Assembly: GCA_964504715.1 (NCBI GenBank)
Contig: CAZDEP010000003.1
Coordinates: 10,111 to 74,110 of the forward strand
Origin: an uncultured Candidatus Saccharibacteria bacterium
GTDB taxonomy: Bacteria > Patescibacteriota > Doudnabacteria > UBA920
Reading direction: 5' to 3'
Length of the DNA stretch: 64,000 bases
This document shows positions 1 to 64,000 of this stretch, in pieces (within the stretch, counting starts at the first letter, position 1; the number at the start of each line of letters is the position of its first letter). The notes beneath the pieces were generated by a model, which had not been told where the DNA came from, did not search any database, and saw only the letters and a list, made by a program, of their open reading frames with translations. Position numbers and translations under genes: made by a program.

Positions 1-3
1 GTT

Positions 4-480
4 ATGTTTATTATCGGAATAGCAACATTTGTTAAACAGAAATTTCATCAACCAGTCGCTCAATCAGCCTCTTTAACACAAACTGTTACGAGTGAAACCC
101 AAGTTGTTACTCCCGCCGATGTAGCAACCTCTACTCCGGAAACTGTTACCACTTCTACCCCTGCCACAATCCGCAAACGCAAACCCGCACCCAGGCTTAG
201 TTACGGTGATGCAGTAGTAAAGTACGAAAACTTTCGCATACAATTTGCCCCAGGCTGCCTATGGGCTGTTCCCAGCCAAATGGTGGCTAAAAACCCGGTA
301 ACGCTTATGCTAGACAATCGTTCGGACAGCGGCCAAAAAATAACACTCGTCAAAACCACCTACACAATCAAGCCTTATGACTACGCCATAGTTACCCTGA
401 ACGAAAAAACCCTGCCACAAACTGTGGGTATTGCCTGTAATGGCCAGTACAACGTGGCGCAAATACTTTTACAGAAATAA
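4..480 (+). CDS. hypothetical protein, possibly 5'-truncated at the window edge; N-terminal hydrophobic segment and a Thr/Pro/Val-rich linker
   Basis: The ORF-track ORF starts 3 nt from the window edge. No recognisable motif. Confidence 0.35.
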   Translation: MFIIGIATFVKQKFHQPVAQSASLTQTVTSETQVVTPADVATSTPETVTTSTPATIRKRKPAPRLSYGDAVVKYENFRIQFAPGCLWAVPSQMVAKNPVTLMLDNRSDSGQKITLVKTTYTIKPYDYAIVTLNEKTLPQTVGIACNGQYNVAQILLQK

Positions 481-496
481 TTTTTTGAGCTTTTAT

Positions 497-994
497 TTAA
501 TAAGGTAAGTTTCGGATAAGGCTTCGCTCTTTAAAGCTTGTGTGAGCTTCTGCAGTTACTATTATGTGGTCCAAAACCTCTATGCCGAGTAATTTACCGG
601 CATCGACCAAACGTTTGGTAACGTGCAAATCTTCCGTAGAAGGTTCAAGGCTTCCGCTCGGGTGGTTATGAACAAAGATTACTGAACAAGAATTCTTTAG
701 AATAGCTGTCCTAAAACATTCCCTCGGATGAATCAGACTGGCGTTTAAAGTACCAACACTGACTATTTCCCTGCCTAAAATATGATTTTGAGTATCCAGG
801 AAAAAGACGCAGAAGTGTTCTTTACGGGCTTTCCTAAAACTCTTACATCTTAAAGCAATCCCTGCCGGACTAAGAACACAATCCTTCATAGCCTTAACTG
901 TGAGATTGTTAGCAATATACTGTTTGGCTTTCTCTTTAGCCTCGTCTTCACTCTCTGCCATAAACTGGTAGTTAATATTGATTTGGTATTCCAT
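497..994 (-). CDS. radC: RadC-like JAB/MPN-domain protein
   Basis: 165 aa with the JAMM-like motif HNHPSG...PS..D (VHNHPSGSLEPSTEDLHVTKRL), typical of the RadC/UPF0758 family. A strong RBS (AAAAGGAG) precedes the ATG. Confidence 0.85.
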   Translation of the reverse strand: MEYQININYQFMAESEDEAKEKAKQYIANNLTVKAMKDCVLSPAGIALRCKSFRKARKEHFCVFFLDTQNHILGREIVSVGTLNASLIHPRECFRTAILKNSCSVIFVHNHPSGSLEPSTEDLHVTKRLVDAGKLLGIEVLDHIIVTAEAHTSFKERSLIRNLPY

Positions 995-1007
995 AAAACT
1001 CCTTTTT

Positions 1008-1150
1008 GATTACTTATTATGGCGACCAAAAAACTCTGGAATGTTTCGGCAGTCAACGGGATTAAAACCGATTTATGGCTTACGGCAGATAAAGAGGTTT
1101 TACCCTTTACGGCCAAAAACCCAGAGTTAAAATGGGAAGCCCTAAGGAAG
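1008..1150. repeat. Copy A of a duplicated ~140 bp leader element with a 60-nt identical core (1048..1107), sitting immediately 5' of radC on the minus strand
   Basis: The core ggcagtcaacgggattaaaaccgatttatggcttacggcagataaagaggttttaccctt is identical at 1048-1107 and 1719-1778. The flanks are also similar (ttattatggcga; taaaatgGgaaGcc..aagcaaa). Confidence 0.8.
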
Positions 1151-1464
1151 CAAAAAAGTTTTTATTTGTATTTCAAGATAATTTACTATGGGACATGGAA
1201 AAAGCCACCCTGTAAAGGATGGCTTAATCTTGTTTTTATTTTAAACTTCCCATGTCTTGCTGATATAGAGATTAGAACCTCCGCATCCTGCACAGGAGAC
1301 TATGTCTAGGTCAATGACTTCCTGCCTGCTGGCAATCCAGCAATTCCGGCACGCCGGGCAGGAAATTAAGTATTGAATGTGAGCAGTTATTGTTTTTTGC
1401 ATAAATTTTTAAATTAAGGATTTAAAGAGAGTATTTTTGTTTTTGTTTGTATTTTTGTATTTGT

Positions 1465-1662
1465 TTAGAGTTGCTCTTTTACAGCGATATACGCCGAGAC
1501 TTTTTTCCCGAAATCGTAGTAGTCGCTGGAAGCCGGGTCTACAGAATTTCTCAACTCCATAAAGTAGTTGATACTTCTCTGCAAGGACGCTTTGATGATA
1601 TTTGACTTCATCTCCGGCGTTATTCCCTGTTTTTGGCTAACTGCCTTTTTGAATTTAGGCAT
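1465..1662 (-). CDS. small hypothetical protein (65 aa), basic N-terminus
   Basis: ORF preceded by the RBS AAAGGAG. It has the same conserved leader element upstream as radC. Confidence 0.45.
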   Translation of the reverse strand: MPKFKKAVSQKQGITPEMKSNIIKASLQRSINYFMELRNSVDPASSDYYDFGKKVSAYIAVKEQL

Positions 1663-1678
1663 ATTAACTCCTTTCTTT

Positions 1679-1830
1679 GCTTAATTATTATGGCGAAATA
1701 ACACTGGCCGCAGGTTATGGCAGTCAACGGGATTAAAACCGATTTATGGCTTACGGCAGATAAAGAGGTTTTACCCTTGACCGGCTATAAACGGCCAGTA
1801 AAATGAGAAACCATAAGAAAGCAAAGGCTG
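1679..1830. repeat. Copy B of the duplicated leader element (core 1719..1778), 5' of the 65-aa gene on the minus strand
   Basis: See copy A. The spacing from core to downstream start codon is the same (~55-58 nt). Confidence 0.8.
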
Positions 1831-2017
1831 TTTTAAAAGTCGCAGACAACAAAGAAGAGCGGTATGAAGACCGCTCTACATTTTTGTGGGTGTATTAAAA
1901 TTTATTCTTGCTTTGCCAAATTAAATGGTTCTTCTATCAAAGTCATTACATAATTAATATCCTCTAGCTTATTAAGATTTACTTCAGTAACCCCACCTCT
2001 ATAATGACCAATTCGAT

Positions 2018-2194
2018 TTATTTCCTTAAAAGTTTATAAGGCCAGAGCAGGATAAAAATTATGGCCGTGGCAACGCTGCGATCTTGAATAAAGCGAGGCG
2101 GGTCGTGCAAGGTATTATTAGGACGAAAATCCCAAAGTGCCATAGCCAACCCAATTAAAGTATAAATAAAAATAAGCCAAAGTAGTAAGTTCAT
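2018..2194 (-). CDS. possible small membrane protein (58 aa, MNLLLWLIFIYTLIGLAMALW...)
   Basis: ORF read manually; it is below the 60-aa ORF-track cutoff. Hydrophobic. There is no strong RBS evidence. Confidence 0.2.
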   Translation of the reverse strand: MNLLLWLIFIYTLIGLAMALWDFRPNNTLHDPPRFIQDRSVATAIIFILLWPYKLLRK

Positions 2195-2236
2195 ACGCCT
2201 TTGTAATACTTAGGAAATTTATTTAGCTAAACAATA

Positions 2237-2425
2237 TTAACTGTTCCTTTTGTGTATTCTATACATACCCCAACCATGCGACAATACCCCTATTATAATA
2301 AGCCAAAATTGCCAACCCCGTAAATAATCCGCTAGCCAAATACCTAAACCCAAGGCAATGCCGCAGGCTCCAAATAACGAAGCTTGCCATTCAATATATT
2401 TTGCTTTTGTGAGTTTTTCTTCCAT
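2237..2425 (-). CDS. small membrane protein (62 aa, two predicted TM segments)
   Basis: Hydrophobic ORF on the same strand as the metal cluster. Confidence 0.35.
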   Translation of the reverse strand: MEEKLTKAKYIEWQASLFGACGIALGLGIWLADYLRGWQFWLIIIGVLSHGWGMYRIHKRNS

Positions 2426-2565
2426 AGTTAAAAAAGTTTAATGATAGCGAAAATAACTAAGCCGACCAAGATAGGCCAGCAAACCCAGTAAAGCAAATTT
2501 TGAATAAATTTATTTTTATCCATTTTTGGAGAAAGGCTCCCTGGCATGGCCAAGGAGCCTTATTA

Positions 2566-2823
2566 TTAATCCTTTACTGACCGGTTAAATACCCAAGCGA
2601 ATAGCCAGCCTGCAATATGGCTGTATATAGCCATCTGTATCAAGCCGCCTATGAAGCCGCCGAAGGTATAACTCCTGCCATCTATGCTTGCTACATGGAG
2701 AAGCGACTGCATTAACCGCGCAGCAAATTCGGGGAATAGATAAACAAATAGTGAACATACGGCATACAAAAGTGCCGCTATTCCAGTAATTCCCCAAGCA
2801 AACTTAACTTTATTGAGTTGCAT
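2566..2823 (-). CDS. small integral membrane protein (85 aa)
   Basis: Two to three hydrophobic helices. It lies immediately downstream of the copA-like gene on the same strand. Confidence 0.5.
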   Translation of the reverse strand: MQLNKVKFAWGITGIAALLYAVCSLFVYLFPEFAARLMQSLLHVASIDGRSYTFGGFIGGLIQMAIYSHIAGWLFAWVFNRSVKD

Positions 2824-2870
2824 AATTTTGTTTCTGGTTAGTTTTTATCGACCTTTATATTTTAACACTT

Positions 2871-5800
2871 TTATTGAACAAAATCACTGGTAATATAATG
2901 GAAGTTGTCTAGAGGCGTTTTTGTTTCAGGCAATACTCCAGCCACAACCACATCCTTTCCAAAGAAGTTAGTTAGGGTATCACCTGGCTTTTGAAATAAC
3001 TTCTCAGCTTCCATAACTTGAGCTTCTTTGCTGCCAATATAAACTGGCAAATACCGCTTTGTTCCAAACGTTACCGGAAATAACCCGTCCCGATTAATGC
3101 TGCTACTATAAACGGCAGGGATAGTATTTTGATCTATTCCATAGAATAGCTTTAACTCATCTTTTGCCTGAGCTGCTGATGCGCCAGAAACCGAAGCGAT
3201 TTGGGTTTCAGTTTTCATGATATGGGTATTATCCAAAAATGTTCCGGTCGGTTTTAAAATACCCACAATCTTCATGCTTGGTATGCCAAAGAAATTGGCC
3301 AGGGTATCGCCAGGCTTCTCAAACAGTTTTTCTTTTTTCATCATTTCCGCCTCATCGTAGCCGATGATCATTTCGTCTTTTCCTAAATTTCCAGATCCTT
3401 CTGCCAACGGCATATCAATATTCCCTTGGTTAGTTTGCAAGAAGAATTTTGGATTATTCTCGGCAAAGTTTACCCTCATGACAGACTGCTTTATCAGGTT
3501 CTGGCTCTTTTGCGTAATCTCAGGAGATGCCTTAACAACAGTCATGGCTTTGGTTGGTTCTGCCATGCGCGAGCTGAATTGGGCGAACTCAAAGAATACA
3601 AGGGAAAAGAATACGGCCATGGCCACCGGAGCCAATGCGGATATCCAGTTGCGTTTGGTCGGCTTAAAGAACCGCAAGGTCAGGGAATTTGTAACAACCG
3701 AAACAGAGCTTAAAGCCATAGCTAGCCCAGCTAGTTCTGGCTTCAAGACCAACCCCAAACCCATAAATACGCGAGCAGCAATTGGGATGCCTACGACATT
3801 GTAGAATAACGCAAAGAACATATTTTGTTTAATTTTGCTCATGGTTTCGCGGGAGAGCTGGATGGAATTGACCACATCATTCAAGTCGCTTCTCATAATT
3901 ACGATGCCGCCGGTTTCCATGGCAACGTCAGTGCCATTGCCCATGGCAATACCGAGGTTAGCCTGCGCCAGTGCTGGTGCGTCATTAATGCCATCGCCAA
4001 CCATGGCAACTTTCTTGCCATCCGCTTGCAGCTTTTTCACCTCGTTGGCTTTATCTTCCGGCAATACCTCTGCCAGCACATTGGTAATACTGACTTGGGA
4101 AGCAATGGCTTTGGCCGTGCGTTCGTTGTCGCCGGTGATCATGTATACCGTAATACCCATTTTCTGAAGCTTTTCAACTGCAGCTTTGGAAGTGGCTTTT
4201 ACAGTATCTGCCACCGCCACTACCCCAAGCAAATTCTCATTTGTGCCGAGCAACATGGCAGTCTTACCAGCTTCTTCAAGCCTTGATTGTTTTTTTCCGA
4301 CTTTCTCCGGGTTAATGCCTGCAACATCAGACATCATTTTGCGGTTACCAAAATAGTAGGTAATGCCATAAATATCGCCCTGCACTCCATGTCCGGGAAC
4401 GGCCTTGAAGTTTTTGACTTCCAGCAAATCCACATCTTCGTCCTGCGCGTGGCTATAAATAGCTTCCGCTAACGGATGCTCGGAAAGCTTTTCCAAGCTG
4501 GCAGCAATCTGCAAAACATCATCTTCGTCTTTGTCTGCAAACGCAAGAATATCAGTTACCTCCGGTTTGCCGTAAGTTAACGTTCCGGTTTTATCAAAGA
4601 TAATAGTATTGATCTTGCAAGCGGCCTCCAAAGGTTCGCCGCCTTTAACCAATATGCCATTTTCCGCACCCTTGCCAGTGCCTACCATAATAGCCGTAGG
4701 AGTAGCAAGTCCCAAAGCGCAAGGACAAGCGATGACGATAACGGCTGTAAACGCCATCAAGGCAAAAGCTAACGTTGCGCCTAGGAAGAAATACCAAACC
4801 AAGAACGTGATGACTGCAATCACAATAACCGCCGGAACAAACCAGGCGGAAATTTTGTCTGCAACGGCCTGTATGGGAGCTTTGGATCCTTGGGCTTCTT
4901 CAACTAAGCGGATAATTTGCGCCAGCACGGTTTCGCTGCCGACCTTAGTAACTTCAAACTCAAAGCTGCCGGTCTTGTTAAGGGTTCCACCTGCCACGTT
5001 ATCTCCAACCTTTTTTTCTACGGGCAAGCTTTCACCGGTCAACATAGATTCATCAACGGCGGAGGATCCTTTAATAATACGTCCGTCAATTGGAATTTTT
5101 TCTCCGGGGCGCACGATGACAATGTCTTTATGGACAACTTGATCGATAGCGATATCCTGCGTGCCGCCATTGCGAATCACTCGGGCTGTTTTTGCCTGAA
5201 GACCCATTAATTTCTTAATGGAATCTGAGGTCTTGCCTTTGGTCCTGACTTCCAACCACTTACCCAAGATTACGAAGGTAATCAGAAATGCCGCGGTTTC
5301 AAAATATAAATCTTGAATTTTTCCGCCATTTAACCCGAGTAGAGTTTTATTTGCGACAGCGAAAAACACAAAAGTCACTAAGCTGTAAAAGTAAGCGGTA
5401 GAAGTGCCAATGGCTATTAAGCTATCCATGTTAAAGGTTTTCATCCGCAAGGCTGACCACATGCCCTTATAGAATCCCTTGCCAATAATGAACTGGACAG
5501 GTGTGGCAAGGATAAGGGAAACAATGCCTACATAAGGCAAAAGCTGCGCTTTGCCCGGCATCCAGCCAAAGAAGTCAAAGAACATGAAGTAAAGCATTGG
5601 CGCGCTCAAGATTGCGCTAAACAAAAATTTCTTCCAGTATGATCCAATTTCTGCCTGCCTTTTCTTGGCGTCGAACTCCGTATCTTTTGCATCAACCTCT
5701 TCGGCCTTATAACCAACTTTCTTTACTGCCGCGACAAGGTCTGAAATTTGAGTTTGGGAGTTATCGAATACAATTACGGCTTTTTCTGCCGCAAAATTTA

Positions 5801-6482
5801 CGCTAGCTTGGGAAACGCCCGAAACTTTCTTTAAAGACTTTTCAATAATGCCAGCACAAGAAGCGCAGTGCATGCCTGAAAGAGAAAGGCTGATTTTTCT
5901 GCTCTTGCTATTGCTCTCAATTGCGGCCGGAACGGCTGTCATGGCGACTGCCTGTGCCTGAGGTGACTGAATCCGCGGCGAATTTTGTTGTTCACTGCTG
6001 ACCTGATCAAAGACATTAAAGAACTTCGCGCTTTTCACTAATTGCTCTAAAAACCCTTTGGCCTCTTCTTGTCCTTCAGGAACAGCAATGTCAGCAGTTT
6101 TGTGGCTCGTATAAGTGCCTTCAAAATATGGCTTGCCAGTTTCTGATTCCATCACTTTCCCGTGCGCTTCCAAGCGAGTGTCCAATTTTACTGAAAAAGG
6201 TATTCCTTTTGCCACCCTGGTTTTTACTTCTATACTTTCGTTGGCAACAGGTTCTGAAGCTGTTCCTCCGCTGATTTCAGCGACATACCCCGCCCGCTTA
6301 ACAGCATCTGCAATTTGTTCTGTGGTAACCAGTTCAGGGTTTGCCTTGACTGTGCCTTTGCCTTCGGCAGCAGATATCTGGATTTCTCCTACGCCTGGCA
6401 ATTCTCTAAGTTCCTCCGTTATAAGTGTTTCGCAAGAGCTGCAATGCATCCCTTGAATGTTTAAATGTAAAGTATTTTCCAT
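2871..6482 (-). CDS. copA: copper-translocating P1B-type ATPase with two N-terminal HMA domains (GMHCSSC, GMHCASC) and an unusual C-terminal extension: one extra TM helix plus a tandem duplicated ~90-aa domain
   Basis: Motifs TGES, CPC ([12 protein letters not shown]), DKTGTLT and [10 protein letters not shown]. Two MxCxxC metal-binding domains. The C-terminal repeats share AEKLF.KPGDTL.NFFG...LDN.H. Confidence 0.9.
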
Positions 6483-6502
6483 ATCGGTTTATTAGTTACA
6501 GA

Positions 6503-6709
6503 TTATGCTGCGTGCACTTTGTATTGAGTGCCAGCAAGCGCTTCTTGCAATTCGTTAATTGTAATTTCCCTGTCAGCCTCCACTTCTCCTTGAGCCTCAT
6601 TGCCACTTTGCTCTAACTTTACGTTCCTGACTCCGCTAATTTTACTAATCTTCATGCGCGACACTTTGCCGCATGCATCGCAATTTAAATTTGTTAATAA
6701 AAATTTCAT
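6503..6709 (-). CDS. copZ: CopZ-like heavy-metal-associated (HMA) domain metallochaperone
   Basis: 68 aa, beta-alpha-beta-beta-alpha-beta-sized, with the CxxC metal-binding motif (LNCDACGKV). It sits directly upstream of the copA-like gene. Confidence 0.7.
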   Translation of the reverse strand: MKFLLTNLNCDACGKVSRMKISKISGVRNVKLEQSGNEAQGEVEADREITINELQEALAGTQYKVHAA

Positions 6710-6723
6710 AGTGTAATAGTTAA

Positions 6724-8409
6724 TTATTCTACGTTTATAATCCCGCGCTGCACTCCCATGGCGCAGGTGATGGGATATTCTCCCTTGTCCTTGGCGGTGA
6801 AGTCCAAAGCCAGTGTTTTATTTTTTTCGAGCAGCTCCGGTTGGTTATACAAGCCTGGAATCATTATGGTGCTCATACATCCATAGCCTTCGTCTTTTAC
6901 ATCAACTTCTAACCGCGCGGCTTGCCCAACTTTTACTGTGAATGTATTTGGTTCAATGTCATTATCAGTTCTATAGACTGTTTTTAATATTTGTGTGCCA
7001 GTTGCAGGTTCAGCGGTTTTTGCTTCAACTGCCGGTTGTGCTTGCTGGGGAGTTGAAGCCGGGGTAGCCTGAGACTGGACGGGGTTTGTGTCCTCAATGA
7101 CATTAAACGATCCTCTATACATTCCCATTGAACACGTAAAGCTTACGGTGCCGGTTTTAGTAGGAGTGAATTCAATAATATTTTCCCCTGATTTTAGCGG
7201 TTGGCTAATTTTATAAGCAGACATTACTATATAGCTTGAACATGAGTATTGGCTGGTAGAATTGATTATCCATTTTACCGGCCGTCCTTTGACCACAGTA
7301 AATGACTTTGGGCTGTAACCGCTGTCGCTTTGGGTCATTCTTACTTCTTGCGCTGGTCCCGTTGCCTGCGCTGTATTTGCCGTTTTCGTGCCTGGCGTGA
7401 ATACAATCCTGCTGGCGTTGGAAATATTAAATATTCCCAACACAATAACTGCTATGCCAGCGCCCATAAAGAAGATGCGGGCTTTTTGGCCTTTGAATAC
7501 ACTGGACAATCCTCCGATCCCTAAAAGTCCAGGAGCGGTGCCTAAGGCAAACAGCATCATAATTAATGCTCCTTTGGTAAGGCTCCCGGTGCTTACCGCA
7601 TACAGCTGCATGGCTTGTGTAAAACCGCATGGCAAGAAGAACGTCATGGCTCCGCCAATAAACGCAGACTTGTGGCTATACTCCTTGTTCTCATTGCGGA
7701 TGCCTAATGCGCGGGATATGAACTTTGGAAGGGTTATGGTTTTGTCCCGCAATGCCGGAAATATTTCAATGAGCTTAAGCCCCAGGAAGATCATCACCCC
7801 GCCCACAATAATAGTCATGATTCCCAAGGTGGAAGCAGAAGGTCTGAAAGCAGATCCCAACAGGCCAATTGCCCCGCCAAAGAAGGCATATCCTGCAATT
7901 CTCCCGACGTTAAAGAATATGTGCGGACGGAACTTTTGCGCTGCCGTCGCTTCTGGGTGAAGTTCGCTATGACGAGCCGCCAAACCTAATACTAATCCGC
8001 CGATTAAAGCCATACAGGACGAAAATCCGGCAACTAGCCCTACTAGAACAACCACGCCCATACTGCCGCCGCCTGTGCTGATGTTCACATTGAACAGCCC
8101 GGTAGAACTTGCGATAAAATACAGGACTGCAAGAATGGAACCGGCAAGCAGCAAGTAAAAGTAATCTCGCGGGTTGCGCGATATCCAAGGCAGTTTCTCT
8201 TTTTGCCCGATTTCATAACCCGCAGCCTGCACAGCATCCCTTATACTTTGTTTGGAAGGCGTTGGTCCTTCAAAATGGACTTTCGCTTTTCCGTCTTTAT
8301 AGCTTACATTGACTGATTTGACTCCCTTAACTTCTTTAAGGTTGTCTTCAATGAGGATTTCGCACGATCTACAGTGCATCCCTCTAATTGGAACAATAAA
8401 TTTTCCCAT
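6724..8409 (-). CDS. HMA-domain fused TauE/SafE(DsbD_2)-like polytopic membrane protein with a C-terminal tandem pair of ~55-aa C-x-M-G-M (cupredoxin-like?) domains; putative metal permease
   Basis: N-terminal GMHCRSCE HMA domain and ~8 TM helices with an LPCGFTQAMQ motif. The C-terminus has the repeats FTCSMGMYRGSFNV and ITCAMGVQRGIINV. Confidence 0.7.
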   Translation of the reverse strand: MGKFIVPIRGMHCRSCEILIEDNLKEVKGVKSVNVSYKDGKAKVHFEGPTPSKQSIRDAVQAAGYEIGQKEKLPWISRNPRDYFYLLLAGSILAVLYFIASSTGLFNVNISTGGGSMGVVVLVGLVAGFSSCMALIGGLVLGLAARHSELHPEATAAQKFRPHIFFNVGRIAGYAFFGGAIGLLGSAFRPSASTLGIMTIIVGGVMIFLGLKLIEIFPALRDKTITLPKFISRALGIRNENKEYSHKSAFIGGAMTFFLPCGFTQAMQLYAVSTGSLTKGALIMMLFALGTAPGLLGIGGLSSVFKGQKARIFFMGAGIAVIVLGIFNISNASRIVFTPGTKTANTAQATGPAQEVRMTQSDSGYSPKSFTVVKGRPVKWIINSTSQYSCSSYIVMSAYKISQPLKSGENIIEFTPTKTGTVSFTCSMGMYRGSFNVIEDTNPVQSQATPASTPQQAQPAVEAKTAEPATGTQILKTVYRTDNDIEPNTFTVKVGQAARLEVDVKDEGYGCMSTIMIPGLYNQPELLEKNKTLALDFTAKDKGEYPITCAMGVQRGIINVE

Positions 8410-8428
8410 GAAGTAATTAATTTAATTA

Positions 8429-9490
8429 TTAGACCCCGCAACCACCACCGCCCTTAGGTGCAACCGGCTCTACTTGGCTTCTAATTTGTTGGTATCCTTG
8501 GGCGCTGGAAAACGCTGCTCCCAATACTTCCTGCGGGTTGACCTGTTTCCAGTCAACTCCTTGGCTTTTTTTATACTTGGCTATTGTCAGGTAAGTATCC
8601 GGGAACCAATAAGAATTTACTGTTAGAGCATACTTATACATGTCCTGTTCGTTTACCCCTTGGGAAGCCATGAGTTCCAGCAAGCCCAGCATTGCCATCC
8701 CATGGTTGCAATCAGGGAAGTGGGTGGAATTGCCGCAGCAAGGGCGGAAGATTCCCCGCGAGACTTTATCTACAATCGCTTGCTGCTCTGCTGTTAAAGT
8801 TATAAAGCGATGTTTTGAATAGTGCTCCATGGCAGTTCCGCTGGCCAATGTCCATCCTCCCGTTGAGGCGAACTTTCCGGCATCGCCGCCGTATTGCTTA
8901 TCCCACATTTCGCCTTTATCCAGGATCTCATTTTTCTGTCCTAGTCCGAATGCCCAGAGAATATTTAACAGGCCGGAAGAATTTTGAGCGGTAAATTTGA
9001 TTTTCCCATTATTGCTTTCTGTCAGCATCTTTTTCATATCCGCTGGCATTCCGCCTCTTTGGGCATATAAGGCCTCTATTTTTTGCTGGTCAATTACTCC
9101 TTCTTTGACCAATTGCTTGCCTAAGTCTCCCCATACAACCGGCAATTCAAGGCCAGCGCTAGGTAAAACTTTTTCTTCCATATCTTTATCGATCGGAGCG
9201 GCGGCTGGCGCAGTTGAAGTTTGGGCTAAGGTCTGGGTGGTAACCGCCGTCTGTTGCGCCGGTTTGACACCCAATACTTTATTAAGCCAAGGTTTGCGTT
9301 TTACCGTAACCTGAAACTCAAAGGTAGAGGTTATGATAAGGATCGCGATTGCGGCCATTCCGGCCATTTCCAGATAGGAAAAGTCTTCCATGCGGGCATA
9401 TGTTTTTTTCAGAAACATTTTTATCCCGCTTTTTTCATGATGGTGTTCAGTAATTTTTTGCTCTTCACCGGGAACATGATGGTTTTCCAT
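8429..9490 (-). CDS. membrane-anchored hypothetical protein with a His-rich N-terminus (HHVPGEEQKITEHHHE) and a Cys/His cluster CCGNSTHFPDCNHGM; putative metal-binding exoprotein
   Basis: 353 aa, a single TM segment after the His-rich tail, and a conserved-looking Cys/His cluster. No family recognised. Confidence 0.55.
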   Translation of the reverse strand: MENHHVPGEEQKITEHHHEKSGIKMFLKKTYARMEDFSYLEMAGMAAIAILIITSTFEFQVTVKRKPWLNKVLGVKPAQQTAVTTQTLAQTSTAPAAAPIDKDMEEKVLPSAGLELPVVWGDLGKQLVKEGVIDQQKIEALYAQRGGMPADMKKMLTESNNGKIKFTAQNSSGLLNILWAFGLGQKNEILDKGEMWDKQYGGDAGKFASTGGWTLASGTAMEHYSKHRFITLTAEQQAIVDKVSRGIFRPCCGNSTHFPDCNHGMAMLGLLELMASQGVNEQDMYKYALTVNSYWFPDTYLTIAKYKKSQGVDWKQVNPQEVLGAAFSSAQGYQQIRSQVEPVAPKGGGGCGV

Positions 9491-9526
9491 AATCTTATTT
9501 TATTGTTTAATAATTTTAATTATTGA

Positions 9527-10045
9527 TTATTCCTGGCAACAGTCGACCAATTTGCTGACTATATCTTCTTTTGTCCACGGTTTATTCTCCCCATTTTGGT
9601 CGTGCTTATTAAGCTGGTTTTCTCCTATTTGCTTAATGTCACCGGTGTTAATAAGTTTTAGCCTTAATCCCCAAAACAGAGAATAGAGTTCGTAGGATTT
9701 GCCAAAAATGTCCTGCGCTTCTTCAGTTTTGCCGTTGCTTTGAAGCTTCGTGCCTACTTCCATAAGCCTCATTGAGGCGGCAAGCAAGTGTTTTGATATG
9801 CACCAAGTCTCGCCTTCATTTTTGTCCATCATGCGGCCGAGCAATTGCTTCCTAATTTCCCTCGTTTGCTCAAGTAGATTAAAGTATTCGGGTTTGCTGG
9901 TTTTTTGGCCGGTAAAGAAGAAGTGTTCTTCTAAGCTAATCAAGTTCATTATTGCCAAGCTTAGGTCTTCTTCGGTGGAAAGATCAACAGTGCCGCTGGC
10001 TTTAAGTTCCTCCACTTTTTTCATTAGCTCTTTTTGTGTAAGCAT
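9527..10045 (-). CDS. hypothetical cytoplasmic protein (172 aa)
   Basis: Clean ORF in an operon-like arrangement. No motif recognised. Confidence 0.5.
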   Translation of the reverse strand: MLTQKELMKKVEELKASGTVDLSTEEDLSLAIMNLISLEEHFFFTGQKTSKPEYFNLLEQTREIRKQLLGRMMDKNEGETWCISKHLLAASMRLMEVGTKLQSNGKTEEAQDIFGKSYELYSLFWGLRLKLINTGDIKQIGENQLNKHDQNGENKPWTKEDIVSKLVDCCQE

Positions 10046-10049
10046 AAGA

Positions 10050-10838
10050 TTACATTTTAAGGATTAATAGTCCCAAGAGGATCATAATGATCCCGCCAAT
10101 CCATCGCATTGCATTCAGGTGGTTTCGTTTCCAGTCTTGCATCTTAGTAAGCACGGTTTGTTCGCTTGCTACAAACAATACAGCCACCAATGGAGCTACG
10201 AATAAAATGTTATACCATATTAGATATCCCATTCCTCGGAATTTTGTCTGGGCATCGTGGAGAAGCCCTAGCACCATCAAGTATGGTCCGCCGGTGCAGG
10301 GAAACTCGCATAATCCCACAAGCGCGCCAAGCAGGAACACAGCGGGAATGGAAGTCTTTTCCATCAGGTCGGCAATTTTACCATGGACAGCATGAGGAAT
10401 TTGAAGCTTTACCGGAAACTTAGGAAAGAACTGGTTGATAATATTTAGAATGCCCATGCCAATAAGCAGATAGGCTCCCAGCACGCCCATAAAGTGGGGA
10501 GTGTTAAATAAGTGCAAAGCTCCTAAAATGCCAAGGCCAATAGCCAGATAGGCTATAAAGATTCCAAATATGTAAGCCCCGCCAATTTCTAACATTTTTC
10601 TCCTGCTAAAGGTTCCTAAGCTAAATAAGAAAGCTATAGTAAGCAGCAGTATGGAGAAAGCACAGGGGTTTATGCTGTCGATTAACGCCGCGAGGGAAAC
10701 CAATGGAAACAGTTTTGTGCCTCCACCGGATATGTTCCAGATTACTTGAGTGGCGGAAGAACTGGATTTGAGGAACAAGAGAATGCCGAAAGCCAATGCA
10801 ACCCCGCCTAACACAAAGAAAAATCTTTTATAGTTCAT
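10050..10838 (-). CDS. ccdA: CcdA/DsbD-family thiol:disulfide interchange membrane protein (cytochrome c biogenesis CcdA-like)
   Basis: Polytopic protein with conserved Cys-containing motifs (INPCAFSILL and LCEFPCTGGPYL), typical of CcdA/DsbD TM domains. Confidence 0.8.
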   Translation of the reverse strand: MNYKRFFFVLGGVALAFGILLFLKSSSSATQVIWNISGGGTKLFPLVSLAALIDSINPCAFSILLLTIAFLFSLGTFSRRKMLEIGGAYIFGIFIAYLAIGLGILGALHLFNTPHFMGVLGAYLLIGMGILNIINQFFPKFPVKLQIPHAVHGKIADLMEKTSIPAVFLLGALVGLCEFPCTGGPYLMVLGLLHDAQTKFRGMGYLIWYNILFVAPLVAVLFVASEQTVLTKMQDWKRNHLNAMRWIGGIIMILLGLLILKM

Positions 10839-10842
10839 AGGG

Positions 10843-11382
10843 TTATGGAGTTACCTGGGCTTTAAAGGCCAGGTTTAATTTGCCGCCGTCCGTGGTTTCA
10901 ACATAGATATCGCGGGCAATGGATCCGACGCCGGCCGGACCATGGGCTGCCGGGTCATATACAGCTTCTATGGTCGCCTCGACTCCGGGCGCTAGCGTTT
11001 CGGTGATAGTAGGGATTGCGCCATGCCCGGGCATGCCGAATGGCCCCGCTCTGCGATCGCCATTGTAGAGTGTGGCTTTAGTGCACATGCACGAAGTATA
11101 TATTTTGCTGATTGTAATCGTGTCAGAGGTTGGGTTTTTTATTTTGAAGCTTTTCTTAACCACACCTTTGGCCATTGAAATGGTTCCGAAGTCGTAAGCT
11201 TTTTCTAAAGCCTCAATAGGACTGGCTTTAGAAGATCCGGTCTGCGTTGAGGCAGCGGGAGAGGAAGAAGAGCTGGTAGAAAATACAAGCGAGCCTCCAA
11301 GCACTACAAAGAATAAGGCGATGCCAGCCACAACCCAATTCGCTTTCTTCTGAGTTTCTTTTATTTGATAACGATGTGACAT
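10843..11382 (-). CDS. DUF1573-domain protein, membrane anchored
   Basis: N-terminal TM segment, then YDFGTI....FxIKNxG...L.I..I.TSCMCT, characteristic of DUF1573 (often found with thioredoxin/CcdA systems). Confidence 0.65.
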   Translation of the reverse strand: MSHRYQIKETQKKANWVVAGIALFFVVLGGSLVFSTSSSSSPAASTQTGSSKASPIEALEKAYDFGTISMAKGVVKKSFKIKNPTSDTITISKIYTSCMCTKATLYNGDRRAGPFGMPGHGAIPTITETLAPGVEATIEAVYDPAAHGPAGVGSIARDIYVETTDGGKLNLAFKAQVTP

Positions 11383-11476
11383 AGTTTTTAATAAGCATTA
11401 ATAGAGACACTGTCTATATTAGTTCCTCAGCTCGCTTGTCTTTGTAAACAAAGACAGACTCGCTTACGTCACTAAT

Positions 11477-11508
11477 AAAAAACACCTTTGCAATCTGGTG
11501 CAAAGGGT
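11477..11508 (-). terminator. rho-independent terminator (hairpin cctttgc/gcaaagg followed by a U-tract on the minus strand)
   Basis: 7-8 bp GC-containing stem and a 7-nt loop. An A6 run on the plus strand gives U6 on the minus strand. It lies in the 184-bp gap after the 11567-12016 gene. Confidence 0.5.
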
Positions 11509-11566
11509 CTTGTATTAGCTTATGCTAAAACTATATCAAAAGTTTTAGTAAAAGTTAAAGACCGCC

Positions 11567-12016
11567 TTACACCAAAGCAAAGGCGTAGGAAGGATCTTTC
11601 TTTTGGGTAACGGCAATCCAAAATCCTAGTTGATTTTGGAAAACCCCTACAGTTTCTTCAAATAGTTGTCTAAGCCGAACTTTAATACGGCTGTAATAAA
11701 GGTTAGTTGAATCCAACAGCCCGAAAGCAACAAAAGCCAATAGAACAAAAAGCATTAAGCCTAGTATGCTCGCTCCAATGTTATTTGGAATAGCATTCGC
11801 CAAATTTTGCATAACGCCCAAATGGTAATTTAAACAAACACCGCTGTCTTTAGGTTGGGAGCAGTCGCCTCCATTTACCGAAACAGGGCAGTTTTCTGCT
11901 GCCATCATGGTATTGTGATTCATGGTTGCCATGCTAATAATCCCAATGCTCAAAACGCCCAAAGTAAGGACTGCGAGAACTGTGCGAGTTATAGGATTAT
12001 TGCCTAAGTAGTTCAT
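11567..12016 (-). CDS. hypothetical membrane protein with a Cys-rich extracytoplasmic segment (CPVSVNGGDCSQPKDSGVC)
   Basis: Two TM segments flank a Cys-containing loop. Confidence 0.5.
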   Translation of the reverse strand: MNYLGNNPITRTVLAVLTLGVLSIGIISMATMNHNTMMAAENCPVSVNGGDCSQPKDSGVCLNYHLGVMQNLANAIPNNIGASILGLMLFVLLAFVAFGLLDSTNLYYSRIKVRLRQLFEETVGVFQNQLGFWIAVTQKKDPSYAFALV

Positions 12017-12037
12017 ACTTTTTCTATTATATCATAT

Positions 12038-12475
12038 TTACAACTTATAGTCAATATCTGTATTTTTGCTTGATTTTACTAGGAGAATAGACACTATGCC
12101 GGTAACCATAAGTTGGATCAGGGGATATATCCCAATTTTTGTCCCTAGCAGTAGAGGCATTGAATCAGTATATGCCCACAGATTATTGGATAATGCACCC
12201 CGCTCCACTAAAAAGGCAATTGCCAGCTCAAACAGTAAAAATATAAATAGTTTTACTAATGTAGGATGTCTAAACCAGTTTACCTTCTTAATAGACATAT
12301 CTACCAGCCAATAACTAATCGAGATTGCAGCCGCATCGCCCAGCGCACCGAGAAAGCAAAATGGTAAATGATTCCAGAACCCGCCATAACCTTGATAAAG
12401 GGGAGCTTGTATATTCTCCCATACCACGTTCAATAAAAAACTTATACCTATTATAGCAGTAAAAATCTTTTTCAT
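12038..12475 (-). CDS. hypothetical polytopic membrane protein
   Basis: The ORF-track start (12514) overlaps the upstream ATPase gene. The internal Met (MKKIFTAIIG...) at 12475 is a more plausible start. Confidence 0.5.
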   Translation of the reverse strand: MKKIFTAIIGISFLLNVVWENIQAPLYQGYGGFWNHLPFCFLGALGDAAAISISYWLVDMSIKKVNWFRHPTLVKLFIFLLFELAIAFLVERGALSNNLWAYTDSMPLLLGTKIGIYPLIQLMVTGIVSILLVKSSKNTDIDYKL

Positions 12476-12479
12476 GAAA

Positions 12480-14663
12480 TTATGATAGGCTCTTGCGTCT
12501 AAGCATAACGGCATTTAATGCAACAATAACTGTGCTAAGCGACATAAATACTGCCGCTAAAGCAGGTTGCATTAATATTCCTTTTGAAGCCAGAACCCCA
12601 GCCGCCAGCGGCAATGCAACAACATTGTATCCAGTCGCCCAAAACAGGTTTTGAATCATCTTGGAGTAAGTCAGTTTTGAAAGTTTTATGACTTTAGGAA
12701 TATCGCGCGGGTCATTTTTGACTAAAATAATTCCAGCCGACTCAATTGCTACATTTGTTCCAGCACCAATGGCAATACCTAAGTCTGCCTGCGTCAGAGC
12801 CGGTGCGTCATTAATCCCGTCGCCGACCATGGCAACTTTTAAACCTTTGTCTTGCAATAATTTAACCTTACTAGCTTTTTGCTCAGGCAAAACCTTGGCA
12901 AAATATTCATCAATCTTCAGTTCTCCCGCAACCCAGGCAGCTACATCTTGAGAATCACCAGTAATCATCCCAACTCGGACACCCATGGCTTTTAACGACT
13001 TTATGGCTTCTCTTGATTCCTCACGAATAACATCTGCCAAGGCGATACTGCCAACCAGTTTTTTATCTACAATGACAAAGATAATAGTTTTACCTTGTTT
13101 TTCCGCTCGGCTGTTTTGTTCGACCAGCTGGCTATCCATCCCTGCCCCTGATTCTTGCAGAAGCGTGGCGCTACCAACAAAAACTTCTTTGCCGTCTACT
13201 ATTGCTTTTGTTCCTTTGCCTGGAATCCGCTGAAAGTCCAAAGCGGGACTAAACTGCAATTTCCTTTTTTCGACTTCCTGCATAATAGCTTTGGCAACCG
13301 GATGTTCGGAGTTAGCGTTGACTGAAGCGGCTAACTTAAGCACAAGTTCGGGACTGTTACCGGAAGAACCTATGAGCTTATCAATTCCATATTCGCCTTT
13401 AGTCAAGGTGCCGGTTTTATCAAATAATACAACATCAATATTCCTGGCGGCTTCTAAAGCTAAACGCTGCTTAACCAGCAGGCCATTCTTTGCCGCCATG
13501 TTTGTGGAAATAGAAGCGACCAAAGGAATGGCCAAACCTAAAGCGTGCGGACAGGCGACCACTAAAACCGCCACTGTTCTTTCCAGAGCAAAGTTAACCC
13601 CGGAACTATTTAATATCCAAATAATAAAAGTTAATATTCCGGACACCAGAGCGATTATGGTTAGATAAAAAGCGGCGCGATCTGAAAGCATTTGTAGCTT
13701 GGATTTGGAGCTTTGCGCTTCCGCGACTAATCGCATAACGCCGGAAAGAAAGGTTTTTTCTCCGATCTTGTCTACTTTTATCTTCAAACTACCATCACCG
13801 TTAATCGTACCGGCAATGGCTTCACTCCCAATGTCTTTACTAACCGGTTTAGACTCGCCGGAAACCATAGACTCGTTAACCTCCGATCTTCCTTCAGCAA
13901 TAGTCCCATCGGCTGGAATTTTTCCGCCCGGTTTAACTAAAATAACATCACCTTCTTTTAACTGCTCCAGCGGGATGATTTCGGTTTTGTTACCCCTTAC
14001 AACTTCCGCCGTGTCGGGTAAAAGCTTGGCCAGTTCCTTAAGCGCGCCTTGGGCGCCCTGGACGGCACGCATTTCCATCCAATGACCCAAAAGCATAATG
14101 GTAATTAGCGTGGTTAATTCCCAAAACAGGGTTTCGCCATTTAACAGTAATTTGGAATACAGACTATACACGTAAGCGACCGTAATCGCCATGCCAATCA
14201 AGGTCATCATACCCGGCTGTTTGGCTTTTAGTTCCCTGTAAGCTCCTTGCAAAAATACCCAACCGCCGTGAAAGAAGACAACTGAACCCAAAATTAAAGG
14301 AATATAACCTGACCCGGGGAAAACCGGAGCTGTAAACCCCAGCAGTTGGGTTACCATTTCAGAATACAAAACCACAAGCACGCTTAAAACAAGGCTCACC
14401 CAAAACTTATTTTTAAACACATTAACATTATGGCCTTCGTGCTTATTTACTCCTTCGTTGTGACCATTGTGTCCCATATGTTCTTCTGTTTCTGGGCCTT
14501 TTCTTTTTTCAGGCAATAATTGCATGCCGCAGCCCGGGCATTTGCCTGGCTGATTTTGCCGCACTTGCGGGTGCATTGGACAGGTATAAACAATATCCGA
14601 CTTCGGTTCTTCGATGTGATGCGTATGATTATGATGTTGGTGATTATTGTTATGCATAGTCAT
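12480..14663 (-). CDS. copB: CopB-type (P1B-3-like) copper P-type ATPase with a His-rich N-terminus and an N-terminal CPMHP-type heavy-metal-binding domain
   Basis: N-terminus HNNNHQHHNHTHH, then YTCPMHPQV...GKCPGCGM. Core motifs TGES-like, CPH (VVACPHALGLAIP), DKTGTLT and [10 protein letters not shown]. Confidence 0.85.
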   Translation of the reverse strand: MTMHNNNHQHHNHTHHIEEPKSDIVYTCPMHPQVRQNQPGKCPGCGMQLLPEKRKGPETEEHMGHNGHNEGVNKHEGHNVNVFKNKFWVSLVLSVLVVLYSEMVTQLLGFTAPVFPGSGYIPLILGSVVFFHGGWVFLQGAYRELKAKQPGMMTLIGMAITVAYVYSLYSKLLLNGETLFWELTTLITIMLLGHWMEMRAVQGAQGALKELAKLLPDTAEVVRGNKTEIIPLEQLKEGDVILVKPGGKIPADGTIAEGRSEVNESMVSGESKPVSKDIGSEAIAGTINGDGSLKIKVDKIGEKTFLSGVMRLVAEAQSSKSKLQMLSDRAAFYLTIIALVSGILTFIIWILNSSGVNFALERTVAVLVVACPHALGLAIPLVASISTNMAAKNGLLVKQRLALEAARNIDVVLFDKTGTLTKGEYGIDKLIGSSGNSPELVLKLAASVNANSEHPVAKAIMQEVEKRKLQFSPALDFQRIPGKGTKAIVDGKEVFVGSATLLQESGAGMDSQLVEQNSRAEKQGKTIIFVIVDKKLVGSIALADVIREESREAIKSLKAMGVRVGMITGDSQDVAAWVAGELKIDEYFAKVLPEQKASKVKLLQDKGLKVAMVGDGINDAPALTQADLGIAIGAGTNVAIESAGIILVKNDPRDIPKVIKLSKLTYSKMIQNLFWATGYNVVALPLAAGVLASKGILMQPALAAVFMSLSTVIVALNAVMLRRKSLS

Positions 14664-14669
14664 AAAGTT

Positions 14670-15446
14670 TTAATATCCTTTAAATTCTTCAGTTATAATA
14701 TTATTTTTACTAATACTTAATCCATTGAGTAATTTTCTCATAGCCGTTACCATGACTGGGGGTCCTGCCAAATAATAAATCAGGGTCTGAAAGTTGTCTA
14801 AATATCTCTCCAACATTGTTCGATCTATGTATCCGGTTTCTCCTTGCCATGTTTCCTTTGATTCGTGGAGTTCAGTCATGGTTGGAATTAATTTGAAATT
14901 TGGATTCTGCTTCGCCAGCTCTTCCAATTCTTTCAAAAAAGGAGCATCCTCCGGCTGCTTGTTGGAGTAGAAGAGAAACAGCTGATGGGGCAATTTTCTT
15001 TCTGCAACATCTTTAATTATTGAAAATACCGGGGTGATTCCTATGCCGCCAATCAGGAAAACTGCTGGTTTTGATTCATCATTATGCAGAGTAAATGACC
15101 CATGGATGTGTTCAACTATAACCTTACTTTCCGGGTTCATGCTCCCTAAAACTCTCTTAAACGCGGTATTTCGCATCCGTGTGGCAAAGAGCAGTTCTTT
15201 TTCCGCGGGTGAATTTGCCAGTGAAAAATGGCGGCTACTGCCTTCGTCGTCGGTTTCGGGTGGATTAATAAGCTTCATATTTAAATGCTGGCCTGCTCTA
15301 AAAGAAAATCCTTGCGGCTTTTCAAAAAAGAAAGCCATGGTGCCCTCCGCGACCTGTTTTTTTCCCTTTAGCGCCACTTCAAACACTCCGCCGCTGGCTT
15401 CGGGGTGGTGGTGTGTTTGATTATGATGGTGATGATCGTGATTCAT
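14670..15446 (-). CDS. ferredoxin-NADP+ reductase-like FAD/NAD(P)-binding oxidoreductase with a His-rich N-terminal tail
   Basis: The RHFS (RxYS-type FAD-binding) and GGIGITP (NAD(P)-binding) motifs of the FNR superfamily. N-terminus MNHDHHHHNQTHHH. Its stop lies 6 nt from the copB-like start. Confidence 0.75.
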   Translation of the reverse strand: MNHDHHHHNQTHHHPEASGGVFEVALKGKKQVAEGTMAFFFEKPQGFSFRAGQHLNMKLINPPETDDEGSSRHFSLANSPAEKELLFATRMRNTAFKRVLGSMNPESKVIVEHIHGSFTLHNDESKPAVFLIGGIGITPVFSIIKDVAERKLPHQLFLFYSNKQPEDAPFLKELEELAKQNPNFKLIPTMTELHESKETWQGETGYIDRTMLERYLDNFQTLIYYLAGPPVMVTAMRKLLNGLSISKNNIITEEFKGY

Positions 15447-15449
15447 AAA

Positions 15450-16142
15450 TTATGCAAATAAATATTTATAAAATAATTGAGATTGGTCTACTACGACCTG
15501 CAAAAAAGGATATTCATTGTCCAAATTACTTTCTGCTTTAGGAAGAATGAGAAAACCTTGCACCGTAATTTCTTCGTCTGAAGTCGGCACTACTTGAAAT
15601 TCGCCTAAGTCTTTAATATTTGAGGACTGATTTCTTGTTGACAGCAATTCGCGGTTGCCGACCCGCTGGGTTAACAGCACATAGTCGCCATTGGTATATA
15701 AAAATTCTTTGACAGTGCGCTGGGTGTCAATTTCCACAAACCGCAATAGCCCCCATTTGGCCTTGGCAATAGACACAATAGCAGAAGCCAATAGGTTATT
15801 GAATATTGTTTTCTTATGTTGCTTGGTATATTTTGAACTGGCCAACAACTCGCTGCTTAAGCGCTTGAACAATGGCAATCTGGTATTTACTGAACCAATA
15901 TACTTAAATGAATCCAATAATTTCCCCTGTGAAATCCGTAAATCTTCCTGCAATTTTTTACTCTTTTTAACCTCTTGTTGATGCAAATAATATATTGCAA
16001 CGCCCGCCCCAACAATAAATATTGTTACAAGGGATTCCGCATAAGCTTCGGGCAGTATCCCAATATGGTCGGGGACCAAGTGTGGGTGAATGACTAAACC
16101 GACAAACAGCAAGAAGTATATAATTTTTATAAATTTAGACAT
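15450..16142 (-). CDS. hypothetical membrane protein (two N-terminal TM segments plus a cytoplasmic domain)
   Basis: ORF in the operon. No motif recognised. Confidence 0.45.
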   Translation of the reverse strand: MSKFIKIIYFLLFVGLVIHPHLVPDHIGILPEAYAESLVTIFIVGAGVAIYYLHQQEVKKSKKLQEDLRISQGKLLDSFKYIGSVNTRLPLFKRLSSELLASSKYTKQHKKTIFNNLLASAIVSIAKAKWGLLRFVEIDTQRTVKEFLYTNGDYVLLTQRVGNRELLSTRNQSSNIKDLGEFQVVPTSDEEITVQGFLILPKAESNLDNEYPFLQVVVDQSQLFYKYLFA

Positions 16143-16144
16143 AT

Positions 16145-16801
16145 TTAGTGCATTCGTAAATTATTTTGAGGCTTCACTTCAATTTGGTAAGCGCCTTCGG
16201 GTTCTCTATAACTAATAAGCAAACCCGAGGCAACTGCCAAAAATATCATCCACAAATACGCTGCCAATTTCATTTTGCTTTTACCCAATACTTCCACCAT
16301 TCTGAAGATTCCTGCCAAAATCAAGGAGGCGCCCAAATATCTATGAATAATCACTGCATTCATTACAGCCTCCGAAGTGCCATGTTGTTGGTGAGCCAAA
16401 AATAAAAGTCCAATGATTAATAAACCTGCCGGGAAGGCAACTTTTGCCCACAATTTATCTGTTTTTATACTATAAAATTCCAATGCTGCCGCAACCGTTA
16501 CAATAATGGCTATATACAAATGCTGGCGCTGCTGCGCGTCATAAATAGTAGCTTTAAAGGCTAGCTCCATTTCATTCCAATGATGTGAAAACGAAAAAAT
16601 GGGTAAAAATAATCCGGCCGCAAGTATTAAGCTTGGCCAGACATACTTCAGCCAGCTTGCCCGGTAAATTCCTGTTGCCTGGACGAAAGCAATAATAACC
16701 ACCGCGGAAAAAAGCCCGCCCTCAATCCAGTGTGCCAAGTTAGAAAGATAAATCAATTCTTCCAGTGTATGTAATTGTAGAATAAGCGGTAAATTTTCCA
16801 T
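16145..16801 (-). CDS. polytopic membrane protein with conserved His residues (possibly CopD-like)
   Basis: ~6 TM helices with the motifs SHHWNEM and HQQHG. It is adjacent to a small secreted HH-containing protein (a CopC/CopD-like arrangement). The assignment is speculative. Confidence 0.45.
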   Translation of the reverse strand: MENLPLILQLHTLEELIYLSNLAHWIEGGLFSAVVIIAFVQATGIYRASWLKYVWPSLILAAGLFLPIFSFSHHWNEMELAFKATIYDAQQRQHLYIAIIVTVAAALEFYSIKTDKLWAKVAFPAGLLIIGLLFLAHQQHGTSEAVMNAVIIHRYLGASLILAGIFRMVEVLGKSKMKLAAYLWMIFLAVASGLLISYREPEGAYQIEVKPQNNLRMH

Positions 16802-16802
16802 A

Positions 16803-17273
16803 TTATTTAAGTTGCCAGATAAAGCTTCTTATTGCCACATCGCCCACTTTCAAAATCCTTATTTCAATTTCCTTTGGCAAAGACGTGATCGTATTAAAAA
16901 TCAAATTGCCCTCAATATGATGCCCGCCGGGACCCGGGCCTTCCCAGTTTACCGCCTTATATTCTTTGCCTTGTTCATCAAACAATGAAACGGCTTTGGT
17001 TAAATCGTAGTCTAATTCTACGGTGTGGGTGTCCAAAACAATATTAAATTTCCATAGCTTTGAGTTTTGTGATACATCAAGCGGAGTAACATCAACCTTA
17101 ACTGGGCCCTCCTCATTAGTTTTGGCTTCTAAACCTGTTTGGGATCCCAAACTTGTGATGGGATTTTGAATGCTATCCGGATTGCTGGCGGTTTTATTCC
17201 TAGATAATAAAAATAAGACGGCCAAAACGGCAATAAAAAATACTACGATAATTAAAATTTTGTTATTTTTCAT
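16803..17273 (-). CDS. membrane-anchored extracytoplasmic beta-rich protein (possibly a CopC/YcnI-like copper-binding protein)
   Basis: N-terminal TM anchor, then WEGPGPGGHHIEGNL. It overlaps the upstream gene by 4 nt (ATGA). Confidence 0.45.
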   Translation of the reverse strand: MKNNKILIIVVFFIAVLAVLFLLSRNKTASNPDSIQNPITSLGSQTGLEAKTNEEGPVKVDVTPLDVSQNSKLWKFNIVLDTHTVELDYDLTKAVSLFDEQGKEYKAVNWEGPGPGGHHIEGNLIFNTITSLPKEIEIRILKVGDVAIRSFIWQLK

Positions 17274-17716
17274 ACCTGTTGCCTAAATTTAATTATCTGT
17301 CTGCCAACATAAATTATTCCAAAAAGGTTAAAGGCCAATCCTGCCCAGAAAAATTGCACCTGGTATTGCGCCACTACTGCCAGAAAACCCGCAATGCCTA
17401 AAATGGGAACGATGTTAACCAAGTAATGAGCGCAGCAAGAAATCATGGTCAAAGTGGAAGTGGTGCCGGTAACGGCCACCGCTTGTTTAGCGTGCGTCAT
17501 GTTGTGGTTTTGAATGGCGTTTTTTAAATAAACATACATGCCGATTTGCAAGCCAAACCCTACAGCTAAGCTCACCAAAAAATACCAGTATTTTATAAAC
17601 TGCTCTTTGGCAAAACTTGGTTCGGTAATCAAACCAACCGCGATGAAATAAACTGCGACCAACAAAACTGTTGCCATGACCCCCCAAAATATAGGCTTTT
17701 TCAAATTGCTCATCAT
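17270..17716 (-). CDS. hypothetical 4-TM membrane protein with a CC motif (ISCCAHY)
   Basis: Hydrophobic ORF, translationally coupled to the next gene. Confidence 0.5.
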   Translation of the reverse strand: MMSNLKKPIFWGVMATVLLVAVYFIAVGLITEPSFAKEQFIKYWYFLVSLAVGFGLQIGMYVYLKNAIQNHNMTHAKQAVAVTGTTSTLTMISCCAHYLVNIVPILGIAGFLAVVAQYQVQFFWAGLAFNLFGIIYVGRQIIKFRQQV

Positions 17717-17722
17717 ATGGAA

Positions 17723-17968
17723 TTAATGATTATGGTCATGGGGTGCGTCTTCAACCGGTTTTGACTCTGATTCATCATCTTCCTTTTTACCATGTCGCAT
17801 GCCAAAAAGATGGAAAACCACCATAAGCCCGACAGCGCCTAATATAGCCCACTTAAACCAGGAACTGTCTCCACCCCGGCCGGCAAACACCAAAAGCAAA
17901 ATCGGCAAAGCGCACCCAATCATCATCCACCACATCATATTGGAATTGTTGTCATTGTGATTGTGCAT
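17723..17968 (-). CDS. DUF2933-like small membrane protein with His-rich termini
   Basis: 81 aa, MHNHNDNNSNMMWWMMIGCALPILLL...HDHNH. This small-protein type commonly flanks heavy-metal ATPases. Confidence 0.5.
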   Translation of the reverse strand: MHNHNDNNSNMMWWMMIGCALPILLLVFAGRGGDSSWFKWAILGAVGLMVVFHLFGMRHGKKEDDESESKPVEDAPHDHNH

Positions 17969-17980
17969 AAATTTAGATGA

Positions 17981-18250
17981 TTAATTTTTACCTACTAAAC
18001 TGGAATTGTGCATCCAGACCATGTAAGCCCCAAAGACCCAAGCTATAATGGCAATTAAAATTGCTCCCCAGATAAAGCTGCCAAAGCTTATCCACGTAAA
18101 ACCGGGCAGGGTTTCAAATAACTGATGATGCAATTCTACTGCTCTTTGGCTGCGAAAAGGCAGGAATCCGCCAACCAGGCAAAGCACGTAAGCTATCTCT
18201 GCTCCCAATACGCACTTCTTTACATAAGATTTAAAAGACAGTTTTTCCAT
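17981..18250 (-). CDS. small membrane protein (89 aa)
   Basis: Two hydrophobic helices in the same operon. Confidence 0.45.
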   Translation of the reverse strand: MEKLSFKSYVKKCVLGAEIAYVLCLVGGFLPFRSQRAVELHHQLFETLPGFTWISFGSFIWGAILIAIIAWVFGAYMVWMHNSSLVGKN

Positions 18251-18268
18251 ATATTTGCAGTTAGTTGA

Positions 18269-18505
18269 TTAGTTTTTGTTTAGTTCTAACTTTTTTGTTT
18301 CAAATTCCTCCTTGCTTATTTCGCCTTTGGCATAGCGTTCTTTAAGAATGTCGAGGGCAGAACCCGCATGAGTGGTAAGTTTACCGCTTGCTTCAATGGT
18401 CAGCCAGATTACAAAGAATATAATCCCCGTCCAAATCAGCATCATAAGAATATCTCCAAAAATACCCCAGCCGAGCATATGCCCAAAATAATAATTACCC
18501 ATCAT
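18269..18505 (-). CDS. SHOCT-domain small membrane protein
   Basis: TM helix followed by ALDILKERYAKGEISKEEFETKK, the characteristic short C-terminal (SHOCT) domain. Confidence 0.7.
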   Translation of the reverse strand: MMGNYYFGHMLGWGIFGDILMMLIWTGIIFFVIWLTIEASGKLTTHAGSALDILKERYAKGEISKEEFETKKLELNKN

Positions 18506-18519
18506 AAATAATCACCCCC

Positions 18520-18798
18520 TTATCTGTTGGCTAAATGGTAAATTTCTATCAGTTCCTTGACTGCCTTATCATTCTGCCCGGAGGTCTGCATTTGGTGCTT
18601 GACGTGGGTTCTAATGTGGTTTTCCAGCAAAAGCTGGTCAAGACTCTTAAGCGACCTTTGAATGGAAAGGGACTGGCGCAATATAAGGGGACAGTATTCC
18701 TCTTTGTCTATGGCTTTGATTAGGCCTTCCATTTGCCCTTTTAGTATTTTTGCCCTATGGAGAGTTTTTGCTTTTAGTTTTTGGTCTAATTGGTGCAT
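18520..18798 (-). CDS. csoR: CsoR/RcnR/FrmR-family (DUF156) metal-sensing transcriptional repressor
   Basis: 92 aa helical protein. HRAKILKGQMEGLIKAIDKEEYCPLILRQ plus downstream His residues match the CsoR Cys/His ligand pattern. It sits between the ATPase and the membrane-protein genes. Confidence 0.8.
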   Translation of the reverse strand: MHQLDQKLKAKTLHRAKILKGQMEGLIKAIDKEEYCPLILRQSLSIQRSLKSLDQLLLENHIRTHVKHQMQTSGQNDKAVKELIEIYHLANR

Positions 18799-18822
18799 AA
18801 ATAGGCTGTTTTGTTAATAGTC

Positions 18823-18866
18823 TATACCCCTATACCCTATTTTAGCAGGTTAAAAAAAATTGTCAA
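18823..18866 (-). promoter_or_regulatory. candidate sigma70-like promoter (TTGACA -16nt- TAAAAT) with an overlapping direct repeat tataccc-c-tataccc (candidate CsoR operator) upstream of csoR
   Basis: Read on the minus strand: ttgacaattttttttaacctgctaaaatagggtatagggggtatag. The -35 overlaps the stop codon of the upstream ATPase gene. Confidence 0.4.
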
Positions 18867-20734
18867 GCCTGGGCTAAGGAAAACAGTTTCAAGCTGTTAA
18901 ATATAACCAAAATTGCCATTCCTGAGTCGGCTCCGATGGCATACTCAAGATGAGTAAAACCAAACAAAGCAAGTATGAGAAAAAGCGCTTTAACCGCTAA
19001 TGCGGCCATAATATTTTGCTTGATGGTTTTAACTGTTTTCCTGCCCAAGTCTATCGCAAAAGGAATATTGAGGAGGTTATTGTTCATCAAAGCAATGTCA
19101 GCGGTTTCTATGGCTACATCGCTTCCACCGGCGCCCATAGCTATGCCAACGCTGGCCGTGGCTAAAGACGGCGCGTCGTTAACCCCATCTCCCACCATTG
19201 CCACAATGCCAAATTCTGCTTTCATGTTTTCAATTTTTTGCACTTTTTCATCTGGCAACAGCGAAGCATAAACTTTTTCAATACCCAGCTGTTTGGCAAC
19301 AAAATTTGCGCTGTGTTTGTTATCCCCACTCACAATGGCAGAGGTAATTTGCTTTTTGCTTAATTCATGAACACTTCGTTTTGCTTCCGGACGAATTTTG
19401 TCTGAAATGGCCAGCGCTCCCATAACAGTCTTGTCGCCGCTCACCAAAACTACGGTTTTGCCCTGCTTCTCCAAATTTTCTGCTTTTGTTAAGACTTCCT
19501 GGCTGACCGCACTGCTTGCGCCAATAAATTTTAAATTGCCTATACAATGATCTTTATCCTCGCAGACCAGACACACCGCCCGCCCGCCTTTGCCAGCGGT
19601 GTTTTGATAGTTTTCCATTTTATGCGGGGAAATGCCTTTTTGTTTGGCAAAATCTATGATGCTTTTGGACAAAGGGTGCGAAGAGAACTGCTCAATCCCT
19701 GCAGCATCTTCCAACACTTCTTTTTCAGTAAAACCATTAAAGGCAACGGCTTCGGATACATAAGGCTCCCCGACAGTTAAAGTTCTAGTTTTATCAAAAG
19801 CCACTGCCTTAATTTTGCCCAAAACTTCCAAAAATTTGCCGCCTTTAATCAAAATTCCTCTCTTGGAAGCTCCTCCGATCGCGGAAGCAATAGATACAGG
19901 AGTGGAAATAACCAGGGCGCAGGGGCAGGCAATGACCAAAAGCACTAAAGCCCGATACAACCAAGTTTCAAAGGGGGCATGAAACAGTAGCGGTGGAATA
20001 ACCGCAATTAAAAAAGCTACTGCAACAATTGCGGGAGTGTAATACCTGGCAAAACTATCAATAAACTCATGGGCGGGGGCGCGGGATGCCTGTGCCTGTT
20101 CTACCAATTTGATAATTTTTGCAAAAGTAGAATCCTTGCTTGCTTTCTCCACTTTAATTTCTAAATACCCGTGCTGGTTTATAGTTCCGGCAAAGACCAT
20201 GTCCCCTTCATGTTTATCTTTGGAAATAGATTCACCGGTAATAGTTGCCTCATCTACAGCCGAAAACCCTTTTACCACGGTTCCGTCCAAGGGAATAAGA
20301 TCTCCCGGACGGACAGCAATAACTGTTCCGATAGCAATTTGTTCAACAGGCAGCTTTTCTCCGTTCAATAAAATGGCTGTTTGAGGAGATTTTTTTATCA
20401 GGGCTTCCACGGCTTTTCGTGAACGTTCAATGCCAAATTCTTCAAAAAACTCTGCCAAAGAAAAGAAAAATACGACCGCGGCCGCTTCTGCCAGCTGATT
20501 TATGTATATGGCGCCAACGGCTGCCATGGTAACCAAAAAGTTGATATTCAAAAAACGCTGCTTTGTCAATCCTCGAACAGCAGTCATAAAGACAAAATAG
20601 CCGCCTGAAGCTATGGATAGGTAATACAAAAACATGGTTGCGGCGGGCGGCGTTTGCAGAAATTTTGCCGCCCATGCCGCAACCAGGCTCAAGCCCGAGA
20701 TGAAAGTAAGCAGTTTTTTTGTATTCATTCTCAA
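18863..20734 (-). CDS. P1B-type heavy-metal ATPase lacking an N-terminal metal-binding domain; CPC motif; TM7/TM8 residues (K..., DSGMAILV) resemble Zn/Cd/Pb-type (P1B-2) pumps
   Basis: [24 protein letters not shown] and GDGVNDAPSL. No HMA domain. Confidence 0.8.
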   Translation of the reverse strand: MRMNTKKLLTFISGLSLVAAWAAKFLQTPPAATMFLYYLSIASGGYFVFMTAVRGLTKQRFLNINFLVTMAAVGAIYINQLAEAAAVVFFFSLAEFFEEFGIERSRKAVEALIKKSPQTAILLNGEKLPVEQIAIGTVIAVRPGDLIPLDGTVVKGFSAVDEATITGESISKDKHEGDMVFAGTINQHGYLEIKVEKASKDSTFAKIIKLVEQAQASRAPAHEFIDSFARYYTPAIVAVAFLIAVIPPLLFHAPFETWLYRALVLLVIACPCALVISTPVSIASAIGGASKRGILIKGGKFLEVLGKIKAVAFDKTRTLTVGEPYVSEAVAFNGFTEKEVLEDAAGIEQFSSHPLSKSIIDFAKQKGISPHKMENYQNTAGKGGRAVCLVCEDKDHCIGNLKFIGASSAVSQEVLTKAENLEKQGKTVVLVSGDKTVMGALAISDKIRPEAKRSVHELSKKQITSAIVSGDNKHSANFVAKQLGIEKVYASLLPDEKVQKIENMKAEFGIVAMVGDGVNDAPSLATASVGIAMGAGGSDVAIETADIALMNNNLLNIPFAIDLGRKTVKTIKQNIMAALAVKALFLILALFGFTHLEYAIGADSGMAILVIFNSLKLFSLAQA

Positions 20735-20750
20735 ATCATGTTCTTTGCTC

Positions 20751-22361
20751 CTATTCTACCTTAAATTTCATCATCATGCCACTTTCTAGATGTTCAGCAA
20801 TATGACAATGCGCCATCCAAACGCCGGGATTGGTAACGTCCAAGAGGATTTCAACAGTGTCTCCGGTTTGAATAAGCGCCGTGTCTTTCCAGACCAGGTT
20901 GTCGTTTTTTACCCCGTTGGTCGAAAGCACCAGAAATCGCTGGCCGTGGAAATGAATGGGATGCTGCATCGGGTGCATGGCGTTGGGGTCGTTGAAAATC
21001 TTGATTTTAACCTTGTCGCCGACTTTAAATTTCCAGTCTATATCCATGTTCTTTTTGCCCGTAACGCTGTCAGTAAGTTGCCAAGTTAATGTTTTGGTTG
21101 TGGAATTGACGTTCATCATGTCCATGTCGTCTTCCCATTCGATTTTTTTGATGCCACCGGACATGCCCATGGCGTCATTGTCCATCATCATGCCGTTGCT
21201 CATCATATGCTGGCCCATTCCACTATTCATCATGCCGTTTTGAGATCCCATATTAACCGCCAGGGTCAGGGTCTTGTCCGGCTGTTTGTCGAAGTACGAC
21301 CTAAAGGGATCTATGCTGGCCTGCACATCTTTATTGGTTCTTAGCATGTTAAATTCCTGGGCGTAAGAAGGATTAGCAGAATCGGCTGAAACGTTTATTT
21401 TCGCCAGAGGGTAAGTTTGTGGCGAGCTCCTGTGCTCTAAGGTAAAACTGCCGGGCTGGGAAAATAACACGTCGACAATGGCGCGCTCGGACGGACTAAT
21501 GATAATATTTTCCACGAACTGCTCTTTTTCGTATTTGCCGCTGTCGCCGCCCACCAGCTTCATTTTTGCTCCCGGCAAGTTAACGTTAAAAGTACGGGTA
21601 TTGGCCGCGTTGGTCAGATACAGTCTGACCAACTCGCCCTTTTTGGCGCTGATTTGATAGTTGGTTTCGCCGTTGACCAGCATAACGTCGCCAAACCTGC
21701 CCATCAGAGTGTGGTCAGCGGTTTCAGCATTGAACGCTGTAATGCCATTATCGTCAAACAGAACGTCATCCAAAAATAGCGCCTGCTCCTGGTTTACCGG
21801 CGACCAATAATCAGGGTCGTTCGATGACACTAAGAAATTGCCGTAAAGTCCCATTTCCTGGGCATAATCTTCCCGGATGTGTGGATGATACCAATACATA
21901 CCTTCGTCCGGGAATTTGATTTTGTAAGCAAACGATTCGCCAATCCCGACTGCTTTCTGGGTCACGTCCGGCACGCCGTCAAAGGCATTGTCCAGCCTGA
22001 CGCCGTGGGAATGAATGGTCGTTGGCACGTCGGTGTTGTTGGTAAAATTTATGGTTACTTCCGAACCCTTAGCCGCTTTAATTAATGGCCCCGGCACAGA
22101 GCCGTTATAACCCAGCATCTTAACTTCTAAATTTCCGATTTTTTTTCTGACAATGTCCGCGGTCAAATTAAAAGTGTCGCCGTTTTTTAATTCCACGGTT
22201 TGCTGGGGTTTGGCTTCCGGCAGCTGGCCTAAAGATTGGCTGGAAAATTTAATTTGCGAACCGGCCGGTTTTGGACTTTGCGATTTGCTTTTTATCAGCC
22301 ATACGGAACCGGCCGCGACCAGCAAAACGGCAATTATTAAATATATGCTGTTTTTTTTCAT
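20751..22361 (-). CDS. multicopper oxidase (CueO/laccase-like) with a Met-rich insert
   Basis: Signal peptide. Copper-ligand motifs HSHG, WYHPH, HPIHFHG and HCHIAEHLESGMMM. Met-rich segment MGSQNGMMNSGMGQHMMSNGMMMDNDAMGM. Confidence 0.9.
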   Translation of the reverse strand: MKKNSIYLIIAVLLVAAGSVWLIKSKSQSPKPAGSQIKFSSQSLGQLPEAKPQQTVELKNGDTFNLTADIVRKKIGNLEVKMLGYNGSVPGPLIKAAKGSEVTINFTNNTDVPTTIHSHGVRLDNAFDGVPDVTQKAVGIGESFAYKIKFPDEGMYWYHPHIREDYAQEMGLYGNFLVSSNDPDYWSPVNQEQALFLDDVLFDDNGITAFNAETADHTLMGRFGDVMLVNGETNYQISAKKGELVRLYLTNAANTRTFNVNLPGAKMKLVGGDSGKYEKEQFVENIIISPSERAIVDVLFSQPGSFTLEHRSSPQTYPLAKINVSADSANPSYAQEFNMLRTNKDVQASIDPFRSYFDKQPDKTLTLAVNMGSQNGMMNSGMGQHMMSNGMMMDNDAMGMSGGIKKIEWEDDMDMMNVNSTTKTLTWQLTDSVTGKKNMDIDWKFKVGDKVKIKIFNDPNAMHPMQHPIHFHGQRFLVLSTNGVKNDNLVWKDTALIQTGDTVEILLDVTNPGVWMAHCHIAEHLESGMMMKFKVE

Positions 22362-22364
22362 GTT

Positions 22365-22922
22365 TTACCTCGCTAATGTTTCCGGCGATTTGTTCTTGTT
22401 CGCCTTAATGAATTCTAAAATTTTAGCTTCGTCATAATTTTCCATCTTTTGCAAGCGCCCCCAGGAAGCCAGGACGATTTTGGAATCATTTGCCGATCTT
22501 GGGGTCATTATAATACTGCTGGAATTGGCTTTAGTTATGGCTTCAAGGCTTGCTTTGGTCTGGTCGTCGATGTCGTTATAGGAAATCCAGATGCCGCCGT
22601 GTTCCAGATTGTGGATCATTTTAACGTCCGGCTGCACATCATCAAACACGCCCCACTTTTCCGCATACTCAAAATGCGGGCCGGAAGTCGGCGGATTGGA
22701 ATTATATTCGGCTTTAAAGTTAATGTCTTTGGTGTGATCCCGTCCCAAAATGGGAATTTCCTCTCCCACCTGGGGCAGATTGGAAGACGCCTCCCTCACA
22801 GCGAGCTTACTGGCTTTCTGGTCCTGCAAGAACAGTAAAACACCCAGTCCTAATGTGCCAACCACTATCAATATGATGATAATAATTTTTTTTCCGCCTC
22901 CAGCGGACATGGTTTTGTTCAT
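22365..22922 (-). CDS. DUF3105-domain membrane-anchored protein
   Basis: NSNPPTSGPH...HNLEHGGIWISY pattern typical of DUF3105. Its stop is 3 nt from the MCO start. Confidence 0.65.
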   Translation of the reverse strand: MNKTMSAGGGKKIIIIILIVVGTLGLGVLLFLQDQKASKLAVREASSNLPQVGEEIPILGRDHTKDINFKAEYNSNPPTSGPHFEYAEKWGVFDDVQPDVKMIHNLEHGGIWISYNDIDDQTKASLEAITKANSSSIIMTPRSANDSKIVLASWGRLQKMENYDEAKILEFIKANKNKSPETLAR

Positions 22923-22934
22923 AATGCTGTAAAA

Positions 22935-23369
22935 TTACTTTTTCAAATCCCCGATATAATATTGTTCCAGCATTTTTCTGGCGTTTTCCGAATGGGGAAT
23001 CTTGGAACCCATTGGCCTGGTTTCAAACAATTTCGTAGCATCTATGCCGCAGGCCTGGAAAATCAATTCTCCGCCGGGATGGCTATTACTGGCAAATTCC
23101 AGGATATCATAAACCCTACCATGGATAATAGCCCAACACTCCTCGGAGTCGGGATCAGCGCCATGAGCGGCTACTTCTTCCATAGTATAGGTTTTGGCCG
23201 GCATGGTGACGCTTTCCATTTCCGTTTTGGCGGTTTCTTGTTGAGACCTGGTCTGTTGCTCCATATTTTGTGTGGTATCTGATTTAACCCGGGTCTTATC
23301 CTTTTTGAAATACAGAACCGACAATATTGCCACTGCCAGAATTAATAAACCTATTGCAACCTTTTTCAT
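22935..23369 (-). CDS. cytochrome b5-like heme-binding domain protein, membrane anchored
   Basis: N-terminal TM segment. The C-terminal domain has the HPGG motif (FASNSHPGGELIF) and a Y..D.......HPGG pattern. Confidence 0.75.
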   Translation of the reverse strand: MKKVAIGLLILAVAILSVLYFKKDKTRVKSDTTQNMEQQTRSQQETAKTEMESVTMPAKTYTMEEVAAHGADPDSEECWAIIHGRVYDILEFASNSHPGGELIFQACGIDATKLFETRPMGSKIPHSENARKMLEQYYIGDLKK

Positions 23370-23884
23370 TGTTTATTGATTATTTTACAGACCTGCTCCG
23401 TGGGATAGGAAATTATCATGAAATACAACGTCATTAGCAATAAAACTATTGCCACGACAGATATTTCCGTTCCTTGGAAAGGAAAATACACTAGACTGCC
23501 ACTTAGTCCCAGCAAGGCAAGGATGGGCAGGCCACACAGGGCGCAACCGCTGCTGACAATCGCCAAAAGCGAACTACCTCCAACCATGATATGTAGCTTC
23601 CCGCCACCCCGCAATACAGATATCCGTAAACCAAGCAAAGTTAAATTAATTCCAGTTAAAACTGCGGTAAAAGCAAGTAGGAACAAAGAAACTTTAGTCA
23701 TTGCCGTCCACATTCCGCCAAGCAAGATGATGAGCAGTCTAAATTTATAAGATAGCGGAAAACTGCCAAAGATAGTGTCCTTTACCAAAATGAAATTCAT
23801 CAAGTAAACAGCCAAAATAATATATATAACGGCAATGCCTAAGCTTAAGCTCAAAAATTTTTTAGATAACAAGATTTCTCTCAT
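23366..23884 (-). CDS. hypothetical polytopic membrane protein with a CALC motif
   Basis: 5-6 TM helices. It overlaps the downstream gene by 4 nt. Confidence 0.5.
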   Translation of the reverse strand: MREILLSKKFLSLSLGIAVIYIILAVYLMNFILVKDTIFGSFPLSYKFRLLIILLGGMWTAMTKVSLFLLAFTAVLTGINLTLLGLRISVLRGGGKLHIMVGGSSLLAIVSSGCALCGLPILALLGLSGSLVYFPFQGTEISVVAIVLLLMTLYFMIISYPTEQVCKIINKQ

Positions 23885-23897
23885 CCGGATTTTTAGA

Positions 23898-24719
23898 TTA
23901 TTTTAGCTGCTGGTCAATTACGGTTTTAAACGCTGCATAAGGCTGGGCGCCGACTATTCTGGCGCCGTTAATTGTGCCGTTGGAAGTGGATTTGCCAATA
24001 AACCAAGTCGGTGTGCCAGAAGCGCCCGCCGCTGTGGCATCGGCGATATCCTTGTCTACTTCGGCCTTAAACTTTTCCGAATCCAAACATTGCTGGAATT
24101 GGCTTACGTTTAATCCTAAATCTTTTGCAATTACCGGCAATTGGTCTAACGCTATCCCGGTGCCGTTGGAAGTGGTTTTGGTGAAAATTTGGTCATGGTA
24201 TTTATAGTATGCCGAATCTCCGCCTTGCGTCCGGGCGCATTCAGCCGCTTGTGCCTCCTTGTGGGCGTTTTGGTGAAAGGCGAGCGGCAAGTCACGATAG
24301 ACGAACTTTACTTTTCCGGTATCAATATAATCCTTTTTTAAGTTAGAGATAACGTCATTAAAGGAGCGTTTGCAGAACGGGCATTCATAATCAGAAAATT
24401 CAATTATCGTTAGCGGCGCATTTTTGCTGCCCATAACAGGATCATCGTCCACAGAAACTTGAGCCGAGCCATCAGTCGGAGGGGTTTGTGCTGCTGCACT
24501 TGGAGCGTTCGGCGCTTGTTGCTGGTAACCAGCAAGTTGAGTAAGCCCCGAGCCTTTGGTTATAAACTGTTTGGTGTTATAGAAGATAGAACCTGAAATT
24601 AAGACTGCGCCAATAAGGATGGCCGCTGGTAGCATATAAGTAGTATTGTTTTCCGTTGTCTTGCTAACCGGCGGCGTATTTTCCGCCTCATGATGTTGGT
24701 GGTGCATGTGCTGTTCCAT
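23898..24719 (-). CDS. DsbA-family thiol:disulfide oxidoreductase (thioredoxin fold), membrane anchored, His-rich N-terminus
   Basis: CPFC active site (YECPFCKR). N-terminus MEQHMHHQHHE, then a TM anchor. Confidence 0.85.
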   Translation of the reverse strand: MEQHMHHQHHEAENTPPVSKTTENNTTYMLPAAILIGAVLISGSIFYNTKQFITKGSGLTQLAGYQQQAPNAPSAAAQTPPTDGSAQVSVDDDPVMGSKNAPLTIIEFSDYECPFCKRSFNDVISNLKKDYIDTGKVKFVYRDLPLAFHQNAHKEAQAAECARTQGGDSAYYKYHDQIFTKTTSNGTGIALDQLPVIAKDLGLNVSQFQQCLDSEKFKAEVDKDIADATAAGASGTPTWFIGKSTSNGTINGARIVGAQPYAAFKTVIDQQLK

Positions 24720-24750
24720 ATTTTATTGTTTGAAATTAATTGTTACCGCA

Positions 24751-24807
24751 AATAAAAAACCAGCGTAATATTTATTTCATAACAAAACAATAAATATTGG
24801 GAGCTGG
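24751..24807 (-). terminator. rho-independent terminator on the minus strand after the 24814-25236 gene
   Basis: Hairpin ccagc-gtaatatttatt...aataaatatt-gggagctgg. An A9 run on the plus strand gives a U-tract on the minus strand. Confidence 0.5.
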
Positions 24808-24813
24808 TTGAAA

Positions 24814-25236
24814 TTAAACGCTGTAGATTTTTGGATTCAAAATTCCTTGAGAAAAAGCTAAAAGCAAATAATTATGCAAAACAGATATGTTTTGCCGTAA
24901 GTAGTAAATTCTGGAAGCTATGAATTTTTCAGCTTGACCAAAAAGTTTAAGAAAAGAAATAAAGACCAGTCCCACCAAAAATATCATGCCGGAGCCAAAG
25001 TTTTTATTTTCTACGATGCTTGAGCCTAGTTGTTCAAAAAAGCTATTATTGGGCGCATGAATTTCACAACAGCTGGAGGAATCTTCAGATATCATCGGCA
25101 TTGTAGAATTTTCCTGTGCGTAAGCTACTGTGTGCATATCTCTGTTAAAAAGACTGCAAATACCCGAAAAGCCTCCTAAAAAGAGGCTTATAAAAATTAG
25201 GCTAAATAACGAATATTTTAATTTACTTGTCAACAT
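24814..25236 (-). CDS. hypothetical membrane protein (140 aa) with a CC motif
   Basis: ORF with a TM segment at each end. This is the first gene of the minus-strand cluster. Confidence 0.45.
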   Translation of the reverse strand: MLTSKLKYSLFSLIFISLFLGGFSGICSLFNRDMHTVAYAQENSTMPMISEDSSSCCEIHAPNNSFFEQLGSSIVENKNFGSGMIFLVGLVFISFLKLFGQAEKFIASRIYYLRQNISVLHNYLLLAFSQGILNPKIYSV

Positions 25237-25374
25237 TTATATTGTAAATGATAACATATTTTTGAAATCGTTTGAAGCACTGTAACAATGGAAATTGTAG
25301 TCCAAATGCGCACACAGCAGGTGGGTAGGACAAGCGCATTAACTCCTATTAAATTGTCTTTTAATTAACATACT

Positions 25375-25620
25375 GCAGTTGGGTTAGTAGGTCTGTATTT
25401 CTCGGTTTTTTGGCCTCTGTTTTGTGTCCTTGTTCCTTGGTTTCCACCCCCCCTCTTCTGTTTTTGGTTTTAGTTAGCTATTTGTATTTGGTATTTAGTT
25501 AGTTTAGTTGATTAGTATTAGTTAATAGATTTAAGTCTAGTTTAGAAGTATATATTGATGTTTTAGTATTGTTAGTATATATATTATTAGTCGTTCAGTT
25601 GATTCTCTGGTGAGATAGTA
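25375..25620. other. strongly composition-biased, non-coding tract (A-poor on plus, T/G-rich with degenerate TTAG(T) repeats)
   Basis: There is no ORF >=60 aa on either strand across 25237-25823. Visible strand skew, and repeated ttagtt/tatttag/tattag units. Confidence 0.5.
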
Positions 25621-25745
25621 GTCGCCACATTAGCCATAACAGAACATCAATATATACAGGTAGTTTAAGAGTTTTACTAGTACAATCGGGTTGAACTAGC
25701 TGTTGTACTAGTAAGACCGCCGGTTCCTTAGCCACAGCTTAAAAC

Positions 25746-25801
25746 AAAAATCCCTGATTAGCAAGAGGATGTCAAGGCTGGTTGCTAAGCTAGGGATTTT
25801 T
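25746..25801. terminator. terminator-like imperfect hairpin (aaatccct..ttagcaa / ttgctaa..agggattt), A/T flanked
   Basis: ~15 bp interrupted stem, lying just before the GIY-YIG gene at the end of the biased tract. Confidence 0.35.
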
Positions 25802-25823
25802 GGTAAAATAGGTTTTAGCCTCG

Positions 25824-26204
25824 TTGTATAGAGGCACCATTCGACTCGTTTTGATAAAACAAAACTCGCTCATGGTCTTCGACCCTATCCAAAATCAAAA
25901 CATCAATTTTAAATACTCACGAGTCGAATGCCCTGAGCATGTCGAAGGGCACCACTATTTTTATATTTTAGAATGCTCTGATAATTCATTGTATTGTGGT
26001 TCTTCAACTAAATTATCAGGACGTTTAATTGAACATCAAATCGGAAAAGCTGCCCATTGGACACGTTTGCGTCGCCCTGTACAGCTTATTTATTTTGAAA
26101 TATACGATAACCATTTGAAAGCACAACAGCGAGAGTTACAAATTAAAGGCTGGGTAAGAGAAAAGAAAGAGAATTTGATACTTGGAAAATGGGGTAAGCA
26201 ATAA
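25824..26204 (+). CDS. GIY-YIG nuclease superfamily protein (UPF0213/YhbQ-like)
   Basis: YFYILECSDNSLYCGSSTKLSGRLIEHQIGKAAHWTRLRRPVQLIY matches the GIY-YIG signature. The true start may be internal. Confidence 0.8.
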   Translation: MYRGTIRLVLIKQNSLMVFDPIQNQNINFKYSRVECPEHVEGHHYFYILECSDNSLYCGSSTKLSGRLIEHQIGKAAHWTRLRRPVQLIYFEIYDNHLKAQQRELQIKGWVREKKENLILGKWGKQ

Positions 26205-26382
26205 GCGTGAACGCTATTTTAAAACTACCACTGCTTCGCTAAAGCTACGCAGTGCAAGCAAAGGCAGGGCCACATTAAACAAATGCTGAGGGAATTTCTT
26301 AAATAACAGGCCATATCCAAATTTCATCCATATATTTAATACCCTCCTCTCCGGGCTAAAACCCCGGGATTTCCTGTAATAG

Positions 26383-26410
26383 AAAAAACCACCGCTTTGG
26401 CGGTGGTTTT
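26383..26410. terminator. bidirectional intrinsic terminator (aaaaaa-ccaccgc-tttg-gcggtgg-tttt)
   Basis: Perfect 7-bp GC-rich stem flanked by A6 and T4. Confidence 0.6.
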
Positions 26411-26414
26411 GCCT

Positions 26415-26510
26415 TTATGCAACAGGAGCTGCCGGTGTAGCCGGGGTTGCCGGAGTGGCGGGAGTTTCAGGAGTTGTCGGATTTTGAGGCACAGTTGTTT
26501 CGTCAGACAT
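26415..26510 (-). CDS. possible 31-aa Pro/Thr-rich peptide (MSDETTVPQNPTTPETPATPATPATPAAPVA)
   Basis: Manually read ORF with an AGGGA RBS ~5 nt upstream, ending at the terminator. Very speculative. Confidence 0.2.
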   Translation of the reverse strand: MSDETTVPQNPTTPETPATPATPATPAAPVA

Positions 26511-26778
26511 ATCATCCCTTTCGCTTCAGTACCTTATCCCAGGCAAGAAGATTAAGTTGTTAGAAGTTCCAATGGACAGAACAAGATCTTAACTTTAACA
26601 GCAATAACCCAATTAGTCAACCAATTTTGGGTAAAAACCACGTATTTGTTGAGATTGTTGACAAACAAACCCATTTATGTCATATTTAACCAGTAAAATC
26701 CTAAGTTTGGAAAAATCGTCGAGCTTCCCCTAGAACAAATTTTGCACTTAATTTTTAATTCCCAACAAAATTACTCAT

Positions 26779-26982
26779 ATGAATGGCGTAATCAAAAAGC
26801 TTATCTCGGACAAAGGCTTCGGCTTTATTTCCGTAGAAGGCCAGGAAAAAGATTTATTTTTCCACAGCAATTCTTTGGTAGACGTACAGTTCGCCGACCT
26901 TAAAGAAGGCGACAAAGTCACGTTCGAAATCGAAGACTCCCCCAAGGGCAAAAATGCTGTAAGCGTAAAGCTTGCAGAATAA
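26779..26982 (+). CDS. cspA: cold-shock protein (CspA family, S1-like cold-shock domain)
   Basis: 67 aa. RNP motifs KGFGFI and the consensus ...DLFFHSNSL...GDKVTFEIEDSPKG. Long AT-rich 5' UTR with a TTGACA promoter ~120 nt upstream. Confidence 0.9.
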   Translation: MNGVIKKLISDKGFGFISVEGQEKDLFFHSNSLVDVQFADLKEGDKVTFEIEDSPKGKNAVSVKLAE

Positions 26983-26997
26983 CCACCCTTTACTTTA

Positions 26998-27032
26998 AAT
27001 CCTCTCTATTTTTTATAGGGAGGATTTTTTGT
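26998..27032 (+). terminator. intrinsic terminator after csp (aatcctc...gaggatt + T6)
   Basis: Hairpin followed by tttttt, directly after the csp stop. Confidence 0.5.
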
Positions 27033-27287
27033 TTTAAAATAGACGAAGAAAAATGGGCAAGCCCTCCTTTCGCGTACTGGGTGTGCCAATATCCCTTACT
27101 TTTTCCACTTCTTTTTATGGCAATATTGGCATATAATACTTCCAGACATGGAAATTAAGCTTGTTGTAAGGGATATAAAAGGCGCAAAATCTGTGAACTA
27201 ATTCAGTCCGGATTTTGTATGCAAAGAAATTGTCATAAATTAAATTCATGACGGAAAAATTTTCTGACCGACTAATATAACTTTACT

Positions 27288-27575
27288 ATGGAAGACAGAA
27301 TTAAAAAATTGGAATCCGAAATGGAGGCGGTCAAACTGCGCAACGCGCGCGTGGAAGCGGACAAGGCCTGGGAAAGCAGTTGGATTAGGATAGGCTTGCT
27401 TACTTTGCTTACCTATTTGGCCGCAGCCCTGGTTTTGCGTTCCATTGGCGCGGAAAATTTCCTTTTCGCTTCGCTCGTCCCTGCGGCCGGCTTTTTCCTT
27501 TCCGTCCAAACCCTGCCGGTTTTAAAACGTTGGTGGATTAAAAAATATTACATTCCAGATCGCAACAAAAAATAA
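27288..27575 (+). CDS. hypothetical small membrane protein (95 aa) with an N-terminal amphipathic/coiled segment and two TM helices
   Basis: ORF-track ORF. No motif recognised. Confidence 0.45.
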   Translation: MEDRIKKLESEMEAVKLRNARVEADKAWESSWIRIGLLTLLTYLAAALVLRSIGAENFLFASLVPAAGFFLSVQTLPVLKRWWIKKYYIPDRNKK

Positions 27576-27616
27576 TTAACCCGCGCCCCCTACAGGGCGC
27601 GAGAAAACAAAAAAAT

Positions 27617-27787
27617 ATGGGCAACCGCAGCACTTCGGAAGCAGTATACGGTCTGGGCCTGATTGGCGCTGCCGTGTATTATTTGCAGCACGCCAGCGCA
27701 TTTTGGCCGGGCGTTTTGGGCCTGCTTAAGGCCATAGTCTGGCCGGCTTTTTTGGTCTACAGGCTCCTCGGATTTTTAGGCATGTAA
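27617..27787 (+). CDS. possible small 2-TM membrane protein (56 aa, MGNRSTSEAVYGLGLIGAAVYYLQHAS...)
   Basis: Manually read ORF between the upstream gene and the terminator, below the ORF-track size cutoff. Confidence 0.3.
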   Translation: MGNRSTSEAVYGLGLIGAAVYYLQHASAFWPGVLGLLKAIVWPAFLVYRLLGFLGM

Positions 27788-27803
27788 GCCTTATTAGCAA
27801 ATT

Positions 27804-27840
27804 AAAAACGGCCTTCTTACAAAACAAGAAGGCCGTTTTT
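27804..27840. terminator. bidirectional intrinsic terminator (aaaaa-cggccttctt-acaaaac-aagaaggccg-ttttt)
   Basis: Perfect 10-bp stem flanked by A5 and T5. It separates the convergent plus-strand small genes from the minus-strand pilin gene. Confidence 0.65.
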
Positions 27841-27865
27841 AATATATAACTAAAATTCCGAGTAA

Positions 27866-28486
27866 TTATTCGCACCGGCCGGTTATCCAACTGGCTTCCG
27901 GCTGCCAATCTCTTGCCGAGCAGCTCCAGCCGGGACTTTGCGGATTTTTACCGCTTGCCGATTCGGACGTTGTAAAACCCAAAACATAATAATACTTGCC
28001 GTTACAGGGATCGCAGTAAGCCGCCGCATGATAAGGGTTATAGCGGAAATACCTATACTGGTACTGCCCGCCGCAAGCCTCGCCGGACTTGGTCTTGGGG
28101 TCGGCAAGTTTTGTAGACAAAAAACCTTCGGTATTAAGGACTTTTAAAAATTCCCCGTCACCTTGGGTATCCCAACCTCCGCAAATTAAATTTACGCAGT
28201 CCCCCTGCGGGTCGCACGCCCCGTCGGGATATTGGCCGAATTTGTTGTAATACATTTCCAAAGCGGTCTGGATTTGCTCCATATCCGAAAGCCGCTTGGC
28301 ATCCCTAGCCTTCAGGCGGGCCCGATTAACGGATATCATTACAATTCCCGCGAGCGTACCAATAATAGCTACAACCACCAATACTTCTAAAAGCGTAAAG
28401 CCTTTTTGCGAAAACTTTTGAAATTTAAATATGGGAGATGGCCGTTTACTGAGCATGTACTTATTATACAAAATAAGCCGATTCAA
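27866..28486 (-). CDS. type IV pilin / pseudopilin-like protein with a prepilin N-terminal cleavage/methylation motif
   Basis: KGFTLLEVLVVVAIIGTLAGIV (G|FTLLE class III signal), then a Cys-containing globular domain. The start may be the internal Met (MLSKRP...). Confidence 0.85.
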   Translation of the reverse strand: MNRLILYNKYMLSKRPSPIFKFQKFSQKGFTLLEVLVVVAIIGTLAGIVMISVNRARLKARDAKRLSDMEQIQTALEMYYNKFGQYPDGACDPQGDCVNLICGGWDTQGDGEFLKVLNTEGFLSTKLADPKTKSGEACGGQYQYRYFRYNPYHAAAYCDPCNGKYYYVLGFTTSESASGKNPQSPGWSCSARDWQPEASWITGRCE

Positions 28487-28647
28487 TTCAAACAGAAATA
28501 AATAAAGCCGGCGTAAATTGCCATAAAAATAAAAATGTTCAAAATAATTTCATAACCCTTGTTTATATTTAAAAGGCGCCACTATTATAAAAAACAAAAC
28601 GCCCCCTCAGGCGTATAAAAAATCATAAATAATTAATAATTTAGCAA

Positions 28648-29790
28648 ATGCTAAAGAAAGGAAAACCCATGAATAAAACAACGAACAGGGCCAAAAACAG
28701 CATTATCGCTGCTTTAATTCTTGCCTTAGGAGCATTTACTTTCGGCAGAATTTCATTGGCGGTAGGTGCACCGCCCCAAACCCCCACCGACCTTAGCGTT
28801 AGTCCCGCCTCCAATACCGAAATGAATCTTTCCTGGACTGCCGCTACAGACCCCGACACCTCGGCTTCCAACCTGACTTACCTTGTATACCGCGACGGAA
28901 TCCAGGTAGCCACCACGACTGCGGGATCGATTAGTTATGCCGATACGGCCTTAAATGAGGGCACCAATTACTCCTACACACTCATTGCAGTTGATCCTGA
29001 AGGCAACCAATCTTCCGCCACCACTGACGTTGCGGGTTCAACTTACTATGGGGAAATTCCGGCAGCCCCTGCCAACCTCACCGCCACGCCCATGTCTTCC
29101 AGCGAAATTCATCTGGCCTGGGACGCGGCCGCCACAACTTCTACCAGCACTCTGGTTTCCGAATATCAAATATATCGGGGCGGGACCAAAGTCGCGACCT
29201 CAAGCTTAGCCAGCTACCACGACACGGGCCTCCTGCCTTCCACAATGTACAGCTATACAGTGACTGCAAAAACCCAGGGCGGCAACACTTCGGTAATGTC
29301 CGCAATCGTGAATGCCACGACTCTGGCATCTTCAACGCCCGAGACTCCGCCGGCCGGCGAGCCCACCACCACGCCGATGAATATTTCCGGCTGGATAGCC
29401 ATACCGCTTTCGGTTTATAACAGCGTTTGGAATGCAAGCTCCACTCCCGCCGGGAGCAGTACGCCTATTACTTATGACGCCCACAACTACCCCATGTGGA
29501 ACGGCCACTACATAACCTGCGAAGGCTTTATAGATGACGATATGGCACACCACACAACCCTCTCCACCGACACCGATCCGGCACACAACATAGGCAAAAA
29601 TTGCCCGGGCGGCGCGCCTCAACAGCCCGCCATAAACCAGTGGAATATGTGGAATATGATGCAGCACGATAACAACTGGCAAGGTGTAATGCCATTAAAA
29701 TTCTGGATGCATGACAACACCAGCCTGTCGGAATGGGTAGTAATCCCGCTTACCAAAGAAAGCCTGGGAAAACTATACAACCGAATGTAA
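28648..29790 (+). CDS. secreted protein with two fibronectin type III-like domains and a C-terminal Trp/His-rich domain
   Basis: Signal peptide. Two repeats with a P..P..L.......I.L.W......S....Y.VYR.G..V pattern. The start is probably at the internal MNKTTNRAK. Confidence 0.7.
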   Translation: MLKKGKPMNKTTNRAKNSIIAALILALGAFTFGRISLAVGAPPQTPTDLSVSPASNTEMNLSWTAATDPDTSASNLTYLVYRDGIQVATTTAGSISYADTALNEGTNYSYTLIAVDPEGNQSSATTDVAGSTYYGEIPAAPANLTATPMSSSEIHLAWDAAATTSTSTLVSEYQIYRGGTKVATSSLASYHDTGLLPSTMYSYTVTAKTQGGNTSVMSAIVNATTLASSTPETPPAGEPTTTPMNISGWIAIPLSVYNSVWNASSTPAGSSTPITYDAHNYPMWNGHYITCEGFIDDDMAHHTTLSTDTDPAHNIGKNCPGGAPQQPAINQWNMWNMMQHDNNWQGVMPLKFWMHDNTSLSEWVVIPLTKESLGKLYNRM

Positions 29791-29857
29791 ACTTTTACAC
29801 AAAATCCCCAAAGGAAACCTTTGGGGATTTTAGTTGGATTTCTCTTTAATTTGTGCC

Positions 29858-30001
29858 CTAGCTTTCCCCCTCGTCCTCGTTGCCCGCCTCCTCATGCGCT
29901 TCCGCGGCTTCCTTATGGGCCTTTGAAGCTTCATCTTGCGCTTTGGAAAGCTGCTCGTCAGCGTCGCTGACTTTTTGGTTCGCGTCTGCTAAATCCGCCA
30001 T
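29858..30001 (-). CDS. small acidic coiled-coil protein (~47 aa, MADLADANQKVSDADEQLSKAQDEASKAHKEAAEAHEEAG...)
   Basis: Internal ATG with an AGGAAA RBS. The upstream part of the ORF-track ORF is unlikely to be coding. Confidence 0.35.
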   Translation of the reverse strand: MADLADANQKVSDADEQLSKAQDEASKAHKEAAEAHEEAGNEDEGES

Positions 30002-30137
30002 ATATTTTCCTTTCTTTAAGCGGTCGTCACGACCGGCTATTAATAATAAGCGGTTAAGATTTACTGATCTCCATAATATAAATATAGCAAAACAGGATGA
30101 AAACATTCTTAACCCATCCAGGCGGCCTTTCTATACT

Positions 30138-31898
30138 TTACTCCTGATCGTTTACTATGCGGCTCGCGCCTGAAAGCTCTTGCTGAATTTCTTCGGTAGA
30201 AAGGTAATATACCTTCGAAGCGCCCGAAGCCTTCACCTGCAACTTTTGCAAATTTCCCATCCACGCCTTGCTCGCGCCGCTTAAATCCAATTCAGCATCG
30301 CGGATGGAGCCCGAAGCGGAATCAAACTGGCTGGCGCCGGAAGCTTTTAAAGAAACCTGTGTGGAAGTCCCGCTTATGCGGGCCTTGGAAGCTCCCGAAA
30401 GTCGAGCATTCATTTCAGCTATATCCACCTCCATATCGCCGCCCGAAGCTCCGGAAAAATCCAAATCCAGCCGCTCGGCTTTAAAACCCGAGGCCGTCAC
30501 GTGTGATGCGCCGCTCAAAAAAACTTTTTCCAGTTTGGGCATATGGATTTCCACATTGGCGCCCTTCCTTATGCAAAATAAACAGAAATTAAAATTATCC
30601 CGAGTGCCAAAAACCGCAGCGGGGCCTTCTTTCCTGATTTCCATAGCCTCTAATTCCCGGTTTGTACCCCGCGCGATTATTTTAAACTCGGGGCCGGGAA
30701 TAATTTGGGCATTGTAGCTGCCTCTCAAATCCACCTGGCTAAAATCATCCAAAGCAAAAACCTTTTCTTCCTTAGCCTGGGTTTGGTAAGTGTTTACGGC
30801 TGATTCAATTTGGGGAGCGAGCCTTATGCCTATGCCGGCCGTTAGGGCAATGGCGGCTATCCATATTCCGACCAAAAAGATGCTGCCAATTTTGCCGAAG
30901 GTGGATTTATAAGCGGCCAAGCTCGTGCCGATTAGCGTTAAAAATACCAAGGGCACAAACCCCACCAGAAAAGCGGAAATTACGGCTACATAAAGCAGCC
31001 CGCCCGCGGCGATTTCGCGCAAGGGAAAATCCACATAAGGCGAATTGGCGTTAAAGGCCACGCTTACGGCAGCCACAGCCAAACCCGCAATAGCCGCCAC
31101 GCCCGCCACTGTAATGACAACCCCAAGCAGCCTCGCAAAAAGCGGGAAAATATTTTTTACCGCCCGCCCTAATGCCCCGAGCGCCCTAAACGGGGCCGTT
31201 AGAGCGTTTTTTATTCCCGAACGGTCTTTTTTTTTACCCTCCCAAGCATTATTTCCCAGTGGGTAATCCGCCGAAGCTTTGGCGGAGGCGGATTCAGACT
31301 GATCACTGTCTTTAAAACGATGATGGATTTCGCTAATCCTTTCCTTAATATTTGCCTCAACATTCTTTAAGTTAATGGCCTCTCCCCGCATCTGCATTTT
31401 TTCCGTGTCGGTCTTGGCCTCAGGCACGATTATCCACAAAATGATATACAGCAATATTCCGAAGCCGCCGAAAAAAATCGAAAGCGCAAATATCAGCCTT
31501 ACCCACACCGCATCAATTCCTACATAGGCCGCAAGCCCGCTGCAAACGCCGGCAATAATAACATCGTCCGCATTCCTAAAAAGCTTCCTGCCTTTGGGTT
31601 GCTCGCCGGAGGCAGCCTTAAAATTTGAACCTCTCTCCGAACCGCCCATTTGCTCGGGCGTACCCATGGCCAAAATCAGCTCTTCAACCGTCTTCAGGCC
31701 TACTATTTTGGCAAGACCGGTTTTTGCCGAAAACTGGTCCGCTATCCGGTCTTCTATGTCGGAAACAATTTCCGTACTCTCCGGGTAAGAGGAAAAATGC
31801 TGCTTAATGGATTTCAAATAGTTATCCAAGCGCTCATAAGCATCTTCCTCTATTTGGAAGCTCATGCCGCCAATAGAAATGCTAATTGTCTTTTTCAT
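30138..31898 (-). CDS. PspC-domain membrane protein with a C-terminal DUF2807/DUF4097-like (putative adhesin / GIN) beta-repeat domain
   Basis: RKLFRNADDVIIAGVCSGLAAYVGIDAVWVRLIFAL....LLYIILWIIVP is the PspC signature. The C-terminus has repeated LSGAS/KASGAS beta-strand repeats. It lies downstream of padR. Confidence 0.8.
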   Translation of the reverse strand: MKKTISISIGGMSFQIEEDAYERLDNYLKSIKQHFSSYPESTEIVSDIEDRIADQFSAKTGLAKIVGLKTVEELILAMGTPEQMGGSERGSNFKAASGEQPKGRKLFRNADDVIIAGVCSGLAAYVGIDAVWVRLIFALSIFFGGFGILLYIILWIIVPEAKTDTEKMQMRGEAINLKNVEANIKERISEIHHRFKDSDQSESASAKASADYPLGNNAWEGKKKDRSGIKNALTAPFRALGALGRAVKNIFPLFARLLGVVITVAGVAAIAGLAVAAVSVAFNANSPYVDFPLREIAAGGLLYVAVISAFLVGFVPLVFLTLIGTSLAAYKSTFGKIGSIFLVGIWIAAIALTAGIGIRLAPQIESAVNTYQTQAKEEKVFALDDFSQVDLRGSYNAQIIPGPEFKIIARGTNRELEAMEIRKEGPAAVFGTRDNFNFCLFCIRKGANVEIHMPKLEKVFLSGASHVTASGFKAERLDLDFSGASGGDMEVDIAEMNARLSGASKARISGTSTQVSLKASGASQFDSASGSIRDAELDLSGASKAWMGNLQKLQVKASGASKVYYLSTEEIQQELSGASRIVNDQE

Positions 31899-31909
31899 AA
31901 TCGTAATTT

Positions 31910-32242
31910 TTAAAATGACTTCTTAATTAATGAATCAACGGATTTGGAAAGTTCTTCCCATGTTACATTCAGCTGTTCCAAAAATTTTTTTCCGTTCTCA
32001 GTCAGCTGGTAGTATTTGCGAGGCGGTCCGGCGGTGGATTCTTTCCAGGAATATTTTAACAGCTCCTCGGATTTCAATCGGGACAAAAGCGGATAAAGCG
32101 TGCCCTCCACGACAATTAAATTATCCTGCTTTAATTCTTTTAAAATATCGGATGCATAAATTTCTCCCCGCGCAATAGTCAGCAAAATTGCGTATTCCAA
32201 AATACCTTTTCGCATTTGAGCTTTGTTGTTTTCTATATCCAT
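31910..32242 (-). CDS. PadR-family transcriptional regulator
   Basis: 110 aa wHTH protein. GILEYAILLTIARGEIYASDILKEL....GTLYPLLSRLKSEELL is the typical PadR pattern. Confidence 0.85.
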   Translation of the reverse strand: MDIENNKAQMRKGILEYAILLTIARGEIYASDILKELKQDNLIVVEGTLYPLLSRLKSEELLKYSWKESTAGPPRKYYQLTENGKKFLEQLNVTWEELSKSVDSLIKKSF

Positions 32243-32652
32243 GGGTTAGTGGCAAGATTTAAAATTTAAATTTCCAGATTGAATATTGAAGATTAACTTT
32301 CAAACCTTTAAAAAAGATTCTTTAATCTCTAATCTTAAATCCTTAATCTAATTATATACCAAGCTACCTTTTTATGCAAGGTACTAGGTTGTGGATAAAT
32401 ATTTGAAGTTTTTATAGTTGGCTTATTCAGTAATGTCCTGACCCGCGCATGAAAGCAAACTTTATTTTCGGCCGACCGAAAGTCGGCCATACTAACCAAC
32501 TACTGTGGTCCCGCTTACAATCCCCTTTTTGCCCCATATTGCATTACAATTAGCTGGGTTTCTAGGAGGGAAAATGACAGGTTTCTGGAAATTAAATAAC
32601 GGCAACCCGGAAGGGACCGCCGTTATTTTAATTAAAGGAATTTGATTAATTC

Positions 32653-35600
32653 TTATTTTAGATTTCGCTTGGGTTCAAACTGCAGAATAAATGACAACGG
32701 TACTTCTTGAATCTGTTGAAAGTTAAATTCGGCTTTCATAAATTCAGCTGGGGTGGAAAAGGCATAGCTAGTGCCGTCACCGAATAAGGCGTAAACTGTC
32801 CTGTCATGTGCGGTTTTGACAACAGCCATAAGCCCTTTATAGTCGGGCAGTCCTTCCTTCAAAGTTAGGCTGAAAGTAGCACCCAACACAGCCGGGGTAT
32901 TTTCCAGGCTGCCGGCGGAAATGGCATAAGTGCTGGGTGCGAACTGTGCCTGCAGAGCAGCATAATCTTTTCCTCGGGCCACTGAAGAAATTCTCACCTC
33001 ATCAAAAATTCCGGCAGCAGGATACTGAGCTGAACCAATCCTAAGCACTTCCTGTCCCCTAACCATGGCCCTGCCGTCCAAGCGGTTGCGTAGAACCTCT
33101 TTGCCGTTTATATAAAGCACGTCAGTGCTGTCCGCGGAATGGCTAAACATAATATGATACCAGTTTCCGGCTTTCATTTCAGAATAGGCAGACGTGGTTA
33201 GCCGACCGTAACTGGGATAATAGCCGCCGGCCTTCAAATAACCGCGACTATAGCTAATGGCAATACCCGAGGAATCGTTCGGTGAAGAAAGCGAAAAAAT
33301 ATTCTTTAAATCGCTTGATGAATTCAAATCCTGGGAAGGACTGAACCAAAATTCCAAAGTTAGGTTGGAATCCTGATCACCAAACCCCGTGCTGCTGAGC
33401 AAGTCTGCGCCGGAACTTATTTCCCTTGCGTCAGCCGCCATGCCCGCCGCGGCTGCGGCATTTCCGGCTAAATTCCTACCCGACTTGGCATCTGAATCCG
33501 AACTTAAATGATATACTGCAACATAATCAGAAGCCCAAACAGAGGCGGAATTTTGCGGAGTCGCGGCGTTTGCGTTTCCCATATAAAGGTAAAATTCCAG
33601 GTTGCCTTTGGCTATGACAGGCTTTATCCAGGCGACCAGCTCGCCGGTTGCCGGATTGTATTTTTCTAACTCATAAGGGATTTGGGTTAAGCCGTCCGAT
33701 TCCGTGAAAAGTAAATCCGCGCCGGAATTGGATGCGACTTTGCCTCCATACGCCAGGGTCCGGAAATTTGCATTAGTCATTTTCACCAACACCGGCATGC
33801 CTGATAATTCGCCGGCCAAACCTGTGGAAATTGCTAACTTTTGCCTGGTAGGCCAATCGCGTGATACCCAATTGCCCACCGAAGGAGTCGGCGTAGGATT
33901 TGGAGTAGGTGTGGGAGTGGGAGTGGGAGTGGGGGTTGGTGTCGGCGTCGGGGCAGGAGTTGGATTTGGCGTAGGAGTGGGTGTAGGGGCTGGAACCGGA
34001 CTTGGTGTAGGTGTAGGTGTGGGTGTTGGCACAGGTGTCGGTACAGGAGAGGGTGTGGGCACAGGCGCAGGCAGATTGGGATTTACGGGCACTGCGGCGG
34101 AACTGTTCGTAACAAATATTTGGTCAATTTTTGAATTAACTTCCCTGCCTTTGAATAAAATTTTATGGGTGCCCGCCGTTAAATTAAGTATTCGAGGATT
34201 TAACGTTAAAGGTGCTGAACCGTTACGGCCATTGAGTTTTGTCCATTGCCAGTTAGCAGACCATGTACCTTCGGCATAGTCGTACACATCTTCCGAACCA
34301 TTATCCACGGAAACAAAGAATGAATCATTTGCCGAATCTTCTGCTTTAACTTTGCCCCATACATAGTAAGTTCCAGCGGTAGCGACATTTACAGTAAATT
34401 CTGCACTGCCTTGGTTGGCTGTTGGAAATTCTAAGTAAGAGCCTGCCGATGCGCCGGAGTCCGCCTTAACTACCGGACCCCCGGAATATTGAGACTGTTC
34501 AGCCTCTATATAAACAGAGATTATTTCGTTCGGAGTTGGGGTGGGGGTTGGGGTGGGCGCGGGAGTTGGGGCTGGAGGGGCTAGGTTAAAAGATTTGGGA
34601 CTGCCGGAGATCTGGACGTTATTGGCAGAATCAGACAAGTCTATGGCCCACATCCATACCTGGTGGCTTTTCCCATCTTTGTATTGTGCCGGTATGGCAA
34701 AATTAAACGCATGGTTTCCGACATCTGAACGGTAATCCCCTGCTTTAACCAAAATAGGAGAAGCTCCGCTAGTGCCCGCATTTTTGTCTATATATGCATG
34801 AACTTCAATAGCCTGGCTTGTATTGTCAGGATCTGCCGCCCATCCATACACAGTGCCATCGGCTTTAACCCCGTCAAAAGATCCGTTTGGTTTTTGGTTA
34901 ACGGGTTGAGGCACGGGGGTGGGCGCAGGCGTTGGTACAGGAGTCGGTGTCGGCACAGGGCTTGGCGCAGGCGTTGGCAAACCAGCCAAAGAACCCAAAA
35001 CGCCAAAGGGATTGGCAGAAACCTGGGTCGGTAAAACCACAAAACTGCCAAACTCCGCGCTGGTATGGGTAATGGGTTTAGCCGACAAACGGGGGTTTGC
35101 CGGATTGGAAACCAACGAGGCTACGGCGCTCAAATTCATAGGCACGTTAACCGGTTGGCCGTTATAAGTACCGGTCATTATAGCCGGACCGCTAAAATTT
35201 TGCGCGTCTTTAATCTGGTACGCGTCGCCAATTTTTAAACCGGCTTGGGAAAGGTCTACGGAAACCGAGTCCTGCTTGTCCCAGTTGAAGATTATAATAT
35301 TCGCCTGGCCCGGTTGGTATTTATTCGGCCGATAAAACACTTTTAACCCGGTTGGCCGCGTGGATGCATACGTATTGTTGGAATAACTGGAAGGCGAAAA
35401 TTCAGCCAAACCGCCGTAAAAGGTATTTCCCGACATGTCTTTAATGTTTACACAGTCCAGGTTTAAAGCCGTAGGCGCAACAAAGTAGTTGTTCTTTATA
35501 ATCGGGCCTTCGCACCCGTTATAGTGTATATCCAAGCCTTTGCCCGAACCACCCGCTGACATGTCGTAATAATTAAAGTTGTTAATGTATACAGGATTCA

Positions 35601-38010
35601 AGCCGCGGTAATTTAAGTCATTGTTCTGGCCGTATAAGAAACCCGCCTTAGGTTCGCCGGATGGCACGCCGCTATTTAAGGCAAGGTTACCCTCGTAATA
35701 TAAGTAGTCAACTAGGTAGTCGGGATTGGCTGGATTTTCACTGCCCTGGCCATAAGCATGGTAGCCATATTGCATGCCGTTTAAAACCATGTTGTCTATG
35801 AAATACTGATATTCACCGTTGGACTTAGTCCGCGAATTTTGTACATAAATTCCGTGGCCATGTCCGCGGGTACCCGGGTCCCATACGCCAACATTATAAA
35901 TAATGTTACCGTAAAATTCGCTGCCACCGGAAAGCTGCCAGGTATTTATGCCGGTGAAAATATCGTGGATGGTATTGTTAATAAACTTTATGTGGTGGCC
36001 AAAATTGTATATATCACCGCTCATATAGTTCCCATTCCCAATCGCATTGGAGTTGGTAAATTCCAAATCCCAAAACCATACATAACCCGAACCTTCATAA
36101 ATTTCCAGTCCCCTGCGCGCGTCATTTAGGTTATGGTCAAATATGGCTTTTTCTCCCGGGTAAGACCTAAAAATAATTGGCTGGGTTTTAGTGCCATTTA
36201 CATAACTCGTATATGAACCGGTATACCTGCCGCCGCGCAGCCAAACTACATCGCCCGGCTTTACGGATTTTTGGTTTGCAAATACGCTTTCCAAATTCCA
36301 AGGGTTGTTTATGCTGCCATCCCCTGCCGAACTGCCGTTGGGCGAGACATACCAGTACGTACCAGAAAGCTGCACTTTTTCTGCGCTAGGTGCAGGGGTC
36401 GGGGTTGGAGTAGGCGTCGGGGTTGGAACTGGCGCAGGAGTGGGAGTAGGGGTCGGGGTTGGAGTAGGCGTCGGCGTCGGCGCTGGAGCCGGGGTTGGCA
36501 CGGGGGCTGGAACCACAATTCCTGAAACGGGCAACACAACATACACATTAAATTCTTTGTCCGTGTGGGTAGGGGCAACAATAGTACCCACTGGGGTAGA
36601 CACGTTGCTGGGCACACCAACGGATTTATATACCGCCGTCATGGTAGTGGGTACGCTTACCTGACCGCCGGTATAGGTGCCACTAGCTATAGCACCACCA
36701 AAGAAATTTTGCGCGTCCCGGACTTCATATTTTGTGCCCGCAGGCATAAACGAAGAAAAATCCAGGTCAACGGTATTTTTGTTGTCCCAATTAAAGACAG
36801 TAATATAAGCGCGGCCATTTTCGTATTTGTTTGCGCGCACGGAAACTTTGGTGCCGGTGGGCCGGACGCTGCCGGTTGAATTATTGTATACCTGGGTGTT
36901 GTTTGGAAATGCGGACAAGTCAGACTTCATTTGGTAGACATTTCCGGGGTATAAGTCTTCAAACACCACCGGACCGACAAACACATTTCGGTTGAGTTTA
37001 AAATTCCTGCCCGTTTGGTTCTGCTGGACAAACTTGCTGGTGCCAACGACATAGTTGTCTTCCACGGTACCGTTTTGGCATTTGCCGTAAATTGAATAGC
37101 CAAAATTTAAACTCTGAGTTGTAAAACTGGAAAGCGGATAATATATGCTGTTGTTTTTTACTTGGTTGCCGTCGCAGGTTATGCCGCCGCCAACCAGCAA
37201 ATTTCTTTCAAAACCGCCTTGCATCACGCCGCTGTTAAAATATGTGTTGCCGTCAAACGTAATGTTATTGAGCCACGCGCCGTCGCCGGAACCGTACGCT
37301 TGGCTGCCGTGGTTAAACCCGTTAAAGAAAATATTATCGGCAATAGTTTTTGTTCCGCTTTGGTTTTGAATATACAAACCGTGGCCGTGTCCCCTGTCTG
37401 ATGCCAGGCCGCCGTTGTTAAAAACCAAGTTGCCATAAAATTCGGACGCGTCAGGCGTCGTGCCGGTAGACCAAAAACCGTTGCCGCCGGTATCATAAAT
37501 GGCAAGGTTTATATATTTATTTTTCGGGCCGTACGCGGCCAAACCATAGGGCCTAAGATCGTTAGCAAACGAACCCGGTTGCGTGGTCCAGCGCTGGCTC
37601 CAGGAGTTTGTAATTTCAAAACCCCAGTACCAGGTGTTGGAGCCATACACGTTTAAACTGCCGCCGGCATCTATGCCGGTTGCAGCTCGGTCTAAAATAA
37701 CCCGTTCACCCGGATACGCGCGCACAACAATGGGCGCCGTATCTGACCCTTTTAAATTTGAATCAAAGCGGCCAACATACGTGCCGCCCCTTAACCAAAT
37801 AGTATCACCGGGCTTGACGGCAGTAGGGTGGTTTAAAGCCGTCTTTAAGTCCCAAGGACTGTTAATGCTGCCGCTGCCCGATGGGCTGCCGCTCGTGGAA
37901 ACGTACCAATCACTTAAAGCTTTTGCCTGCTCTGCGAACGGGGGAAAAACGAACGAAGCGCTAACTAACACAAGAGCGCCCAAAAACGCAAAAATTTTAT
38001 TTTTATTCAT
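32653..38010 (-). CDS. giant (1785 aa) secreted surface protein: two right-handed beta-helix (pectin-lyase-fold) modules, several Pro-Thr linker tracts, CBM-like beta-sandwich domains and a C-terminal concanavalin A-like/LamG domain
   Basis: Signal peptide. Duplicated N-terminal module ([12 protein letters not shown]...[11 protein letters not shown] / [12 protein letters not shown]...[11 protein letters not shown]). PTPTPTPAP linkers. C-terminal LEFWFSPS...WYHIMFSH...LYINGKEV, LamG-like. Confidence 0.85.
33885..34080 (-). repeat. low-complexity coding repeat (GGNGTN)n encoding a Pro/Thr/Val/Ala linker
   Basis: ggagtgggagtgggagtggg... on the plus strand translates to PTPTPTP on the minus strand. 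Similar tracts occur at ~34530-34580, 34905-34990 and 36385-36500. Confidence 0.7.
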
Positions 38011-38238
38011 AGTTAAAATATCTAATTATTTTTTTATTTTAATGTGTTTTTGTTTCAAGGAAGTTGAATTCCTCTTCACCTTTCTATTTTAAGTATATCA
38101 CATTTTTCCTTAATTTACAAGGGATTCATTAAAATTTTCTTTTTTTAGAGGAGTTTTTTTGTTTATTAGCTGAGGGGCTGCTAATAGCCTTATTTTGTGT
38201 AAATTGTTTAATTATTTCCCAAGTTTCACAGCTCACTC

Positions 38239-38290
38239 TTGACAAAACAAAAAGGTTAAGATAATATTTAGATATACATCTAAATATCTA
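38239..38290 (+). promoter_or_regulatory. sigma70-like promoter (TTGACA -17- TAATAT) followed by an inverted repeat tagatat-N8-atatcta overlapping the transcription start; candidate ArsR/SdpR operator
   Basis: ttgacaaaacaaaaaggttaagataatatttagatatacatctaaatatctatATG. Palindromic arms of 7 bp. Confidence 0.5.
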
Positions 38291-38291
38291 T

Positions 38292-38555
38292 ATGTCTTTA
38301 ACCCAAACCTTCCAGGCTTTAAGTGAGCCAAATCGAAGAAAAATTATTGAACTTTTAAGGGAAACCGAAATGGCCGTCTCGGACATTGGGGCAAAATTGG
38401 CCATTACACTCCCTACTCTCTCCCACCACTTGGACGTACTTAAACGTGCCGGGCTTATTTTAAGCCGGCGCGACGGTCAAAAAATCCTTTACAGCATAAA
38501 TATGAGCGTATTAGAAGACATTACCGAACAAATAATTAAATTTTTAAAAAATTAA
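38292..38555 (+). CDS. ArsR/SmtB-family winged-helix transcriptional regulator (SdpR-like)
   Basis: LSEPNRRKIIELL...EMAVSDIGAKLAITLPTLSHHLDVLKRAGLI is the canonical ArsR HTH. It lies directly upstream of an SdpI-family gene. Confidence 0.85.
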   Translation: MSLTQTFQALSEPNRRKIIELLRETEMAVSDIGAKLAITLPTLSHHLDVLKRAGLILSRRDGQKILYSINMSVLEDITEQIIKFLKN

Positions 38556-38606
38556 TTATTTCTGGTCTCAAAAAAACTTTTTTAGGAGACCGGAAAAAAT
38601 AAATAT

Positions 38607-39272
38607 ATGACAAACCCACTCAAGTATGACTTTAAAACCGAAGCTCCTGCCCTGGCGATTCTTGCGGGCGCGGGAGTTTTAAGCTGGTATTTTTATGCAC
38701 ACTTTCCGGAAAAAGTAATCACCCATTGGAATTTTTACGGCCAGGCGGACGGCTTTTCAGGCAAAGCTTTTGGGGCATTCTATATGCCGCTGATTTTAGC
38801 AGCTATGTACATTTTGTTTTGGGTTTTGCCGTTTTTTGACCCGAAAAAAGAACGTTATGCCGACTTTGCTTCGGCCTATTTCCACTTTCGCTTCGCCCTC
38901 CTCTCTTGCATGTTTGCGGTATTTGCAGTGGCGGGTTTTAGCAACCTGGGCTATAAAATTCCCATGGATAAAACCATAACTGTAATTATTGGATTGCTCT
39001 TCATGTATATGGGCAACCTCATGGGCAAAATAAAAAACAACTGGTTTGTCGGGATTAAAACTCCCTGGACGCTTTCCTCGGAAAATGTTTGGAACAAAAC
39101 CCACCGCTTTGGCGGATACGCTTTTGTAATTTTTGGACTGATGCTTATTCTTATCCCCTATTTGGGCAAAACTTTGGGCCTGGTGGCTTTTATAAGCGGC
39201 CTTGCGCTTTTGGTCTTCGGTACCACCGCGTATTCCTATCTTATCTACAGGCGCGAACAAAAACGCATGTGA
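38607..39272 (+). CDS. sdpI: SdpI/YhfL-family membrane protein (immunity/signal-transduction protein family)
   Basis: Polytopic protein with GIKTPWTLSSENVWNKTHR, matching the SdpI family signature. It is paired with an ArsR-family regulator, as in Bacillus sdpRI. Confidence 0.7.
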   Translation: MTNPLKYDFKTEAPALAILAGAGVLSWYFYAHFPEKVITHWNFYGQADGFSGKAFGAFYMPLILAAMYILFWVLPFFDPKKERYADFASAYFHFRFALLSCMFAVFAVAGFSNLGYKIPMDKTITVIIGLLFMYMGNLMGKIKNNWFVGIKTPWTLSSENVWNKTHRFGGYAFVIFGLMLILIPYLGKTLGLVAFISGLALLVFGTTAYSYLIYRREQKRM

Positions 39273-39284
39273 TATAATTTAGCT

Positions 39285-39995
39285 ATGAACATTCATAGCT
39301 ACAAAACGCTGCCGGAAGCAACCGCCGCGGCCGGCGAACATTTAAACGAACTTTTAACGGACAATAAAAAATCCCAAATTTTGCTTTTACTTTCGGGCGG
39401 TTCTTCGCTTGCGATTTTGGATTATATGAGCAGTTCCGGCTTGGGAGAAAACCTCACCATTACCATGCTGGACGAACGCTTCAGCCAGGAAGCGGAAATT
39501 AACAACTTCCTTAAGCTGCAAAAACTGGATTTTTATTCAGGCGCGCTGGCTGCGGGCGCGAATTTTATTGGCACGCTCCCCAGGCCCGGCGAAAATGTGG
39601 AAGATATGCGCTACCGCATGGAAACCAACCTGCGCTCATGGCAAAAAGACCACCCCCGGGGAAAAATTTTTGCGGTATTCGGCATGGGCCCAGACGGTCA
39701 TACTGCCGGCATTTTCCCTTTTGAGGAAGATGCGCAGTTTTTCTCGGAAAATTTTGAAAACCAGCACTACGTCGCCGGCTACAAAGCCGAAGGCAAGCAT
39801 AAATATCCCGAACGCCTAACAGCCACGTTTCCTTTTTTTAAAAATATTGACGAAGCTATTTTATTTGCCTGCGGACAAGAAAAAAAAGAAGCTTTAAACA
39901 AACTTATAAAAGGCGCCGAACAACCCCACCGCCTACCGGCCTTAGGCATTTACGAAACCAAAAACTTTTCAATCTTTACCGATATTGCACAATAA
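39285..39995 (+). CDS. pgl: 6-phosphogluconolactonase (NagB/Pgl family sugar-phosphate isomerase-like fold)
   Basis: LLLSGGSS and FGMGPDGHTAGIFP match the Pgl/DevB signature. Confidence 0.75.
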   Translation: MNIHSYKTLPEATAAAGEHLNELLTDNKKSQILLLLSGGSSLAILDYMSSSGLGENLTITMLDERFSQEAEINNFLKLQKLDFYSGALAAGANFIGTLPRPGENVEDMRYRMETNLRSWQKDHPRGKIFAVFGMGPDGHTAGIFPFEEDAQFFSENFENQHYVAGYKAEGKHKYPERLTATFPFFKNIDEAILFACGQEKKEALNKLIKGAEQPHRLPALGIYETKNFSIFTDIAQ

Positions 39996-39996
39996 A

Positions 39997-41283
39997 TTAC
40001 AGAGGCTTGCTGGGCTTGTAACGCCCAAGCTGCAAGTTGCCAGGGCCGCCTATGGACAACACTTCCTTTATGGCTTTTATTGGGTTTTGCACTTTAAGCT
40101 TGCCGATATTTTCTTTTACGTGACTGTAAGCATCCCTAAAAGGCATCCCCTCTTTTACCAGGCGGTTGGCTTCGTGGACCGCAAAAAATTCCGGCGCCAA
40201 TGACTTTATAAGTACTTTCCTGTTGGGCTTAACTTTCCCCATCACGAGCGCGCAAACTTCCAGGCTGCGCCTTGCAATCCCCAAGCCTTTTATGAGTGGC
40301 TCTTTGGTCAGCTGCGTATCGCGGTTATAGCCGGAAATAAGGCCGGTGGAAATGTCCTTTACCTGGGTTTGAAGAGCCACGATTACGCGCACATTGCTCC
40401 TCATAATTTCAAAAATATCTGGATTCCGTTTTTGCGGCATAATGGAGGAGCCGGTGGTAAATTCCCAGGGCAAGTCAAAAAAATTAAATTCCGGCGTGGT
40501 GAACCAGATCATTTCGTTGGCCAGGCGCCCGAGCGTCATCATAATTTTTGTCAGCACGGAAAGCAAATGCGCTTCCGTGGTGCCGCGGCTGTTTACGGCG
40601 TAAAGCGAATTAATTTGAAGGCGCTTAAATCCCAAAAGCCGTGTGGTCAATTCCCTATCGAGCGGCAAGTTTATTCCAAAGCCCGCGGCCGCCCCAAGCG
40701 GGTTCTGATCGTTTAAATCATACGCGGCCTCGAGCAATCTATGGTCGTTAATCAGCTCTTCCACATAAGCGGCCGCCCAATGGCCCACGCTGGAGGGCAT
40801 GGCCCGCCGCGTGTGAGTGTAGCCGGGCATGGGCACAAATTCATTGGCCTTGGCCATTTTTAAAAACACATTTTGCAGCTTTATTAATTCCGCGCTTATC
40901 TGCTTTAATTTTTTCCGCGTGTAAAGCCTGGTGGCCACCAGCACCTGGTCGTTCCGGGAGCGGCCGGTGTGGATTTTTTTTCCCAAATCACCCAACTTTT
41001 CCACCAAATATCCTTCAATCGCGGTATGACAGTCTTCGTCCGACTGTTTAATTTCAAATTTTCCGGCGGCATGGAGCTTTAGAATTTCGTTTAAAGCCTT
41101 GTTTAATTTTTGGTATTCGCCCGCAGTTAAAATTTTGGCCTTTACCAGCGCCTGCGCATGGGCTTTGCTCGCTTCAATGTCAAAAGGCAACAGCCTCAAA
41201 TCCAAAATATAGTCGTTGCCGACCGTGTATTTTTCCACCAAAGGATGAAGCTTGGTGGATTTAGATTGCCAAAGTTTGGCCAT
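39997..41283 (-). CDS. argH: argininosuccinate lyase
   Basis: The N-terminus KLWQ, TGRSRNDQV, and the fumarate-lyase signature GSSIMPQKRNPD. Start placed at the internal MAKLW. Confidence 0.9.
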   Translation of the reverse strand: MAKLWQSKSTKLHPLVEKYTVGNDYILDLRLLPFDIEASKAHAQALVKAKILTAGEYQKLNKALNEILKLHAAGKFEIKQSDEDCHTAIEGYLVEKLGDLGKKIHTGRSRNDQVLVATRLYTRKKLKQISAELIKLQNVFLKMAKANEFVPMPGYTHTRRAMPSSVGHWAAAYVEELINDHRLLEAAYDLNDQNPLGAAAGFGINLPLDRELTTRLLGFKRLQINSLYAVNSRGTTEAHLLSVLTKIMMTLGRLANEMIWFTTPEFNFFDLPWEFTTGSSIMPQKRNPDIFEIMRSNVRVIVALQTQVKDISTGLISGYNRDTQLTKEPLIKGLGIARRSLEVCALVMGKVKPNRKVLIKSLAPEFFAVHEANRLVKEGMPFRDAYSHVKENIGKLKVQNPIKAIKEVLSIGGPGNLQLGRYKPSKPL

Positions 41284-41290
41284 AAAATTA

Positions 41291-41365
41291 TTAGTTGTAA
41301 GTTGTAAGTAAATAAGTAGCAAGCAACTTACAACTCTACAACTTACTACTTACAACTTAAATTAC
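41291..41365. repeat. cluster of octamer repeats gttgtaag (x2 forward) / cttacaac (x3 reverse) able to form a long hairpin, between the amidohydrolase gene end and the argH start
   Basis: ttagttgtaagttgtaagtaaataagtagcaagcaacttacaactctacaacttactacttacaactt. Confidence 0.4.
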
Positions 41366-42336
41366 TTGTATTCCAAAAGCTTTCTTCCATTCGCCGTCGC
41401 AATTTCAACCAGCTGGTCAAAATCATAAAACCTGCACGCTTCCTGCAATATGCGCATTTCGGTCCAGAGGTCGCCATCTATGAAAGGCTGATAAAAATCG
41501 GCGACATTATCAACGCCCATTCCTACAAGCACTCCGGCTTCGAGCATTTCCGGCACATTGGCAATGCTGTTATGCACGCCGGACTGCAAATCGTTTAACT
41601 GGCGCATGGATAGCCCGGCCGACGGGCAGGTTACCGCGGCAACCCCCAAACCTTTCATCCGCTTGTAAATTTGGCTGCGGTAAGTTTTAGGCTGGGCTGA
41701 AACCGACAAAACATGCACGCCCACTACTCGGCCCTCGTAGCCGTATTTTTCCGTAAAATCCAAAAGTTTTTCCGTGTCTTTTTCTTCCGGGTTATTTTCC
41801 TGGTCAATATGCACATGCAGCGGCTTGTTTAAATTTTTTGCGATGCTAAAAAGCAATTCATAATTTTCCAAATCCCTGGGACGGTCTTTGGAAGGCAGGC
41901 CCCCGGCAATATCCGCTTTGGCGGTAATGGCTTCATATAAATCACGTTCGGCTTTATCAACCAACCCGCCCAAAGGCTGGGTGATGGTTAAGAGTTTTAT
42001 TTTTTCCTGATATTCGTCTTTAACCTTATTGGCCGCGTCTATGGCTTTGTGGCCCACCGCAGAATACGCATCTACAAAAGTACAGGTGGTTTTGCAGCCC
42101 TGAGCAACTAAAATATCCAAGGCTGTCCTAATGCGTTCCTCAATTTGCGCTTGGGTGGATGCCCGCTTCATATCGTCCGACATGCGCCACTTGGTTTCCA
42201 TATCGACCATAGATTTGTCCAAACCCTCCTTGGTAATATAAAACGCCTTGTCAAAATGAGCGTGGCAGTTTACAAAGCCGCCTTTGGCCGCAATTGCTTC
42301 CAGCATTTGTGATTTTAGGTCCCAAAGTTTATTCAT
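41362..42336 (-). CDS. metal-dependent amidohydrolase-superfamily protein (cytosine/aminohydrolase-like)
   Basis: HxH motif near the N-terminus (VNCHAHFDK), then HVHIDQ, VGVHV and a late Asp (MGVDNVADF), consistent with a TIM-barrel amidohydrolase metal-ligand pattern. The exact substrate is unknown. Confidence 0.55.
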   Translation of the reverse strand: MNKLWDLKSQMLEAIAAKGGFVNCHAHFDKAFYITKEGLDKSMVDMETKWRMSDDMKRASTQAQIEERIRTALDILVAQGCKTTCTFVDAYSAVGHKAIDAANKVKDEYQEKIKLLTITQPLGGLVDKAERDLYEAITAKADIAGGLPSKDRPRDLENYELLFSIAKNLNKPLHVHIDQENNPEEKDTEKLLDFTEKYGYEGRVVGVHVLSVSAQPKTYRSQIYKRMKGLGVAAVTCPSAGLSMRQLNDLQSGVHNSIANVPEMLEAGVLVGMGVDNVADFYQPFIDGDLWTEMRILQEACRFYDFDQLVEIATANGRKLLEYK

Positions 42337-42467
42337 ATATATTTGATACTTAACTATTTGATAAAAAATATTTTAATCGATTTTTTAAATATCTTTTTCC
42401 GGGTCCAGATTTAAGAAATTTTTCCCTAGTCCTTGCATCTTGTGGATTAATACATACCTCGTAATTT

Positions 42468-42533
42468 ACCCCGTTAGAAGTCAGTCGCCTAAGGCGACTG
42501 CCGATGCCCTTGGCATCGGACTTCTAACGGGGT
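42468..42533. other. perfectly nested Y-shaped (three-way) hairpin: a 14-15 bp outer stem enclosing two hairpins (7 bp and 8 bp, triloops)
   Basis: accccgttagaagtc | agtcgcc-taa-ggcgact | g | ccgatgcc-ctt-ggcatcgg | a cttctaacggggt. All arms are perfectly complementary. Confidence 0.6.
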
Positions 42534-42541
42534 AAAAAAAT

Positions 42542-42571
42542 AACCCCATTTCCCTATGTAGGGATGGGGTT
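42542..42571. other. second hairpin (aaccccat..ccct / agggatggggtt) immediately following the Y-shaped element
   Basis: aaccccatttccctatgtagggatggggtt. Confidence 0.45.
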
Positions 42572-42685
42572 GAAACGAGCAAATTTGAAGTGAAAAATTA
42601 AATTCATCCCCTTAACAATACCAAAGTGGAAAACTGCAGTCAACCCCCTTAAAATATGTTATAATATGGCTATAAAGGAGAGGAT

Positions 42686-44062
42686 GTGCCCACGAAACCA
42701 ATACCAAATCCACAAATCCCCTACACGCCGCAAAAAAACCCATCACCCGGAAAAACCGGCACTTTTGGCAATGGCCTAAAAAACGCCGTGGAGGCTCCGC
42801 TTAAAGGTGCGGGCAAGTTCTGGGAAGCCTTAGGCCCGGGCTTTACCACCGGCGCGGCAGACGACGACCCTTCGGGCATTGCCACCTATTCCCAAACCGG
42901 CGCCGGCTTTGGCAACAAGCTTTTGTGGCTCGCGCCTTTTTCTTTCCCGCTTATGGCCGTGGTGCAGGAAATGTGCGCGCGCATTGGCCTGGTTACCGGC
43001 AGGGGTTTGGCCGGCAACATTAAAAAGTTTTATTCCAAAAAATTTCTCTACCTGGTTTCCGGCTTACTGTTTTTTGCCAACGCCTTTAACATAGGGGCCG
43101 ATTTGGGCGCCATGGCCGCGGCCACGCGCCTGCTTTTACCCGGCCTTAATTTCAATTTTTTGGTCAGCGTCTTTGCCATAATTTGCGCAAGCCTGCAAAT
43201 TTACATTTCTTACCGGACCTATTCCAAATATTTAAAATGGCTCGCCCTAATTTTGCTGGCCTATGTTTTTGCGGCCCTAAACCTAAATTTGGATTGGACG
43301 CAAATTTTCCGCCAGGGCATTATCCCGCACCTGAATTTCAGCCGCTCGGAAATAGTTTTGGTATGCGCCATTTTGGGCACGACCATTTCACCCTACCTGT
43401 TCTTTTGGCAAACTTCGCAGGAAGTGGAAGAAGAAATTTTGCAGGGCAAAACTACGCTAAAAATCAGGCAAAGCGAAACCCATCCGGCTGAAATAAAAAA
43501 AATGCGCGCAGACGTGTGGTGGGGTATGTTTTTCTCCAACTTGGTAATGTTCTTTATTATAGTCACCACGGCCGCCACCCTGTTTAAAAACGGCATTACT
43601 GACATAAATACCGCTTCCGAAGCCGCGGCCGCGCTTAAGCCTTTCGCCGGCAAATATGCTTCCTGGCTGTTTACCTTTGGCATAATCGGCACCGGCCTCT
43701 TGGCCGTACCCGTCTTAGCCGGCAGCGCATCTTACGCGCTTTCGGAGGCCTTCGGCTGGCGCGCGGGCCTGTTTAAAAAACTCCGGCAAGCCAAAGCTTT
43801 TTACGGCACCATAATTGCGGCCATGGTTTTTGGGCTGCTCATGAATTTTTTAAACATTAATCCTATTAAAACCCTGATTTTGTCCGCGGTAATAAATGGC
43901 CTGGTCGCGCCTTTAATTTTAGTGCCAATTGTCCAGTTAAGCGATAATCCCAAACTTATGGGCAATTGGGTAAACAGCCGGCCGATTTCAGTCTTAGGGT
44001 GGATAATTTGCATAATTATGATTTTGGTGGGAGTCGCCACAGTCGCCACTCTTCTGTTTTGA
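42686..44062 (+). CDS. mntH: NRAMP-family divalent metal (Mn2+/Fe2+) transporter
   Basis: GPGFTTGAADDDPSGIATYSQTGAGFG...LLW and MAVVQEMCARIGLVTG match the Nramp consensus motifs. ~11 TM helices. Confidence 0.85.
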   Translation: MPTKPIPNPQIPYTPQKNPSPGKTGTFGNGLKNAVEAPLKGAGKFWEALGPGFTTGAADDDPSGIATYSQTGAGFGNKLLWLAPFSFPLMAVVQEMCARIGLVTGRGLAGNIKKFYSKKFLYLVSGLLFFANAFNIGADLGAMAAATRLLLPGLNFNFLVSVFAIICASLQIYISYRTYSKYLKWLALILLAYVFAALNLNLDWTQIFRQGIIPHLNFSRSEIVLVCAILGTTISPYLFFWQTSQEVEEEILQGKTTLKIRQSETHPAEIKKMRADVWWGMFFSNLVMFFIIVTTAATLFKNGITDINTASEAAAALKPFAGKYASWLFTFGIIGTGLLAVPVLAGSASYALSEAFGWRAGLFKKLRQAKAFYGTIIAAMVFGLLMNFLNINPIKTLILSAVINGLVAPLILVPIVQLSDNPKLMGNWVNSRPISVLGWIICIIMILVGVATVATLLF

Positions 44063-44165
44063 CAAATTTGGCTAGATATACTAGAATATACCAGTAAATT
44101 CACCCTCCTTAAGCCTTAAAGTCCTTTAAATGGACTGGGCTTAATTTAGAGGCAAACAAAAAACA

Positions 44166-44672
44166 TTGCTTAAAGTAAGGATTAACCACCAAATAAAAGC
44201 TTCAGAAGTCCGCGTTGTCACTGAAGAAGGTGAACAATTGGGGATTATGAAGCTTTCGCAGGCCCTGGGATTGGCCAATGAACACGGCCTCGATTTAATA
44301 GAGGTCGCGCCCAATGCCCAGCCGCCTGTTTGTAAAATTATAGATTTCGCCAAGTACAAGTACCAGCAAAAAAAAGCCGAAAGCGAAGCCAGGAAGAAGG
44401 CGAAAAAGACCGAGGTTAAGACCATCTGGCTGTCCATGAGGATTGGTCAGCACGACATGGAGGTTAAATCCAAAAAAGTGGACGAATTCCTAGAAGGCGG
44501 CGATGTCGTCAGGATTGAACTTCGGATGCGCGGGCGCGAACAAGCCTTTCCCGATTTGGCCAGACAGCAGCTTGAAGGCTTTTTAAAACTCGTTTCCAAA
44601 CCTTACCGCGTGGACGTGCCCATAAAAAAAATGGGCGGAACCTTTTCATTAACAATCGCACCAAGTAAATAA
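44166..44672 (+). CDS. infC: translation initiation factor IF-3, with a non-AUG (TTG) start codon
   Basis: INHQIKASEVRVVTEEGEQLGIM...LDLIEVAPNAQPPVCKIIDF aligns with the IF3 N- and C-domains. The start codon at 44166 is ttg. Confidence 0.9.
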   Translation: MLKVRINHQIKASEVRVVTEEGEQLGIMKLSQALGLANEHGLDLIEVAPNAQPPVCKIIDFAKYKYQQKKAESEARKKAKKTEVKTIWLSMRIGQHDMEVKSKKVDEFLEGGDVVRIELRMRGREQAFPDLARQQLEGFLKLVSKPYRVDVPIKKMGGTFSLTIAPSK

Positions 44673-44784
44673 TTTTTGATGCGAGGCCTCGACTTTACGT
44701 CGGGCCGAGCAAACAATATAGGGAAAAAGATAAGACTTGAAAAGAAAAAACCGTTAGGTTTTGTCTTTTCAAAAAAACAATCCT

Positions 44785-44979
44785 ATGCCTAAAGTAAAAA
44801 CTCACAAAGGTACCGTAAAAAGAATTAAAAAAACCAAGCGCGGCAAACTGATTGCTAGGAGCACGGGCCAGGACCATTTTAATTCGCGCGAATCCGGCAA
44901 GACGACCAAAAACAAGCGCCGGGATTTAGTACTGCACCCCAGCCACAATAAACTGAAATCATTAATACCGTATAAATAA
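44785..44979 (+). CDS. rpmI: 50S ribosomal protein L35
   Basis: MPKVKTHKGTVKRIKKTKRGK...H is the L35 signature. The ORF-track start at 44761 was replaced by the internal ATG. Confidence 0.9.
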   Translation: MPKVKTHKGTVKRIKKTKRGKLIARSTGQDHFNSRESGKTTKNKRRDLVLHPSHNKLKSLIPYK

Positions 44980-45058
44980 CTGTAGCATGTATCATGTAGC
45001 AAGTATTAAGGGCGAACCTTTTGCTTGATACTTGATACTTAATACTTGATACTAATTT

Positions 45059-45400
45059 ATGACCAGAATCAAACGCGGCGTAGCCGCCAACAAACGAAGA
45101 AAAAACCTTTTAAAGCGCGCCAAAGGCTTTACTAACCGCCGCTCCACTAATTTTGTCTATGCGCGCCAAGCCCTGCTTAAGGCCGACAGCTATTCCTACC
45201 GCGACCGTCGGAATAAAAAGCGCGATATGCGCGCCCTTTGGCTCATAAGGGCCAACGCCGCCTTAAGGGACAGCGGCACCACTTGGAGCAAGTTTGCAGG
45301 CAAACTCAAAAAAGCCAACATTACTATAAACCGCAAAATGCTTTCCGAATTGGCCATCCGTCACCCCGAAGCTTTTGACCGCTTGGTAAAATCGGTATAA
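45059..45400 (+). CDS. rplT: 50S ribosomal protein L20
   Basis: MTRIKRGVAANKRRKNLLKRAKGF...RDRRNKKRDMRALWLIRANAA. It is the last gene of the conserved infC-rpmI-rplT operon. Confidence 0.9.
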   Translation: MTRIKRGVAANKRRKNLLKRAKGFTNRRSTNFVYARQALLKADSYSYRDRRNKKRDMRALWLIRANAALRDSGTTWSKFAGKLKKANITINRKMLSELAIRHPEAFDRLVKSV

Positions 45401-45421
45401 AAGCGCATGCTTTAAAAATTT

Positions 45422-45453
45422 AAAAGGGCATCCCGTATGGGATGCCCTTTTGT
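45422..45453. terminator. bidirectional intrinsic terminator (aaaa-gggcatccc-gtat-gggatgccc-tttt)
   Basis: Perfect 9-bp GC-rich stem with A/T flanks, between convergent rplT and the 45465-46034 gene. Confidence 0.65.
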
Positions 45454-45464
45454 TATGTACAGAA

Positions 45465-46034
45465 TTACTGTAACGGCTGCTGCTGGCCTTGGGGGGCTGC
45501 CTGCTGTTGCTGCTGGGGGGCTGCCTGGCTGCCTTGGGGGTTAGCCTTGTATTCCTTTATGGCCTGGACTACGCGGCCGTCGGACTTCAAGTCTTCCCAG
45601 AACAAAACCTGCGATCGGTTTATGTACATTTCGTCCACCGGACCGTGCAATTCCTGGCCTAACTTAACCAAGGAGATTTGCGGCTGCTGGTTAGCCTGGG
45701 CCTGCTGCTGTTCCGGCGTGCCCTGGAGAGGCTGCTGCTGGATAACCTGGAGGTAAAATATATCTTTCAGCCTTATAACGTCCCGATCCGTTTTTGATAC
45801 CTGCCCGAAGTATACCTGGCCGTTGGTCAAAAAGACTGCCTGGTATTTGTCGCCGGATTCTTTTTTAGAAGAGAAGAGTTTGTCGCGGAAAAGCACGCCT
45901 AAGACTACCACAACTACCACAACCACAGCCAGTACGATCCAGGGCAATTTGGAAGATGAAGGGGCGGACTGGGGCATTAAAACCGGTTCGGGCCTTGGAG
46001 TTACCGGCCTGTTCACTTTGATTTCTTCTGACAT
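45465..46034 (-). CDS. hypothetical membrane-anchored protein with a poly-Val TM segment and a Gln-rich C-terminus
   Basis: TM LAVVVVVVVVLGVLF. C-terminus PQQQQQAAPQGQQQPLQ. Confidence 0.5.
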   Translation of the reverse strand: MSEEIKVNRPVTPRPEPVLMPQSAPSSSKLPWIVLAVVVVVVVVLGVLFRDKLFSSKKESGDKYQAVFLTNGQVYFGQVSKTDRDVIRLKDIFYLQVIQQQPLQGTPEQQQAQANQQPQISLVKLGQELHGPVDEMYINRSQVLFWEDLKSDGRVVQAIKEYKANPQGSQAAPQQQQQAAPQGQQQPLQ

Positions 46035-46095
46035 AATATAGATTTTATTGTTTAATTAGTAATATATTGTTCAAGATAAAGCCACAACCTCCGGC

Positions 46096-46689
46096 TCAGC
46101 ACCGCATTATTGCGAGCTCCTCAAGCGAAAATATTTTTCGGGTAAAAATTCGGCCGGTTTTTTTGGCCGGCTGCCTTCCGAGCCGGCGGTACCACAACAG
46201 CGGCACAAACGAAGCATAAATTAAGGGCGCCTGATTAAAATCGGCACGGGAATTTTCACCTTGGTTTAAATTTTGCAGAGAAAACGCAGAACCCACCACC
46301 CTGACTTTTGCCGCGGAATAATCAAACATTAACGGCCTTACCGACAGGGCGTAGGTGATCGGCGCGGCGGCGGAAAAGGACAGGCTAAAACAGGAAGCCG
46401 GCTGGTTTAAATTAATAACCCCGGCCGATTGCACGGCCATAAAAGCGCCCGCCTGGCCGGCCACACAGCCGTTTTCCAAAACCGGGGAGGAAACCGCTTT
46501 AACTTCTCCCGGGCGAGCAACTATAATATTAACCGAGCCCGCAGCTTGGGAAACTGAACCCGCGGTTGCCATTTGCACAGGCAAAACTTCCGCCTGCGGC
46601 AAATCGGCCATAAAGCGCAAAAAAGGCGTTATGGATAATATTGCCACAAGTAATCCCATCAATTTTGGATTTTTTATGTATTTCAACAT
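46096..46689 (-). CDS. hypothetical protein (membrane-anchored; start uncertain)
   Basis: ORF-track ORF. Hydrophobic N-terminal region. Confidence 0.4.
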   Translation of the reverse strand: MLKYIKNPKLMGLLVAILSITPFLRFMADLPQAEVLPVQMATAGSVSQAAGSVNIIVARPGEVKAVSSPVLENGCVAGQAGAFMAVQSAGVINLNQPASCFSLSFSAAAPITYALSVRPLMFDYSAAKVRVVGSAFSLQNLNQGENSRADFNQAPLIYASFVPLLWYRRLGRQPAKKTGRIFTRKIFSLEELAIMRC

Positions 46690-46862
46690 TTTTTAGCCGT
46701 TTAGGCTGGAACAATTACATTTAATTATACCATAAATTAACGCCTTAATTAAAACTTTTCTATTTTTTTTATACCTTAAAAACATGGGCTTTTGGACCCT
46801 ATTTTTTATTTATCCACAAACCAACCCATAGCATAGTTTACGACCCTAAAGTATTAAAATGC

Positions 46863-46938
46863 TAGTATGATAAAATGTTTAGATAATATTGTGATAAAAT
46901 GATAGTATGATAAAATGTTAGCATGTTAACCCCCCAGC
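46863..46938 (+). promoter_or_regulatory. three direct repeats of gataaaatg (two extended to 17 nt tagtatgataaaatgtt) plus agcatgt x2, immediately upstream of the PaaX-like regulator gene; candidate operator/iterons
   Basis: gctagtatgataaaatgtttagataatattgtgataaaatgatagtatgataaaatgttagcatgttaaccccccagcATG. Confidence 0.45.
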
Positions 46939-47442
46939 ATGTCCCGTCCTTTTGACCCCACAACCCTTAATATTTTGGCCGAACTTGCCGACAAACCGTC
47001 CGTAAGTTTTTTGGAACTCCGAAAAAACATTTGCCCCCAAAAATCCTATAAAGAATTTTACAATACGCTTTACAGGCTCCATTCCGAAGGCCTTATAAAA
47101 AAAAGCGGCGACCAGGGGACGCTTAAAGCGGAAATTACCCACGAAGGCAAAACTTTGCTTATGAGAAAAACCCCGCGCCGCGACGGCGTGTGGAAACTTG
47201 TAATTTTTGACATTCCGGAAAAACACAAATACGTCAGAAGCGTCCTGAGGGCCAAATTAAAAAGCCTGCTATTTAAAAAATGGCAAAACAGCATTTGGGT
47301 TTCGCCTTACGCGCTGGACAAAGAATTGGAAGAAGAAATGAAGCAGCTGGCAAAAAAATATTTTGTCCGCCTCATCCGCGCCGCTGACATTAACGAAATG
47401 TCGGATTTGGAAAGAATGTTTAAATCTGATTTTACTGCTTAA
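46939..47442 (+). CDS. PaaX-like transcriptional regulator (N-terminal wHTH plus PaaX_C-like C-terminal domain)
   Basis: C-terminal WKLVIFDIPEKHKYVRSVLRAKLKSLLFKKWQNSIWVSPY resembles the PaaX C-terminal signature (W.LV.....E..R..R..LR..L...GF..L..S.W..P). Confidence 0.55.
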   Translation: MSRPFDPTTLNILAELADKPSVSFLELRKNICPQKSYKEFYNTLYRLHSEGLIKKSGDQGTLKAEITHEGKTLLMRKTPRRDGVWKLVIFDIPEKHKYVRSVLRAKLKSLLFKKWQNSIWVSPYALDKELEEEMKQLAKKYFVRLIRAADINEMSDLERMFKSDFTA

Positions 47443-47581
47443 TACAAACCAAAAAAACTTTTTTTGGTTTAACTACGCAATAATTTCGCACGATATATTC
47501 TACCGTCCCTCTAAGCATGCTAAAATATTAGAGGAGGCTTTTTGTTTAGATAAAAATTCCAACTATTTAAAACTACACAAC

Positions 47582-48928
47582 ATGCCTCAGAATGATACTG
47601 TCATCAAACATTATAAATCCGGCGTAGAGCTGGAACATTTTATTTTAGACCGCAAAGGAAATGTTTCGAACTGGGCAAACGAACTAATTTCAAAAATCAA
47701 AAAACTCGACCCGACCAACGGCGTCAAGCACGAAATAGCAGCAGGCATGGTGGAAATTGCCACCGAAGCGGAACTCAATATACCCTATATTGGGCGCCAA
47801 CTGTGCTCCGACTTGGAATTGCTAATTAAAACCGCCGAAGCCAATGACTTGAGCCTTTACCCCTTCGGGACGTATCCCGGCGCTTTCATGCCGGAAATCT
47901 TTGACACGCCCAGGTATGCCGCGCAACAAAAAATTTTTGGCAAGCAACGGCTGGCTATAGCAGGGCGCGTTGCCGGGCTCCACTGCCATTTTACCCTGCC
48001 AAAAGGCGTTTTTGATGAAAACCGCAGGCAAATAAAAAACTTAATATTTTCCAAGCATAAAGAAAGCCTTATTAACATTTTTAACCTTTTTACCGCTTTG
48101 GATCCGGCTTTAACCTGTTTTGCCCAAAGTTCGCCTTTCTATCAGGGCGATCATTTGGCTAAAGACAGCCGGCTGGTTGTATACCGCGGTGGCGAGGTCT
48201 TTAATTACCCTCAGGGATGCTGCGCGATATTTGACGGAAAATATGGGGGTCTCCAGCCGTATCTGGCTACCGGCACGGACTTACTCCACTTCATTGAACG
48301 GCAATTTGATTTTTTCAAAAAACTCTTAAAAGAACTGGAAATCAATATAAAAACCTTCCTGAAGCACGGGTCGATCCTAAGCGTCACTTGGGCGCCAGTA
48401 AGGATAAACGCCCATGGCACCACCGAACATCGGGGCATGGACAGCAATTTGCCGTCGATTGTCATTGCACTCTCTCTGCTCATAAAATACATAGCCAAAG
48501 AAGTTCAGGAAAAGTTTATTTCGGTCGTAGCTTCGGACGAAGCCATAAACAACCCCTTTGCCTATGACGGAAAAAAAATTATCATCCCCCCGGCTTCAAT
48601 TGTAAGGTCGCACCTCCAGCCCAAAAGCGCATTTGAAGGCCTGTCTAACCCGGATATATTCCGCTATTGCCAGGCTCTTTTAAAACTGGGAAAGAGCCTA
48701 ATACCCGAGGACAGGCTGCCCTTTCTATCGCCTTTGGATAATATGTTAAAAAGCGGAGAAACTATTTCTGATAAGTTGATAAAACTTGCCAAAGAGTCAG
48801 GCTGGAATGGCAAAAGCAGTTTAAACCCCGAGCTCTGCAGACATCTGGCCTTAAGTTCCGCAGAAATGCTAAAAACGGATTTGACCTCATTAAAACAGCC
48901 GCTTGTAGATTTTACCCCAAAAAACTGA
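47582..48928 (+). CDS. glutamate-cysteine ligase family 2 (GCS2) / carboxylate-amine ligase YbdK-like protein
   Basis: The N-terminal GVELEHFILD motif and overall size (~450 aa) fit GCS2. The start was chosen at MPQNDTV, to avoid overlap with the upstream regulator gene. Confidence 0.6.
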   Translation: MPQNDTVIKHYKSGVELEHFILDRKGNVSNWANELISKIKKLDPTNGVKHEIAAGMVEIATEAELNIPYIGRQLCSDLELLIKTAEANDLSLYPFGTYPGAFMPEIFDTPRYAAQQKIFGKQRLAIAGRVAGLHCHFTLPKGVFDENRRQIKNLIFSKHKESLINIFNLFTALDPALTCFAQSSPFYQGDHLAKDSRLVVYRGGEVFNYPQGCCAIFDGKYGGLQPYLATGTDLLHFIERQFDFFKKLLKELEINIKTFLKHGSILSVTWAPVRINAHGTTEHRGMDSNLPSIVIALSLLIKYIAKEVQEKFISVVASDEAINNPFAYDGKKIIIPPASIVRSHLQPKSAFEGLSNPDIFRYCQALLKLGKSLIPEDRLPFLSPLDNMLKSGETISDKLIKLAKESGWNGKSSLNPELCRHLALSSAEMLKTDLTSLKQPLVDFTPKN

Positions 48929-48988
48929 ACAGCAATTACCGCTTAATAAAGCCTATCAGCAAAGGCAGGACAGGCTTCGATTAACACA

Positions 48989-49025
48989 CAAAGATCATCT
49001 TTGCTTAAAGCAAAGATGATCTTTG
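48989..49025. terminator. perfect 16-bp hairpin (caaagatcatctttgc-ttaaa-gcaaagatgatctttg) between convergent genes
   Basis: Perfect inverted repeat. The flanks are not strongly U-rich, so terminator function is only an inference. Confidence 0.45.
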
Positions 49026-49060
49026 TAATAATATGCTTGAACCTATAGGAAAAATAATTT

Positions 49061-50167
49061 TTATTCGACTATTCGCTTTGTGACGTTTTCCCCCACCGGC
49101 AGCAGCCTGTCTGCACTGTTGGCTGGGACTACGGCAGAAAAGTCATTGTCAGGATTCCAGGAATTGTAGACGTCCAAGGAAGGATAAGGGTGGCGCGCCG
49201 TCGCTGTCAGGTAGTAAATGGTGCCGTTGTCGCTAATGTTTAGGCCGGGTTTGTGGCGGACGGTACCTTGGGACAAAATGTCGCCCAAAGGCAGGCCATC
49301 CAGCTCAGGAGCGGTAACTACCAGGACGGAAGAGAACTTAAAGCCCAATGTACTAAAGACCTGGGAAGAGACAAAACCGTGCTTTTGGCCTTCGGCTATT
49401 AAGTACACTGTGGGATTAGTGGGAGATTTAACAAGGCTGCCGCTGCCGGGCTTTAAAAGGGTGCCTTCGGGTACGCTTAAGTCTACGGAACTTGCCGGCT
49501 TGGCGTCTTTGAATTCCAAGCCATAGGATTTAAGCATGCCGGGGTTGGTTACGCCCTGCCTTTGGCCGTTTTGGATGACGTAGAAAGTACCGGAGTTGTT
49601 GATGAGTTTAATTGAATACGCGGAACCGTAAGTATTGCCTGAAGAGCCGGTTAATGACGATCCGCCGCTCGAAGATCCCGATGAAGATCCTCCCCCGCCG
49701 CTAGAAGACCCTGACCCGCCTGAGCTGTATGATCCTCCGCCGCCTCCCCCGCCGCCGCCTGATGATCCCGAGCCTTCCGAAAGTACCGGGGGATTTGACC
49801 CGCCTTGGGTGCCGCCCGTCTGGCTGTCAGCCGGCGTGGTGAAGGAAAATTTTTCCGGCCCCACCCAGCCGCCTGACTTATCGTAGGAAAATAAGGAATA
49901 ATAATAAGCCGTCCCGCCGGCAACGGTCGAATCGGTATAAGTGCTTGAACCGCAGACCAAGGTTGTCAAAGGCTGTTCGTTACCCGGCGAGCTTAGGTGG
50001 CCGAACGTCGAACGGAAAATTTTCATGCTGGCACAATCTTCGTCTTCTGTGAGTTCCCATTCCAAAGTAACAGGCGCCGCGGCAAGCGCAGGCCGGATTA
50101 AACTGAATACCAAAAAACAAAAGCTGAAGGAAGCCAAACCAAGGAAAAATTTTCTGTTCATAATCAT
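49061..50167 (-). CDS. secreted protein: N-terminal FN3-like domain, Gly/Ser-rich linker, and a ~190-aa C-terminal domain nearly identical to the C-terminus of the 54673-58173 protein
   Basis: Signal peptide. GGGGGGGGSYSSGGSGSSS linker. C-terminus SIKLINNSGTFYVIQNGQRQGVTNPGMLKSYGLEFKDAKPAS... is shared with the other gene. Confidence 0.7.
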   Translation of the reverse strand: MIMNRKFFLGLASFSFCFLVFSLIRPALAAAPVTLEWELTEDEDCASMKIFRSTFGHLSSPGNEQPLTTLVCGSSTYTDSTVAGGTAYYYSLFSYDKSGGWVGPEKFSFTTPADSQTGGTQGGSNPPVLSEGSGSSGGGGGGGGGSYSSGGSGSSSGGGGSSSGSSSGGSSLTGSSGNTYGSAYSIKLINNSGTFYVIQNGQRQGVTNPGMLKSYGLEFKDAKPASSVDLSVPEGTLLKPGSGSLVKSPTNPTVYLIAEGQKHGFVSSQVFSTLGFKFSSVLVVTAPELDGLPLGDILSQGTVRHKPGLNISDNGTIYYLTATARHPYPSLDVYNSWNPDNDFSAVVPANSADRLLPVGENVTKRIVE

Positions 50168-50181
50168 TAATTATGGATTTC

Positions 50182-53100
50182 TTAAGGCCGAGGCAAAAAC
50201 GCCCATTTAGGCGAACCGTTAAATCGGTCCTGATAACCTATGTGCGTCCTATACCACTCCCAGGCATCCAAGCCCGAGCGGCCGTTATAAGAGAATTTGG
50301 TTAAGAAGGAGGAAGCGCCGTAGCTCAACACCGAATAGCCGCCCTCGTAATCGCCGTCATTAACAAAGCCCGAAGTCCTGAGCTGGTACTGCAACTGCAT
50401 GGCATCTTTAACCTGTGCCCAGGTCTGGAAATAATTCCCGCTTAAGTCCATGGAAGGCGTGCGGTAATCCTGCGTGTAATAGGGGCTGTAAGAAGGATCA
50501 AAAACCTGCCCGAGCAAATTCTGGGCAAACCTTTCGCGCATAGGGCCAATTTGCGGATAGCCTAATTCTTCAATATGCCCAAACACCACGTGCAGAAAGG
50601 CATTTTGGAAAGGAATGCTCACGCGCGAAGCTTTGCTGGTGTCAGCTTCGCCATCCGCGCCATAGCCGCCGCTTAGGAAATTTAAAGGATTCGGGAATTT
50701 ATTAAAGGCGTTTTTGCCGATGCACCAAATAGAAGTTTCAGCCATCTTGTTAAACGGATTGGTTGAACACGGCTGGTAGAAATAACCATTGGTTACATTA
50801 AACGAACCTTCACGAACAGCCAAGTTATTCATTAACTTGTCGGTAAAATATTTCTTTTCCGGCGTACCGTCCGGCGCTATAGATGCCGTCTCGGCTATGC
50901 TTCTAAATGCCCAAGCCACGCCCCTGTCTTCATGCGCGAACAAGCCTTTGTTATTTAGGCGCGTATTGGGATTCGGCACCATTAAGTCGTAACCCGCCAC
51001 ATTGTATAAGCTTTCCAATATATACCAATCCCCGCTCAAAAGATACGGGATATAGTAATAGTTCGGTTCGTGGGTAACATCGGGTGTCCAACCCGGAGTT
51101 TGGTCGTCATCGACAGCGAACATATAATCACCGTCCTGGTCCGCGCTTTTGCTTGTGTTGCCGTAAGTCTTGGGCCGCGCATCCAAGGAAATACTGCGGC
51201 CGAACATATCGTCGCTCATGCCAGAGACATACGCTTTGCCCGTCTTAAGTTCCCGCGCCTGCAAAGGTACCTGGTTGGCAGCTTCCACGTTGCCCATTAG
51301 TTCAGAAAAAAGTTCCGGATTCCTGCTGTCTTGCGACTTCATGGAATACAAATAAACCATTTGCCAGGTAGTGAACAGGCCAATGTCGGGACGTTGGCCG
51401 GCGGCGGGCTGATTTTTCCAAATTTGTCCCTGCACGCCCAATGTAGGATTGTAGCCAATGTCGCCCTTGTCGCTATTGCGCCAGCCTGGCGTGTGGCCTT
51501 CCGAATGTGAATAGCCGGTATCCAGCATGGCGTTTATGGCGCCATCGGTAATATTCAAATTGGTGTTAAAATTCGGAATGGCTTTACTGTAAACCAAATA
51601 GGGCAAATTGTAATCTATATAAGAAGTTCCCGGCGTTTGGCCAATATAGAAAGTCTTGCGCCAGCGCGTGCGCGCCAGCTGGGTAATGTTGGCCTTGGAA
51701 TAGACCGGCGTTAAGCCGGCACCCAGCTTTAATGTTAAGTCATACTTTTGATTCTGCAATTTCTGCGTCCACATATTTTCCAAAATCATTTCGACTTTGG
51801 TGGAATTTGGGGTTTTGGGAGTAAAGGTTGCCACAAAAATCGGATGCATGGCTTTAAACAAGGAGGTGTCCGCCGCGCGCCAGCCACTAACGCCTTCTAC
51901 AGTACCAAGCGCGCCCCAGGCGGCAACGCTGAGTTCCGGCGTACCGCCGTATTTGCGGCCGTCCGCATTCGGGCAAGAGCTCACCCCAATTTTTAAAGTA
52001 TTGCCGGTCTTGCCGCAAATTCTTATTCTTTCTCCAAACAGGTTTACTACCGAAGGCACCGGAATATCGCTGGCATCCAGCACGTTCATGGTCGTATCCC
52101 CGGCTCTAAAATAGCCGTTGGGCGTGGCCAAAAACGAAGTTTTATTTTTATAGCCAAAATCGTACTTTAAGGCCGTACTTCTGTCTTCCAAAATTATTTG
52201 CGTAACAATAGACCCTTTTAGCCAATACCTGAAATCCCCGTTTTGGAGCATTGTACGGGCACTGGCTGACTGTGTGCTTCCGTCTTTACTGGTTTCAATC
52301 TGAGCATCAAAATTATATCCGGCCGCGAGCATTTGGTCTTTGGTCAGGGCCTGCGCTGTGCCGCAATTGCAGTTCGACTGGTTTACGAAATCTACATTTA
52401 ACGAACCATTGCCCGGCAAAGTAGCCACAAAAGAAATAATAACATGTTTTACGCTGCCGTCCTCGTAGCGGCTCATTACATCTGCCTGGGTAAGAGTTGC
52501 CGAGCCATTCACCCTCGCCTGCGGATAATTGGTTATTTCACCTTTGGCAAATACGCGCGAGATGGAAAAAGTCCGCTGTTCCGATTGCGCGGCCCCGCTT
52601 TTTATAGTTACGCCATTAGAAGAGGGCATGGGATTAACTATGGCCGGCACGGTGGAACCGTATGTTGGTATGGTAGAAGAAGTGGTAGAAGTGGGTGTTG
52701 GATTGGGCGTGGGGGTGGAAATAGGCGGGGAGATCACCGCTTCTTTTTTCATCCAGGACAATTTTGCCACGGCATCAACGGCATTTTCAAAATATTCCAT
52801 TTTTACCGTGTGGGTGCCGGCTGTTAAAGTTTTGGTATAGCTGTAAGTCGTTGCCGACTGGTTTATCCATTTGTCTATAATTGCCTGGCCGTCCACATAC
52901 ACTCTTACGCCGTCGTCTGCCGTCGCTGCAAAAATATAATCAGCCGCTTCAAAATTAAATTTGCCTTCGTAAGTAGCGGAAAATTTGTCCGCCGGCACGA
53001 GGGAGGAAGGGCTGCCGCCGGCCCAGTCAAAATTAATGGAATTAACCGTGGAAGTGGCTTTTAAAGTTTCAAAATTCATGCCCGCGTAGTAGCAAGCAGT

Positions 53101-54444
53101 AAAAGCGTTGGTAGCCGCGGAAGGACACACAAACTGGGGAGGAGATGAAGTCGGGGGTGTAGATACCGGGGGATCGGTTGAGATGGGAGTGGTAGTGGCC
53201 GCTGACTGGTCCAAGGCCGTATAATATTTGCGTGCAAGCAAAACACCCTTGCCATTGGGTTCGCTGTAAAATTCCACCTTGACCCTGGATTTGGGCGAAA
53301 TAACATACCCCGAATAAGCCGAACCCTCTTTCGGGGCGTTAGCTAAAATTGCGGCGCCGTTTACATACAAAGAACCGGAGCGGTCCAAAGTCCTTTGCCA
53401 CTCAACTCGGTAATTCCAAAAATTATTTTGGTAGCTTGCGGCTGTCACGGAAATTTTTAAAGACCGGTTATTTACAAGTTGGCGGGTGTAAATCACCGTA
53501 TCGTTTGTTGTGGTAGTCGGGGTGGAAGTTGGCCCCGAAGCCTGGGCGGGCGGCTGGGTGGTAGTGGTGGGGGTAGATGTAGCAGGGGGGGTGGTCGGCG
53601 TGGTAACGACAGGCTGGTTCGGGCTCGTGGCGGGCGCGCCGGCAAAAGCGTAAATGTCGGAAACTTCCTGGCCGCTTAAAGCGCGGTTATAAATCCTCAG
53701 TTCGTCCAGTTCGCCGTAGTATGGGTTGCGTGGCGAATCGTCTTTGTCTCCCAGGGTGATGTTGGGATTGCTGCTTAAAGCAAGCGTGGTAGCCGTACGG
53801 GTAGCCTGCAAAGCGCCGTTTATGAACAAAGACAAAAGTCCGGTAGATTTGGCACGCTCGGCGCAAAAATGCTGCCAGGCGTCGTTGCTGACTTGGGAAG
53901 TGCTGCGGATACTTTTGTCTATGTTAATATCCGGACTGGCGCCGCCAACGCCAAAGACAAACCTGCCCCATGCGTCCACTCCCATCCCGAAGTCCTGTCC
54001 TATCCCCCTCGATTCCGAAGTGACTATGGCGGTGGATTGGTAATGTTCGGCGTCAGTGCCTTCGGCGTCGGTTTTTATCCAGGCACAAATTGTAAAGTCA
54101 TCCTGGACCGGCTTTTTAAAAATTATTTTCTGCGTGCCGTTGCCGTCAAAGCTCGCGGCCTTGCCTATTTTCCCTTCAGCCTGGCTGGCGGTATTGGTTG
54201 TCGGCTTGTATTCGTCGGAAACCAAAAATCCGCCCTCAAAAGGAGCGGATTGATTTTCAAAAGGCAAATATACCACCAAGCCGCTGGTAGTCACCTCGCC
54301 CAAAACACGGGGATTCTTAACAATTGATGCGGCTGTCTGGGCGGCCAGGTTGTCTACGTAAAGGCTGGTCAAAAAACCCTGGTAGCCCACGGTCAGCATG
54401 CACAGAGAAGCAAATACCCAAACGGTAAATAATCGGCGGTTCAT
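50182..54444 (-). CDS. giant (1420 aa) secreted protein with an N-terminal LamG/concanavalin A-like domain and a PA14-like domain, followed by a ~800-aa uncharacterised (possibly polysaccharide-active) region
   Basis: Signal peptide. LamG signature ...GELDELRIYNRALSGQEV. PA14-like YYAGMNFETL...FSATYEGKF...FAATADDGVRVYVDGQAIIDKW. Confidence 0.75.
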   Translation of the reverse strand: MNRRLFTVWVFASLCMLTVGYQGFLTSLYVDNLAAQTAASIVKNPRVLGEVTTSGLVVYLPFENQSAPFEGGFLVSDEYKPTTNTASQAEGKIGKAASFDGNGTQKIIFKKPVQDDFTICAWIKTDAEGTDAEHYQSTAIVTSESRGIGQDFGMGVDAWGRFVFGVGGASPDINIDKSIRSTSQVSNDAWQHFCAERAKSTGLLSLFINGALQATRTATTLALSSNPNITLGDKDDSPRNPYYGELDELRIYNRALSGQEVSDIYAFAGAPATSPNQPVVTTPTTPPATSTPTTTTQPPAQASGPTSTPTTTTNDTVIYTRQLVNNRSLKISVTAASYQNNFWNYRVEWQRTLDRSGSLYVNGAAILANAPKEGSAYSGYVISPKSRVKVEFYSEPNGKGVLLARKYYTALDQSAATTTPISTDPPVSTPPTSSPPQFVCPSAATNAFTACYYAGMNFETLKATSTVNSINFDWAGGSPSSLVPADKFSATYEGKFNFEAADYIFAATADDGVRVYVDGQAIIDKWINQSATTYSYTKTLTAGTHTVKMEYFENAVDAVAKLSWMKKEAVISPPISTPTPNPTPTSTTSSTIPTYGSTVPAIVNPMPSSNGVTIKSGAAQSEQRTFSISRVFAKGEITNYPQARVNGSATLTQADVMSRYEDGSVKHVIISFVATLPGNGSLNVDFVNQSNCNCGTAQALTKDQMLAAGYNFDAQIETSKDGSTQSASARTMLQNGDFRYWLKGSIVTQIILEDRSTALKYDFGYKNKTSFLATPNGYFRAGDTTMNVLDASDIPVPSVVNLFGERIRICGKTGNTLKIGVSSCPNADGRKYGGTPELSVAAWGALGTVEGVSGWRAADTSLFKAMHPIFVATFTPKTPNSTKVEMILENMWTQKLQNQKYDLTLKLGAGLTPVYSKANITQLARTRWRKTFYIGQTPGTSYIDYNLPYLVYSKAIPNFNTNLNITDGAINAMLDTGYSHSEGHTPGWRNSDKGDIGYNPTLGVQGQIWKNQPAAGQRPDIGLFTTWQMVYLYSMKSQDSRNPELFSELMGNVEAANQVPLQARELKTGKAYVSGMSDDMFGRSISLDARPKTYGNTSKSADQDGDYMFAVDDDQTPGWTPDVTHEPNYYYIPYLLSGDWYILESLYNVAGYDLMVPNPNTRLNNKGLFAHEDRGVAWAFRSIAETASIAPDGTPEKKYFTDKLMNNLAVREGSFNVTNGYFYQPCSTNPFNKMAETSIWCIGKNAFNKFPNPLNFLSGGYGADGEADTSKASRVSIPFQNAFLHVVFGHIEELGYPQIGPMRERFAQNLLGQVFDPSYSPYYTQDYRTPSMDLSGNYFQTWAQVKDAMQLQYQLRTSGFVNDGDYEGGYSVLSYGASSFLTKFSYNGRSGLDAWEWYRTHIGYQDRFNGSPKWAFLPRP

Positions 54445-54672
54445 TATTTTTTTGTTAAAAACAAATAGTTAAAATTTTTATCTTTACAACGACTACGCAA
54501 AAAACTTCGGAACCAAAAAAACCTTGCAAAAAAACTTAAGGAGCCGGCTCCTCGGACCAAAATATTTTATTGTATTTTTGTTTGCTTTTATTTCAAATCC
54601 GAAACTCAAACTGTATATATTATAGCACATCTAGAAAATTTTGTCCAATGGAAATTCTCGCTTATTGATGCT

Positions 54673-57600
54673 TTATTCCACCACCCTCTTTGCCACCACA
54701 TCGCCTATGGGTATTTGCCGGTCGGCTTCGTTAGCCGGGACTACGGCGGAAAAGTCATTGTCCGCGTTCCAGGAGTTGTAGACATCCAAAGAGGGATAAG
54801 GCAGCCTGTGGGTGTCGGTCAGGTAATAAACGGTGCCATTGTCGCTGATGTTAAGGCCGGCTTTGTGGCGGGCAGTACCTTGGGACAAGATTTCTCCCAA
54901 AGACATACTGTCAAGTTCCGGAGCCGTAACCACCAGTACGGAAGAGAACTTAAAGCCTAAAGCCGAGAAAACCTGGGAAGAGACAAAACCGTGCTTTTGG
55001 CTGTTGGCAATCAGGTAGACTGTGGGATTTAATGGGGATTTGACCAAGCTGCCGTCTGCGGGCTTAAGTAGCGAGCCTTCGGCCACGCCTAAGTCCACGG
55101 GACTGGCAGGCTTGGCGTCTTTAAATTCCAAACCGTAAGTCTTGAGCATGCCCGGGTTGGTAACGCCCTGGCGCTGGCCGTTTTGGACTACATAAAAAGT
55201 GCCGGAGTTGTTGATGAGTTTAATTGAATCGCCCAAACTTTGGCGCGGCAAAACTGACGGCGAGGCGGGCATAACCCCAAACGATCCCCCACTCCCGCCC
55301 GATCCGCCAGATGCGGACGAAGGACCGGAAGATCCCGCTCCGCCTGAAACGGGCGGAAGATTAGGCCCAAGTTGGGCGGGAGGAATTGGGGCCGAAGACG
55401 GAGGAGTTGAAGTGGCTAATGGAATTCCGCTAACAGTGGAAGGCGGAGTGCCGGAGGCGTTTGGCGCGGGAGGGTTATTCGGAAGTGCCGCAGAAGTTGA
55501 TGTTGCTGCCGGCGCGGCAGGTGGCGTGATGACAACCGGCGGAACTGCCGGCGCAGCGGGTAAAGTTCCGCCGACCGAATACGCAAAATCCAAAGGCCCG
55601 TAAGTTGCATTGGTAATGCCGGTCGGGTACCAGGTATTTTGAGAAGTGAAATACACGCCGCTGTTTGCAAAAGCGTCGCCCGTGGTAACCACGCGGCTGT
55701 CCAAATCGCGCCATGTATCCCCTGCCGCCCTTTCCTGGCTGACCAGGTAATAAGTTTTATTGGCGGACAAAACCACCGGCGCGGAAAGCTGCGCGTAGGC
55801 AAACTGGCCGGACGCAAAATTGGCGAGGTTAATACTGACCTGCGTGCCGCTTACGTCCTGCCCGGCTGAGGCATCAACAATTTTTAATTGATGATTTTCA
55901 ATGCTGCCGCTTTCTACAAATCTTGCCAGGGCTTTGATTGTCAAATTAGCGCTGCCGACAGTAAACTTCGTCCCCACCCAGCCGGTGTAGTCGCTGCGCA
56001 GCGTGCCTAAAGTTTTACCGGTTACAAAAATTTGGCTGCCGGAAGGAGGAGTTGATATCGTTCCCAAAGGGGCGGGAGCCGGCGACGGGGCAGGAACAGG
56101 AGCGGGTGGAACAACGGGAGTTGATGTGGCAACCGGCGCAGGGGCGGGAGTGGGAGCAGGAGCCGGCGCAGGGATGGGGCTGGGCGCGGGAGCGGGCGGC
56201 GGAGTGGTGGGGCTAGGGGGCGTGCCCACATAATATTTAAAATCCACGGGAACATAAGACGTCCTTGAAATGCCGGTGGTGCTGTAACCTGAACCGTTGT
56301 AATATACGCCGTTATTTACCGCTGCGTCGGTTTTCGTGCTTAAAATAGTGTTGCCATTGTTATGCCACTGGTCCCCCAAGATGGTTTCCTGGCTTACTAT
56401 ATAGTAAGACGTATTCGCGGAAAGAGTAACCGGCGAGGACACATCTGTATAAGCAAACTGGCCCGCGGTTTTTCCAGATGTTGTTACCGTGGCCGAACCC
56501 AAATCGGAGGCGTCAGAAGCGCGGACAATTTTCACGGCATGATTTTGGCTGTTGCCCGTTACCACATAGCGACCCAGGGCAGTTAAAGTAATAGGCTGGC
56601 TGCCCACAGTCATGGAAAAACCCACCCAGCCCGAATAATCGTTCCGGAGTGAATCAAAAGAATTTACGGAAGTTACAAAGCCGGCCGAAGAGGTTACGGG
56701 CGAAGGCGCGGGAGCCGGGGCGGGGCTGGGGGCGGGAGCGGGAGAAGGGCTGGGAGAGGCGGCCGCGGTTAGGGTTATGTTGGAACTTGTCTGGTTGCCG
56801 TTGCCGGAAAAAACATTGCCTGAGCCGCTAACGCCGGAAAAAGCGGCAGAGCCCGCGCCGGACACGGCGTAAGAGGCGTTGCCGGAAAAATTGTTGTCGG
56901 AAATTACCACACCCTGGGACTGCGCTGGCGTGTTCCAAAAAGTTATCCCGTCGCGCGAATGGCCGCTAAAGCTGTTCGAGCTTATGTTGAAGCCGTTTAA
57001 ATTTGCGTTGCCGCCAAAAACTATCCCGGCAAGCTGGGGCTGGGAAGCGTTGGTGCTGGAAAAGGTATTGCCAGAAACAGTGACGTTCTGCCCCCCGTTG
57101 TTGAAATACAGTCCGCCTGTCAAGTTGGAGCTTTTGTTGTTGCGGATAGTATTTCCGGAGAAACTTGAATTGCGCAAAATTTCCGAAGAGGCGCCGTCTT
57201 CATTTACCACATAAATGCCCGACTGGGTATTTTCCTCAAATATGTTATTGCTGACGGTTACGTTGCGCGCGCCGTAATTTAAGGTTACCTGCAAACCATG
57301 GCAATCGTTCCGGTTTGCGGTGTTGCCGGAAATTAGGCCGGTGGAATTCGCGTTATAATACCCATCCATTAAAACTTTAAGTCCGGCGCAGCCGGTGTCA
57401 TTGGCCGTGTTGTTTTGTACTTTTACGGTGCCCGTGCCCTGAACCACAATGCCGGAGTGGCCCGTTTTGTAGACAAAGTTGCCTTCCACAGTCGGATCGG
57501 TCTCTATTGCCGACTGCCACCAGTTGCCCAGCCACATGCCGCGCATGACCCGAACGCTTGGCTGCGGCAGGTTGGTGGTATCGCGGTCTATGGTAATATT

Positions 57601-58173
57601 TCGGTAAATATTACCTCTGTTTCCCGAAGCCTCAAAAACCGCGGTCGCCGCGCTGTCGGGCCCGCACTGCATGTTCATGTTGCGTATGGTAATGTCGGAA
57701 AAAACCGCGTTGGTGTTGTTGGTGGCGCCAAAAGCCGCAGCGCAATAATTGCTGTTGCCATCAACATTCAAATTTTTTATGGTACAGTTGGCGCAGCTTC
57801 GGACATCGAACAAAATTCCGCCGCTTATCCCGTTGGAAGCTGTCCCGATGCCAGTAACTTTAAAACCGCCGCCGTTTACTCCCTGCACTGTAATCCCGCT
57901 TCGGTTGCTTAAAGTTACGGTGCTGCCCAAATTCGCCTGGCAGTCGAAATTCACCGTGCCGTTGTCGGCTACGGCCGAGAATGCCTGGGCAATGGCGCTT
58001 GCGGCATCGCCCGCGCCGCACGCGCCGAAGCTGCTTATGTTAACGCTGGTGGCCGTGCCTTTTACCTGGCCCGATATTTCGGCATAGGTTAAGGCCCAAA
58101 GCGGTTGAAGTGGCATGAGCGCGGCGAGTAAAAGAGATGCGGTTGTCACTATACGAAAAAATTTTTTTTGCAT
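54673..58173 (-). CDS. large (1166 aa) secreted right-handed beta-helix repeat protein with Pro/Ala-rich linkers, two copies of a ~170-aa beta-sandwich domain, and the shared C-terminal domain
   Basis: Signal peptide. Repetitive N..GN.....N......G (PbH1-like) turns. Linkers SPSPSPAPAPSPAPAPAPSP. Duplicated domain (SDYTGWVG...QFAY...LSANKTYY). The C-terminal ~190 aa is ~85% identical at the DNA level to 49061-49650. Confidence 0.8.
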   Translation of the reverse strand: MQKKFFRIVTTASLLLAALMPLQPLWALTYAEISGQVKGTATSVNISSFGACGAGDAASAIAQAFSAVADNGTVNFDCQANLGSTVTLSNRSGITVQGVNGGGFKVTGIGTASNGISGGILFDVRSCANCTIKNLNVDGNSNYCAAAFGATNNTNAVFSDITIRNMNMQCGPDSAATAVFEASGNRGNIYRNITIDRDTTNLPQPSVRVMRGMWLGNWWQSAIETDPTVEGNFVYKTGHSGIVVQGTGTVKVQNNTANDTGCAGLKVLMDGYYNANSTGLISGNTANRNDCHGLQVTLNYGARNVTVSNNIFEENTQSGIYVVNEDGASSEILRNSSFSGNTIRNNKSSNLTGGLYFNNGGQNVTVSGNTFSSTNASQPQLAGIVFGGNANLNGFNISSNSFSGHSRDGITFWNTPAQSQGVVISDNNFSGNASYAVSGAGSAAFSGVSGSGNVFSGNGNQTSSNITLTAAASPSPSPAPAPSPAPAPAPSPVTSSAGFVTSVNSFDSLRNDYSGWVGFSMTVGSQPITLTALGRYVVTGNSQNHAVKIVRASDASDLGSATVTTSGKTAGQFAYTDVSSPVTLSANTSYYIVSQETILGDQWHNNGNTILSTKTDAAVNNGVYYNGSGYSTTGISRTSYVPVDFKYYVGTPPSPTTPPPAPAPSPIPAPAPAPTPAPAPVATSTPVVPPAPVPAPSPAPAPLGTISTPPSGSQIFVTGKTLGTLRSDYTGWVGTKFTVGSANLTIKALARFVESGSIENHQLKIVDASAGQDVSGTQVSINLANFASGQFAYAQLSAPVVLSANKTYYLVSQERAAGDTWRDLDSRVVTTGDAFANSGVYFTSQNTWYPTGITNATYGPLDFAYSVGGTLPAAPAVPPVVITPPAAPAATSTSAALPNNPPAPNASGTPPSTVSGIPLATSTPPSSAPIPPAQLGPNLPPVSGGAGSSGPSSASGGSGGSGGSFGVMPASPSVLPRQSLGDSIKLINNSGTFYVVQNGQRQGVTNPGMLKTYGLEFKDAKPASPVDLGVAEGSLLKPADGSLVKSPLNPTVYLIANSQKHGFVSSQVFSALGFKFSSVLVVTAPELDSMSLGEILSQGTARHKAGLNISDNGTVYYLTDTHRLPYPSLDVYNSWNADNDFSAVVPANEADRQIPIGDVVAKRVVE

Positions 58174-58190
58174 ACATTCTTAATTAATTA

Positions 58191-58244
58191 GGACTAATAG
58201 GTCGAATAGGTCGCATGAGACTTATAAGTCCTATAAATTTATAG
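58191..58244 (-). promoter_or_regulatory. conserved upstream element: palindromic CTTATAAG followed by tandem GACCTAT(T)C repeats, ~20-65 nt upstream of the start codon; it recurs upstream of the next two genes on this strand
   Basis: Minus-strand reading: tataggacttataagtctcatgcgacctattcgacctattagtcc...ATG. Similar copies occur at 60937-60967 and 63037-63100. Confidence 0.4.
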
Positions 58245-58248
58245 TAGC

Positions 58249-60360
58249 TTATTTGCCCAAAGTATAAAGACGGTAGACTTCGGCGGCGGTAAGGGAGCGG
58301 GAATATACGCGCACGTCGTCCAGACTGCCGTCAAAGTCGCCGGCATCGCCTGCGCACGAACCCGTAGAGTATGCTAGCCATAGATAATTACTTAAGCCAC
58401 TGGCAATGTACGTAGCCTGGGAAGTGGTATTTTCCAAAGAACCATTGACGTAAATTTTCAAGCCGCCGCTCGCGTCCCAGGTATTTACTATGTGCGTCCA
58501 AACTCCGCTGCTTATGGTGGATGTGCCGGTTACCGAAACCCCTCCCCCATTCCAACTGTAGCCGCGGGCATAGCCCGATACAATTGCCATTGGCGGCAGG
58601 CACCAACCTAAGGCGTCAGCTCGAGAAGACATGTGAATTATATTCCCGTCGGTTTCCCCGCTGTTCGGCCTTACCCAAGCCGCGAAAGTATAGTCTCGGT
58701 TGGAAGTGCCCGCTTCGCTAAAACCGCTTGCGGTAGTGTACTGGCCGCTGCCCGTAAAATTCATGCCCTGGCCAACTTTCCCAATGGCCGGGGCAGGACT
58801 GCCCGTAAGAGTTGAATTTCGCGCGTTGCCGCTGCGGTCGTAAACTGTGGCGCCGGAAACGTCGGGACCGTCAAAACTCCACAGGCCCACCAGGCCTTCC
58901 GTCATTTTGCTGTTTTGCGACGCGTTAACTTTGGTTTCATTCTGCGTATAAAGCGCGGCAATTTCGGCAGCCGACAACGCGCGGTTGTAAACGCGAACGT
59001 CGTCTATTATTCCGTTAAAATAGGCGTAAGTTCCACCTCCTAAATTAACATCTAAGCGCCCCATTTCAGGTTTTGAATCGGTAATGTTGGGCGACTGATC
59101 GCCCCCCACATCAAAATAGGCTGCGCCGGTTACCAACGAACCATCTACATATATTTTACTTGTCGATGCTATTAGGCCGGGAGTTTTAGTCATAACTACA
59201 AAATGCCATTCTGCGGTTGATAAAGCGTTATCGGCTTTAAATCTTTTTTGATAGAAATCCAAAGCTGGCCTTCCCCCATATAAAGTCATTGATAAACCCT
59301 GAGCTGTTGCATAGCGCTGTATTGAAATTGGCGCTGCATAATTAGAGTACCACTGACTTGCTTTTACCCACAGACTTAAAGTTAATGTTGCATCTCCCGA
59401 AATCCCTAAATTTTGACTTCCAACAATGTAGTTAGTGCTGCCGTTAAAATTAAGTGCGCCGCCTTTTTTACCAGTGGTCCAAGTTGCAGATGTTATTATT
59501 CCTGTGTTGCCGTTTCCGCTTGAGTCGCCGGCATGTCCGCCCGAGCCTTCATTCATTGGCCAGTAGCCCACTAGGCCGGAATTGGAAACCAATTTTCTGG
59601 TAACCTGCCCGCTTTGGTAAAGCGCGGTGATTTCGGTGGCGCTTAACTCACGGCTATAAAGCCTCAAGTCATCTATTTTGCCGTTAAAAAAAGCTTGTTC
59701 GTTTACGCCTGTGGGGGCATCAACGCCAATATATAGAGGAGCCGATGTGGTTTCGGTGTTTAAGAGCCCGCTTACTGCGCCGTCCGCCACTCCGTCCAAA
59801 TAAAATGTTCCTGTCTTTGCCGCATTGTTAAAAACAAACGCCACATGATGCCAGGTGTTGAGGCTGGGGGATGTGTTGCTTGTCCTTAAAGCGGACCCGC
59901 CAAACTCCTGATACCAAATTAATTTATTCCCATTTGAAAGGCCAAATTCGTAAGTAGGCGAATTTAAACCATCGTTCTTGCTAATAATAATTCTATATGT
60001 GCCTGCTCCGCCAGCTATGTATATCCAGGCTGCCGTAGTTATGTCAGTACTTATCATATCCAAAGCCGGAGTGGTAGATGCGGCAATGTAGTCGCTGCTG
60101 CCGTTAAAATTCAAAGCACCGCCTTTTTTACCAGTTGTCCAAGTCCCGCCGGTTATTGTTCCGGCGTTGCCGTTGCCGCTTGCGTCGCCGGCTTTGTAGC
60201 CGGTGGCGTCGTCAAGCGGCCAGTAGCCCACGAGGCCGAGGTTGCTCGGCGGTTTGCCTATGGTGGCGGCCAAGGCTGTTTTGGGCAATGGGAAAAAGGC
60301 GGCGAGAATGGCCAAAAGGAGGAAAAGGGTGAAATGGGTTTTAAAAGGTGAAAGGGGCAT
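58249..60360 (-). CDS. secreted protein with four tandem concanavalin A-like lectin/LamG (Laminin_G_3-type) domains
   Basis: Signal peptide, then four repeats of LVGYWP(L/M)(D/N)...GDSSGNGN.G.I....W..G..G.AL.FNG...YI ... DDVRVYNRALSAAEI. Confidence 0.8.
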   Translation of the reverse strand: MPLSPFKTHFTLFLLLAILAAFFPLPKTALAATIGKPPSNLGLVGYWPLDDATGYKAGDASGNGNAGTITGGTWTTGKKGGALNFNGSSDYIAASTTPALDMISTDITTAAWIYIAGGAGTYRIIISKNDGLNSPTYEFGLSNGNKLIWYQEFGGSALRTSNTSPSLNTWHHVAFVFNNAAKTGTFYLDGVADGAVSGLLNTETTSAPLYIGVDAPTGVNEQAFFNGKIDDLRLYSRELSATEITALYQSGQVTRKLVSNSGLVGYWPMNEGSGGHAGDSSGNGNTGIITSATWTTGKKGGALNFNGSTNYIVGSQNLGISGDATLTLSLWVKASQWYSNYAAPISIQRYATAQGLSMTLYGGRPALDFYQKRFKADNALSTAEWHFVVMTKTPGLIASTSKIYVDGSLVTGAAYFDVGGDQSPNITDSKPEMGRLDVNLGGGTYAYFNGIIDDVRVYNRALSAAEIAALYTQNETKVNASQNSKMTEGLVGLWSFDGPDVSGATVYDRSGNARNSTLTGSPAPAIGKVGQGMNFTGSGQYTTASGFSEAGTSNRDYTFAAWVRPNSGETDGNIIHMSSRADALGWCLPPMAIVSGYARGYSWNGGGVSVTGTSTISSGVWTHIVNTWDASGGLKIYVNGSLENTTSQATYIASGLSNYLWLAYSTGSCAGDAGDFDGSLDDVRVYSRSLTAAEVYRLYTLGK

Positions 60361-60372
60361 AAAAGGGGTTAA

Positions 60373-60927
60373 TTACCAATTCCAGCTGGTTAAAATGTCG
60401 CTGACTAATTGCTGGTTTTCAATTTTTGCCGAAATTTGGTACAAATGCCCGCTATGGACAAACCACACTTCCCGCGTTTTGCTTCCGCCCGCATCACTTT
60501 CAAACGCCACGGCCGGTTCGCCGTCGACCATTACATCCATAGTTTGCTCCATTGGCATATCGGGCAAATCCTGCGAAATTTTTTGCGCGGTGAGCGGGCC
60601 TTTTTCACTGAACTCCGTAACATATATTTGCGTTTGGCGGTTTTGCTCCCCTGTTAATTTTACCATAAGCATTTCGCCTTCGCCTTCGGGAAAAGTGCCG
60701 GTGCTGAATTTTTCGGCAAGCGAAAAGGTAAAGCCAAAAAGCGGATGGGTGTAGCTAAAACTTTCCGCGGAATTTTTTTGCGGTTGCAATAAGGCTGCGG
60801 GGTTTTGGAAAATGGTTTTTTCCGTGTTTGAGGCTTGGTCGGTTTTTTTACTTTTATCCCAAACAAACGTCCCGGCCGCTAAGGCTAAGATAATGGCGAT
60901 TAAGATATAAGGGAGATTTTTTTTCAT
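60373..60927 (-). CDS. hypothetical membrane-anchored extracytoplasmic protein (184 aa)
   Basis: N-terminal TM anchor with a soluble domain. It is inserted between two LamG paralogs and has the same upstream motif. Confidence 0.5.
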   Translation of the reverse strand: MKKNLPYILIAIILALAAGTFVWDKSKKTDQASNTEKTIFQNPAALLQPQKNSAESFSYTHPLFGFTFSLAEKFSTGTFPEGEGEMLMVKLTGEQNRQTQIYVTEFSEKGPLTAQKISQDLPDMPMEQTMDVMVDGEPAVAFESDAGGSKTREVWFVHSGHLYQISAKIENQQLVSDILTSWNW

Positions 60928-60936
60928 AAAAATTTT

Positions 60937-60967
60937 AATAGGTCCAATAGGACTTATAAGCCCTATT
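60937..60967 (-). promoter_or_regulatory. second copy of the CTTATAAG / (G)GACCTATT-repeat upstream element (upstream of the 60373-60927 gene; it overlaps the stop codon of the 60963-63083 gene)
   Basis: Minus-strand reading: aatagggcttataagtcctattggacctattaaaatttttATG. Confidence 0.4.
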
Positions 60968-63083
60968 TTCCTAAATTATAAAGCTGCTTAATTTCCGCGG
61001 CCGAAAGGGCGCGGTTGTAAATGCGGACTTCGTCTAAAATCCCGTTAAAATAATACCCCGCTATTCCCGCAATACTGCCAAGGGTAATATCCACATTGCT
61101 TGTCCAGCTGTAAGAAAGCGTACCGCTCCCGTCAGCCGTGCCGTTTAAATAAAAAGTGGCACTTGTTCCGTTTATTGAAACCGCGGCGTGATACCATTCG
61201 TCTGTATTTAAAATCGTGTTAGCGTAAATAGCCGGACCGCCGGAGTCAAACAATGCCAGTCTTTGATAGTTGGCCTCGGGGCTGCCGTTAATTCCGGTGA
61301 CAACAAAATTCAAACCAGGCCGGCGGCTTACTATTCCGGCCCTATACGAACTCGTAAACGCAGAGACTTTTATCCAGGCCGAAAAAGTCATGGCACTAAG
61401 CCCATTGAAACTCGCCTTCTGTCCGACATTAATAGTGTCGTCCACTCCGTCAAAACTCCAACCCTGGCCGATTCTGCCGGCGTCCGCGCGGCCGCCGGAA
61501 TTGTCGCCGTTGTTGCCCTGGCCGCTCATATCCAAAATTTCCGCGGTGGTAGACGCCATATTTAAATTATTCCCGTTAAAGCTCCACAAACCCACCAGGC
61601 CGTCGGTGAGCCGGTTGTTGGTATTGGCGTTCAGCGTAGTTTCGTTTTGTCTGTAAAGATTTTGGATTTCGGCTGCGGAGAGCGCGCGGTTGTAAAAGCG
61701 GAGGTCGTCATACTTTCCGGTAAAAGGTATACCATGTCCATACCCAATACGGGCAGAAGAATCTACGGTGGCCTGAAAATTTGCGTTACTCCTGGAAGTT
61801 ACTAGTGCGCCATTTACATACACAGCCATTGTATCATTGGCCACGGCATCGGAAGTGCCCGACCAAGTAAAGGCTATGTAAGACCATTGATTTTGGGGTA
61901 TATAAGATGAAGTGGTAAAAGTTAAATCATTACTGCAACAGTCTGAACCGTTGCCCATGCGAAAATAAAATGTTCCGCCCCAATAATTAAACATAGAAAT
62001 CCAATCCACCCAGTTTTGGCTGGCAGAATCGTGGGTTTGCCAGAAGCCCCACTGCGCGGCTGTCGGATAAACCCATCCGGCAACCGTGCCATTGGTAGAA
62101 CTTATACCTGTGGTATTGTGAGTCAGGTACGTGTCGCCTCCCGCGAAATTTAATCCATTACTCCGTTTGCCATTTATCCAGGTAGGGAGAGCCCCGCCCG
62201 CAAACGTGGCAGTATTAGCTTTTCCACTGCTGTCCCCCGCCACGGTGCCGCGGTTTTCGTTAAAAGGCCAATACCCCACAAGGCCTCGTTCGCTGACGGA
62301 TTTTCTTGTCACCTGTCCGGAACGGTAAAGAGTTGCAACGTCGGCTGCCGACAAAGCGCGATTGTATACGCGCACGTCGTCTATTTGTCCGTCAAAATGA
62401 TGTCCGGTAGCGCAACAATAGGCCAATTTGCCGATTGTGAACGGATTGGAATCGTAAGATATGGAAGCTACTGTGTGAGAATGCGTGCCCACCTGCACCC
62501 CATTAACGTACAAATATAAATTGCCTGAAGCGGAATAGGTACCAACCACATGATACCATTGTCCGACCGGCAATAGGACAGATACGCTGTCATATGACCC
62601 ATCACCAACTTCAAAAATAAATGAGTTACTGGCCGTGTAATAACCAAAAAAATACCCTGTCCCGCTGTTTAAATTCCCGCCACTCTCCACTACCGGTCCC
62701 CATTCATTATCTACAGCATCCGGCTTAATCCAAGCAGATACTGTTAAGGCTGTTGTGGGATTTAACACTGACGATGCAGTGACTGATACATGTTGGTCTG
62801 TGCCGTTAAAATCTAAAGCTTTCCCCCTCTTCCCGCTTGCCCAACTTGCGCCGGTAATTGTGCCGGTGTTGCCGTTGCCGGAAGAGTCGCTGGCAATTAC
62901 GCCACTGGCGTCGTCAAGCGGCCAGTAGCCCACGAGCCCAAGATTGCTCGGGGCTTTGGTGAGGGTGGCGGCGCGGACGGGGAGGGGTCGGGCGAAGGGC
63001 GCGGTTAAAATAGCGGCGATGATTATAGTCAACGCAAGATAAGTCTTATAAGTCGTATTGGTCGCATAGGTCTTATTTGTCAT
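60963..63083 (-). CDS. secreted protein with four tandem LamG/concanavalin A-like domains; paralog of 58249-60360
   Basis: Same repeat signature (LVGYWPLDDASG...SSGNGNTGTITGASW..GKRGKALDFNG...; DDVRVYNRALSAADV; DEVRIYNRALSAAEI). Confidence 0.8.
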   Translation of the reverse strand: MTNKTYATNTTYKTYLALTIIIAAILTAPFARPLPVRAATLTKAPSNLGLVGYWPLDDASGVIASDSSGNGNTGTITGASWASGKRGKALDFNGTDQHVSVTASSVLNPTTALTVSAWIKPDAVDNEWGPVVESGGNLNSGTGYFFGYYTASNSFIFEVGDGSYDSVSVLLPVGQWYHVVGTYSASGNLYLYVNGVQVGTHSHTVASISYDSNPFTIGKLAYCCATGHHFDGQIDDVRVYNRALSAADVATLYRSGQVTRKSVSERGLVGYWPFNENRGTVAGDSSGKANTATFAGGALPTWINGKRSNGLNFAGGDTYLTHNTTGISSTNGTVAGWVYPTAAQWGFWQTHDSASQNWVDWISMFNYWGGTFYFRMGNGSDCCSNDLTFTTSSYIPQNQWSYIAFTWSGTSDAVANDTMAVYVNGALVTSRSNANFQATVDSSARIGYGHGIPFTGKYDDLRFYNRALSAAEIQNLYRQNETTLNANTNNRLTDGLVGLWSFNGNNLNMASTTAEILDMSGQGNNGDNSGGRADAGRIGQGWSFDGVDDTINVGQKASFNGLSAMTFSAWIKVSAFTSSYRAGIVSRRPGLNFVVTGINGSPEANYQRLALFDSGGPAIYANTILNTDEWYHAAVSINGTSATFYLNGTADGSGTLSYSWTSNVDITLGSIAGIAGYYFNGILDEVRIYNRALSAAEIKQLYNLGK

Positions 63084-63101
63084 ATAGGTCGTATTGGTCC
63101 T

Positions 63102-64000
63102 TTACCTAATTTTCACCTGGCCACGGACTTTTATGGCCGGGGCTGTGCCTGTGCCGCCGGCGCCGGATTTGGAGCTGGTTTGTGTGGCGCCAAAGGAATA
63201 AAAAGTAGCCGGATTGCTTTGGTTGTTATATTCGGTAGCAACCCAGTCGGGACCGCGGGCCATGCCCTTGCTTAAACGGATTTCGTCCCCATACCCACTC
63301 AACATTTCACTGGCGACATCTTGCGTGTTAAAAAGCACCAGGGTATCTACGTCGGTAACCGGCGCGGCGTTACCGGTGTTGGCCCACGCGCCGGTAACTT
63401 GAACACCATCCACATATAATTTTGCGGTTGTGCTGCTGGCAAAAGTATAAGTGAAAACATAATGATGATACGCCGTAATATCCGTATCGGCCACGTTATG
63501 GTAATACGCCGCCCACGAAACATCGCCCGACTCGCGGTAATGAAAACTAATGGAATTAGAAACAGATTCCCCCACCCCGCCACCATTAAAGTCAAATTCC
63601 AAATTACGCTTGCTGCTAGAGCCGGCTTTTACCAGAGAAATTATTGGCCTATAACTAGTCGTGCCAATCCGCTTAATCCAAGCTTCTATGGTTATAATGT
63701 CCGCGGAATTATATGCCAGGGCGCCCATGGCAGAACGCTTGGCAAAAGCCGAAGTACTTGTAGCGCTGGCACCTCCATCTATATAGCCCGCAGCCGGGTA
63801 GACCGTGCTGTTATTGGTTAAATTATAAGCGTTAGTGGTTGAATCGTTAAGCGAAAGGGTTGTGCCGTTGGCTAAATGGTACACGGCCTTATAATAACTA
63901 TCCCACGTGGAAGTCGCATTCTGCTGGTCGGCGGCGCCGCTGTTGCCGTAATATAAATATAAAACCGTATCAGATGTGCCTGAAAGCGTGGGCACGTTTA
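63102..64000 (-). CDS. C-terminal part of another large LamG/jelly-roll-like secreted protein (the gene continues beyond the window end)
   Basis: The ORF runs to the window edge. Its composition is similar to the neighbours (N.S/T-rich, ...YHHYVFTY...LYVDGVQV). Confidence 0.55.
   Translation of the reverse strand, partial: NVPTLSGTSDTVLYLYYGNSGAADQQNATSTWDSYYKAVYHLANGTTLSLNDSTTNAYNLTNNSTVYPAAGYIDGGASATSTSAFAKRSAMGALAYNSADIITIEAWIKRIGTTSYRPIISLVKAGSSSKRNLEFDFNGGGVGESVSNSISFHYRESGDVSWAAYYHNVADTDITAYHHYVFTYTFASSTTAKLYVDGVQVTGAWANTGNAAPVTDVDTLVLFNTQDVASEMLSGYGDEIRLSKGMARGPDWVATEYNNQSNPATFYSFGATQTSSKSGAGGTGTAPAIKVRGQVKIR

What the first reader, a model, noticed from the sequence alone, without database searches (positions are those of the whole stretch)
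49061..55260. Duplicated ~590-bp C-terminal module (about 85% DNA identity) on two different genes flanking the 1420-aa gene
The last ~190 codons of the 368-aa gene (49061-49650) and of the 1166-aa beta-helix gene (54673-55260) are near-identical at the nucleotide level (SIKLINNSGTFYV(I/V)QNGQRQGVTNPGMLK(S/T)YGLEFKDAKPAS...). Their N-terminal parts are unrelated. This indicates recent domain shuffling or gene conversion of a shared C-terminal module, which is likely a cell-wall or surface anchoring or partner-binding domain. Such near-identical repeats ~5.6 kb apart can mediate recombination or inversion of the intervening giant gene.
Basis: seen in the sequence. Interest (0 to 1): 0.55.

Follow-up and report, generated by a model that had tools for sequence, protein, structure and literature searches.

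The report
Shared surface-anchor module on neighbouring genes
Two neighbouring secreted-protein genes of a candidate-phyla-radiation (Patescibacteria) bacterium end in the same 184-residue, three-repeat domain, probably a cell-wall-binding anchor; the two copies are old paralogues that appear to have traded sequence segments, so this is an ordinary kind of surface-protein modularity involving an undescribed domain family.

Summary
The repeat is real but less similar than stated. The last 184 codons of the 368-aa gene (49064-49615) and of the 1166-aa beta-helix gene (54676-55227) align without gaps at 83% amino-acid and 77.7% nucleotide identity, not about 85%. Synonymous sites are near saturation (dS about 1.0, dN/dS about 0.12), so the duplication is old. 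The copies are direct repeats, so recombination would delete or duplicate the 1420-aa gene, not invert it.

The module has no Pfam, NCBIfam or PDB sequence match. It consists of three roughly 60-aa repeats (AlphaFold pLDDT 93.6). Their closest solved fold is the repeat domain of the type VII secretion protein EccB. An exhaustive profile search finds 4221 clusters. The closest relatives carry it almost always at the extreme C-terminus of secreted Patescibacteria proteins with varied passengers. More distant multi-repeat relatives are fused to SpoIID and amidase domains. I therefore infer a cell-wall-binding anchor.

A syntenic locus from a related genome shows a significant mosaic. Module nt 54-495 group "swapped" between the two genes, while the flanks group by orthology (p<5e-6). 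This indicates exchange between the copies, although that assembly is of low quality. Verdict: new variant of a known kind, moderate interest.

The parts
49061..50167 (-). 368-aa gene. It encodes a signal peptide (MIMNRKFFLGLASFSFCFLVFSLIRPALA), an FN3-like domain, a Gly/Ser linker and the C-terminal module.
   Evidence: ORF. The protein has no Pfam hit. The closest module relatives carry FN3 N-terminal parts. An independent assembly, L036, is 99.6% identical over window 48193-51406.
49064..49615 (-). Module copy 1 (184 codons), made of three internal repeats: R1 49448-49615, R2 49262-49447, R3 49064-49261.
   Evidence: hhalign between the repeats gives 96-97% probability. The AF2 model has pLDDT 93.6.
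49616..49822 (-). Gly/Ser-rich low-complexity linker between the FN3-like part and the module (approximate bounds).
   Evidence: Translation. It cannot be aligned with the linker of the other gene.
50182..54444 (-). 1420-aa secreted protein (LamG_3, PA14 and a large uncharacterised C-terminal region) lying between the two direct repeats. Its stop codon is 15 nt upstream of the start of the 368-aa gene.
   Evidence: Pfam hits. Orthologues at 93% identity (L026) and 52% identity (L010) keep the pairing with the FN3+module gene.
54619..54647 (-). Promoter-like site (TGGACA, 17 nt, TG-TATAAT; 11 of 12 matches) in the 229-nt gap between the beta-helix gene and the 1420-aa gene.
   Evidence: This is a consensus match only.
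54673..58173 (-). 1166-aa gene. It encodes a signal peptide, a right-handed beta-helix, two DUF4082-like domains separated by Pro/Ala linkers, a Pro/Ser/Gly linker and the C-terminal module.
   Evidence: The internal duplication appears as repeats D2 and D5.
54676..55227 (-). Module copy 2 (184 codons), made of three internal repeats: R1 55060-55227, R2 54874-55059, R3 54676-54873.
55228..55536 (-). Pro/Ala/Ser/Gly-rich linker upstream of module copy 2 (approximate bounds).
   Evidence: Translation.

Best explanation
The shared 184-residue segment is one member of a large domain family with no curated model. It consists of three tandem repeats of about 60 residues (three strands plus helices) with the fold of the EccB repeat domain. 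Patescibacteria attach it through flexible low-complexity linkers to the end of many different secreted proteins.

Inferred function: it most likely holds those proteins on the cell envelope by binding peptidoglycan or another wall polymer. That could be the cell's own wall or that of a host cell. Here it would tether a small FN3-like protein and a beta-helix (pectate-lyase-like) protein that flank a 1420-aa LamG/PA14 surface protein.

Evolution:
- The two copies are old paralogues (dS about 1) under purifying selection (dN/dS about 0.12).
- The beta-helix gene was probably inserted next to an older gene pair (giant gene plus FN3+module gene) and took its module from the neighbour.
- Since then the two direct repeats have exchanged segments by homologous recombination or gene conversion. 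The exchange points lie at their best-conserved stretches, so different parts of the module have different histories.

Shown: the repeat itself, its internal structure, the family distribution, the fold match and the mosaic pattern. Inferred: wall binding, the direction of acquisition, and that the mosaic is biological rather than an assembly artefact.
For: Repeat and selection:
- 83% aa and 77.7% nt identity with no gaps; similarity is bounded by the domain start and the stop codon.
- dS 1.04, dN 0.125.

Domain structure:
- Three internal repeats, hhalign probability 96-97%.
- AF2 pLDDT 93.6 for the whole module.
- The top Foldseek PDB hits for the whole module are all EccB (E down to 1e-5).
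- A single-repeat model matches EccB repeats at TM 0.59-0.67 and rmsd 2.6-3.2 A.
- P0014, a multi-repeat relative found with the module profile, passes the Pfam PF05108 (EccB) threshold at 39.3 bits.

Family distribution:
- 4221 cluster representatives at E<=1e-3 and 304 at E<=1e-30. Most carry the module at the extreme C-terminus of proteins of 188-2200 aa; a few carry it directly after an N-terminal signal peptide.
- All 20 GTDB loci are Patescibacteria MAGs, with up to three dispersed copies per genome.

Partner domains:
- Close family: fn3 in 23/40, plus Big_7, LamG and Beta_helix.
- Distant multi-repeat relatives: SpoIID in 11/35, Amidase_2 in 8/35, plus glucosaminidase and polysaccharide deacetylase.
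- The repeat domains of EccB1 were reported to resemble a peptidoglycan-binding protein, PlyCB (PMC4769845).
- P0162, a homologue of the same beta-helix core, carries PG_binding_1 instead of the module.

Exchange between copies:
- In the four-way alignment with the syntenic locus L026, 42 informative sites group the 368 module with L026's beta-helix module and the 1166 module with L026's 374-aa gene module. These sites span module nt 54-495.
- 26 sites group by orthology, mainly in the upstream linker and in nt 500-552.
- There are 13 runs among the 68 sites; 0 of 200,000 permutations gave as few.
- dS is 0.25-0.31 within a sequence type across genomes and 0.9-1.1 between types.
- At nt 397-480 the L026 374-aa gene copy carries the beta-helix type, a non-reciprocal pattern.
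- A third genome (L035) has a 368-type 30-mer joined to the beta-helix-type tail.
- In other genomes, neighbouring or same-genome copies are 66-86% identical against a median of 53% between genomes. One pair has a 71-nt identical tract.
- The window's 368-aa gene arrangement is reproduced in an independent assembly, L036.
Against: - There is no experimental or direct evidence for wall binding. The module itself matches no known anchor domain, and it does not reach Pfam PF05108 directly.
- Similarity to PlyCB itself is weak (TM 0.44, probability 0.13-0.21). The EccB-peptidoglycan link is itself only a hypothesis in the literature.
- The cleanest recombination signal, a reciprocal swap, rests on a single comparison locus. 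L026 is a scaffold with N gaps, one of them inside the module at L026 7123-7151. Its beta-helix gene has two in-frame stop codons.
- The swap is bounded by the two longest exact runs shared by L026's own copies: 32 nt at nt 4-35 and 44 nt at nt 376-419. Mis-phasing in a de Bruijn graph assembly would switch paths at exactly such places.
- No closer relatives were found to replicate the pattern.
Confidence: 0.6

Rival explanations
1. The copies arose by an old duplication and simply diverged under purifying selection, with no exchange between them. On this view the cross-genome mosaic is an assembly artefact of the comparison MAG.
For: dS is about 1 and there are no long identical tracts between the window's two copies; the longest run is 31 nt. 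L026 has N gaps, one inside the module, and two in-frame stops. The swapped segment is bounded by L026's own longest shared runs, 32 and 44 nt.
Against: Mis-phasing only permutes segments that already exist, so it cannot explain nt 397-480. There the L026 374-aa gene copy is of beta-helix type yet still differs from L026's own beta-helix copy at 7 of 85 sites. It also cannot explain the 368-type 30-mer joined to the beta-helix tail in an independent k=31 contig from a third genome. The shared runs are shorter than the usual final k of 55 used by metaSPAdes (my own knowledge of the assembler, not checked for this MAG). Neighbouring copies are more similar to each other than to other genomes' copies in several other genomes, and one pair has a 71-nt identical tract.
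Confidence: 0.2
2. The module is a protein-protein docking or oligomerisation domain. It would assemble the FN3-like protein and the beta-helix enzyme onto a common scaffold, for example the 1420-aa protein or an S-layer, rather than binding the wall.
For: The pairing of the giant gene with the FN3+module gene is conserved down to 52% identity. P0162, a homologue of the beta-helix core, uses cohesin-like and dockerin modules. PlyCB is a ring-forming oligomer, and the EccB periplasmic domains assemble with one another in the ESX-5 complex, which appears among the fold hits.
Against: The module occurs on hundreds of unrelated passengers and at dispersed genomic sites without a recurrent partner gene. 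Distant relatives sit on peptidoglycan hydrolases, which is typical of wall-targeting domains.
Confidence: 0.15
3. The module is a C-terminal secretion or sorting signal, analogous to the T9SS C-terminal domain, sortase signals or PEP-CTERM, and is removed or processed after export.
For: It occupies the extreme C-terminus in nearly all close relatives.
Against: Several relatives carry it at the N-terminus directly after the signal peptide (P0024, P0026, P0046, P0094, P0122, P0149). Others carry 5-16 tandem repeats internally. There is no hydrophobic tail or LPXTG-like motif; the proteins end in KRIVE and KRVVE. There is no NCBIfam or Pfam sorting-signal hit.
Confidence: 0.04

Closest known systems
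Repeat domains R1-R4 of EccB, the periplasmic part of the mycobacterial type VII secretion core component (Pfam PF05108; PDB 4kk7, 3x3m, 5cyu, 7np7)
   Same: The repeats are about 55-60 residues long with a small beta-sheet plus helices. They are the best and only significant solved-structure match. The whole module gives E=1e-5, and a single repeat gives TM 0.59-0.67 and rmsd 2.6-3.2 A at 16-22% identity. There is also a transitive sequence link through the multi-repeat relative P0014.
   Different: EccB has an N-terminal transmembrane helix, a central core domain and four repeats in a quasi-twofold arrangement (PMC4769845), and it belongs to a T7SS gene cluster. Here three repeats form a free-standing terminal appendage on secreted enzymes and adhesin-like proteins. 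The module itself does not reach PF05108. None of the ORFs of 500 aa or more in the window that were scanned against Pfam shows an EccC-like or other T7SS domain.
Cell-wall-binding modules shared by families of surface proteins and lysins (LysM, SH3b, PG_binding_1, SLH, CWB2 of Clostridioides Cwp proteins, choline-binding repeats, PlyCB)
   Same: Same architectural logic: a repeat-built module joined by a flexible linker to many different secreted passengers, with several genes per genome. More distant relatives sit on amidase and SpoIID enzymes. Concerted evolution of such modules among paralogues is a familiar pattern (my own knowledge).
   Different: There is no sequence match to any of these families. 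Fold similarity to PlyCB is weak (TM 0.44). Binding to a wall polymer has not been tested.
Recombination and gene conversion between repeated segments of surface-protein genes, as in the cassette systems of Neisseria and Mycoplasma
   Same: Segments are exchanged between paralogous copies. The breakpoints lie at conserved stretches and the result is mosaic genes.
   Different: There are only two expressed copies and no silent cassettes. The exchanged part is a conserved domain under purifying selection, not a variable antigenic region, and exchange is rare on the timescale of dS about 0.3. There is no evidence of programmed variation.

Membership tests
EccB (T7SS_ESX1_EccB, PF05108) | Sequence match to the family model above its gathering score | tested here: not met
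   The 368-aa protein has no Pfam hit at E<=0.01 and the 1166-aa protein has none for the module region. Only the distant multi-repeat relative P0014 reaches 39.3 bits against a cut-off of 27.
EccB (T7SS_ESX1_EccB, PF05108) | Repeat-domain fold (small beta-sheet plus helices, about 55 aa) | tested here: met
   Foldseek gives E=1e-5 for the whole module. A single repeat gives TM 0.59-0.67, rmsd 2.6-3.2 A and probability 0.97-1.0 against EccB1, EccB3 and EccB5. The models are predictions (pLDDT 93.6 and 85.9).
EccB (T7SS_ESX1_EccB, PF05108) | N-terminal transmembrane helix, central core domain with four repeats, and T7SS neighbours (EccC, EccD, MycP) | tested here: not met
   The module is a C-terminal three-repeat unit behind unrelated passengers. 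The large ORFs of the window that were scanned are P-type ATPases, a multicopper oxidase, LamG/PA14 proteins, a DUF2341 protein and others.
Named cell-wall anchors (LysM, SLH, SH3b, PG_binding_1, CW_binding_1/2, GW) | Match to the Pfam or NCBIfam model | tested here: not met
   No such family was found for either protein. There is no PDB sequence relative, either with the single sequence or with the profile.
PlyCB-like cell-wall-binding subunit | Fold similarity to PlyCB (PDB 4f87, 7kwt) | tested here: inconclusive
   The single repeat gives TM 0.44, rmsd 4.1-4.3 A and probability 0.13-0.21. The link rests mainly on the published EccB1-PlyCB comparison (PMC4769845).
Cell-wall-binding domain (functional class) | Direct binding to peptidoglycan or a secondary wall polymer | not testable with these tools
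   There is only contextual evidence: the terminal position behind linkers on signal-peptide proteins, and relatives fused to SpoIID, Amidase_2 and glucosaminidase.
C-terminal sorting signals (LPXTG/sortase, PEP-CTERM, T9SS CTD) | Motif plus hydrophobic tail, or a CTD model match; strictly C-terminal | tested here: not met
   There are no model hits. The proteins end in KRIVE and KRVVE. Some relatives carry the module at the N-terminus or as internal arrays.
   dS is 1.04 and the longest exact run is 31 nt.
Paralogues subject to gene conversion or recombination | Phylogenetic incongruence along the alignment when compared with orthologous loci | tested here: met
   42 swapped against 26 orthologous informative sites fall into 13 runs, permutation p<5e-6. 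A two-breakpoint model explains 62 of the 68 sites. Caveat: the comparison locus L026 is of low quality.

The most novel reading that the evidence does not exclude
The three-repeat module is the main surface-display or host-attachment domain of episymbiotic Patescibacteria. It would bind the wall of the host cell rather than the cell's own wall. Reciprocal swapping of module segments between neighbouring genes, by a double crossover or by excision and reintegration between direct repeats, would be a regular way of re-assorting binding specificities among surface proteins.
Probability: 0.12. Interest if true: 0.7.

Novelty: new variant of a known kind. Interest (0 to 1): 0.4.

Why it matters
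Patescibacteria are tiny and mostly uncultured bacteria. They depend on contact with other cells, and how they display proteins on their surface is poorly known. A domain found on thousands of their secreted proteins, with no curated model and with the fold of the EccB repeat, is a concrete candidate for a general envelope anchor or adhesion module. It is small enough to test directly, for example by fusing it to GFP and measuring binding to sacculi. It would also give the EccB repeat a functional context outside type VII secretion.

The recombination aspect is a modest, textbook-type phenomenon. It matters mainly as a warning that such repeated modules both evolve as mosaics and break or mislead metagenome assemblies.

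Tried and rejected
- Sequence searches for the module gave nothing useful: Pfam, NCBIfam, and PDB by phmmer and by profile.
- My recollection that the EccB repeats resemble PlyPSA was wrong. The paper names PlyCB.
- The metagenome-contig scan with the 1420-aa protein found only distant relatives of 47% identity or less, so it gave no further syntenic loci.
- The window's own contig could not be retrieved through the 1420-aa protein. The 1166-aa protein is not in the protein collection.
- Literature searches for this domain in Patescibacteria found nothing relevant.
- Inversion of the interval was considered and rejected because the repeats are direct.
- A recent duplication was rejected (dS about 1).
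- A C-terminal sorting signal was rejected because N-terminal and internal copies occur in relatives.
- Orthology-based tests against the 20 GTDB loci were not possible, because only the module, not the passengers, is shared with them.
Full report
**1. The observation**

Four large genes lie head to tail on the minus strand. They encode proteins of 703 aa (58249-60360, three LamG domains), 1166 aa (54673-58173), 1420 aa (50182-54444) and 368 aa (49061-50167). The last 184 codons of the 368-aa gene (49064-49615) and of the 1166-aa gene (54676-55227) align without a gap. The repeat finder reports them as a direct repeat with 5612-nt spacing and finds no inverted repeats.

Similarity begins about 4 nt before the Ser codon of SIKLINNSG and stops at the stop codon. 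The Gly/Ser- and Pro/Ser/Gly-rich linkers upstream and the DNA downstream cannot be aligned. Identity is 83.2% at the protein level (153/184) and 77.7% at the DNA level (429/552). The differences fall 32/11/80 on codon positions 1/2/3.

A tblastn search of the module against the window finds only these two copies (E=1e-102 for the second copy). The N-terminal parts are unrelated.

**2. Age of the duplication**

Nei-Gojobori estimates give dS=1.04 and dN=0.125, so dN/dS is about 0.12. The longest identical run is 31 nt. The copies are old paralogues kept similar by selection on the protein. They are not the product of a recent duplication.

**3. What the module is**

It has no Pfam, NCBIfam or PDB sequence relative. 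It consists of three internal repeats of about 60 residues: residues 1-56, 57-118 and 119-184. These match each other profile to profile at 96-97% probability. AlphaFold2 with a 14-sequence alignment gives a confident model (pLDDT 93.6, pTM 0.87) with three strand-strand-strand-helix units.

Foldseek against the PDB returns only EccB proteins as significant hits (E=1e-5 to 7e-3). The global TM-score is low because the units are arranged differently. A model of the middle repeat alone (pLDDT 85.9) superposes on EccB1, EccB3 and EccB5 repeats at TM 0.59-0.67 and rmsd 2.6-3.2 A over 55-65 residues. PlyCB appears only weakly, at TM 0.44.

The paper on the EccB1 structure describes four repeat domains of this kind. 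It notes their similarity to the phage cell-wall-binding protein PlyCB and suggests peptidoglycan binding, but states that there is no experimental support (PMC4769845).

A sequence bridge also exists. P0014 carries 16 copies of the repeat and was found with the module profile at E=6e-116. It passes the Pfam EccB threshold at 39.3 bits.

**4. Distribution of the family**

The word-indexed search found 13 relatives at 53-65% identity, all with the module at the C-terminus.

The exhaustive profile search found 4221 cluster representatives at E<=1e-3 and 304 at E<=1e-30. In most of the top 150, one complete module occupies the last 180 or so residues of proteins of 188-2200 aa. A few have it directly after an N-terminal signal peptide, for example P0024. 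A more distant group has 3-16 repeats in arrays.

The scan of one genome per GTDB species found 20 loci, all in MAGs labelled Doudnabacteria, Saccharibacteria, Patescibacteria group or unclassified bacteria. The module was always at the extreme C-terminus of proteins of 236-1810 aa. One genome had up to three dispersed copies. Only the module, not the passengers, is shared with the window's proteins. The window is therefore most likely from a Patescibacteria genome; this is inferred from its nearest relatives.

**5. Function**

Both window proteins begin with a signal-peptide-like hydrophobic segment.

- In 40 close relatives the partner domains are fn3 (23), FN3-like Pur_ac_phosph_N (19), Big_7, LamG, Beta_helix, DUF2341 and cohesin. 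These are surface or carbohydrate-active passengers.
- In 35 more distant multi-repeat relatives the commonest partners are SpoIID (11) and N-acetylmuramoyl-L-alanine amidase (8). Glucosaminidase, polysaccharide deacetylase, CAP and subtilase domains also occur. This is the typical company of cell-wall-targeting domains.
- The closest homologues of the beta-helix core lack the module. P0162 (70% identity over residues 31-650) has a cohesin-like N-terminus, PG_binding_1 and a C-terminal dockerin. P0163 has nothing.

Taken together these results support the view that the module works like a wall-binding anchor. They do not prove it. The occurrence of N-terminal and internal copies argues against a C-terminal sorting signal.

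**6. History of the locus**

A contig from a related genome (L026; GCA_964505125.1, CAZDGW010000004.1) is syntenic. Its gene order is a LamG gene, the beta-helix gene, a 1421-aa gene (93% aa identity) and a 374-aa gene (82%), followed by genes with GCS2 and PaaX_M domains.

A more distant contig (L010, labelled Saccharibacteria) has the order LamG gene, 1373-aa gene (52%), 367-aa FN3+module gene. There is no beta-helix gene, and the upstream gene carries no module. The pair of giant gene plus FN3+module gene is thus the older unit. The beta-helix gene looks like a later arrival that gained its module locally.

A strong promoter-like site lies between the beta-helix gene and the 1420-aa gene. 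The 1420-aa and 368-aa genes are only 15 nt apart.

**7. Evidence for exchange between the copies**

The four modules were aligned: the two from the window and the two from L026. The alignment contains 71 parsimony-informative sites.

- 26 sites group by orthology. These lie mainly in the upstream linker and in module nt 500-552.
- 42 sites group "swapped": the window's 368-aa gene module with L026's beta-helix gene module, and the window's 1166-aa gene module with L026's 374-aa gene module. These span nt 54-495.
- 3 sites group by genome (nt 15, 30 and 246).

The orthologous and swapped sites form only 13 runs. None of 200,000 permutations gave as few, and two breakpoints explain 62 of the 68 sites.

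In nt 46-396, dS is 0.25-0.31 for the swapped pairs. It is 0.77-1.08 for the positional orthologues and for the within-genome pairs. The flanking orthologous genes give dS of 0.35 (368 N-terminal part), 0.48 (1420-aa gene) and 0.91 (beta-helix part). Two sequence types therefore predate the split of the two genomes and have changed host gene in one lineage. The simplest mechanism is a reciprocal exchange between the direct repeats, by a double crossover or equivalently by excision and reintegration in a different register. One crossover would lie near nt 36-54 and the other near nt 376-435.

In nt 397-480, three of the four sequences share the beta-helix type (92-96% identity). Only the window's 368-aa gene copy keeps the family-typical RHPYPS version. 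This is a non-reciprocal pattern.

A third genome (L035, Logan contig from SRR14271343, about 90% nt identical) has contig ends inside both modules. This is expected when an assembler breaks at shared k-mers. Its beta-helix tail begins with a 30-mer of the 368 type.

In other Patescibacteria, neighbouring or same-genome copies are 66-86% identical, against a median of 53% between genomes. One pair has a 71-nt identical tract in its centre.

**8. Caveat**

L026 is a scaffold with two N gaps, one inside its beta-helix module (L026 7123-7151). Its beta-helix gene has two in-frame stops, at codons 829 and 853. The swapped segment is bounded by the two longest exact runs shared by L026's own copies: 32 nt at nt 4-35 and 44 nt at nt 376-419. 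Homologous crossovers would occur at such places, but a de Bruijn graph with a small k could also switch paths there.

The window's own arrangement of the 368-aa gene is confirmed by an independent contig that is 99.6% identical (L036). I put the reciprocal swap at a little better than even odds of being biological. I put some exchange between the copies at about 0.8, because the non-reciprocal patterns cannot be produced by mis-phasing.

**9.

- Domain shuffling and gene conversion are supported, but neither is recent.
- An anchoring or binding role is the best-supported function.
- Inversion is excluded by the direct orientation. A single crossover would delete the 3' part of one module, the 1420-aa gene and the 5' part of the 368-aa gene, leaving a beta-helix gene with a hybrid module.
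- No such deletion was seen. All three related genomes keep the 1420-aa gene.

**10. Novelty and score**

Modular wall-binding domains shared by families of surface proteins, and mosaic evolution of such repeats, are well known. What is new is the domain family itself. It is a three-repeat module of EccB-repeat fold, widespread in Patescibacteria and without a curated model. I rate it a new variant of a known kind, with interest 0.4.

Noticed in passing
window 2871-22361 (minus strand): A dense metal-handling cluster. It contains three P-type ATPases (1203 aa with two HMA domains, 727 aa with an HMBD domain, 623 aa), a DsbD_2-cupredoxin-HMA fusion protein (561 aa) and a multicopper oxidase (536 aa). 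This is unusually rich for a small-genome bacterium.
   Followed up: no
window 32653-38010 (minus strand): A 1785-aa ORF whose only Pfam hit is DUF2341. It is another giant secreted-type protein and does not carry the module.
   Followed up: no
window 58249-60360 and 60963-63083 (minus strand): Two tandem paralogous genes of 703 and 706 aa, each with three LamG_3 domains. The internal 669-684-nt repeat family D3 reflects these domains. Homologues lie upstream of the giant gene in L010 and L014.
   Followed up: partly
window 55700-56760 (within the 1166-aa gene): An internal duplication: two DUF4082-like domains (repeat D5, 71% nt identity, 654-nt spacing) separated by Pro/Ala-rich linkers encoded by GC-rich imperfect repeats (D2).
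   Followed up: no
L026 6472-6550 and 7123-7151: The beta-helix orthologue in the related MAG has two in-frame stops (codons 829 and 853) and an N gap inside its module. It is either a pseudogene or low-coverage sequence. Its module still shows dN/dS of about 0.09 against the window's 368-aa gene copy.
   Followed up: partly
L035 (both ends) and L002-L004 (starts): Metagenome contigs repeatedly end inside module copies, for example at the 30-nt stretch TCAATTAAACTCATCAACAACTCCGGTAC. The repeated module evidently breaks assemblies. Gene callers then report truncated proteins of 157-159 aa that start at an internal Met, such as MLFSYG....
   Followed up: partly
L027 10001-13414 (protein P0162): A homologue of the beta-helix/DUF4082 core combines a cohesin-like N-terminus, PG_binding_1 and a C-terminal dockerin in one protein. 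This is an unusual arrangement that hints at cellulosome-like docking in a small-genome bacterium.
   Followed up: no
window 47363-48928 (plus strand): A GCS2-family (glutamate-cysteine ligase-like) gene lies convergent with the 368-aa gene. It and a neighbouring gene with a PaaX_M domain are conserved downstream in L026.
   Followed up: no
BFVD hits A0A1I9SA71 and A0A345MGB2: Small uncharacterised proteins of Rhodococcus and Streptomyces phages (102-115 aa) match two repeats of the module at TM 0.71 when normalised by the target, with rmsd 2.6-2.8 A. They may be phage wall-binding or receptor-binding modules of the same fold.
   Followed up: no
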